Origin: Pseudovirgaria hyperparasitica
Taxonomy: Eukaryota
Strand: one strand, 5' to 3'
Assembly: GCA_010093815.1 (NCBI GenBank)
Contig: ML996587.1
Length of the DNA stretch: 64,000 nt
The notes beneath the pieces were generated by a model, which was given only the letters and a program-made list of their open reading frames with translations, ran no database searches and was not told the DNA's origin. The translations under genes and the position numbers were made by a program. This document shows positions 1 through 64,000 of the stretch, one piece after another; the first letter of the stretch is position 1, and every line of letters starts with the position of its first letter.

Positions 1-582
1 CGACTTTCTTTCTTCCTCTATAATTCCTCTTAGGTTCTAGATAAGGTCCCGGAATATATAAAGAAGGGTCTTCTTTCCCTTCTTAGCGTCCCTCTCTATA
101 TATATTATCTAGTATTCGATTTTATCTAGGAGGGTCTCCCCTCTTAGGGTCCCCTCGGTCTAGGTTATCTATAGCGCTTCGTACCCTTAGTTAGTTCCTA
201 TATTTTAGATAGGTATCTAGCTATCTATATTAATGTCGCTATATAGTCGTTTCTACTATACTAGTAGGGGTATATCCGGCGTCTACTAGGGTATTATAAT
301 ACCTAAGGCCGCCATAGTTATTAGTTAAGGGCAGCCCTTAACTAATAAAAGGGGGTTAGCGTGTTAGCGTTTATTGGATATAGTCTATACTCGTGTTATT
401 AAAGAGTCTTTAAGCGTATATATATAGTGTCTCTATACGTTAGTATTATCGCGTATTATACGCTATACGTACGTACGTGTGTCGGAGGTTATTATACTCG
501 GTATACTCTATTGTTTAATGTATATAAATCGCTGTTTTGCCCCGAATTAACCAGTTTGGTCCGTTGGGGTGTGAGAAGTTTT
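1..582 (-). mobile_element. 5' end of a LINE (subfamily A), cut by the window edge
   Basis: Reverse complement of ~14082-14665. Includes the 5' terminus (ggggtgtgagaagttt), the palindrome at 318-348 and the start of ORF1. Confidence 0.9.
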
Positions 583-599
583 TTTCTATACTACTAACT

Positions 600-3500
600 A
601 TATTATAAAGGTACTTAGAGTATATAAAGAAGTAAACTTAAAGTCTAAAATACTTATAATAGCTAAAGTATAGAATAAGTTTAATCTAAGATTTAGAGTA
701 AGTATAGAGAAGCCTAGATTAAATATAGATCTAGATACCTTTTATAAATAGCTTAAATAGAAGTTATAGATCTAGCGGGAACTCTATAAGTAGAGTAAGT
801 TTAACTATTTCTATTCTAGTAAAGTATTATAAGACTAGTATCTATTAAACTACTATTCTTAGAAAGAAAAAGAAGTTAGAAATAATAACTACTTTTATAG
901 AAACCGCGGAATATAATATACTAGTAGTAGTAGATAAGAGAACTACCCTAATAAGTACTAGATAATAAAAGAAAGTAAGAAAATAATCTAAGTTATATCT
1001 TCTTAGATAAATAAGTAAAGATCTAGTAAAGAGTATAGTTAAAACTAATATTAAGGAAGAGACTATTAACTATATAATATAAACTATTAACTATATAAAG
1101 GGAATAGTAAGTATTAGCTAAAGAGCTTTAAAAAGATAATAATAACTTCTATATAAGTTAAGAGATAACTATATATAAAGCCGTAATATATCTATTATAA
1201 TATAGTATCTATAGAATTTCTTAACTAAGAAGGTTTATAGAATAAGAAAGACTTACTAGATAAAGATATAGATAGATAAGCTTAAGAGTAAGCTAAGAAA
1301 AGCTAGTTAGATAAGAAATCTTATAAGAAGTTAGCTAGAGTTTTCTTTATAAGAACTAAGGGAGTTAAGACTCTATTATTACTATTACTTAAGAAACTAT
1401 AAAGAAGTAGAAGAATAGTAGTAAAAAACTATTATATCTATAGATAAAAGTATCCTTCTAATAATAAGCTATATTAGTATATTATAGAAAAGTATCTAAA
1501 GAAGCTAGTAGATTATATATATATATAGTAGACGAGTTTCTATTATCTCTACTAGTACTATAAATTATTAAGAGTACTATAAAGTAGATAGAAACTAAAG
1601 ACTATTACTTTTATTATTAGAACTATATTATAATAAATATAATACTAAATAGTACTATAGAGCTAGAATTAATTATTATAGATACTAGAGTAAAGCTAAG
1701 TCTTATTAATAGAAACTAGCTAGCTATAGTACTACTAGATTATAAAAAGCATATTATAAAACTTATATATCTAACTATAGTTATAGATATTAGTAATAAG
1801 GTTTATAATAGTAATAAGTCTATTAAAATAACTCTAATAGTATCTACTAACTTAGAAGAAACTAATATTATAGTTACTATTAAGTATAAAGTATATATTA
1901 TTAAAAACCTAGTACTAAAACTACTAATAGATATAGATACTATTAGTCTAGAAGAAATAGATATTAAAGTTTAAAACTATATAATTACCTTTCTATATAG
2001 CTAAAATATAGTAGCTTCTATTAGTATCTATCTAAGATATAAGAGATAGTTAAATATTATAGTAAGAGTATAATACTTAGTATCTATTAAGTCTAATTTA
2101 AGAGGTATAGTTCTTATATATATATATATAACCTCTCTAATAATTATAATATACTTTTTAAACCTATAAAAGAGTATCTCTTAGCTACTAGAAAATAGTA
2201 AGCTATAATTTATATAGTAGTTATTAACTCTAGTAGTAGAGAAATTATAATTAAGAATAACGGAAATAAGACGCTTATAATTCTAAGGAATATAGTACTT
2301 AGTAAAATCTATAAACTAGATATTATAGAATACTACTAAATCTCTAATACTTATATAGACCTTACTACTCTTTCTCCCTTAGAAGCTATAAATATTAATT
2401 CTAAGCTTAAGACTTATCTTCTAAATAGAATAATACTCTATAGTAGAGAAGAGAAGACTATAAAATATAAAGAACTTATTAAAGAGTTTATAGAGTTATA
2501 GTAAGATAAAAAATCTATTATAAACTCTAGGGAAGTAAAGCTTATTCTTATAGAGGACTAATAAGAACTTAAGAAGTTATATACTAGAGTATATAATATT
2601 AGCCCTTAGAACTATAAAGTAATTAATAAAACCTTTAATAGACTTTATAATAATAATAAAATAGATTAGAGTAAAAAGTCTATATAATTTAACTTTCTAG
2701 TTTTTATTATCTAGAGAGAGGTCTATAATCTAAAGATAAATAGACTAATATAGAAACTATATATAGTAATTAATATTAGAGGCCTTAATATAATTACCGT
2801 TAAAGATTTCTATCTATTAATAAGAATAGATAATATACTCTAGGCTAGCTAAGATTACTACTATATTATAATAATAGATACTATAAGTATATTCTACTAA
2901 TAGTTAGTAAGAGAAAAAGATTATAAGTATTTTATAGTAAATATCTATAGAGGTTAAGAATATCTAAAAGTTCTTACTATAGACCATATTAATTTAGTCT
3001 AGTATATATAATAGAAACTAAATAATCTTCTATAAGAGTTTCTATAGATAAAAGTCTATATAGATAATATAGTAGTTTTCTCTAAGATATTTAAAGAGTA
3101 TATTTATTATTTATAGTAGCTATAGAGTATACTATTAGACTTTAATATATCTCTTACTATAACTAAGATATTTATTAGATATCTAAGTACTATAATCCTT
3201 ACAAAGAGAGTTAACGCCTTTAGACTATCTTTAAAGATAGAATAAATTATAGCTCTAAAAGATATATAGTTTCTAAAAGATACTATAGTACTTAAAGAAT
3301 ATCTAGAAATAGCGGGATATCTATAAGACTAGTTACTATACTATATATAGTTAGTCTTACCGCTACTAAAAGCTAGTACTAAGCTCTTCTACTATATCTC
3401 TTATAAAAAGACTTAGTAAAAAGTATAGACCTTAAAAAGGCTAGTTCTATAAACTAAAGCGCTTATTAAATTATTTTAGATAATATAAGAACTATAGAAT

Positions 3501-5760
3501 AATCTAATCTTCTATTATTACTATAAGCTATTAAGATATATATTTCTAGATATTAATACTTTAAAAGAGTATAGCTTTAGAGTCTTTATATACTATATTT
3601 ATAGAGACCTAGATCTAGTAATATTATTAGTTCTAGTTAATAATCTAGTTAATTCTAATAAGACTAATCTTAATCTACTTAACTCTCTAAGAATATTATA
3701 GCTATACTAGGTAGAATTATTTCTAAGGGGAGTAATTTAGCTAATCTTATTTCTTAGTAAAGCTATTATAGTAACTAAATAAAACTATTAGTCTATAGAA
3801 CTTAAAATAGTAGATCTAGTTTAGTTAGTAACTAAGCTTTAATATTTTATTAAATTATTAGTATAGTTTATTATATTTATAGACTATACTATAATAATAG
3901 CTATTACTTATTAGATAAAGCTCTCTAGTATAGCTACGGACTATAAGAATATCTATTTTATTTAAGTAGTATAATATCTATTATAATATAAGCTTAATAT
4001 CTAATACTAGTCTAGTAGAAACTATATTATACTAGACGCTCTTAGTAGACTTATAAGTATAGCGCTAGCCGTAGAAGATAATATACTAGATAAGATTATA
4101 TAGACTTTTATAATTAGTAGTAATAAAGAGATAATTACTAAATTTATCTATGTCTATTACGTAGTCTTAATTAAAATAGTAGATAAATTTAAGAATTATC
4201 TATAAAAAGCTTATAAAGAAGATAAGACTTAGAATAAAGTATATAAAGTACTAATTAAAGAAGATACTCTCTAATAAGAAGATAAGACTATACTAATATA
4301 TATTAACTTCTCTAAAGGCGAATTACTACTAAAAGAGAAATTATAACTACTAGATAGGCTAAAGTTCTTTATAAAAGATAGTATAATTTATAATATTAAT
4401 TATAGTAATAATTATAAGAGATTATATATTCTATATTCTCTTCTAGACGAGATCTTTAATATACTATATAATTATAATTTCTATTAAGAAGAGAATAGAC
4501 TATATAAGAGAGTATCTACGTTCTTTTATATATACTACCTTTTAAAAGAGATTAAAGTCTATATTAAATTTTATAAGTAATATAATAAGATAGAAATCTC
4601 TTAATAATAGCTATATAGAAGTTTTACTTCTATTATAACTTAGTATATACTATTTAGAACTATATATCTTAATCTTATTACTACTCTATCTAAAATAGTA
4701 ATAGATTATAATACTCTAGTATCTATTATCTATAAAGCTATAAAAAGAATACTAGTTATTCTAGAATATACTAACTAGAGTACTAAAGAATAGACTAGTC
4801 TAATTCTACTAAACCTCGTTAAATATAATTAGAGAATTCTAGCTAAAATTATTTTAGATAGAGATATAAGATAGCTCTTAGTCTTCTAGTAAAAGGTCTT
4901 TACTATACTAGAAGTTAAATTTATAATATATACTATATATTATCTATAAATAGATAGGTAGATAGAGAGAACGAACTAATCTATAGAGATTAGAATTTAC
5001 TTTATAGTTACTAAGAATTCTAATAAAGATTAGAATATCTACTTACTATTTCTATAAGGCTTTATAAATAATACTATAAATAAAACTACTAGTATATCTC
5101 TAAATAAGTAACTATATAGTTTTAAAGTTAAAGATAGTATAGATATACTATATAAATTACCTTCTAAAGATTATAAATTACTCTACTTAAAGAATAGAGA
5201 AATAGCTACTAAAGCTACTAGCTTTATAGCGGTTATAATAAAGTACTACTATAATAAAAAAATATAAGCCTCTTTATCTAAAACCCGAAGCTAAAGTCTA
5301 TCTATAACTCTACTATAGTTACTATATCTATAGATACGTAAATAGAAAGTTTAATATTTAGAGAACTAGTCTATTTAAGATTTTAAGATATATTAGAAAT
5401 AATATATATAAACTTAATCTACTAGAAAGTATAAAAATTTATTCTATAGTATCGGTTAGCTAGCTAGTACTATATTTACCTAGTATAGATCTATTTAGAT
5501 ATAACTATAGTACTAATAAACTATCTAGTATCTTTACTAAAGATAATCTAGATAAATATCTATCTTATAAGATTAAAAAGTTTCTTAACTAATACTAGAA
5601 TTAAAGTATAAAGAAAAGATAGTACCTAGTTAAATAGAAGAGCTAGAGTCTAATTTATAACTAATAGTATAATAAAGAAGACCTTAGAGATATCCATGAA
5701 CTTTAAGAGGAATTTAATATAATATATCTAACCTTAAAAATAGAGATAAGAAACTATAAG
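600..5760 (+). mobile_element. RIP-degraded Ty3/Gypsy gag-pol (protease, RT, RNase H, integrase, chromodomain)
   Basis: Motifs after mentally reverting RIP: IDTG ~1680; FPVFVVWR ~2695; VIDIRGLN ~2765; YIDDIVVF ~3057; YHPQTDGQTERTNQ ~4940; YEIEK..YLVKWKGW ~5570-5650. No LTRs identified; boundaries approximate. Confidence 0.8.
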
Positions 5761-7754
5761 AGAGAATCTAGATAAAAGGAATTTATAGTCTTAAGTACTA
5801 AGAGACGTTTCTTATATAGTATTAAAATTCTAGCTTAGATTAGAAACTAAAATGTTCTAACCTAAGATAGATAGAATTCTAAATTATTATTAATAATATA
5901 TATATATTCCTTCTTTTATAGTTACCCTTTAGAAGTATAAGCGTCTATTAAAGTATTATATCTAATATTAGATATATTATAAATCTAAAAAATATACTAT
6001 ACTAAAACCGTATCTATATATAAGACTATTTCTATAATTATATTCCCTAAATATTTATAATACTAGTAAGTAAGATAATATAATAGTCTAAGAAGAACGG
6101 AATCTATAAAGAAAGGCGTAGTAATATTATTTATTACTATATATCTATAAGCTTAAACGAATTCTTAATATATAGTAGTACGAATTCTATAAGAACGGTA
6201 GAGTATTCTTATAGTACTATATCTATATAGATTAATACTCGGATTAGAGAACGCCTTTCTTACTATATAATATCTTAATTAATTATTAAGTATATAATAT
6301 AGACTACTATCTAGTATCTATTAAGAGGAATATATTACTATATATAATACTAATAACGGAGGTAATACTATTTAGTAGTTATAAATAATTATTACTATAC
6401 TTACTACTATTAGTTCTCTTAATAAGATAATTCTAGTACTAGTAAATATAATCCTAGTAAAGAGAAGAGTTTACTCTACTATTAAAGAAAGGTAGTAATA
6501 GTAATATTACGCTCGCGAATACTCTTACTACTAAGCTTAGTTTATCTTCTACTTACTTATCCTTAACTTAACGTATAACTTATCTCTCTATTCTCTATCT
6601 TAATCTTATAGTCTTATAGAGACTCTAGCTTAATAAGTTTTATCTATAATCTTAAATAACTATTAATTCCTTCTTACTCTTATATCTATAGTAAATAAAG
6701 ATAGTATAGAGTAAAGATAATAAAGCTAAAGTTACCTTAGATAATAAAAACGCCTTAACTCTACTAAAACTAGTTACTAAGAGAGGTTATAAATAAAAGC
6801 TAAAAGGAAATAAAGGTAATAGAGGTTATTTAGTAAGTAAAATTAATAAAGAAAAGATTATAAAGAGTAAGAAGTTATGAATTAAGAAGTCTACCGCCTT
6901 AAAATATAATATAGTTTCTATTATAACTTAAGTAGTATATAGAAAGTACCCTTATATAAAAGAAGTAATAAGTAGTATTATTAGAACTATATAATTAGAA
7001 ACCTTTCTATTCTATAAAGTATATATTAGAATTAATATAGAATAAAAAGAAAGCTTTAATAGTAGATATAATAAACGAAAACTAGTCTATAATTATTCTA
7101 CCTTAGAAATTATAGTTAAAGGCCTCTGATTTATAATACTAACTTATAGTATCTACCTTTCTAATAAGTATAAACTCGAGATTTATATAGTATTAGTATT
7201 CTATAGAAAACTTAATAATATCTTTTACTAGAAGAATATTATAAATAGATTTATAGTATTATTTTAAGTATTAAAGACTTAGTCTTTAAAGAAAGTATTA
7301 CCTTTTATAATAAAGAAAGGTAACAATTTCTATATTCTACTATAAAAGTTAGACCCTCTCTATAAAGATAGATACTTATACTATAATAATAAAGGAAAGT
7401 TAGTTATAGTTAATAGAAAGTTCTACTATCTTATTATTAGTTAGTATATACTCTATAAGAAGTAACTAATTCTTACTAATACTAATATTAAGAATTCTAT
7501 CTAGTAGAACCCTTCTCTTCTAAAGTATAGGGTTTATTATTTAAATATAGAGGTATTATAAATAGTATTATATAAGCTTTATTAGATTAACCTTCTATAT
7601 AGAGAAGATAAGAGAGTTATATAAAATCTAAAAGGGCTAACTATACTATCTAATATTACTATACTATATTATATTATAATTAAGAAGAAAAATAAGCTTA
7701 AGATCTTAAGGAAGGGTAAATAAAAGGCGTATAATAAGTATAGTATAAGGTATA

Positions 7755-10700
7755 ATAATAATAATAATATTATATAACTAGATAGAGTAGTCTACTCTAT
7801 AGATATATATCTTCTCTAGTCTAAGCTATTATATAAGAAGAAACCTCTATAAGAGAAAAAACTCCCTTCTCTCTATAACTATATCTTATTAAGTCTTTAT
7901 ATTATCTTAAGTATATAGCTATAAAAAATATCTATAGACCTATAATCTATAGTATTATTATTTTATTCTTAGATAGTATATATAGAGTATAAGGGTTATT
8001 AGTTAAGGGTTAATCTTAACTAATAATTAGAGTTCTTCTAGGGTTCTTCTAGCGTATACTAGAGTCTATCTAGTATATATCTAGTTTCTTCTAATATATA
8101 TATCTAGGTCTATTAGTATTAAGGGAGTAGAAGATATATAAGTATCTATCTAGTAATCTTCTTAGAGTACTTATTAAGCTAGTATATAATATTAGAGGTT
8201 CTTATTATATAGATAAGTAATTATCTTTATATATAGAGGTCTAGATATATTATAAGATAATATTATATTATATCTCTCTAGCTATATATTTTATACTATA
8301 GAGATATATCTAGAATACCCCTCTAGTATAGATAATATAGAAGTTCTATAGCTTCCGTTTAGACTTAGAGAAGGATAGATATCTAGACTTTTATAAGCTC
8401 TTTATATATCTATTTACTTAGTGTCTTCTATAGTTCTTAAATCTACTCTAGATATCTTTTCTATTAGAATATCTAATAGATTTAGAGAGCTTCTCTCTAT
8501 TTATTCTAGATCTATAACTATATAGTCTATATAAGCTTCTAAGGGTTCTACTAGTCTAGAGAGATATCTAGATTATCTTTAGTCTCTTATATAATCTAAC
8601 TTAGGTCTATCTCTATTAGATACTTATACTATATATAAGTCTAGTCTATATATAGAAGTACTTAATAGTAGATACTAACTTATATATATAGTATAGTAAA
8701 AGTATATTCTATATATTCTATATATTTTTATACTTATTATTTAGTAAAGTATATTACCCTCTACATCTAATAGAAGTTCTATGTACTTATTATATTTATC
8801 TTATATTATAATAATACTATATTAGTACCTTTATATATACTAGATATAAGATAGAGTATATAGTTCTATATAGACTTAAGTTTTATTTATCTAGCTTATA
8901 TAAGGGCTATATACTAGTACTTATATCTATATATAAAGACGGGTCTTACTATAGAGATATATAGCTAGTACGCCTTATTCTAGGTAGTTCTCTATATAGA
9001 GACTATAATCTAGTATATAGTAGCTTCTACTCTAAGAGCTCTAGATATAGTATATATAACTTATAGTCTCTATTTAAGCTTATTATTAATTATAATACCT
9101 AGTATATATATACTCTATATTAGTAGCTTAGTAAAAGTATCTATTCTAGAATATTACTCTCCCTTCTTAGTAGTCTATCTTCTATAGTAGTTAATAAAGT
9201 ATATAAGTTAGTATTTCTTAGAGGCAAACTTTACTCTATGGCGCTTTATCTACTAGATATATCTCTTATAGTCTTATTTAAGGCGTTTATATATTAAACT
9301 AGTATTATTATTAATAGCTAGAAGATATATATTATTAGCGTATTCTACTACCTCTATATATTATATTCTCTATAGAAGGTCTATAGTAAAGAAGAGAAAG
9401 AGGATTAGGGAGATAGTACTTCCTTATAGAATACTATATATTATCTTCTTATATTTACTTTAATATCTAGGGATATATATCTAGGTAATTCTTTTAGTAA
9501 GAAAGAACTATATAAACTTTATAATCTATTTAGATATATATCTCTTCTATAGATTATTAATAAGTCTTATATAGTTTATCTTATTAAATACGCTAGCTAT
9601 ATTAAGAGAGAGTAGTATTACTATATATCTCTACTTATATATAGTCTAGATAACTTTAAGAATATATTAAATAGTAGTAATTAGAGAGCTTCTAGTCTTT
9701 ACCTTCTAGTTTACTAGAAGAAGATTATATTTCTATACTATAATACTTATCTTCTTTATAATTATAGTCTTAAGTATCTTACTAAGATAGAAGAGAAGAG
9801 TAATTAGTCTCTATTCTTTTAGAGAGTTAGAATTCTTCTCTACCTTTAGAAGTATAATAGTATAGATAGTCTAGAAACTTTAGAGATAGTATCTATTCTT
9901 AGTATATATCTAGAAGATAAGACTAATAAGTAGTAGGGTTATCTATATAGTATATTTAAGGCATCTATTTAGTATTCTATCTAGTCTAGATACTTTATTA
10001 TTTAGAAGTACTTTAATAGTATTAAGTATATCCCCTTCTATAATCTCTATAGAGATATTAACTATATCTAGATATATAGTATTATTAATATTAGATAGAT
10101 CTACTAGCTCTAGAGAGAGAAATATAACTTTATAGAGAATCTCTATCTTTTCTAGACTTATAGTATATGTTCTTTTCTAGTATATTAGAGGAGGTATTAG
10201 TAGTAGTAGCGTTAGCGCGTCCGCGCTCTTAGTCTACTTTACTATATACTATAGCTCTATAGCTTATTATATATATTTATTAGTAATTATATACTAGTAT
10301 TTATATTATTTATTATAGAGGGTTCTATTATAAGATTAGACTATCTCTTTCTATTTCTTCTATACCTTAGCTATCTAGATATAGTATATATATATATGGT
10401 CTCTAGGCTTCCCGTCTACTTTTATATATTTAAGGTATATCTCTTATATCTAGAGACTTATATATTTAGTATAGTATATATTTATCTCTTAAGTCTTAGA
10501 AGGCTTAAAGAAGAACTTATATAGCTCTATCTATAGCTAGACTATTAGATATATCGACTATAGAAGAATCTAGAATTACTAATCCTAGGTCCTCTCTATA
10601 TTTCTTCTAGTTAGTATCTTTTTAGAGCTATCTTCTCTATTATTTATTAGATATAGCTATATCTATTATAGTCTCTATATAATTATAGTTAGAGTTTATC

Positions 10701-12334
10701 TATATCTTACTTAGGCGGTAGTATTATACTCTATAGCTTATATATTCTATAGTAAGAGTAAGGTTAAGTATAGATCCCTTCTTATTCTATTTATATTTTC
10801 TCTATATAATTTATCTAACTAGTATAAGAAGATATAGAAGGTTATAGTACCTTATATATAGTTCCCTTACTCTAAGCTCTTCTCTAGTAACTATTAGATC
10901 TCTCTACTATCTATAGTAGAGATTAAAGTTACCTAGAAGGATATATTATTCTAGTACTATAATACTCTCTAGTATAGTATCTAGTATAAGTAATTCTCTC
11001 TAGTTATAGATATTATAGATATAGAGGGGTCCTATATTTATCTAGAGATATAGTATTATTTAGAGATTATTCTATTCTATATAGAACTACTTAGAGAGTA
11101 GGATTAATTTATATATATAGAATAGAACTCTTCTATCTAGACTTAGAGAATAGATAGTATATTACTCTAGGTATATTATTAGTTTATTAGTTTAGTAGTA
11201 TTTATATAGCTTCTAGATAGCTATTATTATAGTATCTATCTCTTTAAGAAGTATAGCCTAGTTTTCCTATTTATATTATATATTTATCTATATAATAATA
11301 AGTATATCTTAGCCCCTTATTAGATACTAGAGAATATTTAGATCTATATACTAGTAGTATTAAGGCGTAACTATCCCCGTACTATAGCTACTTTAAGAAT
11401 ACCCTAGAGTTAATCTATCTTTCTCTATATAGTATATTATTATATATTATTATCCCCCCCTTATAGATTAGTAGATATAATTATAGATAAGGTTAGAGTA
11501 GATAGTAGAGACTTTATAGTCTAGTATATCTACCTTACTTCTCTTACCTTTATAGTATTAATATACTTAGTAACTTATTTATATTTTATATATATTACTA
11601 ACTAGGATAGATATTTTCTATTATAGTTAGAGTATTTAGTAGTATCTCTATTATATATACTATTACTCTAGGTTCTATAGAGGTATTTCTAGATACTATA
11701 GCTCTAATAATACTAGTTATATATAGCCTTTTAAGAGTATCTCTATCTAGTATATCTATACTCCTAATAGTTAAAGTATTAGATTATTATCTATATCTAA
11801 TTCTATAGTTCTACTATAAGTAGTTTCTCTTTAGCTAAGAAGTCTTCTTATATAATTCTATAGATAAAAGTAGAGTCTCTAAGCTCTACTATTATAGTAG
11901 AGTATTTTTTTAATTTTATCTTAATTTCCTATATAATTTTCTACTATACCCTTATAATTTTCATTCTAGGGTATTTCTAGTTATTAGATCTCTCTATTTA
12001 CTTAATATTATTATTTCTAATAATATAGTTCTAGATAGAGATAGTATATACCTATATTAGATATATATTTATATAGATAGATATACTAGAGAAGATATTA
12101 TTTATTATATTTAGGTTATAGAAGATAGTCTAGTAGACTATATTAGTAGTAGTTATAAGGACTATATCTTCTAGGGTAAGTTTAGCTATAACTATATTTA
12201 ACTATATTTCTTTCTATTTATTAATTTTATTAATAATATTCTTTAGAGATATCTACTAGACTTATATAAGTACTTTCTTATTCTAGATAGTATTTTATAT
12301 ACTATATACTTCTTTCTTAGATATTCTTAGTATT
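7755..12334 (-). mobile_element. Old LINE (subfamily C), 3' part: (AAT)n tail, ORF2 and most of ORF1
   Basis: Collinear with the LINEs at 24032-29354 and 35601-40892 but more heavily mutated. Left TSD tatagtataaggtata at 7739-7754. Interrupted at 12335 by a Gypsy LTR. Confidence 0.85.
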
Positions 12335-12545
12335 TATAATAAACCTTCTCTAGTAAGGATGTAGCTTATCCCTAAAGTAGTCCGTTATATAGAGTATTCT
12401 AGCTTTTCTAAAGGTAAAGGTACTTAGAAGGCTTAGAAGAGTATAAGTAGGTTTATAGTAAGTATTAATAGAGTATAAATAGTAACTAGCTAGTAGGCGA
12501 GTAAAGTAGTAATTATATTAGTATAAGTTTAAACTAATTACTATA

Positions 12546-13486
12546 ATAATAATAATAATATTAGTGTTTAACTAGGAAGAACTATATATATAGCCATATA
12601 TATGCTCCACAGGCTCAGGCCTCCTCTAGTATTGGCTGCTATATATATAAGAAAACCTCCTATGATTAGCTCCCTAACTAGACCCTATTACTAACCTAAC
12701 CTAGCCTAGTCTAAGTCCTCGAATCCCATTAGGTAACAAACTTACTTCTTATCCTTATATTAGGCTTTTATTACTATATTAGTACCGGCTCTTAATAACG
12801 CCCTAACTAACTATAGTACGTATTACCTTTCTTATGATTAGATAGGTCGCTAGGCTAGGCCTAGTCTTTTATTCCTATGTTACCGTGTTTTTTCCTATCC
12901 ATAGGAATATAGCTTTACGCCGGGCAGTAGTTATTAATTAAGATAACTAATACCGGAGGGGGTATATATCTAATAGGTCCATGCCTTAGCACTAACCCTA
13001 GCTAGGCCGAATTCGGAAATTATTCTTTGGGGCTATGTAATCGTCTATAGATAGGCGGGATACTTAATTAGATATTACCGTCTATTTCGTGGTTACCGAG
13101 CCGGAGTAAGCGCGAGCTAAGCCGGATTAGAGTAGATAAGGCCCTAGTATATAGTGAAAATTCTATGATTCGAGCTAAGCTAGTTATAGGTCTAGCCGCT
13201 CTAGGCGTTACTCTACCACTTAAGGTAGCTTAGTAGGTGGCTATATTAGGTAATTTTCATTATGTAATAACGGTATAGTCATTTTCACATTACCTAATGG
13301 TCGCTTAGGACTAAGTAGTTATATAACGGTAACCTTCACGTCACGTGCTCGCTTAGCCCCGTATACTTTTTAATAGAGCGTGTAAAAACTAGTATGTAAA
13401 AAGGTGGCCGTTGTAGGATTCGAACCTACGACGTTAGATAACAAACGCTTCTAGTAACGTAGTATACTACTACTACGCCACCTAGC
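12546..13486 (-). mobile_element. tRNA-derived SINE (~940 bp) with LINE-like 3' end and (TAT)n tail
   Basis: 16-bp TSD taaa(c/t)taattactata at 12530-12545 and 13487-13502; the empty site is present in the sister LTR at ~29918-29933. tRNA-like head at 13405-13486; tail at 12546-12560. Confidence 0.85.
13405..13486 (-). pseudogene. tRNA-like head of the SINE (Pol III A and B boxes)
   Basis: Minus strand reads GCTAGG TGGCGTAGTAG...GTAGG TTCGAAT CCTAC AACGGCCA: A-box-like TGGCGTAGTAG, perfect T-arm with B box GGTTCGAATCC. Acceptor stem imperfect; isotype not assignable. Confidence 0.8.
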
Positions 13487-14081
13487 TAAATTAATTACTA
13501 TAGAACTATCTCTAGAGGTTAGGTTTAAAGAGTCTATATAGTTCTACTAAGGTCCTTTAATTAGAATACTCATTCTAAGTATCTAGTATATTACTTAGAA
13601 TATTAGTATTCTATTTCTAATTACTTAGTAGACTACTTAGAATATCTATTCTAAGTATCTATAATTAGCTCTCCCTATAGATATCTATCTTAGCCTTAAG
13701 TCGTTTTCTAAGGCTACCTATAGTATTATAAGTACCCCTTCTATATATTATACTATCTCTTATACTACTTATACTAGAGTCTATATATTCATCTATAGTT
13801 ATAGCTAGTAGTTTATTATATAATACCCCTTCTAAGGTACTTTATCCCGAAGTACTTCTATTACTACTTATAAGTAGATAGTTATTCTAACTTCCTCTAG
13901 TAAGGAGCTCCTTTTTCTTTTCTTTTATTATATCTAGAGTTATAAAATTAGTTAAGTCTTCTAAGTATAATCCGGTAAAACGGAGAGTTACTTTATCTAT
14001 CTTAATTAATTATAAGGGCAATAAAATACCTTTCCCTTACTTATTTTATAAGAAATATAGTTTAACTTATAGAGCGGTATT

Positions 14082-17000
14082 AGAAACTTCTCACACCCTA
14101 ACGGACTAAACTAGTTAATTCGGGGTAAAACAGCGATTTACATACATTAAATAATAGAGTATACCGAGTATAACAACCTCCGACACACGTGCGTACGTAT
14201 AGTATATAATACGCAACGATACCGACGTATAGAGATACTATATATATACGCTTAAAGACTCTTCGATAACACGAGCATAGACTATATCTAATAAACGCCG
14301 ACACGCCGACCCCCTTTTATTAGTTAAGGGCTACCCTTAACTAATAACCATGGCGGCCTTAGGCATTATAATACCCCGGTATACGCCGGATATACCCCTA
14401 CTAGTACGGTAGAAACGGCCATATAGCGATATTAATATAGATAGCTAGACACCTATCTAAAATATAGGAACTAACTAAGGGTGCGAAGTACTATAGATAA
14501 CCTAGACCGAGGGGACCCTAAGAGGGGAGACCCTCCTAGATAAAATTAAATACTAGGTAACACGTATAGAGAGGGACGCCGAGAAGGGAAAGAAGACCCT
14601 CCTTTATATATTCCGGGACCTTATCCGGAACCTAAGAGGAATTATAGAGGAAGAAAGGAAGTCGCCACGAGAGAAACCTAGTAGTAGACTTAACCGAATG
14701 GAAGCCAGCCTACGGAGAATCTAGGAAGAGCTATTCTAAGGTAAGCGCCCTAACACGTGGGCTTAGATTATAGTAATACCCGGAGCTACCGCACTAAGGA
14801 CTACTAGGACTATAGATAGAGTATATAGTATATGTATTATAATCTAGGATAAGAATAAGCTAGTATAGGTCTAACGGGCATCCCTAAAGGAAATTATAAA
14901 TAAGATTAACGAATAGAAAGGAATATAGTCAAGCGTCGTAGCTACTAAAGTTACGCTAGGTAGGGTAGTACTTACTACTATAACGAATACTACGTAGTAA
15001 AACATCTCGCGAGATCCGAACGCGATAGATAGTATCTTCCCTAGCGCGTCTATTAGGGTAGCTATATACCCGATTATAGTATATATAGTACCTATATAGG
15101 GATAGGCTATCGGAGCGGAGGATATTACGCGTATAGAATAATCTAACACGCGAAAATACCTAGGGATTAAGATTGTGAAAGCGTGGTAGAAGAACCTATA
15201 GGCGATTAAGACGACGGCGAAAAAACACTCTACTATAATTATAGAGCTCCGAGACCCCGCCCTCGTATAATATATTATATAGAAGGGATTCCTAATAGAA
15301 GGAGAGCTCCTTATAGCCGAGCTATAGAATAGAGTATAGGTAATAATATAGTGCTTTAACTATTAAGGGTATAGATATACTATATAAAGGTACTTATAGA
15401 AGACTAAGTGCGGATAGTGCCGTAGGGACCACGCTATCTAGGAGTGCCCTTATAAACCGCGAGGAGATGGACTAAGAAATAGGGATATAGTATAGTATTT
15501 AAACTACGACGGGAAATACCCGTCGTAGTCGTTAACGTGCATAAAACGTAAATAGGTTATAGAATATATTCGCACGATAAAAGCGAGAGGCGCGAGATAG
15601 TTATAGAATATAACACCTACCACGAGCCCTTCCTTTATAATACCCCTAACCTCCCCCCCGGAAGGTAGTTAGGCGGGATAGTAGACTATCCCGAAGACGA
15701 TAGGACGACTAAAAGGTATAGTTAAAGCCGCTGCCGCGCGAGGATAGTCGCGCCTCTAAGGAATAAATATATAGATATATATACTCTCTAGTACCTAATA
15801 AGGGACTAGAATATACTCTAAATTATATAGGTAAATATATAATATAAAAGAGAGAACTAGGTAACGCTCCTCGAAGAGACCGGGGCTATAATACTTACTA
15901 TCTAGGAACCCTATAAATACTACTAGACGAGTAAACTAACCATACACTCCGGATACCATACTATACACCCTCTAGGACTAGAAAGACGAGTCCTCTTCTA
16001 TATTTATAGGTTAATACTACTCTTATTATAGTTATATACCGAGCGCGATAACCTTAGGATAATACTACACCTATAAATAGATATAGGCCCCCTATATATA
16101 TATAATATATATAACTAATAACGTATACTTATACTAGACGAGATACTCGAGGGTACTACGGAACTAGGGTAACACATCCTCCTAGAAGACTTTAACCTCT
16201 ACCACCGATAGTAGGGAGGCCTAGCCATAGTTAGGGAAGAACTTAGAGTAAGGGAACTACGTACCCGCTACCACGACTTCCTATACCTACTTACACCTAT
16301 AGAATAAGTTATATAGAAAAAACATAAATAGAACGAAGACGGGTCTACGCTTAACCTTACCTTCGCCATAGAGTATATTAGTTACCAGATCTAATACTAC
16401 CGCCTAGGCTAGGTATAGATAGATTCCGACTATAAATATATAGAAACTATAATAAACGTATATACCCCGAATAAATAACGGGGACGATAGATATAGAAGG
16501 ATACTAACTAGGAAAAGTACCTAAAGGACCTAGAATCGGCGATCCTAGATCCCTCTATAGTCGATATATCTAACGACCTAGCCATAGACTAGGCCGTATA
16601 GATACTCCTATAAATATACTAGAATGCGAGAAATAAACACGTACTATACCGAATATACCGGCCCCCAGGAGTAAAGGGGATTCCTTAAGTACGGGAAAGT
16701 AGATAAGACGCCCAAAGGCTATATAGACGCGTATACTATACGAGAATACCCGGGTCGTAGGAAGAATAGAAGAAAGTAATATAATAACGCGATAAAGTCC
16801 TCCGTAATAAAAGGCGTAAATAGTAGTATATAATTACTAGTTAATAGACACGANNNNNNNNNNNNNNNNNNNNNNNNNNNNNNNNNNNNNNNNNNNNNNN
16901 NNNNNNNNNNNNNNNNNNNNNNNNNNNNNNNNNNNNNNNNNNNNNNNNNNNNNNNNNNNNNNNNNNNNNNNNNNNNNNNNNNNNNNNNNNNNNNNNNNNN

Positions 17001-19148
17001 NNNNNNNNNNNNNNNNNNNNNNNNNNNNNNNNNNNNNNNNNNNNNNNNNNNNNNNNNNNNNNNNNNNNNNNNNNNNNNNNNNNNNNNNNNNNNNNNNNNN
17101 NNNNNNNNNNNNNNNNNNNNNNNNNNNNNNNNNNNNNNNNNNNNNNNNNNNNNNNNNNNNNNNNNNNNNNNNNNNNNNNNNNNNNNNNNNNNNNNNNNNN
17201 NNNNNNNNNNNNNNNNNNNNNNNNNNNNNNNNNNNNNNNNNNNNNNNNNNNNNNNNNNNNNNNNNNNNNNNNNNNNNNNNNNNNNNNNNNNNNNNNNNNN
17301 NNNNNNNNNNNNNNNNNNNNNNNNNNNNNNNNNNNNNNNNNNNNNNNNNNNNNNNNNNNNNNNAGACGAATACTAGAATAGATTATACGCTTTATATAGT
17401 TATTCCTCATAGGAAGAATAACTTAGATATATATCCCTAGGTACTAGAGCGAATATAAAGAGACGGTATACGGCATCCTATAAGGGAGCACCATCTCTCC
17501 GATTCTATTCCTCTTCTTTATAGTAGACCTTCTTTAAGGAATAAAGTATATAGAGATAGTTAGATACGCTAATAATATATACCTTCTAGCTATTGATAAT
17601 AATACCAAACGAACGTATAGATAACTAGAATAGAACCACGAGAGGTACCTCTAGTAGGTAAAACGCTATGGAGTAAAGTTCGCCCTAGAGAAATACTAGC
17701 TCATGTACTTTATTAATCGTTAAGGGAAATAGATAACTAGGAAAGGTAAATAACGCCCCCGAATCGACGTATTTAACGAACTACTAGTATAAAGTATACA
17801 CGCGCTTAGAGTTATACTAGATAGTAAGCTTAAATGGGGACCATAAGTAGTATACGCCGTCTCTAGGGCCCTCTAGGTAGAAGCCGCTATATAATAGATT
17901 ATAGCCTCCACGTAGGGAACCGCCCGGGATAAGGCACGCTAGCTATATATATCTATAGTACGACCCGCCTTTATGTACGGACACGAGTACTAGTATACGG
18001 CCCTTATATAGACTAGGCGAATAAAGCTCGAATCCATATAGAACCGTATACTCCGTCTTATATTAGGCGTATATAAAGCTACTAACACGGTGCTACTACG
18101 ACGCGAGATAGACGTCATAAGTATATATAACTTCTACTAGACATAGAGGGTGGTATACTTTACTAAATAATAAGTATAGGAATATATAGGAAACGTAGAA
18201 TATACTTTCGCCGCACTACGTGTACGAATTAGTATATATTACCACGCACTCCTATATATAGGCCGGAATCGAATACGGTATAGGTGCTTAATAGAAGCCA
18301 ACTCTAGCTAAGTAGTATAAGAAGTCCGAGATAACCCGGACGCTCTCCTAGACTAGTAGAGCCTTTAAGAACTTATAAAAAACATACGGTCGTAGACTTA
18401 AGATAAGTAGAAAGAGGCACTCCGTGCCTACTAGACCTCCTAGTAGAATAGGTATCTAGAGTAGATTCGAGAGCTATAGAAGGAACTAAGTAAATAGATA
18501 TATAAAGGGCTAACGAAAGCCTAAGTATCTATACTCATCTAAGCCCGAACGGGCGCTATAGAACTCCTATACTATATCTATAAGAGAGGCGTTCCTAATA
18601 CCTCTCTATAGTATAAGGCGTATAGCCGGAGAGGTATAATATGCTACTATCTAGCTATATACCCTAACCTCTATATATAACGGTAATGGCTTATCTACGT
18701 TACGAAGACTTTAGATATCGTATAATAGCTTAATAAGTACTCTAAGGATGTCTCCCGATAGATGCTTATATATCTACTACTCCTCTAGTACTAGTGGACC
18801 TAGAAATATATACCGGAAGAGACCTAGTATACGCTAGTAGTAATCTAATATATACCGGAAGAACCCCGGGAGAACCCCGATTATTAGTTAAGGGTAGCCC
18901 TTAACTAATAACCTCCGCACCTATACGTACTACCTAAGGGTAAAATAACGGTAATATAGGCTATAGGCTAATAGGCGTACCCTATAGCTATATACTTAAG
19001 ACGAAATAGAGGTTTAACGAGATATAGTTATAGATATAAGGAAGTTTTTCCCTATGGGGTTTCTTCTTATATAGTAGCTTAGACTAGAGGAGGCATAGGC
19101 CTGTAGAGTACTACTCTACCTAGTTATATAATATTATTATTATTATTA
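14082..19148 (+). mobile_element. Full-length Tad1-like LINE, subfamily A copy 1 (RIP-inactivated; internal N gap)
   Basis: 15-bp TSD ttatagagcggtatt at 14067-14081 and 19149-19163. ORF1 from ATG 14350 with three CCHC knuckles ~15350-15540. ORF2 APE motifs (IQEP ~15900, GDFNLHH ~16185, SDH ~16425), RT YADD ~17565, C-terminal Cys/His motif ~18610. (TAT)n tail. Confidence 0.92.
16854..17363. other. Assembly gap (510 N) inside LINE ORF2
   Basis: Run of N. Confidence 1.
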
Positions 19149-22100
19149 TTATAGAGCGGTATTTATAAAGTCTAATAAGTATTTAGAGTATATTTATCAG
19201 GGTTATTTAGTAAGTAAGTATAGAATTAAAGCTTTAAGTAAGTTATCTTATAAGTCTTCTTTCTTTTTATTAGGGTAGATTAGTAATATTTCTAGATAAG
19301 AAGATCTATTCTAAGAAGGCTCGCCTTAAGCTAGAGAAAGAATATATAGCTACTATCTAGTAAAAAGCTTAGTAGAACGCTTAGACTACTTTTATATATC
19401 TAGAGCGTTTAGAGAAATAGTAGAAGTTATTAGAGTATTATTAAAATAATATACTTTATTAGAATCTATTAGTAATAGACCTTAAGAAGAAGAAGAAGTA
19501 ACTTAAATAATAATAGAGAGTTATCGCCGAGGAGGTTCTAAATTCTTCCTTAGATTTTAATAATTCTTAGCTTAGTATAGAGAACTAGGCGAATCTAGGT
19601 TTATTTAATAGAACTTCTATAATAGTTACTAGTAGTTTATTAAATATTCCCTAGATTTCTAAGTATTTAATTCGTATCTATAGCCCTTCTACTTAATTAG
19701 ATACTCTAGTATTCTATTACTAATTCTAGATTCTAGAATCTTTTTAACTTTAAATTCTTTATCTATAGTTTTAATATTAGTTTTAACTTTTATATTATAT
19801 AGTACTAGTTCTAGTAATAAGATATAAAATACTAGGTATATCCTTATATTCTAAGATAAAGATAGTTTATAATTAACTTCTAAAATTTTTTATTTTATTC
19901 TAAAAGGTCTAATCTTCTTAAAGTCTAGTTTACTATTTAGTTATTATATCTTAACGTTTTTTTATATAAGGAATACTAGGTCTTCCCCCTTTAGAGATAG
20001 TCTCTTTATTCTTTTCTAATTTATATATTTTACTATTCTTTTATTTATAAAGGAAAGTTTAGTTTATCGTTCTAAGTATAGCTTATATAGTTATTCTACC
20101 TTAATCTTTACTTTTAGTATAGATTCTTCTAGTTTATAATTATAGCTAGCTATAGAGTTAAATCTATAGTTTATATAGAATAGTAAAGTTTTAGTTATTA
20201 AGGTTATTATACTATTATAGACGAATTAAGCTAGTAGTAGTAGTTCTATCTAATTATTTTATTATTTATTAATATAGTATTATAAGTATTATTCTAGTAT
20301 TCTATTTAGAATCTCTATTTATCTATCTATCTATAGATAATAGACTATTAATAGTTAGTAACTTATTCTAAGCTATTATACTAGGCTTTTCTAAAAGTTT
20401 AATATAAAGAGCTTATCTCTATTAGATATAATACTATTAGATAATCTATAGTTTACTATAACTACTTATAGAAATATATAGACTATTTCTTCTATATCTA
20501 TATTCTTTTAATATAATATAAAGTAGATATACTTTATAAGTTTATTAACTACTACTAGTATAATATTATACTATACTTATAAAACTAGTTCTCTTAAGAG
20601 TAGTAGATCTATTATAAAATCTATAGAGATTATTTTCTAAGTATATAATAGTAGGGGAATTAGTTAGAATTCTCTATATAGTTTATATCTATTAGATTAG
20701 CTTTTACTATATAGAATATAGTTCTATATAACTTCTTTAATAACTTATCTTTTCTTATAGATTATATAGTATCTCTTAAATTATTTATAAGTTTTTATTT
20801 CTTCTTAGTATCTATATATTAGACCTTTATAGAATTCTTTAATAAAGTAATAGATCTTATCTCTAGGAATTATACTTCTTCCCTTAGAGTCTTTAAGTAT
20901 AAATTCTTTTTATATTACTATAATATATTATATTAGTCTAAGGTTTCTATCTTTAGTAACTTCTAATATAGTCTATTCTATAGTAGGTTCTTTTTACTTA
21001 TATTCCGCTTATTAGCTAAGGGCGTTAGCTCTTCTACTTTTAGATTTCTTATAGTATATAATCTAAATATTAAATTCTATAAGAAGCTTATATTAACTAA
21101 TTTACTTCTTTTATAGTTCCTTTATTATAGTAAAGGTTATAAGATTCTTATAGTTAGTATATATTTTTATTATATAGTCTAATCTATAAAGATAGCTTCT
21201 CTATTCCTTAAGGTATTTAATAATAGTATAGAGTTCTTTTTTATAGATTAGCTAGTTTATTTCTAATCCTTAGAATTTTTAGAAGTAAAATACTATAGAA
21301 GATCTTTTCTCTTATTTATCTATCTAGGTTAACTACCCTTTAATAGTAAATTCTAATATATCTATCTCTAAGTTTCTCTATTTAATATATCTTTAATACT
21401 AGTTTAGTTATAATAGATTCTTTTAACTACTAAAATACTTATTTCTATCTTAGTTTCTATTTAAATATTATATTCTTCTTTATAAGCTTATATAGTAGGG
21501 CTATTTTTATAGAATAGTTATATATAAATTTCCTATAAAAGTTCATAAATCTAGTAAATCCTTAGATTTCCTTAACTATCTTAGATTACTTCTAATTTTT
21601 AATAACCTTAATTTTCTTTAGATCTATTTATATTTCTCTAGATATAATCTTAAATTCTAGAAATATAACTTTCTATATATAGAAGATACTCTTCTTTAAT
21701 TCTACTAGTAGATTTACTATTTATAGTTTCTAAAGTATCTTATATATATATTCTCTATACTCTAATAGATTCTTTAAATAAATTAATATATTATCTAGGT
21801 AGACTATTATAAAGTAGTTAAGGTATTTTCTTAATATATTATTAATTAGTATCTAAAATATAGCTAGTATATTAGTTAGTCTAAATAGTATTACTAGATA
21901 TTTATAGTAGCTATAATAAGTCTAAAAGGCTATTTTCTATTTATCTTCTTCTACTATATATATAAGATTATAGACTTCTTATAAATCTATTATAGTAAAG
22001 TACTAAGCTTCTATAAGTTAGTTCTATAACTTATTAATTTAGGGTAAAGAATATTAGTTTTTAATAGTAATATTATTTAGATATTAATAGTCTATATAGA

Positions 22101-22994
22101 GTTATTTACTTCTATCTTTCTTTAGTATAAAGAGTATTAGATATTCTATAGGTAATTTAGATAGTTAGATATATTCTTTTACTTCTATTTTCTTAATATA
22201 TTATCGTATTATTTCTAGTTATTTTTTAGTAAGTTAATATATACTTTTAAATATAGATAATATTCCTAGTTAGAGTATTATTATATAGTTATATAGACTA
22301 TACTTTAGTAGTCTTATCTTAAGTTCTTCTTTAAAGATAATATAATATTAGTAATAGTCCTTTAGTATAAGTATGTTATTTATTTTTTAAATCTATTTAT
22401 CTATAGACGTACTTTATTATACTATATATTTCTTATATAAGGGTCTACTCTTAATATTATCTTACTTATTATTAAGCTTCTAAATATAGTAGATAGACTT
22501 TCTAGTTATTAGCGCCTTTATAGATTTATTAATCTCTAATTCTTCTTTAATAGTTTCTAAGGGTCTTAACGTTTCCTAGGGTATAATTTCCTTAGTTTTC
22601 TAGTTAATTATAGAGTTAACTTCTTTAAGCTATAGTATTTCTAGAATTAAGTTATATTATTCTAGCTCTACTATATCTAATTATAGTTATTAGTATTCTA
22701 TTATTAAGACTAAATCTAAAGGTTCTATTTCTAAGTATACTATTCTATTAATATATTCTATATTAAGTCCTTTAATTATAGATAGCTTATATAGTTCTTC
22801 TTTACTATTATAGAGTATTTTTAGTTTATCTACTATAGTTAGAGAGATAAAGTTAGACTATACTCTACTATTAATTAATACTTTAATAGAGTATTTTTAA
22901 TAGAGCTAAATTTTAAGAGATATCTATATTTCGTTATCTAAGCTACTAATAGATATAAGAGATTTTCTTTTTAGCTTAGCTATTTCTCTTAGTA

Positions 22995-23699
22995 NNNNNN
23001 NNNNNNNNNNNNNNNNNNNNNNNNNNNNNNNNNNNNNNNNNNNNNNNNNNNNNNNNNNNNNNNNNNNNNNNNNNNNNNNNNNNNNNNNNNNNNNNNNNNN
23101 NNNNNNNNNNNNNNNNNNNNNNNNNNNNNNNNNNNNNNNNNNNNNNNNNNNNNNNNNNNNNNNNNNNNNNNNNNNNNNNNNNNNNNNNNNNNNNNNNNNN
23201 NNNNNNNNNNNNNNNNNNNNNNNNNNNNNNNNNNNNNNNNNNNNNNNNNNNNNNNNNNNNNNNNNNNNNNNNNNNNNNNNNNNNNNNNNNNNNNNNNNNN
23301 NNNNNNNNNNNNNNNNNNNNNNNNNNNNNNNNNNNNNNNNNNNNNNNNNNNNNNNNNNNNNNNNNNNNNNNNNNNNNNNNNNNNNNNNNNNNNNNNNNNN
23401 NNNNNNNNNNNNNNNNNNNNNNNNNNNNNNNNNNNNNNNNNNNNNNNNNNNNNNNNNNNNNNNNNNNNNNNNNNNNNNNNNNNNNNNNNNNNNNNNNNNN
23501 NNNNNNNNNNNNNNNNNNNNNNNNNNNNNNNNNNNNNNNNNNNNNNNNNNNNNNNNNNNNNNNNNNNNNNNNNNNNNNNNNNNNNNNNNNNNNNNNNNNN
23601 NNNNNNNNNNNNNNNNNNNNNNNNNNNNNNNNNNNNNNNNNNNNNNNNNNNNNNNNNNNNNNNNNNNNNNNNNNNNNNNNNNNNNNNNNNNNNNNNNNN
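22995..23699. other. Assembly gap (705 N) inside the Gypsy gag/pol region
   Basis: Run of N. Confidence 1.
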
Positions 23700-24031
23700 G
23701 GTTAGTAGAATAGTCTCTCTCTCTAGAGATTTTATCCTTAATATTATTATAGAGTTCTATATAGAACTAGAGAATTAGAGGTTTATTATTCTAGCCTAAC
23801 TAACTTAAGACTTATTAGAATTTAAAGGTATAGTTAGATATAGATTTTATCTAGACTATTTACTAGATCTATCTCTTAGCTATTCTTTATTTATCTATAT
23901 CTCTAAAGGTTATCTTAATATATTTCTTAAATTCTTTAAAATATTTAAAGATCTTAGTAGTATTATTCTATTAATTCTATAGATTATTTTCTATAAAGTC
24001 CCTTAAGTAGAGTTTAAACTAAATAAGTATA

Positions 24032-27000
24032 ATAATAATAATAATAATAATATTAGTAAACTAGGTAGAGTACCACTCTATAGGCGCATGCCTCCTCTAG
24101 TCTAAGCTACTATATAAGAAGAAACCTACGAATAGGAAAAACTCCCTTATATCCATGACTACGCTCTGTCTATCCTCTCGTTCTTTTATATATATAGCCC
24201 TAGGGGCTACCCATGGGCCTATAGCCTATGTTATAATGGTTTACCCTTAGGCAGCACGTGTAGGTGCGGAGATTATTAGTTAAGGGCTACCCTTAACTAA
24301 TAATCGCGGTTCTCCCGGGGTTCTTCCGACGTATACTAGGGTTCTTCTAGTATATATCGGGCTTCTTCCGGTATATATACGTAGGTCTACTAGAACTAGG
24401 GGAGAGGAAGGTGTGTAAGTATCTATCGGGCGACGTCCTTAGAGTACTTATTAAGCTATCGCGTAATGTTAGAGGTCCTTATTATACGGACGAGGGCTTA
24501 TCTTAGGGTATAGAGGCTAGAGCACGTCGCGAGGTAGTGGCGTATTATATCTCTCCGGCCGTAGTCCTCGTACTAGAGAGATACATCTAGGACGCCTCTC
24601 TAGTAGAGGTAATATAGAAGATCTATAGCGCCTATTTAGGCTTAGAGGAGTATAGATACTTAGGCCTTCGTTAGCCCTTTATACATCTATTTACTTAGTT
24701 CCTTCTAAGGCCCTTAGATCTATTCTAGATACCTATTCTATTAGGAGGCCCACTAGGCTTTAAGTACCTCCCTCTATTTATCCTAGATCTACGACCGTAT
24801 AACGCGGCTAAGCTCCTTAGGGCTCTATTAGCTTAGGACGGCGTCCGGGTTATTTTAAACCTTCTACACGGTCTAGCTCGAGTCCGCCTCTATATAGTAT
24901 TTATATTATACTCGAGTTCGTCCTATAGTAGGGAGGGCCTAGTAATACGCGTGGATACGTGTACGTAGTACGGCGAAGGTATATACCCTATCTCCTCCAC
25001 GTTCTTATACTTATTATTTAGTAAAGTATATAAGTCTCTATATCTAGTAGAAGTCCTATATACTTATTACGTTTATCTCGCGTCGGAGAAGCATTATATT
25101 AGTAGCTTTATATACGCCGGAGATAAGGCGGAGTATATAGTTTTATATAGACTTAAGCTTTACCCGCTAAGCTTATATAAGGGCCGTATACTAGTACTTA
25201 TATCCGTATATAAAGGCTAGGCGTGCTAGAGAGACGTATAGCTATCTCGCCTTATCCCGGGCTATTCCCTACGTAGATACCGTAATCCAGCATATAGCGG
25301 TTTCTACCTAGAGGGCTCTAGAGATAGCGTGTGCCACCTATGGTCCCTATTTTAGCTTATTATTAATTATAACGCCGAGTGCTCGTATACTCTATACTAG
25401 TAGTTCTATAAAGGCGTCGATTTAGGGGCGACGTACCCTCTCCCTAGTAGCCCATCCTCTATAGCGGTTAATAAAGTGTATAAGCTAGTATTTTTCAGGT
25501 ACAAATTTTACTCCGTGGCGCTTTATCTACTATACATATTTCTCGTGGTCTCGTTCGAGTCGTGTATATATTCTACTAGTACTACTATTAACCGTAAGGA
25601 GGTATATATCGTCCACGTATCCGACTATCTCTATATATTCTATTCTCTAAAGGAGGTCTACTATAAAGAAGAGAAAGAGAATCGGGGAGATAGTACTCCC
25701 TTACGGGATGCCGTATACCGTCTCCTTATATTCGCTTCGGTATCCGGGGATATATATTTAAGTAGTCCTTTACGCGAGGAAGGACTATATAAATTATATA
25801 ATCTACTTAGGTATTCGCCTTATCCGGAGGTTATAGATAAGTCTTATATAGTTTACCTTATTAAACGCCCCTACTATATCTAGGGAGAGTAGCGTGACGA
25901 CTCGTTCTTATTTCTATATAGTCTAGATAACCTTAAGGATGTGTTAAATAGCTATAATTAGGGAGCTTCCTATCTTCGCCTTCTAGTTTACTAGGAGAAG
26001 GTCGTGTACCTATACTACTATACTTATCTTCTTAGTAATCATGGCTTCTAGTACCTTGCTAAGGTAGGAGAGGAGGGTAATCGGCCTCTATCCCTTCGGC
26101 GTGTTTAGGCTCTTCTCTAGTTTTAGGAGTATAACCGTGTATATAGTTTAGAAGCTCTATAGGTGGTATCCTATACGGGCGTACGCTCGGAATATATAGC
26201 CTATAATTAGTAAGGTCGCCTATATGGTCCTCTTAAGGCATCGATTTAGAATTCTATCTAGCCCGGGCGCTTTATCGTTCGGGAGTGTCTTAATAGCGCT
26301 AAGTATATTATCGTCCGTGATTTCCCTAGGGATACTTACGGCTTCCGGGTATTCCGTGCCGTTAATATCTAATAGGTCTACGGGTTCTAGAAGAGGGAAC
26401 ATAACCTCTCGTAGAATCTCTATTTTCTTAAGGCTCGTGGAGTATATCTTTTCTTAATATATAAGGGGGGGTATAAGTAGTGTAGGTGTCGGGGAGGCGG
26501 TACTTTTGGCCTATTTTACTATATACTATAGTCTAGTAGTATTATGTGTATATCTATCCGTGACTATACGCTACTATTTATATTACTCGTTACGGAGGAC
26601 CTTATCTCGTTATCTTCTCGTCTCTCTCTATTTATCCTACGCTTTAGGTATATAGTTATAGTATACGCGTGTGTATAATCTCTAGACTTCTCGCCTATAC
26701 TCTTATACTTAAGGTATGCTTTTCGGGTCTAGGGGTCTATATATTCGGTACGGCACGTATTTATCTCTTACTCCCTAGTACGCCTATAGGAGTATGTTCA
26801 CGGCCTAGTCGATGGCCGGGCCATTAGATACGTCGACTATAGACGGGTCTAGAATCGTCGATTCTAGGTCCTTTAGATACTTTTACTAGTTAGTATCCTT
26901 CCATAGCTATCGCCCTCGTTAGTCTTAAGAGGTGGATACGTCTATTATAGTCTCTATATATTCGTGGTTAGAGTCTATCTATATAAGGCTTAGGCGGTAG

Positions 27001-29354
27001 TATTAAGTTCTATTATAAATATGTCTAGTGGCTAGGGTAAGGTCGAGTATAGATCCGCCCTTATCTTATTTATATTTTCGCTAGATAATCTATTCTACTA
27101 GTATAAGAAGGTATAGGAAGCCGTGGTATTAGGTGCGTAGTTCTCTAGCTCGAAGCTCTTCGCGGGTGACGGTTAGTCTACCCCACTAGCTATAATAGAG
27201 GTTAAAGTCTCCTAGGAGGATATATTATCCTAGCTCGGTAGTACCCTTAAGTATATTATCCGCCTAAAGCGATCGGTTCTAATTATATATATTATATATG
27301 TGGAGGGGTCCGATATTCGTCTAGAGGTATAGTATTATCTAGAGGTTATCCCGTTTAGTATACGACCATAATAAGAGTAGAATAGACTTATAAACATAGA
27401 AGAGGACTCTCCTCTCCGGTCCTAGGGGGTATATTATATAATATTCTAGGTGTGTTATTAGTTTATTCGTCTGGTAGTATTTATATAGCTCCTATATAGC
27501 GAGTATTATAGCTCCGGTCTCCTCGAGGAGTATCGCCTAGTTCTTATATTTATACTATACATTTATCTATATAATTAGGAGTGTATCTTAGTCTCTTATT
27601 AGGTGCTAGAGAATATATATGCCTATATATTTATTCCTCTAAGACGCGACTATCCTCGTACGGCGGCGGCCTTAGTAATTCCTTAGGGCCGTTCTATTAT
27701 TAGCTTTCTCGGGACGGTTTACTATTCCTAACCGCTTTCTCGTAAGGAGGTAGTCTATAGTAGTAGTATTATAGTAAAGAGAGGAACGGTAGTAGGTCGC
27801 ATCGTTTATAGCTACCTTACTCCCTTTATCCGGATTAAGTAGATATATTTAGTAACCTATTTACGTTTCGCGTACGTAGTCGACCACGACGGGTACTTAC
27901 CGTCGTAGTTAGAGTACTTCGCCGTATCCCTATCCCTCTAGCCCTCTCCTCGTGTTCTATAGGGGTACTCCTAGGTACTATATTCTTATTAATACTACCT
28001 ATACCTAGTCTTTTAGGAGTACCGCTATGCCGTGTACCCGTATCTCTAATAGTTAAAGCACTATATTATCGCCTATACTCTATCCTATAGTTCCGCTATA
28101 AGAAGCTCCCCTTCCGCTAGGAATCCCTCTTACGTAATTTAATACGCGAGGGCGGGGTCCTTAAGCTCTACTATTATAGTAGAGTATGCCTTCGATCTAG
28201 TTTTAATCCCTTATATATTCTTCTACCATACTCTTACGATCTTAATTCCTAGGTATTTTCGCTTATTTAACTATTCCATCCGCGTAATATCCTCTTCTCC
28301 GATAACCTATCCGCTTATAGATATAGAGTATACCTATATTAGGTATATAGCCGCCCTAATAGAGGCGCCTAGAAAGATACTACTAATCGCGTTCGGATCG
28401 CGCGAGATAGTCTACTACGCGATATTCGTTATCGTGGTAAGTACTACTCCTTCTAGCGTGAGTTTAGCGGCGATAACGTTTAACTATATTCCCTTTTATT
28501 TATTAATCTTACTTACTATATCCTTTAGGGATACTTACTAGACCTATACTAGGGTGTCCTTATTCTAGATTATAACGTGTATACTATACGCCGCGTCGCC
28601 GGTCTAGGGGGCCCGTAGTATAGCCTCCGGTATTACTACTATTTATACCTATATACTAGGGCGCTTACCTTAAGTAAGTTCCTCCTAGATTCTACGTAGG
28701 CTAGCCTCTATTCGGTCGAGCCTACCCTCCGGTCCTCCTAGTTATATCTTCTTCTCCTCCTCTATAATTCCCTTTAGGTTCCGGATAAGGTTCTAGAATA
28801 TATATAGAAGGGTCTTCTAGCCCTCTCCGGCTTCCTTCTCTATACGTGCTACCTAGTAGTTAATGCGATCTAGGAGGGTTTCCCCTCTCGGGGTCCTCTT
28901 TATTCTATCTATCTATAGCGGCGTGCGCCTTTAGGTGTGTTCTACGTTTTAGATAGGTGTATAGTTACCCTTAGTAATATCGCTATATAGCCTTTTCTAT
29001 TATACCGGTGGGGGTATATCCGGTATATACCGGGGTATATCGGTGCCTAAGGCCGCTATATTTATTAGTTAAGGGCTACCCTTAACTAATAAAAGGGGGT
29101 CGGCGTATCGGCGTTCTAGTAGCGTGGTCTGTGTCTCTATCTCCGTGAGGATTTTAAGAGGGTATATATATATCTTTACACGGCGATAACGTCTTAGTTT
29201 CGACGCTATACGTACGTGCGTGTAGTAGTAGTTAGTATACTCGGTATACTCTATCGATTAAGGTATATATCTTGCTATATTACCCCGAATGGACCAAGTT
29301 GGCCTCTTGGGGATGTAAAAGAAGTTTAAATATTAATAATAAAGTAAACTTCTC
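24032..29354 (-). mobile_element. Full-length Tad1-like LINE, subfamily B (RIP-inactivated)
   Basis: 15-bp TSD aactaaataagtata at 24017-24031 and 29355-29369. Residual RT fragment LPNDKAPGLDRILNR (ORF track 26220-26402). (AAT)n tail at the left end; canonical 5' terminus at ~29327. Confidence 0.92.
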
Positions 29355-29722
29355 AACTAAATAAGTATACCTTCCTTTAGTAATCTAGTAGTAAATATAA
29401 CTTATTCTTCTAGGTTCTAGATTTAGTAGATCTAGAGATATATTCTAATCTATATTAGAAATCCTTAGAGTTCGCTTTACTTATCTTTAAAAGATTCTAG
29501 GATTTTTCTTTTAAAGTCCTCTTTAGCTTTTCTAAGTTTAATATTTTCTCTCTAGAGCTCTATAACTTACTTCTCTAATTCTATAATAAGATATCTAACT
29601 TATTCTATAGTTAGAACTTATAGAGTAGTTTATAAAGATAAGAACTATCTATTATTTACTATTTTTTATATTTAAATAGATAGTATAAATACTTACTTTA
29701 GAGTCTAAGGTAGTAATTAAAC

Positions 29723-30251
29723 TATAATAAACCTTCTCTAGTAAGGATATAGCTTATCTCTAAAGTAGTCTATTATATAAAGTATTCTAGTTTTTCTAAA
29801 GATAAAGATACTTAGAAGGCTTAGAAGAGTATAAGTAGATTTATAGTAAGTATTAATAGAGTATAAATAGTAACTAGCTAGTAGGCGAGTAAAGTAGTAA
29901 TTATATTAGTATAAGTTTAAATTAATTACTATAGAACTATCTCTAGAGATTAGGTTTAAAGGGTCTATATAGTTCTACTAAGGTCCTTTAATTAGAATAC
30001 TTATTCTAAGTATCTAGTATATTATTTAGAATATTAGTATTCTATTTCTAATTACTTAGTAGACTACTTAGAATATCTATTCTAAGTACCTATAATTAGC
30101 TCTTCCTATAGATGCCTATCTTAGCCTTAGATTATTATCTAAGGCTACCTATAGTATTATAAGTACTCCTTCTAGATATTATACTATCTCTTACGCTACT
30201 CGTGCTAGAGTCTACGTATCCTTCTATAGTTATAGCTAGTAATTTATTCTA
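29723..30251 (-). repeat. 5' LTR of the Gypsy element (529 bp)
   Basis: Direct repeat of 12335-13820 without the SINE; followed by TSD GTATT. Confidence 0.9.
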
Positions 30252-30982
30252 GTATTTAGACTATTCTAGTTATACTATCTATTAGTATAGTAATCCATAT
30301 CTATATACTAGAGCGTTTTTTCTAGATAAGGTCTATCTAGATCTTTAATAGACTAGCCTTAATCTAGTCTAGTCTAGACTCTAGATTTAACTCTAGTATC
30401 TACTTTACTTCTATAGTAAGTTCTTAGATATTCTAGACTAGACTCTAGAAGATATTAAGAAGGGTAGCTTCTCTCTTCTTAACCTTTCTTTCTATATATA
30501 CTATCTAGTATTTAATTTTATCTATAAGGGTATCCTCTAGTAGAGTTCCCTCTATCTTAGTTATCTATAGTATTTTATACCCTTAGTTATTCTTTATTTT
30601 CTAGATAGTAGTTTAGTTATTCTAGAATATACTACTATATAGCTATTTCTATTATACTAGTAGTAGGGATATACCTAGCGGAAGCTAGGGTATATTAGTA
30701 TCTAAGGCTACTATAATTATTAGTTAAGGGCTACTTTTAACTAATAAAAGAAAAGTTAATATATTAGTATTTATTAGTAGTAGTCTATACTTACTACTCT
30801 AAAGAGTTTTTAAGTATATATATATATAGTATCTCTATATATTAGTACTATTATATATTATATACTATATATATATATATATTAGAAGTTATTATACTTA
30901 GTATACTCTATTAATTAATATCTATAGATTACTATATCGCTCTAAATTAACTAGTTTTAGTCCCTTAGAGTATAAGAAGTTT
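30252..30982 (-). mobile_element. Old LINE (subfamily C), 5' part resuming after the Gypsy insertion
   Basis: Contains the ORF1 N-terminus, the palindrome at 30717-30747 and the 5' terminus gaagttt. Right TSD tatagtataagatata at 30983-30998. Confidence 0.85.
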
Positions 30983-30998
30983 TATAGTATAAGATATA

Positions 30999-33560
30999 GT
31001 ACTATATACTATAATATTCTTAATTATAGTATAATCTCTAACTCTAACTATAAATATAAGCTATCTATAATAGAAGAGAAGGAACTAGTTATTATATAGT
31101 AATATTAGTTAGAATTTTCGGACCTAGAAGTAAAGCTATACTATCTCTATCTAGGTTTACTTACTCTAGTATCTATAGATAAAATTAGATATATTCTAAA
31201 GTAAAAGAAATTCTTTATAAAGATTCTAGCTATAGTTTCTAATAAAGAACTTAAGGAGAGTATAATATCTATAGATAAGAAATAGAACTTTACTATTATA
31301 CTTCTAAAAGATATAAGATTTAAGGTAGAGTAATTATCTAAGAGTAGTATTATTATATAGCTCTTAAAACTAGATAATAGATACTCTATAAAGGAAATAG
31401 CTTAAGTAGAATATATATAGATTCTAGTATAGTACTTTATAATAGATACTATAGAGGAAATCTAGAGCTACTATAGTTATATATAGAATATACTAGTATC
31501 TTAGCTATAAGTTTTAAATAGTAAGAATATTTAGTACTATACTATATAGTAAAGAAGAGATAGATTAGTTTAGATTACTATTATAACTTAGCTATAAAAA
31601 GATATTATCTAAGAATAGATAATTAGACTACTAGACTTAATTATATAGTAATTATACTATAATTATAAAGCGATACTTATTATATATAAATACTAATAAT
31701 ATATTCTCTATAGATATATAAGATTCTAGTATATTATATAATATATTAAAGGCCTTAATAATAGTTAGATAATAGTACTATAATCTTCTAGATACTAGTT
31801 CTAGTTAATCTACTATCTAAGTTCTCTAGAAGATAAGGCTAGAATTATAAAAAACGTCCGTAAAGTATACTTATAGATACTATTAAAAAAGACTATACTC
31901 TAAGACTTAGTTTAAAAATAGAGTCTAGTAGAGAATATAATAGCTAACTAGTATTAAGGAGTAGAAGAAAAGCTACTTAAGAAAGTCTATATACTATATA
32001 TAGAAGATATAGTATATATATAGCTAATCTCTATAGTCTCTCTTAAAGACCTTATATAGAAATTTACTATAGTCTATAAGAAAATACTATAGTTTATAGA
32101 TTCTTTAAATTATAGTACTATAAATAACTAGATAACTATACTAATAATTATTTAAGATAGTTTCTATAAAGACTAAATTATATAGAATAGAAAAATTAAT
32201 AGACTTCTACTATAATACTTACTTAATAGATATACTTTAACTCTATCTAAAATCTCTATATAAACTATTATTATAAGCTTACTATCTAGTTTTAATAAAG
32301 TAGATAACTTTTTTATAATTAAAGGATTTATAAATACTAGTAAGATATAGTTAATTATTTTAGTAAGAGAGATTACTAAGAAACTAAAAGCTAGAGTCTC
32401 TATCTTAGATATTCTAATAGATCTAACTAAAGGCGTTATTAAATTAAGGATACTAGAAGAAATATAGACTCTAGTTATAAAGGTAATAGAGATAATTAAG
32501 ATTCTATTATCTATTATAAAACTAGTACTAGCTACTACTATAAAGAAGATTAAATCTATAAAGAAGATAAAGTTAATTACTACTAAAATAATAGTATCTA
32601 AGATAGCTTCTATATTATCTAAACTTCTATCTACTCTAATAGAACTAGAGCTATAATCTACCTTAATTTCTATAACCTTATCTCTCTTAATTCCCGCTAC
32701 ATTAACTATAAATACTATTAGTTAATATAAAGCGGAGATAAAGATACTTATCTTAGCTTATAAGAAAGAGATAGAAGTCTAGATTAAAGAACTTATAATA
32801 GAAGCTCTAAAAAGATTCTTAGTAGAAGTATAAAAGATTACTACATAAAATATAGCTATAATAGTAGTAACTACTACGTCTATGGTAAATGCTTTATCTA
32901 AGAAAGAACTAATTATATAAATACTAAAAATTACTAGCTAGATATAAAGATTTATAGAGATAATTATAAATCTATAATATTCTAATAGTATAATAAAAAC
33001 TATAGAGTATACTATAGAAGTAGATATATAGAATATTAATAAAGTAATTAGAAGATATTAGTAATATATCTAAACTAGCTTTAAAAATTCTCTTACTAAG
33101 AAAGAGAAAGAGCTAGATAAAACTTCTATACTTTTTAATAAGATAGTAGCTACTAGTACTTATAGTTACTATTCTAAATTAGATAATATTTAGATAGAGA
33201 TACTAGTTTCTAGAATCTCTATATCTAAGTACTAGTACTAGTTTAATATATCTAAGTACTAGTTTAAAGAACTACTAGAATAAAATAAATAGAAGAATAA
33301 ATTCTATAATATAGAAGACTTCTAAATAGAAGAAGCTACTACTATTAAAACTATTACTATTCTAATTATTAAAACTAACGAAGTTACTACTACTATTAAT
33401 AATACTACTACTAAAACTATACTAATAGTAGAAACTAATACTATAGTTAATATAGAGATTAACATTATTATAAGTACTACTATAGCTATAAATATAGAAA
33501 CTATTATTATTCTAATATCTATAGTTTCTACTTCTACTAAATCCACTTACTTAACTTAGC
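30999..33560 (+). pseudogene. RIP-degraded coding relic of unknown identity (Glu/Lys-rich region, then Thr-rich low-complexity end)
   Basis: Codon-like purine-rich periodicity on the + strand. Open stretch ~33305-33550 reads IEEATTIKTITILIIKTNEVTTT. No family motif recognised. Confidence 0.35.
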
Positions 33561-35472
33561 TAAGAAAAGATAATAATATATATAAATAGTTATAGATCTC
33601 TATAGCTATACTAATACTATAAATAGATTAAATAAATATAAAAGAAATAAGAGTAATAAGAATAGTACTAAATTATATATTTAAATACTCTAATAACTAA
33701 TTTAAAGCTCTCCTTAAGATTTATAATAGACTTTAGATAGTTACTATAAATCTAAAGATAATAGAAGCTATTCTTATATAAGAACTAGAGAGATAAAGAG
33801 CTATATTATAATAATACTATTAATACTTCTACTAATATCTAGAAAGTAATATTATATAGTATCTATATAAGTATCTAACTAAAGTAAGTCTACTAGAGTA
33901 AAGAACTTTAATATTATTATTTTAAGTAGTTAGAGGTAGCTATTATAGAAGATAATAAGAAGATAGATAATAGTAAGAACCATAGACTAAAGGTCCTATA
34001 TATATAGCCGTAGATTCTATGAAGTAGCTAGGAATTAACTAATGAAATACTTAACTAAGACATAACATCTATATTCTTAATAATAGATATATAGAGTAGC
34101 TAGCCTAGGTTTATAGTAGTAGATATCTATTATATAGTATAGTACTTAATTATTTACTACTTCACGACGCTAACATATAGATATTTAGTATACCTAGAAT
34201 TAATATTATAGTATCTACTAGAGAGAGTCTAAGAAAGACTTCTAATTATAATATAACTATTAGTATAGGGTATAAAGTATATATTACTAAGATAGTAACT
34301 CTAGCCTTATAATATACTCTATCTAAGAATAACTTTATAGTATTTACTAGAGAGTATCTAAGAAAGAGTTCTAGTTATAATACGACTACTAGTAAGAGAT
34401 AGATAGTATCTATTATTAAGATAGTAATTTCTATATTATAATAATTTAACTCTCTCTATATAAATAACTTTATAGTATCTACTATAGAAAGTCTAGAGAG
34501 ATATCTTTCTCTATAACTAAAGATAGCTATTATAGAGTAAGTATTAGTTCTAACTATAGTATAGAAGAAGTTCTAAATATATTATCTAGTAGATATTTAT
34601 CTATTATAATACTTACTAATCTATCTATAGAACTATCTATTATATAGAACTATTATAGATTAAATTAAATTAGCTTTTAAATAGATTAAGGTCTAGCTAG
34701 CTATATACTAAAGAGAGTATACTATAGTATATATAGAAGGCTGTTAGTATAGTATAGGGTTATTTTAGAGAGTATTTAGATTACTTATAATAGAGTAGAA
34801 TAATAATTAGAAGGTATTATAGAGTTAGTAATAATATTAGTAGCTCTAGCTCTTAAGATATAACTATTATAGAGAATAGAATATAAAGAGAATAATAGTT
34901 TAATGTTATAGAGAACTAGAGAGAAGGAGTTAGTATATATCTAGCTATAAAGAGACTACTTAGAAGAATATAAGTAGAAATTAGTATAGAGTATTCTAAT
35001 CTATTATAGAACTAGTACTACTAAGAGAGACTAGTAGAGAGAGTAATATATATTACTACTACTATTATATATTTTAAATCTTTAGACTCTTTTTCTTTAT
35101 TTATAGTAGTATAATAATATATTATAGAGAGGGAATAGAAGAGATAATAGAAGATAAAAAGATAATAATAAGAAGCCTTAGATATACTAGAAAATTAATA
35201 GTCCACGCCGCTAAGAGCTATAGATTTTTTACCTACTACTAAATATAATACTAGAGACTTATAACTAGAACTTATCTATAATACTATATCTATTAGTTAT
35301 AAAAAGTATATAGAATTACTTAGTATAACTAGAAGTATAATTTATTAGAATAGATTTTAAATTAAGGTTATAGTTAATTTATTATATTATAAAAGAGTGT
35401 TTTGTAGTATAGAATCTAGTAAGAGTACTAGTAGATAATAGATAAAATATTATATCTTTTTATAATTCTATA

Positions 35473-35572
35473 GGAATTATTATACTTACTATACTCTATT
35501 AATTAATATATATAGATTACTATATTACCCTAAATTAACTAGTTTTAGTCTCTTAGAGTATAAAGAGATTTT
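35473..35572 (-). repeat. Isolated LINE 5'-terminal fragment
   Basis: Matches the LINE C 5' end at ~30885-30982. Confidence 0.75.
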
Positions 35573-35600
35573 CTAGAGACTTAGTATATTAATATTTATA

Positions 35601-38600
35601 ATAATAATAATAATAATAATATTATATAACTAGGTAGAGTAGTACTCTATAGGCCTATGCCTTCTCTAGTCTAAGCCACTATATAAGAAGAAACCCTATA
35701 GGGAAAAACTTCCTTATATCTATAACTATATCTCGTTAAACCTCTATTTCGTCTTAAGTATATAGCTATAGGGTACGCCTATTAGTCTATAGCCTATATT
35801 ACTATTATTTTACCCTTAGGTAGTATATATAGGTGCAGAGGTTATTAGTTAAGGGCTGCCCTTAACTAATAATCGGGGTTCTCCTAGGGTTCTTCTAGTA
35901 TATATCGGGTTACTACCGGCGTATACCGGGTCTCTTCTAGTATATATTTCTAGGTCTACTAGTACTAGAGGAGTAGTAGATATATAAGTATCTATCGGGA
36001 GACGTTCTTAGGGTACTTATTAAGCTATTATATAATATCTAAAGTCTTCGTAACGTAGATAAGCTATTACCGTTATATATAGAGGTTAGGGTATATAGCT
36101 AGATAGTAGCGTATTATACCTCTCTAGCCGTACGCCTTATACTATAGGGAGATATTAGGAACGTCTCTCTTATAGATATAGTATAGAAGTTCTATAGCGC
36201 CCGTTTAGGCTTAGATAAGTATAGATACTTAGGCTTTCGTTAGCCCTTTATATATCTATTTACTTAGTTCCTTCTATAGCCCTTAAATCTACTCTAGATA
36301 CCTATTCTACTAGGAGGTCTAATAGGTATAGAGTGCCTCTTTCTACTTATCTTAAGTCCACGACCGTATATTTTTTATAAGTTCTTAAAGACTCTACCGG
36401 TCTAGAAGAGCGTCCGGGTTATCTCGGACTTCTTATACTACTTAGCTAGAGTTAGCTTCTATTAAGCACCTATACCGTATTTAATTCCGGCCTATATATA
36501 GAAGTACACGGTAATATATACTAATTCGTGCACGTAGCGCGGCGAAAGTATATTCTATATTTCCTATATATTCCTATACTTATTATTTAGTAAAGTATAC
36601 CACCCTCTATATCTAGTAGAAGTTATATATACTTATAACGTCTATCTCGCGTCGTAGTAGTACTATATTAGTAGCTTTATATACGCCTAATATAAGACGG
36701 AGTATACGGTTCTATATGGATTCGAGCTTTATTCGCCTAGTCTATATAAGGGCCGTGTACTAGTACTCGTATCCGTATATAAAGGCGGGTCGTACTATAG
36801 ATATATATAGCTAGCGTGCCTTATCCCGGGCGGTTCTCTATATAGAGACTATAATCCGTTATATAGCGGCTTCTATCTAGAGGGCCCTAGAGACGGTATA
36901 TACTACTTATAGTCCCTATTTAAGCTTACTATCTAGTATAACTCCGAGCGCGTGTATACTTTATACTAGTAGTTCGTTAAATATATTAATTCGGGGGCGT
37001 TATTTACCTTCTCTAGTTATCTATTTCCCTTAATAATTAATAAAGTATATAAGCTAGTATTTCTCCGGGGCGAACTTTACTCTATAGCGTTTTACCTACT
37101 AGAGGTACCTCTTATAGTTCTATTCTAGTTGTCTACACGTTCGGTTAGTATTATTATTAATAGCTAGGAGATATATATTATCGGCGTATCCGACTACCTC
37201 TATATACTTTATTTCTTAAAGAAGGTCTACTGTAAAGAAGAGGAATAGAATCGGAGAGATAGTACTCCCTTATAGGATACCGTATACCGTCTCTTTATAT
37301 TCGCTCTAGTACCTAGAGATATATATCTAAGTTATTCTTTCTATAAGGAATAACTATATAAAGCGTGTAATCTATTCTAGTATTCGTCTTATCCGGAGGT
37401 TATAAATAAGTCTTATATAGTTTACCTTATTAAACGCTCCGGCTATATTAGTAAGAGAGAGGAGCGATACTACCCGTCCCTATTTCTATACGGCCTAGAC
37501 GACTTTAATAATATATTAGATAGCTATTATTAGGGAGCTATCTACCTTTATCTTCTAGTTCGGAGGGAGAAGATTATATTTCTATACCGTGGTACTTATC
37601 TTCTTCGCTATCGTAGCCTCTAGTATCTTACCTAGGTAGGAGAGAAGGGTAATTAGTCTCTATCCCTTTAGAGAGTTAGAGCTCTTTTCTAGTTTCGGGA
37701 GTATAATAGTATAGATAACTTAGAAGCTCTAGGGGTGGTACCCCTATATAACGTATACTTAGAATATATAAGTAATAAGCGGTAGGGTCGCTTTTATAGT
37801 ACTTTTTAGGCATCGATTTAGAATTCTATCTGGTCTAGGTACTTTATTATTTAGAAGTATCTTAATAATATTAAGTATATCCTCCTCCGTAACTTCTTCG
37901 GGGATATCTACTATATATAGATATTTAGTACCGTAAACGTCTAATAGGTCTACTAGTTCCGGGAGAGGGAATATGGCCTTCTATAGGGCCTTAGTTTTCT
38001 TAAGGCCCGTAGAGTATATTCTCCTCTAATATATTAGGGGAGGTATAAGTAGCGGGGGTATCGGAGTATCTACGCCCTTAGCCTATTTTACTATATACTA
38101 TAGCCCTATTACGTGTCGTATCTATTAACTAGTAATTATATACTACTATTTACGCCTTTTATTACGGAGGACTTTATCGCGTTATTATATTACTTCCTTC
38201 TATTCTTTCTATGACTCGGGTATTCTTATATAGTATACGCGTCTATATAGCCTTCGGACGTCTTATCTACTTTCCTATACTTAAGGAATCCCCTTTACTT
38301 CCGGGGGCCGGTATATTCGGTATAGTATATATTTATTTCTTATATTCTAGTATATTTATAGGAGTGTCTATACGGCCTAGTCTATGGCTAGGTCGTTAGA
38401 TATATCGACTATAGAGGGATCTAGAATCGCCGATTCTAGGTCCTTTAGGTACTTTTCCTAGTCGGTGTCCTTCTATATCTATCGTCCCCGTTATTTATTT
38501 AGGGTATATATATTTATTATAGTTTCTATGTATTCGTGGTCGGAATCCGTCTATACCTAGCCTAGGCGGTAGTATTAGATCTAGTAACTAATATACTCCG

Positions 38601-40892
38601 TGGTAAAGGTAAGGTTAAGCGTAGACCCGTCTTCGTCCTATTTATGTTTTTTCTATATAACTTATTCTATAGGTGTGAGTAGGTATAGGAAGTTATAGTA
38701 GCGGGTGTGTAGTTCCCTTACTCTAAGTTCTTCCCTAACTACGGCTAGGTCTCTCTACTATTAGTAGTAGAGGTTAAAGTCTTCTAGAAGGATATATTAC
38801 CCTAGTTCCGTAGTACCCTCGAGTATCTTATCTAGTATAAGTATATATTATTAGTTATATATATTATATATATATAGGGGGCCTATATCTATTTATAGGT
38901 GTAGTATTATTCTAAGGTTATCGCGCTCGGTATACGACTATAATAAGAGTAGTATTAACCTATAAATATAGAAGAGGACTCGTCTTTCTAGTCCTAGAGG
39001 GTGTATAGTATAGTATCCGGGGTGTATAGTTAGTTTACTCGTCTAGTAGTATTTATAGGGTTCCTAGATAGTAAGTATTATAGCCCTAGTCTCTTTGAGA
39101 AGCGTCGCCTAGTTCTCTCTTTTATATTATATATTTATCTATATAATTCGGAGTATATTCTAGTCCCTTATTAGGTACTAGAGAGTATATATACCTATAT
39201 ACTTATTCCTTAGAGGCGCGACTATCCTCGCGCGGTAGCGGCTTTAACTATACCTTTTAGTTATTCTATTATCTTTAGAATAGTCTACTATCCTACCTAA
39301 CTACCTTCTAGAGAGGAGGTTAGGGGTATTATAAAGGAAGGGCTCGTGGTAGGTCTTATATTCTATAACTATCTTACGCCTCTCGCTTTTATCGTGCGAA
39401 TATATTCTATAACCTATTTATATTTTATATATATTAATGACTATAACGGGTATTTCCCGTCGTAGTTTAAATACTATACTATATCTCTATTTCTTAGTCT
39501 ATCTCCTTGCGGTTCGTGAGGGCACTTCTAGATAGTATAGTCCCTACGGTACTATCCGTACTTAGTCTTCTATAAGTACCTTTATATAGTATATCTATAC
39601 CCTTAATAGTTAAAGCACTATATTATTATCTATACTCTATCCTATAGCTCGGCTATAAGGAGCTCTCCTTCTATTAGGAATCCCTTCTATATAATATATT
39701 ATATAAGGGCGGGGTCTCGGAGCTCTATAATTATAGTAGAGTGTTTTTTCGCCGTCGTCTTAATCGTCTATAGATTCTTCTACTACGCTTTTATAATCTT
39801 AATCCCTAGATATTTTCGCGTGTTAGATTATTCTATATACATAATATTCTCTACTCTAATAGCCTATCCCTATACGGGTACTATATATACTATAATTAGA
39901 TATATAGCTACCCTAATAGACGCGCCGGGGAAGATACTACCTATTACGTTTAGATCTCGCGAGATGTTTTACTATATAGTATTTATTATAGTAGTAAGTA
40001 CTACCCTACCTAGTATAACTTTAGTAGCTATAATACTTAACTATATTCCTTTCTATTTATTAATCTTATTTATAATTTCCTTTAGAGATATCTATTAGAC
40101 CTATACTAGCATGTTCTTATCCTAGATTATAATACGTATACTATATACTCTATCTATAGTCCTAGTAGTTCTTAGTATAGTAGCTCTAGATATTACTATA
40201 ATCTAAGCCTACGTATTAGGGCGCTTACCTTAGAATAGCTCTTCCTAGATTCTCCGTAGGCTAGCTTCTATTTAGTCGAGCCTACTACTAGATTCCTCTT
40301 ATAGTAACTTCCTTTCTTTCTCTATAATTTCTCTTAGATTCTAGATAAGGTCCCGGAATATATAAAGGAGGGTCTTCTTTCCCTCCTCGGCGTCTCTCTC
40401 TATATATATTATCTAGTATTTAATTTTATCTAGGAGGGTCTCCCCTCTTAGGGTCCCCTTAGTCTAGGTTATCTATAGTACTTCGCACCCTTAGTTAGTT
40501 TCTATATTTTAGATAGGTATCTAGCTATCTATATTAATATTACTATATAGCCGTTTCTACCGTACTAGTAGGGGTATATCTAGCATCTACTAGGGTATTA
40601 CGATACCTAAGGCCGCTATGGTTATTAGTTAAGGGTAGCCCTTAACTAATAAAAGGGGGTTAGCATATTAGTATTTATTAGATATAGTCTATACTTATAT
40701 TATTAAAGAGTCTTTAAGTATATATATATAGTATCTCTATATATTAGTATCGTTATATATTATATACTATATATATATACGTGTGTCGGAGGTTATTATA
40801 CTCGGTATACTCTATTATTTAATATATATAAATTACTATTTTACCCTAAATTAACTAGTTTAGTCTGTTAGGGTATAAGAAGTTTTTAAATA
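35601..40892 (-). mobile_element. Full-length Tad1-like LINE, subfamily A copy 2 (RIP-inactivated)
   Basis: Reverse complement of 14082-19148, differing mainly by transitions. 15-bp TSD atattaatatttata at 35586-35600 and 40893-40907. Confidence 0.92.
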
Positions 40893-40934
40893 ATATTAAT
40901 ATTTATAGATAGATAATTTATACTCTAGTCTCTA

Positions 40935-41124
40935 AGTAGATCTTAAGTATATATATATATATATATATATATAGTATATCTATACTTTAATAGTATTATA
41001 TATTTTATACTATATATATATACTAGTAGTTAGTATACTTAGTATAATCTATTAATTAAAATAAAAAAATAGTATATTACTCTAAAATAACTAAGTTAGT
41101 CTCTTAGAGAGTATAACGAAGTTT
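40935..41124 (-). repeat. Isolated, heavily mutated LINE 5'-terminal fragment
   Basis: Resembles ~29155-29327 (tagtagttagtatact...aagttagtctcttagagagtataacgaagttt). Confidence 0.65.
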
Positions 41125-41329
41125 TCTTTTATAAATATAGAGATATTAAATAATACATACCTTTAAATATCTAATTTTGAACTTTAAGTATATTTCTATA
41201 TATATTAATATCTAGAGTTATACTTAATATATATAGTTCCAAAGTAGAGTAGCTTATTAGTTCATATATTAACTTATCTTCTCTAAGTTTCATTACATAT
41301 ACCATCTCATACATACCTGTACCGCGAAC

Positions 41330-42091
41330 ATGACGGCGCTCCGGTTCCCGATATGTTGTTCAACACGCCTGTCGATGATACACGCACCAAATACTTCTCG
41401 TTTTCTTCATCAGGCACCTACATTTTTCGTTCCTAAACCGCGCTCACGAGATATCGCGCCGTGTCGCAAGCGGACGCCAATCCTTCGTTGCCGCACATTT
41501 TTTACCGACTTCCTCCGTACCTCCAGCTCTCCGATCTCGCCGTCTCCCACCACCCTCAGCATAACTCGCAACATATCCTTCCCTTCCTCAGCCATATATC
41601 CCATTATTGCAGACATATCCTCGTACAGCGCGTTCCTTCCCTTCTGTACCTCCTCTACCGTAACATCCTGGTCAGCTCCACATCCGCGTACAGGAAAGTT
41701 ATACCCTGAAGAAGCGACCCTGACAATTGGTTGGCAGGGTATAGAAGAGTTGTTCGTAAGCCGCGTGTACTGTGTACCTGACAAGGCTGTTGAGGCATTG
41801 AGTGGGGATGCTGAAACTGAACTTGCCGCTGAGGATCTAGAGCATCATTACAAGGGGAGTGAGAAGAGGTCATGTGCGAGTGGTAGTGTATTTCAGAGAA
41901 TGCGGACGTCATGGAAGGTCGAGGATGCTGGCCAAGGTAGGTGCGAGGTGCAGCTAGAGATGGAGTATGTCTTTACGAATATGCTATATCAGCGGTTGGG
42001 GGGGACTGTGCAAGCTCGGGTTGCCGAGTACATGATTGAGGCGTTCGAAACAAGGGTTAAGGAGATCTTAGGGAAGCCACGCAGGATCTAG
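41330..42091 (+). CDS. COQ10: Coenzyme Q-binding protein COQ10-like (START/polyketide cyclase fold), probably mitochondrial
   Basis: Intronless 253-aa ORF with an Arg/Ser/Thr-rich presequence-like N-terminus; IYPIIADISSYSAFLPFCTSSTV, ATLTIGWQGIEELFVSRVYC and MIEAFETRV match COQ10-family patterns. Confidence 0.85.
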   Translation: MTALRFPICCSTRLSMIHAPNTSRFLHQAPTFFVPKPRSRDIAPCRKRTPILRCRTFFTDFLRTSSSPISPSPTTLSITRNISFPSSAIYPIIADISSYSAFLPFCTSSTVTSWSAPHPRTGKLYPEEATLTIGWQGIEELFVSRVYCVPDKAVEALSGDAETELAAEDLEHHYKGSEKRSCASGSVFQRMRTSWKVEDAGQGRCEVQLEMEYVFTNMLYQRLGGTVQARVAEYMIEAFETRVKEILGKPRRI

Positions 42092-42400
42092 AAAAGCAGA
42101 GAGGTAAGAGTCCCACCAAGCAGGACGAGATATTCGCGAGGGTACGGCATATAGGACATACCTTCATGATTATAGTGGCTAGGCCACACATACTGTACTC
42201 AGCACCAATTTCAGCCTTTATAATCATGGCCTTCATGACGTATTCTAGTAATTTGTGCTACCAGTATTATAAACAAACCAGAGAAGACTCTCGAGTATGT
42301 CAGGCATGATTACGATTTTGGGAGTGCGTTTGCAAGTGCCCCTTACACGTGTGGCTTTCGGCTTCTTCAAGCCGTCCTTCTCGTGACCTCGCTCGTCTAT

Positions 42401-43182
42401 TCAATCCTGTCTTCCCTTTAGTAAGCGTTTGGTGACCTTATCCTTCTCGATGATGTAGACGTGTGCGCCCCAACCAGATAGTGCATCACGGTCGACCGCA
42501 TTGAGCAGAGCTTGTGAAACTGTTTCGAAGAGGTCCTCTGGGCCCTGAAACGCAATATTAGGTCGACACATGTCTAGAAGATAATGGCTAGTGGCACCAT
42601 ACCAAATTGGGTTCCCAAAGTCCCTCGCATGTACCAAACAACTGGTCGCTCGCTGTACCGCTCACGATGAAGTCCTTCGCAAAATCTATGCACCCAATGC
42701 TGTCAAATCCGCAGATGAACGGCTTTCCTGTCGTATGATTGATACCTGCGATCACTGGACTAATGAAATACGGTCCAAATCGCTTCTCATAAAGCGAGCT
42801 GCTAACCAGGTTGGCCATGGTCTGTGGACTAATGTTGCGCTCCTCACGGAGCCTGTACATATTAACTTTGTAGCGGAAAAGATCGGAGACGGTTGAGACG
42901 TCGGTTGCGAGGCCTGTGAGGCCGAGGTAGACATCGCCATAGTTGAAGATTTTCGGGAAGTTGTTCGACACGGTGAGGGCTTGCAGACCGAGGCGTAGGT
43001 CGCAGGCGATAGCTACGCAGTCCTTTCCAACCATAGCCACGCAGGCACCGCCATCTAAGATAATGTATCAGGTATTAGAGATCTGTGAAGATGTAGGTCA
43101 CAACACGCATACTTATTGAGAAAGGTGAGGACTAGAACATGGTTAGCTTTAAGCATAGACTTGGGTCATGAAGGCTTACCAT
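42401..43182 (-). CDS. PUP3: 20S proteasome subunit beta-3; exons 43182-43180, 43131-43113, 43054-42603, 42544-42401
   Basis: Spliced product MSSPFSINGGACVAMVGKDCVAIACDLRLG...LYEKRFGPYF...AVDRDALSGWGAHVYIIEKDKVTKRLLKGRQD; three GT-AG introns. Confidence 0.96.
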
Positions 43183-43378
43183 GCTGCTGTCGTTGAAGCG
43201 GTAATAAAATTGAGAAGCTCCTGGAACGGAAATATAAGGCACATGAAAGAACCAGCCAGTTTATAAGAATGGGCGCGGAGTGAAGCTTTAGTCGTTCGTC
43301 TCTAGGGATCCCATAGTTAACTAATATTATTATTATTAGATAATTATAGAATATATAGTATATAACTACTAGCTCTTA

Positions 43379-43427
<49 letters not shown>

Positions 43428-43674
43428 CGAGAAANNNNNNNNNNNNNNNNNNNNNNNNNNNNNNNNNNNNNNNNNNNNNNNNNNNNNNNNNNNNNNNNNN
43501 NNNNNNNNNNNNNNNNNNNNNNNNNNNNNNNNNNNNNNNNNNNNNNNNNNNNNNNNNNNNNNNNNNNNNNNNNNNNNNNNNNNNNNNNNNNNNNNNNNNN
43601 NNNNNNNNNNNNNNNNNNNNNNNNNNNNNNNNNNNNNNNNNNNNNNNNNNNNNNNNNNNNNNNNNNNNNNNNNN

Positions 43675-43769
<95 letters not shown>
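43379..43769. repeat. (AAT)n microsatellite on both sides of an assembly gap (N 43435-43674)
   Basis: Perfect AAT arrays flank the gap. Confidence 0.95.
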
Positions 43770-43771
<2 letters not shown>

Positions 43772-44335
43772 CTCTAATATTAATTTAACTTAAGAAGTAG
43801 AATATTATTATTCTTCTAGATATAGATAGTATCTAGAGTATATAGAATAAGTAAGATTATATAATATCTCTTTACTAGTCTTATCTATTCTAGCTCTATT
43901 ATATAATAATTAGAATAAGATAAAGCTAAAGTCTATAATAATAAGAGATATTTCTCTTTTTATAGTCTCTATAGCTATTAGCTAATAGAAGTCTCTACTT
44001 TTCTTCTAGAATATTTAAGAATATATACTATAATAGATATAGATAGATTAGTCTAGTCTAGAATAGTATATTTTACTACTCTTTATATACTACTAATAGA
44101 TATTATAAAAGATCTACTATTTCTTAAACTAAGTTATATAGAAAGAAAGTATTAGTTATTTCTTTTCTAATAAAGTAATTATTTATATCTCTTATTCTAT
44201 TTTTATAAGATAGCTTATATATATAGACTCTAATTAGTTCTCTAAGATAATAGAATAGAGTTATATAATACTTATAACTAATTCTTTAATAACTATATCT
44301 ACTAATCTAATACTAAAATAGATCTATAAAGTATA

Positions 44336-44863
44336 TATAATAAACCTTTCTTATAAAGTATAGCTTATCTCTAAAGTAGTCTATTATATAGAGTATTCTA
44401 GCTTTCTAATAGATAAATATATTTAGAATACTTAAATAGAGTTAAATAGAGTTATAATAAGTATTAATAGAGTATAAATTATAACTTACTAATAGATAAG
44501 TAAAGTAGTAATTATATTATAGTAAGTTAAATATTAATTACTATAGAACTATTACTAGAGATTAAAGTTAAGAAATCTATATAGTTCTACTAAGGTATCT
44601 TAATTAGAATACTTATTATAAGTACTCTATATACTACTTAGAATACTATTATTCTATTTCTAATTATTTAGTATACTACTTAGAATATCTATTCTAAGTA
44701 TCTATAATTAGTTCTCTTTATTAATATCTAATATTATTCTAGATTATTATCTAAGACTATCTATAGTATTATAGATATCTTATATATATATTATACTATC
44801 TCTTATACTACTTATACTAATAACTATATATTCTTTTTTAGTCTTTATTTATAATCTATTATA
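44336..44863 (-). mobile_element. Solo LTR (528 bp) related to the LTRs of Gypsy 12335-30251
   Basis: Collinear with 29723-30251; 5-bp TSD GTATA at 44331-44335 and 44864-44868. Confidence 0.88.
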
Positions 44864-46317
44864 GTATAAGAAAAGCTAAATATTAAAGTATTAGTAATTA
44901 AGATTTTATAATATATAAAATAAATAAGAAAATATTCTTCTTAAGTATAAAGATAGCTATAGAACTATAGCTAGATATATATATAGAGCTATAGATATAG
45001 TCTTCTATAATAGTAGATTTTAGCTCTATATAGCTACTTTTAATCTATTTTAGTTCTTTTAAATCTTTTAAATATATATTTATTAGTTTCTTATTAGTTT
45101 AATTCTTAGCTTAATAATATTATATATATAGGCTACGAAGCCTTACGAACCGCGTCCACGTCGTCGTAGCTAGGCAATGCCTCTATAGAGGTAGTAAGAG
45201 GTTTAGAGCGGCGTTAATGGCGACCTAGTCGTCGCTAGATAGATAGTTAAAGAGTTTTCGCGGAGCGTCTACCTTACTAAACCACGCTAATATAACCTAG
45301 CTAGGGAAGTATATACTTCTATCCTATCCCTAATTAACGTGTTAAGAGAAGTTCACGAGAATAAAGGGATAAGAAAACCATCTAACGCGCTACTACTATA
45401 TCGAAAGTAGGCCTAAATCTATCTTACTAACTAGGTAGAGGAAGCGGAGGTCCTAGTAGCGTAATAGGATACCTTAAGGCTTAAACGGCTCTAGAAACGT
45501 AAGGAACACGTCGAGGGTAACTAAGAAACTACTAGTAGAAGAACTTATTAAAGCTAACTCTTCTATAGTATTAAACTACGTTTATTAAGCCGCCTAGTAT
45601 AACTACTAGTAGCACGACTCTATTAAGACCTTTCGCTTAATATAAGATACTACTTTACTACTAATAGGTAGAGTAGCTCCTACGTATAAGAGATATTATA
45701 GTCTACTATAGGAGGTAGAATACTAGAGTATATAGATAATAGTATATAGATATAGGTAGGAGGTAGCTATAGAGACCCTTTAAGAGTAGTAGAAATAAGT
45801 CGGGTCAGTAGGAAGAGAATACCTAAGTCGCCTAGGCGTATATACGTAAGGGATTTAGAGGATACTCTCCTATAAGACATGGTCGGCCTATTATAGAGAG
45901 ATCCTTATAGATAACGCGAAACTAAAAAGTAGTAATACTTAAAGGCGGGGCGTGGTATATAGTAGTAACTACTAGCTCTAAGGACCTTACCCCTTTAATA
46001 GGCTCTAACCCTTAGTATATCTAGAAGTAGATAGAATTATATCCTAGCTAGAGAGACTACTATATAGCCCGAGAGAATGGATGCGCGTATTAATTTATAA
46101 AGAGATAGAATATATTACCTATAAGGCACGTACGCTAGTATTATAAGTTTAAGGAGTAAACCTTATAGTTACCTAGCTAGGAGAGGCTTCGGTTACCTCT
46201 CCTAGTAGAGCTAGAGGTATAAGCCTAGAGGGGATAAGATAAGGCGAAAATAGAAGTAGAGTCTAATGGTATAGGGCACGTCGAACCTATAGAAGTTATC
46301 TAACTCTGAACTAGAGG

Positions 46318-46883
46318 CCTATACTACATCTATAAGAGAGGCGTTCCCGACACCTCCCTATGGTATAAGGCGTACGGCCGGAGAGGTATAATATACCACT
46401 ATCTAGCTATATACCCTAACCTCTATATATAATAGTAATAGCTTATCTATATTATAAAGACTTTAGATATTATACGATAGCTTAATAAGTACCCTAAGGA
46501 CGTCTCCCGATAGATACTTATATATCTACTACTTCTCTAGTACTAGTAGACCTAGAAATATATATCGGAAGAGACCCGGTATACGCCGGTAGTAACCTAA
46601 TATATACTAGAAGAACCCCGGGAGAACCCTAATTATTAGTTAAGGGTAGCCCTTAACTAATAACCTCCGTACCTATACGTGCTACCTAAGGGTAAAATAA
46701 TAGTAATATAGACTATAGGCTAATAGGCGTACCCTATAGCTATATACTTAAGACGAAATAGAGGTTTAACGAGATATAGTTATAGATATAAGAAAGTTTT
46801 TCCCTATAGGGTTTCTTCTTATATAGTAGCTTAGACTAGAGAAGGTATAGGTCTATAGAGTACTACTCTACCTAGTTATATAA

Positions 46884-46910
<27 letters not shown>
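46318..46910 (+). mobile_element. 5'-truncated LINE subfamily A (end of ORF2, 3' UTR, (TAT)n tail)
   Basis: Near-identical to ~18566-19148; palindrome at 46633-46663. Confidence 0.9.
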
Positions 46911-46917
<7 letters not shown>

Positions 46918-47550
46918 TATATCTTTCTAATTTATAACTTCTTAGTTCTAGACTTATCTTTTCTAAGTACTAGTAGTTAAGATATAATATACTATATAGA
47001 AGTTAGTTTATTCTCTTAATATTTATTAGAGTATATAATTAATAATATAATAGTTATTAGTTTATATACTTTAATTTTCTTTCTTTATTATTAGTTTAAA
47101 TCTATAAGATATTATCTCTTAATTAATCTTTAAATATATAGTTAGATATTTATCTTAGTATAAAATAGTATATACTAGTCTATATTAGATTTTTATATCT
47201 TATTCTATTATACTATATAATATTATAGAACTATAGTAATTATTTATACTTATTATATATAGTAAGAATATAATTCTTTAGTTTTAGAGATAGCTTATAG
47301 AGTTTTCTAAGTATATATATATATATATATCTCTTAGTTTAGTTAGTACTTTATTCTCTATAATATTCTTATTCTCTTTATAATAAATATATTATTATAT
47401 CATACTCTATCTAAGCATCTATACTATATCTATTAGATACCTAAAAAGTATCAAGAGATATTATAGAGCTACTTTACTTTTCCGGCTATATAATAAGTAC
47501 CTCCGTCTACTCTTCTTATATTATTTGAAACTCATGAATAGCCTTTTGTC

Positions 47551-48442
47551 ATGGCGTTACAATCAGTAATACTTCAGCCGACTTGGCTTCCTCGGAACAT
47601 CAGCAGATGCAAATATTCAACATTAACGAAAACTCGACTCACGAGCACGCCGGTACCAGTAATAATACACACCAGAAAGCTCCAAGCTTGCGAGCAAGGA
47701 TCTTTGAGCTACCCACCAGAATATCGCAACCACTGTATAGCCTCTTGTCAACGCCGTGGTTTCTCGGCTTCTCTGAGTCGAGCCCGGGATCATCATTTTG
47801 ACACATTGAAGTTCGTCCAAAGACTCAAAGATGAAGGATTCTCGGAGGAGCAGGCTGTTGCCATGATGAAAGTGCTCAATGACGTTATCGAGGAAAGGTA
47901 CGGGGCAACACAAGTCTCCGTTATTTTGACTTATGTTAATGATACACACAGCATTCAAAACTTGACTAGAACCATGGTCTTGCGTGAAGATCAAGAACGA
48001 GCAACGTACACCCAGAAGGTCGACTTTGCGAAACTTCGTTCTGAACTCATGACTGCGGACTCTACCGAATCGTCACTCACTCGCGTCTCGCACGAACGTT
48101 TGACGAATGAGCTCACAAAGTTGAATTCGCGCCTTCGTGACGAGATCCAGAGGACTCAAGCGTCTGTCAGACTCGATCTTAACCTTGAAAAAGGCAGAAT
48201 CCGAGAAGAGGCCAATGTTCAAGAGTTGAAGCTCAAAGAAACAGAGACCAGGATCGAGCAAGAGACAGCTCAATTACGTGAGAAGCTTGAGGCTGTAAAG
48301 TTTTCCACCTTGCAGTGGCTCATGTACGCTCCCTGGCTGCGGCCCCTACATGACCGGACACCTTCGCTGATGTTTCTCCAACAGGGGAGTTTGCACCGGC
48401 ACAGCAGCTTTGATTCTTGGTGCTTGGCGTCTCTTGATGTAG
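47551..48442 (+). CDS. Mitochondrial DUF1640 coiled-coil protein (CCDC90/MCUR1/Fmp32 family); exons 47551-47897, 47952-48323, 48385-48442
   Basis: HHFDTLKFVQRLKDEGFSEEQA, YTQKVDFAKLRSEL, VRLDLNLEKGRIREE. Splicing restores the C-terminal TM segment LQWLMGVCTGTAALILGAWRLLM*. Start codon less certain. Confidence 0.9.
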
Positions 48443-49521
48443 TAATTAAGTGAGTTACTGAATCAGTCAAGCTACATTTATTCATCCGGAACAACCATTA
48501 CATGGTCTTTGGATATCACTATTTGACGGCTTTCTGTACATGTCAAGCTGGAAGTGAAACGAACCCGGAGTGCACCAACAACATCCGATGAACGTTCACG
48601 AATGCAAAAGGAATACTCATAGAGGATCTACACAGGCTACAACTAACAATGAAACGTTCGCAACATGTATTGCGACGCTGAACTTCAGATGGGCTGCACT
48701 ATGTAGGAAACGCTGCAAATGGGCTGCTCTCCATAATTCTCAACATAACAGAGTTTGATTGTGAAGTTTCTCTTCCAAACGTGTTTGTTAGACGCATACA
48801 CCATACATAGGAGCGGACCGCATTAGGTGTGCTTTAGGTACAGAGTGTCTTCTATTAACGGAGTGGCTCTATTGGCGCCTAACGAAGTATGCCAACCCCT
48901 CAACTTCTGTCACGTAGCTTAGCTTCACAGACTGCTGTCTGAGCGCAAGCAGTAAAGAAGGACTAGAGATAGATAGCTGTGATGGGTAAGAGGGAATGAA
49001 CAAAATGATATCGTGGTAGTGATCGCGCGACTTATGCACTCAGTGTAAGACTGTATGCATCCCTAACAAGTTCTATCAAAGCTGAGATTCTTGCCCCTGC
49101 TGTTGCATTGCGTACCCACGCTACAGAGCCGAAAACGTAGTGTCTGAATAACCGTAGAGAACGCAACGTGATCAGGCTAGTTGTTAAACAACGTGGTTCG
49201 CCGCTTCGAGGAGCAGGCGTAGGGGGAGGCGAGAACGTATAGGCAAGTGCGATTTAATATTATTTATTAAAACGAAGCTAGGTCAGTAACGTGTGAGCGG
49301 GTGCAGCCCAGACAGGTGAACAGGCAGCGGCTGGCTGTGTCTTCTGCGGCCTTGCGCCAACCTCGACCTACATTACATTACTACCTACTTGATCCCGTCT
49401 CTCCCAGACAAACACCCACTTCTTGCAACCTCCAACCCACCTACACCACCTGCCTTTGATTCTCCTACACTTGATCAACGACTGTCAACCTCATCCGCCA
49501 CACACAGGACTTTCAACGATC

Positions 49522-50864
49522 ATGACTACCGAAGTAAGTTTTATGGTCTACACAAGCGGGCTCGGTCCCGATCCATTTGATTCCCCTCAATGCTCGACCC
49601 CTCTACAATTCTTTCAAGTCAACCTTGACAGGAAACGATAGCTAACGTAGACACCACGCAGCGCGAAAGGTATCCTATACTTGGTCATATCTCATACGAA
49701 GAGAACCTGGAGACTGAACAAATGACAGCAAGACTTTCCTCGCGCGGCTGTGCGAGCAGGCTGAGCGCTACGATGGTGAGCCAAGCCTCAATGAGCACAA
49801 CATTGGTCATACACTAACGCAAATTTGCTTCAAGAGATGGTTAGCTATATGAAAGTCAGTATTCTTGAACTTGGTCATCTTTTCACGTCAACTAAGTCGT
49901 CTTGCAGGAAGTTGCGAAGCTCGCAAAGGTACATCCAACAGTTGCCTAGTACATCATCTGCGTGCAAGGTAAGCGCAACCATGAAACCAAATCTAACAAA
50001 CTTTCACAACAGACCGACAAAGAACTGAACGTTGATGAACGCAACCTCCTTTCTGTTGCCTACAAGAATGTCGTTGGAACCCGCCGCGCCTCATGGCGTA
50101 TAATCTCCTCAATCGAGCAGAAAGAGGAGTCTAAGGGATCTGACAAGCACGTCGGAACCATTCGTGAATATCGCCAAAAGATTGAGCTTGAGCTCGAGAA
50201 TGTCTGTCAGGATGTCCTCGATGTCCTTGACGAGTCGCTCATTCCTAGAGCTGAATCCGGAGAATCGAAGGTGTTCTACCACAAAATGTATGTCCTGATA
50301 CCTGTACCCCGCCCTTGAAGACGGAGCTGTGTCAGTACAGTGGTCTTACCGAAAATAAAGGAAGGGTGATTATCACCGATACCTCGCTGAGTTCGCTTCC
50401 GGCGAGAAGCGCAAGGTCGCTGCCACCGCTGCCCACGAGGCTTATAAGGTATGTTTAATCTTTCAACTTACAGTGAATCATAATTCTGACTCTGAGTTTA
50501 GAACGCCACCGACGTTGCTCAAACTGAGCTTACTCCTACCCATCCTATTAGACTCGGCCTTGCGCTCAACTTCTCTGTCTTCTACTACGAAATCCTCAAC
50601 TCTCCGGATCGCGCGTGCCATCTGGCCAAGTCTGCTTTCGATGATGCGATCGCGGAGCTCGACTCTCTATCGGAAGAGTCCTACCGTGATAGCACACTGA
50701 TCATGCAACTCCTCCGTGACAACTTAACCCTTTGGACATCGTCAGATGGTGCCGAAGGCGAGGGTGCTGTTGATGCTGCGAAGACAACCGAGGGGAAAAG
50801 TGAGGAGACCAAGGAAGCCCCCGAGAGCGCGGAAGGTGCTCCAGCTCCAGCTGCTGCTTCGTAG
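49522..50864 (+). CDS. 14-3-3 protein; exons 49522-49533, 49662-49669, 49729-49775, 49835-49854, 49908-49928, 50013-50287, 50361-50448, 50502-50864
   Basis: Spliced product [33 protein letters not shown]...[28 protein letters not shown]...[11 protein letters not shown]...[20 protein letters not shown]...[21 protein letters not shown]. Confidence 0.96.
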
Positions 50865-51754
50865 ATTCATCCAATGAGACGGCGCAGCTCAGTATTTGCA
50901 CCAGCATGTCATTCGGAGACCTCGCCGGGGCTGCATCCGGAGTGGACGATCGATGCTTTGTATGTCCCTTCGCTCACTAGCAGGTTGGATGGAGTTGTCT
51001 CTTCATTGAAAACCGATACACTATATGAGCGATATCGAAAATTACTCAATCCCTGCCCAATGAGATCATGCCTTCTCCGTTACTTCCCGGATCAAATTTT
51101 CCTTATAAATTCTACTTTGAGAATGGCTCTGCCATAGGATGAGTTCGACTGTCAGGGTCACGTGTCTCGCCTGTACTTTGTTTTTCTTTAATTAATAGCG
51201 ACAACGGCGTGTTTATAGGATAATATTCCACAGCTTGCAGCGGTCACTGACAGGAGGAAAGGCCGTCATTGGCATCCACAAATATCCTGATTACCTGTGC
51301 TTGCCTTAAGTTGATATCCCTACTAATAAGCTAACCCCCTAATGAACCATGTGATTTAAGTACGTGTCTATATATATACTTAATCTTTAATCTTAAAATA
51401 CTTAATAACTATACCTTCTATATCTTCCTATAATACTATATTTAGAAGATAATCTCTTAATAGTTATTTACTATTACTATTATTATATCTATATATAAAT
51501 CTAGACTATTACTATTATCTATAGTAATCTATACTCTACTCTTTAAAAATATACTAAGAGATAATAAGACTTATACTAAGTAGCTAATTATTATCTTTAA
51601 ATACTATCTTTTTAATAAGAGAAAAATCTATAAAATTAGATAATCTACTTAGATTAGATATAGATAGCTCTTATTAAGATTATTAATAGTTTAAATCTAA
51701 GATAGTTATAAAGTATATATTTTCTAAATATAACTATAGTTAGTTACTAAAAAA

Positions 51755-51850
51755 AAACTTCTTTATACTCTAAGAGACTAAACTAGTTAATTTAGGGTAA
51801 TATAGTAATCTATATATATTAATTAATAGAGTATACTAAGTATAATAACC

Positions 51851-51881
<31 letters not shown>

Positions 51882-51910
51882 GTATATAGAATATAATAAT
51901 ACTAATATAT
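51755..51910 (+). repeat. Isolated LINE (subfamily C) 5'-terminal fragment
   Basis: aaacttctttatactctaagagactaaaactagttaatttagggtaat... is the reverse complement of ~30835-30982. Confidence 0.75.
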
Positions 51911-52988
51911 AATAATAATAATAATATTATATAACTAGGTAGAGTAGTTTACTCTATAGATATATATCTTCTTTAGTCTAAGCTATTATATAAGAAGAAA
52001 CCTCTATAAAAGAAAAAACTTCCTTCTCTCTATAACTATAATAATAATATTATTATTATTATATAACTAGATAGAGTAGTCTACTCTATAGATATATACC
52101 TTCTCTAGTCTAAGCTATTATATAAGAAGAAACCTCTATAAAAGAAAAACTCCCTTCTCTCTATAACTATATCTTATTAAGTCTTTATATTATCTTAAGT
52201 ATATAGCTATTAGAAATACCTATAGACCTATAATCTATAGTACTATTATTTTATCCTTAGATAATATATATAGAGTATAGAGGTTATTAGTTAAGGGTTA
52301 CCCTTAACTAATAATTAGAGTTCTTCTAGGGTTCTTCTAGTATATACTAGGGTCTATCTAGTATATATTTAGTTTCTTCTAATATATATATCTAGATCTA
52401 TTAGTACTAAGGGAGTAGAAAATATATAAGTATCTATCTAGTAATCTTCTTAGAGTACTTATTAAGCTAATATATAATATTAGAGATTCTTATTATATAG
52501 ATAAGTAATTATCTTTATATATAGAGGTCTAGGTATATTATAAGATAATATTATATTATATCTCTTTAGCTATATATTTTATACTATAGAGATATATCTA
52601 GAATATCTCTCTAATATAGATAGTATAGAAGTTCTATAGCTTCTATTTAGACTTAGAGAAGAATAGATATCTAGGCTTTTATAAGCCCTTTATATATCTA
52701 TTTACTTAGTTCCTTCTATAGTTCTTAAATCTATTCTAGATATCTATTCTATTAGAATATCTAATAGATTTAAAGAGCTTCTCTCTATCTATTCTAGATC
52801 TATAACTATATAGTCTATATAAGCTTCTAAGGATTCTACTAGTCTAGAGAGATATCTAGATTATCTTTAATCTCTTATATAATCTAACTTAAGTCTATCT
52901 CTATTAGATACTTATACTATATATAAGTCTAGTCTATATATAGAAGTACTTAATAGTAGATACTAACTTATATATATAGCGTGGTAAA
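51911..52988 (-). mobile_element. LINE subfamily C 3' ends: short copy 51911-52040 in tandem with a longer copy ~52041-52988 cut by an LTR
   Basis: Matches ~7755-8700; palindrome at 52284-52314. Confidence 0.85.
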
Positions 52989-53229
52989 TATAAGGATTAT
53001 AGACCTAGGATAGTAGTCTAATAGATTATAGAAGGATTTAGAAATATATTTAAAAGAGTAGTCTACTCTTATAATAAGGTTAATTCCTAAAGAGTAGAAA
53101 TTAAGTATATATAGTCTACTTATATAGTACCCTTACTTAATCTAGCTAACTTAATCTAGATTTATCTATTATAAGACTATACTAGACTATAGAGGTCTAG
53201 TTAAGTCTATTCTAGTATTAGTTCTAATA
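52989..53229 (-). repeat. 3' LTR (241 bp)
   Basis: Direct repeat of 60757-60997. Confidence 0.9.
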
Positions 53230-56200
53230 ATATTCTTCTTCTTTTTATACTTCGCCCTAAAGTACTTAACTATATATAGATCTATAATTCTATAAGTATT
53301 ATATTTATATATATATCTAATTAAACCTATATAATATTATTAATAGCCTTTGTGTTAGTAAACTTAAAATCTTAATTTACTTTTATTAGCTTATATACGC
53401 GCTTATCTCTTACTTTCTAGCTATTACCTTAGAGGTAGCTCTATAGGTTATATAACTACTATATTAACTAAACTTATATTTAACTCTCTTATTCTAAATT
53501 TTCTTCTTTAGTATATCTATCTTACTCTTAAGATAAGTTATTAATTTATATATTATCTCCTTTAGTTTAGATTCGTTTAGATCTAGAGTAATCTATTCTT
53601 ATTAGAACTAGTTCTATATAATCTATTAAAATTATTATAGTTACTAATTTAGCTTTCTTAATTACTCTTAAGACTAAACGAGTATTCTATTCTTAGATCT
53701 CTAGCTAATATATATATATAGATATCTAATACTAGTTCTATTTCTAAGTCTATCTTCTTCTCTTATAAGACTTACTCTAAAGAAATTACCTCTATTCTAG
53801 CTATACTAGCTAAAAAGTCTACTTATTATAGTAGTATAAAGATATACTCTAAGTTAGAGAAGAACATAGCTAAGACTACTACTACTATTATTACTACTAA
53901 GATAGCTATTAGTTACTCTAATCTAGATAATTCTAATACTAGTATTATAGAAGAAGTAGCTATAAAGTCTACTTATACTTTCTTATACTATCTATCTACT
54001 CTATCTTCTTTAGAGAATAAAGAAGATCTTATTATAGATAATAATTAAGAGTTTATACTCTTACTACTCTACTCTAAATACTATTTCTCTTTTTAGTCTA
54101 ATATAGACTAACTTAATTATTCTAGATTCCTTTAGAATCTTATTATTTACTCTAAGTCTAGCTCTACTAATAATAAGATCTAGGTTACTAAAGATACTAA
54201 ATATAGTTATAGTTTATACTATAGAAAAATAGTAAACTATAGTTTAATATACTATAAGTATATTAAGACTTATATAACTAGCTCTAAATATCTCTTTTAC
54301 TCTAACTCTAGTACTAGTTATTATTCTACTAACTCTAATAGTTCTATATACTCTATCTTTACTCTATCTATCTACTACTACTACTATACTATTCTTAGTA
54401 AAGTTTATCTTTAGATAAGTCTATTAGACTATTTTAGTCTAGAGTAATCTAAAGTTATCTATACTAATATATTTTTAGATTTCTATTTATATATAAGATA
54501 TATATAATAATCTTTATATCTATAAGACTCTTAGTAGTTCTAGTAGTTATCTAGTCTTTATATATAGAGAGTTTAGAAAATACTATAAGCTCTTTCTAGA
54601 GATTATTAAAGTATAAGTTTAGAAACTATTAATTACTCTTAATCTTAGCTTATAATTTTTAGTTACTATAAGATTTCTAGTACTTAGACTATCTATTCTA
54701 AAGAGTTAGTTTTAGCTACTAAGACTATAGAAGAGATTTAGTATATCTCTTTTTATCTAACTTATACTACTAATAGATCTTATAAGAGATCTACTAGTTC
54801 TCTCTCTAAGTTACCTTATAAGAGAGTATATATTCTATTCTAGATTATTCTAGATTATATTAGCTAACTTTAGATCTAGTTACTCTAGTCTAGTATATAG
54901 TTCTTCTTCTACTAGACTCTAGTTAATTAGATAGCTAGTATCTAATCTCTACTACTATATTATCTTTTTAGATTAGTTAGTTTACTCTAAAAAGAAGAAT
55001 AAAATAAAGGAATAGCTCTATAGGTCTATATACTAGTGTTTCTATATAGTATATTATAGCTCTATCTATCTAGTTTCTATCTATTTTAGTCTTTTTTAGA
55101 CCGTTTAGATATCTACTTACTAGTTTTCTAGTAATTTAATTCTTAATTTAATAATATTATATATACTCTTATTTATTCTATAACTATTAAATTCTAGATT
55201 CTAATTTACTTTAAGTTACTTAAGTTTAGATAATATATATAAATTAGTTTATCTCTCTAAATTATATTAGAGTATCTAAACTAGTAGTCTAGTAGTTATT
55301 AGTTTAGGTACTCTAACTTTTTATATTATATATTATATATTTAATTCTATTAGAAGGTATCTTTTTAAGTTCTTAGTTCTATATTTTTCTTATATATAAT
55401 AGTCTATATTAGTCTATTCTAGACTTTTCTATATTATTCTATTATAATATATTATATTATATATCTATAATAGTTATTTATATTTTCTTCATATTTAGTA
55501 ACTATATATTACTTAAACTATAGGCCTACCCTATAGAGTTTTCCTAGTATATATTTAAGATTTATAATTTAATACTTTATTCTCTATAGTATTCTTTTTC
55601 TTTTTATAATAGCTCTAATAGTACTAGGTTTATAGTAGTAATATATTATTCTATAACCTCTATTTATATATAGATATCACGGTACTTAAGATATATACTA
55701 TAGGTTTCTAGATATTCTTATTCTTAGTATAGTTCTTCTAATAGATTTAATACTTCTAGATACTATTCTTATTAAGTCTATAATTAATAATATAGTCTAC
55801 TTTATATATATCTAGTCTATCTTAGAGTATAATAGAATATAACTATATATTTATATAATTATATATATTAGATTAAAACCTTTCGAGTAATAAGATATAG
55901 AATATATTATAGACTTTTATATTATTTTCTAGGTTAAGCTTATAGACTCTTAGACTAATATAATATTTAATTTAGAAGAGACTAGGTATTTTATAATTAA
56001 GCTTTTTATTTACTTATAATATTTATATATTATAGATATTAAGAAGAACTTTATCTTTCTTCTTATATATTTAATCTTTAACTAATCTATTATAGTACTT
56101 TATATATAACTTATTTACTTACTAGATTATTATATAATAGTTATATATAGCTTTAAAGATTTTAATTACTAGTTTCTATATATATATATATTAATATCTA

Positions 56201-59200
56201 TTATTTAGTTAAACTAGATCATATAAGGTTTAAAATCTATTCTTAGACTATATTTTAGGTTCGCCTAGAAGAGTATAACGTCTATTATACTATAATAACT
56301 ATTATTATAAGTAAATTCTACTATACTTAGTAGAGAGGCCTAGTTATCTTATTTAAAATTTTAGAATATATAAAGGTAGACCTTAAGTATTTAGTTCTAT
56401 TACTCTATCTAACTATCTATTTATAGATAGAATACTATTAATATATTTCTATTTATACTAGCTATTTTATAGAATAACATCTAGAATTTAGATATAAATA
56501 TACTTCCTTAGTCTATAATAATTCTTTTTAGTATATTATAGACCTTAATAATCTTATTCTAGAGTACTTATACTAGTTCTTTTAATATAATTATCTTCTA
56601 TATAGAGATATACCTAGATATCTTTATAAGCCTATCTATAATAATAAGAATTAAATTATAACTTATTCTAAGTATCTTACTTAGAGATAAGTTAACTATA
56701 AAATCTATAATAATATCTTTCTATATAAAGAGGGGGACTAGTAGAGACTATAAATTCCTATATAGCTTATATCTAGATACCTTTATTCTTTAATAAATCA
56801 GATAAGTAGCTATCTATTCTTTAATATACTTAGATATATCTTTCTAAAAATAGTACTAACAAATCAAGCTTAGGGTATATATATACCCAAAATATTCTAC
56901 TAGATTAGTATTATAGTATTAGCTAACTATAGTAAATTATATATTATCTATTAGTATATAGTACTTTCTATTATAGTAGAGTAAGCTATCTATAAAGGTC
57001 TACTTATAGTCTACTTTAGTCTATAATAATCTATCTTACTATATTTTATATAACTTTAAAACTATTAGATCTATCTTTTATAGATCTATAATTAACTAGA
57101 TAAGGTCTACTTAATATATCTACTAGGTACTATCGCCCTCTCTAATAGTGCTAATAAATAGCTTACTAGAGACTATAGTACCGTGTCTTTAGTTACCGGC
57201 TTCGGTCTTATAAATTTAATTACTAGTATTAATATTAGTATCTTACTAATTATTAGATAACTTATTATCTAGCCTTATCCTTAAGAGTTAGGTCTATAGC
57301 TACTCTAGAACCCTATAGCTACTATAATTCTAGGCAACTTCTTTATAGTTAGGTCTTCTTAATATTCTATTAGCTAGATTTATACTTCTAGATTAATAGT
57401 AGATTATAAAGTAGAAATTTATAAGCTACTTAGTCTATTAAATCTATTAATAATTTAAAACTATTATACTTATAAACCTCTTTAAGTTATAGTAATTAGT
57501 TAGTAACTTAATATTATATATAGTACCTTTAAGATAATATCGCTACTACTTAAATAACTCTTCTATTACTAGTAGCTCTTAGTTATAAATAGTATATCTA
57601 GTCTTAACGTTAGCTATCTTATATAGGAAGAATATAACTAGATACTATTAGATCTTTTTAGACTCTATTAGTCTAGACTAGAAGAGTATATCTAAGATTA
57701 TAAATTCTAATATATTAGTTTTAACACAAATAGATTTAGTTAGATTAAAGTATACTAGTAATAGAGTAGTTATAAATACCTCTTTAATCTTCTTAAAGGA
57801 TATTCTTTTAACCTCTATTAATTTAATAGATTATAACTTAATATTATACTATTTCTATCTATTACGGACCATAATAGATAAATTAGTAGTAGTAGTATAT
57901 ATATTAAGTAGTGCGGCTAGATAGAAGAAGTATTTAATAAATTTTTAATAGTAGTTAGCAAAGCTAATAAAGATATATATATCTTAAATAGATTTTAGTT
58001 TAGGCTATTCCACGATAGTAGTAACCCTATCTCTCTCTATAGTTATACCTTAGTTAGTAATAATAAAGCTAAGAAAGTTAATATAGTTCTAATGGAACTT
58101 ATATTTAGATAGCTTAATATATAGCTTATACTTTTCTAGTCTATCTAGAACTATATATATATACTAGATATACTTCTCCTTATTATCTAAGAAGATAAGA
58201 ATATTATCTAGGTATATAATATATATCGTATTAAGTAGGCCTACTAGCGTATTATTAATATACGCTTAGAAGATACCTAGCGCGTTAGTTAGTCTAAAAG
58301 GGACTATAGTATACTTAAAGTATCTATAACGGGTTCTAAAAGCTATTTTCTATTTATCGCCCTCCTTAATATAAAGGCGATAGTAGATATTATATAGATT
58401 AAGCTTAGTAAAGATCTTTATATATTCTAGTCTATTAATAGACTTAAAGATAAGAGGTAGTAGATAATAATTCTTTTATATAATATTATTTAGACTATAG
58501 TAGTTAATATATAGATAGAGGCTTCTATCCTTCTTCTTTATAAAGAGGATTAGAGCTCTAGCTAGAGATATACTAGGTCTAATCTATTTTTATATAAGGT
58601 TCTTTTTAATATATTCTTAAAGGACTTATAATTTAGGTTCTAAAAGAGAGTAGATAGGTCTATATAGAGGTTACTAGCCGTCTTTAAGATTAATAGTAAG
58701 ATTAGTAGATTAGTATTAAGGTAGTTAAGAGAAATTAATTACTAATATAATATATTAGTATATTTTATACTAATATAGTAGGTTTTTATCTACTTTAATA
58801 CTAAGCTTACTATTTTAGATAAGTAAGAGTATATAGATAGTAGAGATTACCTTCTTATAATGTTTATAGAATTATTTATTATTAATAATCTATACTAGTT
58901 TCTATTAAGGTAGGTTTATATACTAGCTAGCTATTTTCTTAAGAAAGTCTAGTTTTAGATTATATTTCTTAAGCTATAGTATATCTAGAATTATATTAAA
59001 GGGACTATCTACCATAATAAAGGTTAAGTAGTAGAGTTTCTATTTCTCTCCGCTATTCTAGATACTATATTTAATAGTATAGATACTATATAACTTAATA
59101 CAGCCGTTAATACTATAGAATATAGTATCTATTAGAGCTTAGATATTAATATTAAGTTCTTATACTTATTAAGTTAATATAATATTAGTAGATAAACTAC

Positions 59201-60756
59201 TATTAAGTATTACGGTCTAATATTATCTATAAGGGACCTTAATAGATCTAGTCTATAGTTTAATATACTATTTAACTAGTTATCTCTCTATTATAGTTAT
59301 ATCTATAAGTTATAAGGGTTTCTTATAGACTATTAGTTTTTTATATTCTATACTAGATAGTTAGACGCGATATATTCTAGCTACTAGCACTTATAATATA
59401 TAACTAATTAGTTAGTTATATTAGTACTTAGTAGTTTTTCTAAGTAGTACTTAGGTACTATATATTCTATTCTACTATAGATATAGTAAGTAACTTTAGA
59501 TCGTTTATATAAGTTAGTTCTTATATCTTAAGGTATTAATTAGTAGGGGGATCTATAATATAATTCTTATGGTTTTAAGTTTAAGGCGTAGTAGTAGCCT
59601 TATAATATCCCGCGAGATCTATTACTAAATTAGTTTTAGTTAGATAATTTTATATCTAATTAGATTATTAGAAATAGTTATATACTAGCACGGCGTTAGT
59701 TATTTATTATATACTAGTATTACTCTATAAGATTTATAAGAGCTTAAAGGTCTATAGAAATTATTATTATAAGGTTAAGATAGTTCTTTACGCTTAGGGT
59801 AAGGGACTATTTAAAGTCGTTATATTATTAAATTATATAATCTTCTTTAGCTTCTCTCTAGAGAGGTTAGAGATATTTAAGAAGTTATAATAGTAATTAA
59901 TTATCCCGTTATTAAGTCTTAAAGATATAACCCTAGGTCTAATCTTATCTTTCGGCTCTATCGCTAAAATATTAGAGAAGGAATTTAGTAAATGTATTCT
60001 AGTTATAGGCGTCCTTAGAATATTTAATTTAGTATACTATCTAATATTCTAAAGGCGTTAGATTAAGGTAGTTCTAGACGAATCTAATTTTATTACTATC
60101 GTTCGTAAATAGATAGAAGAATTAGCTATATTAATAAGTCTATATATAGAAACTCTTTCTACTTTTACTATTAAAGTAAGGTAGTTTCTTAGGTTAGAGT
60201 AATTAAGATAGTAGTAGACTAGAATAGACTATTTTAGTTAGTATAGATCTATATAAATATAGATTAGTTATTACTAGGACTAAAGCGTATAATATAGCTT
60301 TAAGTCTTATAGTATATTCTTAAGCTTCGTCGAGTTCACGTAGTTATTACTTAAGTTAAGTCTAATATTACCTTTCTTTATATAGTCTAGTATATATATT
60401 ATTATAAGATATAGTTAATATTAGGTAATTCTAATAGATTAAGTTATGAATATTAATAGAGTCTAGCCTCGTATTAAGGTTAGATCTAGTATAGTTTAAA
60501 CTAGACTAAGATAGAGTATAGTAGACTCTATTCTTATATTCTATAATATCTTCTATAGTTATATAGAATATTATATAAGTTATTAGTATAATAGTCTATA
60601 AGATATAGTTATTAGTAGAGGTAGTTATAGATAGACTATTCTTCTTATTTAAGTAGAAAGAAGGTCTACTATAAGAGATAGTACTATAAGTATTATAATA
60701 AGTAGTTAGAGCTATTTCTATAAACTACTATTATACTATATAAAGAGAAATTAAAA

Positions 60757-60997
60757 TATAAGAATTATAGACGTAGAATAGTAGTCTAATAGGTTATAGA
60801 AGGATTGAGAAATATATTTAAAAGGGTAGTCTACTCTTATAATAAGGTTAATTTCTAAAGAGTAGAAATTAAGTATATATAGTCTACTTATATAGTACCC
60901 TTACTTAATCTAGCTAACTTAATCTAGATCTACCTATCACGAGACCGTACTAGACTATAGTAGTCTAGTTAAGTCTATTCTAGTATTAGTCCTAATA
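60757..60997 (-). repeat. 5' LTR (241 bp)
   Basis: Direct repeat of 52989-53229. Confidence 0.9.
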
Positions 60998-61530
60998 GAT
61001 AGCTAGAAAGATAGTATAAAAATTAATTATCTCTAAAAATACTTTCTTAAATTCTATTTAAATATATATAGTCTCTATATAGAAGATTAAAAATTACTAT
61101 AGTTTTATAAAAGAGATTAAGAGAATTATAACTAATCTAGAAGATATTAAGTACTTTAAGATAGCTAATAAGAAATAGAAAAAAGACTATAATACTATAA
61201 TAAGAAGTATAATAAATATAAGATTATATAAATATTATACTATAGTCTAAAAGAGTAAGTATAGAGATACTAGTATATAATCTATATATATAAGTAGAGA
61301 TCTAAAGAAAGAATCTAGATTCTATTATAGACTAAAGAAGATATAAAAGATAAAGTAGATTAACTAGATAGATAGAAATAGAATCTATAAAAAAGAGCTC
61401 TACTACTATTATAGATTATTTAGATACTAGATTAGAAGTTATTTATATATATTAAGATTATTAATAAGTTAATTTAAATTAGTTATAAAGTATACCATTT
61501 TCTATCTATATATCTAGTTGGTTATATTTA

Positions 61531-61665
61531 NNNNNNNNNNNNNNNNNNNNNNNNNNNNNNNNNNNNNNNNNNNNNNNNNNNNNNNNNNNNNNNNNNNNNN
61601 NNNNNNNNNNNNNNNNNNNNNNNNNNNNNNNNNNNNNNNNNNNNNNNNNNNNNNNNNNNNNNNNN
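61531..61665. other. Assembly gap (135 N)
   Basis: Run of N; agttggttatattta occurs on both sides. Confidence 1.
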
Positions 61666-64000
61666 AGTTGGTTATATTTATATATCTAACTGGTTCGCTA
61701 CTATCTATAGTAATTATATATAATATATACTACTACTATAGCTATAATAAGGTACCTAAATTTAAGAAAACCTACTACTATTCTTAGTAGCTTTATATAT
61801 AATACTTAGCTAGATACGGGTTTATATCTTTATAGATACTATAGCGCGGTTAATCTATTACTAAACTAATATTAGAGAGTTTCTTAGTAGACGCGACGTG
61901 CTTTATAGTACCCTTAGAGTAATCTTATTACTTAGCTAGTAGCTTAGTAACCTTAATATCTTAATAATTATTCTAGTTAACTTATAGTATCTTACTAGTA
62001 GATAGTATACTAGTTAGTTTATATAAAGTTATTATAGTCTTATCTTATATACTATTAGAGTTATTATCTAGAAAAACTAGCCTTATAATCTTTTAGTATA
62101 TCTTATAATATAATAGTCTATTTAGTAGTAGTTTAGTAAGGTAAGATTTATACTACTTATAACTATAAGTAGCTATAGTAGTATTCTTAAGTCTAAAGCT
62201 ATAATAGTAGTAGATATTCTAGTAGTATTTAACTATTTACTTTAGTATTAACTCCTTAGTATAGAGCTTATATTTAGTATTATAGACTAGATTTAGATAT
62301 TTCTATATATACTTACTAATTTTATTATTAAATAATCTTATAGTATACTTACCGTATTTATAAATTAACTTTATAGACTTAAGAAGATTAACTACCTTCT
62401 CTAGAGGCCCTAGTTACTTAATTAGCTTATCTATCTAGTATAAGTACTATTCTAGTTCCCTATGGTTAGCTAGAGAATAAGCTAACTTACTTAGGCTAGG
62501 TAGAAGACCTAGACGGTTAACTAAATTAGACTACTTAGACTTTTATTAAAATAACTAAGATAATATTTTTAAGATAGTTAAGGTTATCTTAAGAACTAGA
62601 TAGAGCTATACTATAGTAGAATTACTATTAATTTCTTCCTTATCTAATAAGATAATGAGTTATTTCTTTATAAGCTTAGATTAGATAATAGAAGGCTCCT
62701 TCTTAATAGATGGTTTTTTAAAAACTAGACTTTCTATAACTACTCTATTAAGACTCTATATCTTTTTAGTAGTACTTACTTTCTACTAAAAATCCTAGAA
62801 TAATATAATATATATATCTAGGTTGCTCTTAACTTTAAAGAAGTCTTTAGTTATTAAAAGAGTATACTTAAATATAGGTTACTTATATCTATTTTTAACT
62901 AGGTTAATACCTTTATTACTAATAAGTTTATAGAGAGTTTTAGTTTACTTAAGAAGTATTATATATAGATTATTTCTAGTAGCTATTAGTACTAACGTTG
63001 AAAATTATACCTAGATAGCTACTATAGTTCTCTAATTAACTATATTTACCCTAATTAATAAGGTTATATTATATAGCTATTAGTAGATATTAGTAAGATA
63101 GATGTTAGTCTAGATTAATTAGTTAATAATTCTTTTAACTATATTAAGGTTATATATATAGATATCTAATATAGTCGCTTTCTTATTATCTAGCTAATCT
63201 TTCTATAGAATTATAATTAGATTAAGTCTTTATATACTAGTTTTAAAATTAATTATATAACTTAATTTAGATATAAAAAGTAATAGATTACTAATATTTA
63301 GTACTAAGCTACCCGAGTTTGTTTACTATCTACTTAACTAACTATATAGTAAGCTAAAGTCTAAATTATTAGTAGTAGTTAGTAATATAAGTAACGTAGT
63401 ATATATATAACCTAATTATTAAGATTATACTATAATTAGATTATCTACTAGACTCTTTATAGTTAGTTATATAGCGCTTATAATCTTTAATAGTTACTTA
63501 GCTAAGATACTACTATCGTTATCTTCGTACCTATATACTAGATTAATATCTAAGGGTACTATCTAAGTATAATAGTCGGTTTTATTTACTATAAGTAGCT
63601 TATCTTTAATTATCTAGGGCTTAGAATAAGTCTTCTCTAGTATCTACTAATAATATAGTAGTAATATTACTACTCTACTAAGTATAAATTAATTAAAGAT
63701 AATTATAACCTTATTATTTAAAACGCTAGGGGCTCTATATAGAAGATATCTATTCTAAAACTATCCTTCTTTTAAGAATATAGCTAGCTAGTAGATACTA
63801 ACCTCGCCCTTTCTTATAATTTATTACTCTATTATTATTATAATAATTAGTAACTTTACTTAGTTAGATAGTTAGATATTTATAGATAGCTAAGTTATAT
63901 AGTTCTCTATAATATTAATAGAATAATCTATATAAAATAGCTATAAATTATATTTTAATAGGTACCGTTATTTAGTTATAGAGAAATTATCTACTACTAG
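61666..64000. repeat. RIP-degraded repeat of unassigned family
   Basis: Strong TpA excess and CpA/TpG loss; no diagnostic motif recognised. Confidence 0.45.

Follow-up and report, generated by a model that had tools for sequence, protein, structure and literature searches.

The 64,000-nt stretch of Pseudovirgaria hyperparasitica DNA analyzed here (the window) contains an element of ~930 nt that is very probably a non-coding, tRNA-type SINE with a LINE-derived tail. As in SINE2 elements, the family to which it belongs is interspersed, multi-copy and non-coding, with variable target-site duplications (TSDs), a simple-repeat tail, 5' truncation and internal A and B boxes and, as in SINE-LINE pairs, its 3' end is homologous to that of a resident LINE. 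The host, a member of the Dothideomycetes (Acrospermales), is described as a mycoparasite of rust fungi.

The insertion runs on the minus strand from 13487 to 12546 and interrupts a Gypsy-type 3' LTR (12335-13820, minus strand). It is flanked on the same strand by TSDs at 13487-13502 on the 5' side of the element and at 12530-12545 on the tail side, which are identical at 15 of 16 positions and differ by a single C/T mismatch. Because the first bases are GG in 19 of 28 SINE copies, base 13487 may be the first base of the element, and the TSD therefore measures 15-16 bp. The paired LTR of the same Gypsy-type element (29723-30251, minus strand) carries the empty insertion site at 29918-29933, and the presence of a filled and an empty site in two LTRs of one element indicates that the SINE inserted after the Gypsy-type element. 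The host element was assigned to this type by RT, RNase H, SH3 and chromo matches at 19160-22990 (minus strand). At another genomic locus, L003, its LTR and internal pieces are contiguous when inserted LINEs are skipped. The preliminary description of the window had reported a ~940-bp insertion in a Gypsy LTR with a 16-bp TSD, an empty site in the sister LTR and a (TAT)n tail, and our analysis recovered each of these features, the tail as (TAT)5 at 12546-12560 (minus strand). The window sequence is RIP-degraded and TA-rich, and it contains four N gaps (16854-17363, 22995-23699, 43435-43674 and 61531-61665), one of them within a long (AAT)n run; given these gaps, young repeat copies may have been collapsed in the assembly.

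Upstream of the tail lies a LINE-related 3' region (12561-12662, minus strand) with a core at 12571-12630. Copies of at least three related LINE families that have a 3' core in common, all candidate partners, were identified in the same window: a RIP-broken, 5.3-kb LINE B (24029-29327, minus strand), two LINE A copies (14080-19152, plus strand, with an N gap, and 35598-40889, minus strand) and a LINE C copy cut by the LTR (7752-12335, minus strand), with a 3' end of the same type. The preliminary description had singled out LINE B as the partner on the basis of five ordered blocks shared with its 3' end at 24032-24130. These blocks are visible there, and the similarity lies well above shuffle level: the last 120 nt of the SINE score 49 against LINE B, whereas dinucleotide shuffles average 18, with maxima of 39 for LINE B and 35 for LINE A, and none of 1000 reaches 49. 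The match to LINE B thus exceeds chance, but it is not specific, since LINE A also scores 49. Among 2062 window tiles, the best non-self matches are LINE ends, and the similarity persists against L141, an un-RIP'd LINE A copy (39-49, 0 of 1000 shuffles). LINE C, whose sequence is more mutated, gives a poorer match (31, 7 of 1000 shuffles), and for the family consensus 44 of 1000 shuffles reach the LINE C score. Exact identity is modest, at 33 of 42 nt for the window copy against LINE A and against LINE B. Three old copies of the SINE share 51 non-transition or indel columns that set them apart from the rest, and the family therefore comprises at least two subfamilies. In purine/pyrimidine class, the 42-nt core of the old subfamily agrees with LINE B and LINE C at 40 positions and with LINE A at 39, compared with 37-38 of 42 for the younger subfamily against the LINEs. 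That the old subfamily is nearer the LINE core than the younger one points to a tail taken from the A/B/C LINE group and drifted afterwards.

LINE B is present in at least 18 full copies in the genome, with clear TSDs of 14-18 bp in seven of the 18, none in another seven and doubtful ones in four; its sister copy L039 matches RT (E 1e-17) and, weakly, an endonuclease. For a 28-nt motif from the LINE ends, 152 matches occur in the genome (control, 0), and most of the 100 matches listed are of the A type. The un-RIP'd LINE A copy L141 (G000:C52) has an open ORF1 of 486 aa and an open ORF2 of 925 aa with endonuclease and RT (PF14529 and PF00078), the best named relatives being fungal proteins at 31-34%. 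The window copy at 35598-40889 differs from it by 953 C>T/G>A changes, five transversions and two reverse transitions. A second un-RIP'd copy, L142 (G000:C39), shares with L141 a deletion of ~277 nt near the ORF2 end, and L141 may therefore not be competent. LINE target sites begin like those of the SINE, as in the 15-bp TSD of L141, which starts with TATA, and two SINE copies (L008 and L021) are inserted inside LINE A copies. No RNase H match was found in LINE A or LINE B. Two ORFs, as in L141, an APE endonuclease plus RT and a fungal host are as in the Tad clade, to which the partner LINEs putatively belong.

Because the tail matches LINE A too, and LINE A has an un-mutated recent copy, the sequence comparisons identify the partner as the A/B/C LINE group and not provably as LINE B. 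With an equal score, greater numbers among the matches listed and an un-RIP'd copy, LINE A appears at least equal to LINE B as a candidate for the working partner, and is our best guess for recent activity. A lesser possibility, which we hold to be rather unlikely, is that the actual partner is another LINE, either extinct or missing from the assembly, bearing the tail variant of the SINE, with A, B and C being mere relatives. The younger SINE subfamily has indeed drifted from every sampled LINE core, the SINE loop is 18 nt longer than in any sampled LINE, and a portion of an open LINE ORF2 from a different family (L143, contig C105) is present without its 3' end in the assembly. A genome-wide scan for a 19-nt motif with up to two mismatches, however, returned 72 hits (control, 2). 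Besides SINE copies, these were LINE B ends (44), a single LINE A end and one site that looks unrelated, and no nearer LINE family emerged. This alternative bears on the identity of the partner only and is compatible with the interpretation of the element as a SINE.

Additional observations were made on the LINEs. The same 31-bp near-perfect palindrome occurs twice per LINE, ~240 nt from each end, with ten matches in the window (at 24272-24302, 29061-29091 and in other LINE copies) and further instances in L039 and L151; the SINE yielded no match to it. The LINE families appear to swap parts: in L185-L186 (G000:C8:1591194-1596470) the first 0.8 kb are B-like (92%) and the rest A-like (89%), and L151 (C40) is ~72% like A and B overall, yet carries an A-type 3' end. 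At L145:391-575 and L146:1050-1227, a LINE A 5' end lies head to head with the last 47-58 nt of a tailed SINE. A search at both loci for the other LINE end, as in a two-tailed LINE-SINE chimera, did not find it, and the junctions fit insertion of a LINE into the TA-rich hairpin of an older SINE.

The LINE ends are predicted to fold into an outer stem (ACTAG/CTAGT) around two hairpins, and the core of the SINE 3' region could form the same three stems. In 13 hand-picked, related SINE and LINE sequences, with base pairs counted on an anchored alignment because MAFFT misplaces the loop gap, 181 of the 182 pairs are conserved. Transversions occupy none of 28 stem columns and four of 11 unpaired columns (p 0.004), for a structure picked post hoc and under a RIP regime that itself favors transitions. 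The additional 18 nt of the SINE, present in none of the sampled LINEs, fall within a loop and are self-complementary. Folding z-scores of the 3' end range from -1.7 to +0.6 and are not significant, and the lowest-energy fold of the SINE pairs these bases otherwise. On this model, the SINE and LINE tails can adopt one three-stem fold with their differences in loops, and we regard the predicted common fold as a lead. The eel SINE paired with UnaL2 is known as UnaSINE1. In stringent-type pairs such as this one, 3' sequence and a stem-loop are described as a shared recognition signal (PMC3747384); those pairs were tested by retrotransposition assay, whereas the structure proposed here is predicted and has three stems rather than one. 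A more speculative extension, to which we give limited credence, is that this LINE group might know its RNA by a 3' three-way junction and not by sequence, and that the SINE might use the fold to ride several LINE families. RIP-mutated SINE copies could then remain usable sources, since G-C pairs hit by C-to-T or G-to-A changes become G-U or A-U pairs and the SINE has no reading frame to break.

The 5' end of the element is an 83-nt tRNA-like head (13405-13487, minus strand) with a D-arm-like hairpin, a T arm and a short acceptor-like stem, and without a canonical cloverleaf. The A box (13470-13480, minus strand) reads TGGCGTAGTAG in the window copy, with one G>A change, and TGGCGTAGTGG in 14 of the 23 full-length copies (L001-L023). 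The B box, GGTTCGAATCC, lies inside a 5-bp T stem (13416-13426, minus strand). In element coordinates the boxes occupy positions +8 to +18 and +62 to +72, which corresponds to tRNA spacing, and the T stem is followed by CC and by a T run directly behind the head (13398-13402, minus strand; T4 in the consensus and T5 in the window copy). The tRNA-like head with A box and T-arm/B box of the preliminary description is thus upheld, with a subthreshold score: the Rfam tRNA model gives 17.5 bits (E 1.7) on the window head and hits the head in all five copies scanned (17.5-19.9 bits), always below the cut-off of 29, the tRNA-Sec model appearing in one of the five. ARAGORN called no tRNA genes in the window, and at a relaxed threshold returned implausible folds only. 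The head folds better than shuffles in two of three copies (z -3.5, -3.3 and -1.7), not as a cloverleaf; for the window head, z is about -3.25 to -3.3 and none of 200 shuffles reaches it. The 49 genomic tRNA genes compared, an incomplete collection in which several isotypes are missing, offered no clear best parent. The 5' half of the head agrees at 24 of 27 nt with initiator tRNA-Met from metagenomes, in hits that were selected by a pattern of our own design and are hence not independent evidence, and the T loop is elongator-like. Two genome-wide head patterns found SINE heads, two ordinary tRNAs and one chance coding-region match, and an exact-pattern scan of metagenome contigs yielded 23 loci, 20 of them called tRNA genes and none matching the SINE body. 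Judged by its sequence, the head is tRNA-like but degenerate.

Behind the head, the non-coding body spans ~740 nt (12663-13404, minus strand). The family consensus has no stop-free run of more than 90 codons, no Pfam family scored above cut-off in the six frames of the SINE, and neither the genome search (32 matches) nor 188 retrieved loci contained body sequence outside the family. The body had been called unique at ~750 bp, which stands in the sense that it is restricted to family members and not in the sense of a single copy, given 37 genome matches. Rfam matches to rli62, Vault and SNORD45 in the SINE fall far under cut-off and were dismissed as chance. The SINE contains none of the window's 25 longest inverted repeats. 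The lack of T runs longer than four in the consensus, considered as a sign of Pol III transcription, was rejected as not significant, as 69% of shuffles are alike.

The features of the head bear on a second alternative, in which the element, a non-autonomous retroposon, relies on the same LINEs but owes its transcription to Pol II or to read-through from neighboring sequences, with the tRNA-like head as a passenger. The unusual length of the element, a head that scores under the Rfam cut-off and forms no cloverleaf, and the situation of L013, L014 and L025 among genes would agree with such an origin. Against it stand the placement of both boxes at tRNA positions, the common start of full-length copies at the +1 G and, with the non-independence noted above, the likeness of the 5' half of the head to initiator tRNA-Met, and we consider it improbable.

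Far from being single-copy, the element has 37 matches on 13 contigs, corresponding to ~35 loci, in a search of its own genome (35.4 Mb, 122 contigs) that sets a lower bound. Twenty-three matches are full-length, at 92-100% identity, two are cut at the 5' end only and miss the first ~90 nt, four show 77-81% identity and seven are fragments; the remaining one is a partial duplicate adjoining an N gap (L026) and is probably an assembly overlap. Nor do the other copies lack TSDs and tails. In a survey of 28 of the 30 retrieved loci, excluding L026 and the interrupted L030, 26 copies present their own TSD of 11-20 bp, lengths that are blurred where the TSD overlaps the tail; among 754 mismatched flank pairs used as a control, the same search gave a hit in 13. 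Nearly all TSDs start with TATA or TATT, and the two copies without a TSD are L003 and L028, the latter old and truncated. Full-length copies share a common start position and end in (TAT)n. Two copies (L024 and L025) are 5'-truncated, each with its own TSD. In both, which are young, the 5' junction falls within ~10 nt behind the tRNA-like head, a pattern (n = 2) that would fit either a reverse transcriptase that stalls at the head or an RNA from which the head has been removed.

This uniformity also bears on the reading of the family as chimeras formed repeatedly by template switching between a cellular non-coding RNA and LINE ends, like the MINE (WEIRD-MGL) elements of Magnaporthe, which we regard as largely refuted. 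MINE chimeras are described as having TSDs and a 1.1-kb non-coding 5' part, but their junctions are variable, with 28 sites in 33 elements (PMC2104539), whereas the SINE copies are colinear with one common 3' part (purine/pyrimidine identity 0.999, L001-L021), their LINE-like part is diverged and their body, among 32 genome matches, is absent outside the family. Chance likeness among RIP-degraded repeats, for which a TA-rich window inflates short matches, or a DNA-level duplication, is refuted by the dinucleotide-shuffle and tile scores, the persistence of the match against un-RIP'd L141, the independent TSDs and the absence from the element of the 25 longest inverted repeats in the window.

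The distribution of the SINE is uneven, with 26 of 35 loci on contigs C21 and higher, compared with 16 of 44 LINE B ends (Fisher p 0.0013, for a contig split picked after the data were seen). SINE-rich places are the G000 contigs C21, C23-C26, C30 and C33 and the C4:1.90-2.10 Mb region, the four C4 copies all lying inside 210 kb. Two of the SINE copies, L003 and L004 (G000:C4:1898462 and 2005108), are inverted and lie 106 kb apart. Their 3' flanks agree at 94-96% for 1.8 kb or more past the element, L003 is one of the two copies lacking a TSD, and the 5' flank of L003 belongs to the LTR family of the window, ~20 nt from the insertion site seen there, which suggests recombination or duplication through the SINE. 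An old copy (L147:3214-3807, G000:C26) is interrupted by ~590 bp with a long direct repeat on either side, which may be a small non-autonomous element of LTR type. Three copies reside in gene-rich, un-RIP'd DNA (L153:4780-5716, L154:4378-5311 and L155:4344-5193). A same-strand frame for an ABC-type ATPase lies ~730 nt upstream of L013, and the product of a gene beside this copy is 98% identical to a protein assigned to Pseudovirgaria hyperparasitica, the next-best matches reaching 53-55%. A single contig crosses the SINE into the L013 flank in each of the runs X3 and X4, the type of which is not recorded, and in X4 into the L014 flank as well; both runs hardly cover the LTR that encloses the window copy.

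Taken as a tRNA-type SINE, the element most likely borrows the enzymes of the resident LINEs. RNA polymerase III would transcribe it from the internal A and B boxes, and the last ~100 nt of the RNA, together with (TAT)n, would mimic the 3' end of LINEs A, B and C. Following established SINE-LINE biology, the endonuclease/RT of LINE ORF2 would nick a target starting with TAT(A) and, acting in trans, reverse-transcribe the SINE RNA from its tail by target priming. Insertion would leave the 11-20 bp duplications observed, and RIP would mutate the copies afterwards, as suggested by the signature seen in them. Differences among copies are nearly all transitions, 2119 of 2830 in CpA context, their direction depending on how the consensus is constructed. 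RIP-type mutations are present in all SINE copies, and no un-RIP'd copy occurs among those found in the genome; pooling 18 LINE B copies likewise did not recover an unmutated state. All 21 younger copies carry 12 RIP-type states for which at least two of the four others keep the ancestral base. A shared-mutation test for RIP-mutated sources gave mixed results (z 0.2 and 2.1), with LINE B tiles spanning the same range. RIP requires repeats of ~400 bp or more, and at 930 nt the SINE would be exposed to it by length.

Precedent exists for both the design and the length of this element. One review table lists two fungal SINE-LINE pairs, Mg-SINE/MGL and SINE2-1_BG/Tad1-24_BG (PMC3747384). The Magnaporthe pair, Mg-SINE/MGL (MGR583), likewise involves a tRNA-derived SINE with a 3' end resembling that of a resident LINE thought to be borrowed (PMC3747384, PMC2104539). 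Compared by description, Mg-SINE measures 472 bp and has ~100 copies (PMC5063351), versus ~930 bp and ~35 loci here. AfuSINE2-1a of Aspergillus fumigatus, paired with I-1_AF of the Tad clade, is also described with a tRNA-related head and A and B boxes, a 14-bp TSD, a 3' part like a Tad LINE 3' UTR and a trinucleotide tail (PMC5063351), and by eye its A-box region is much like that of the present SINE. It differs in its 370 bp, four copies and (ACT)n tail, as opposed to (TAT)n, and I-1_AF is reported to have an RNase H (PMC5063351), for which LINE A and LINE B gave no match. In Blumeria, SINE2-1_BG is likewise a fungal SINE paired with a Tad1 LINE (PMC3747384). The lengths given for the Blumeria SINEs Egh24 (884 bp) and Eg-R1 (657 bp) (PMC10648671) demonstrate that long fungal SINEs exist, and fungal SINEs of 700-900 bp are cited elsewhere (PMC5063351). 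Blumeria is described as being without RIP, whereas the present family is under heavy RIP, and the fungal classes differ. A search of article texts found no description of the family, which supplementary repeat libraries may hold, and gave no SINE-LINE pair for Dothideomycetes. Titles and abstract openings of the listed papers on the species name no SINE, and passages of 10.1101/2020.09.27.311811, PMC4522978, PMC6416283 and PMC12543289 contain nothing on this family. Judged by the published descriptions surveyed, it looks like a new family of a kind that is known but seldom described.

Well-supported fungal SINE-LINE pairs are few, and the present family leaves the accepted view of SINE function unchanged. 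It brings together some two dozen cleanly bounded full-length copies, an older subfamily nearer the LINE tail, diverged versions of that tail in three LINE families and a LINE copy with open frames, and therefore offers a natural series for mapping how a fungal LINE recognizes the 3' end of its RNA. The same series would serve to ask how a non-coding retroposon fares under RIP. If recognition by a common 3' fold and continued use of RIP-mutated sources both held, a 930-nt SINE could survive the RIP that is fatal to the LINEs it exploits.
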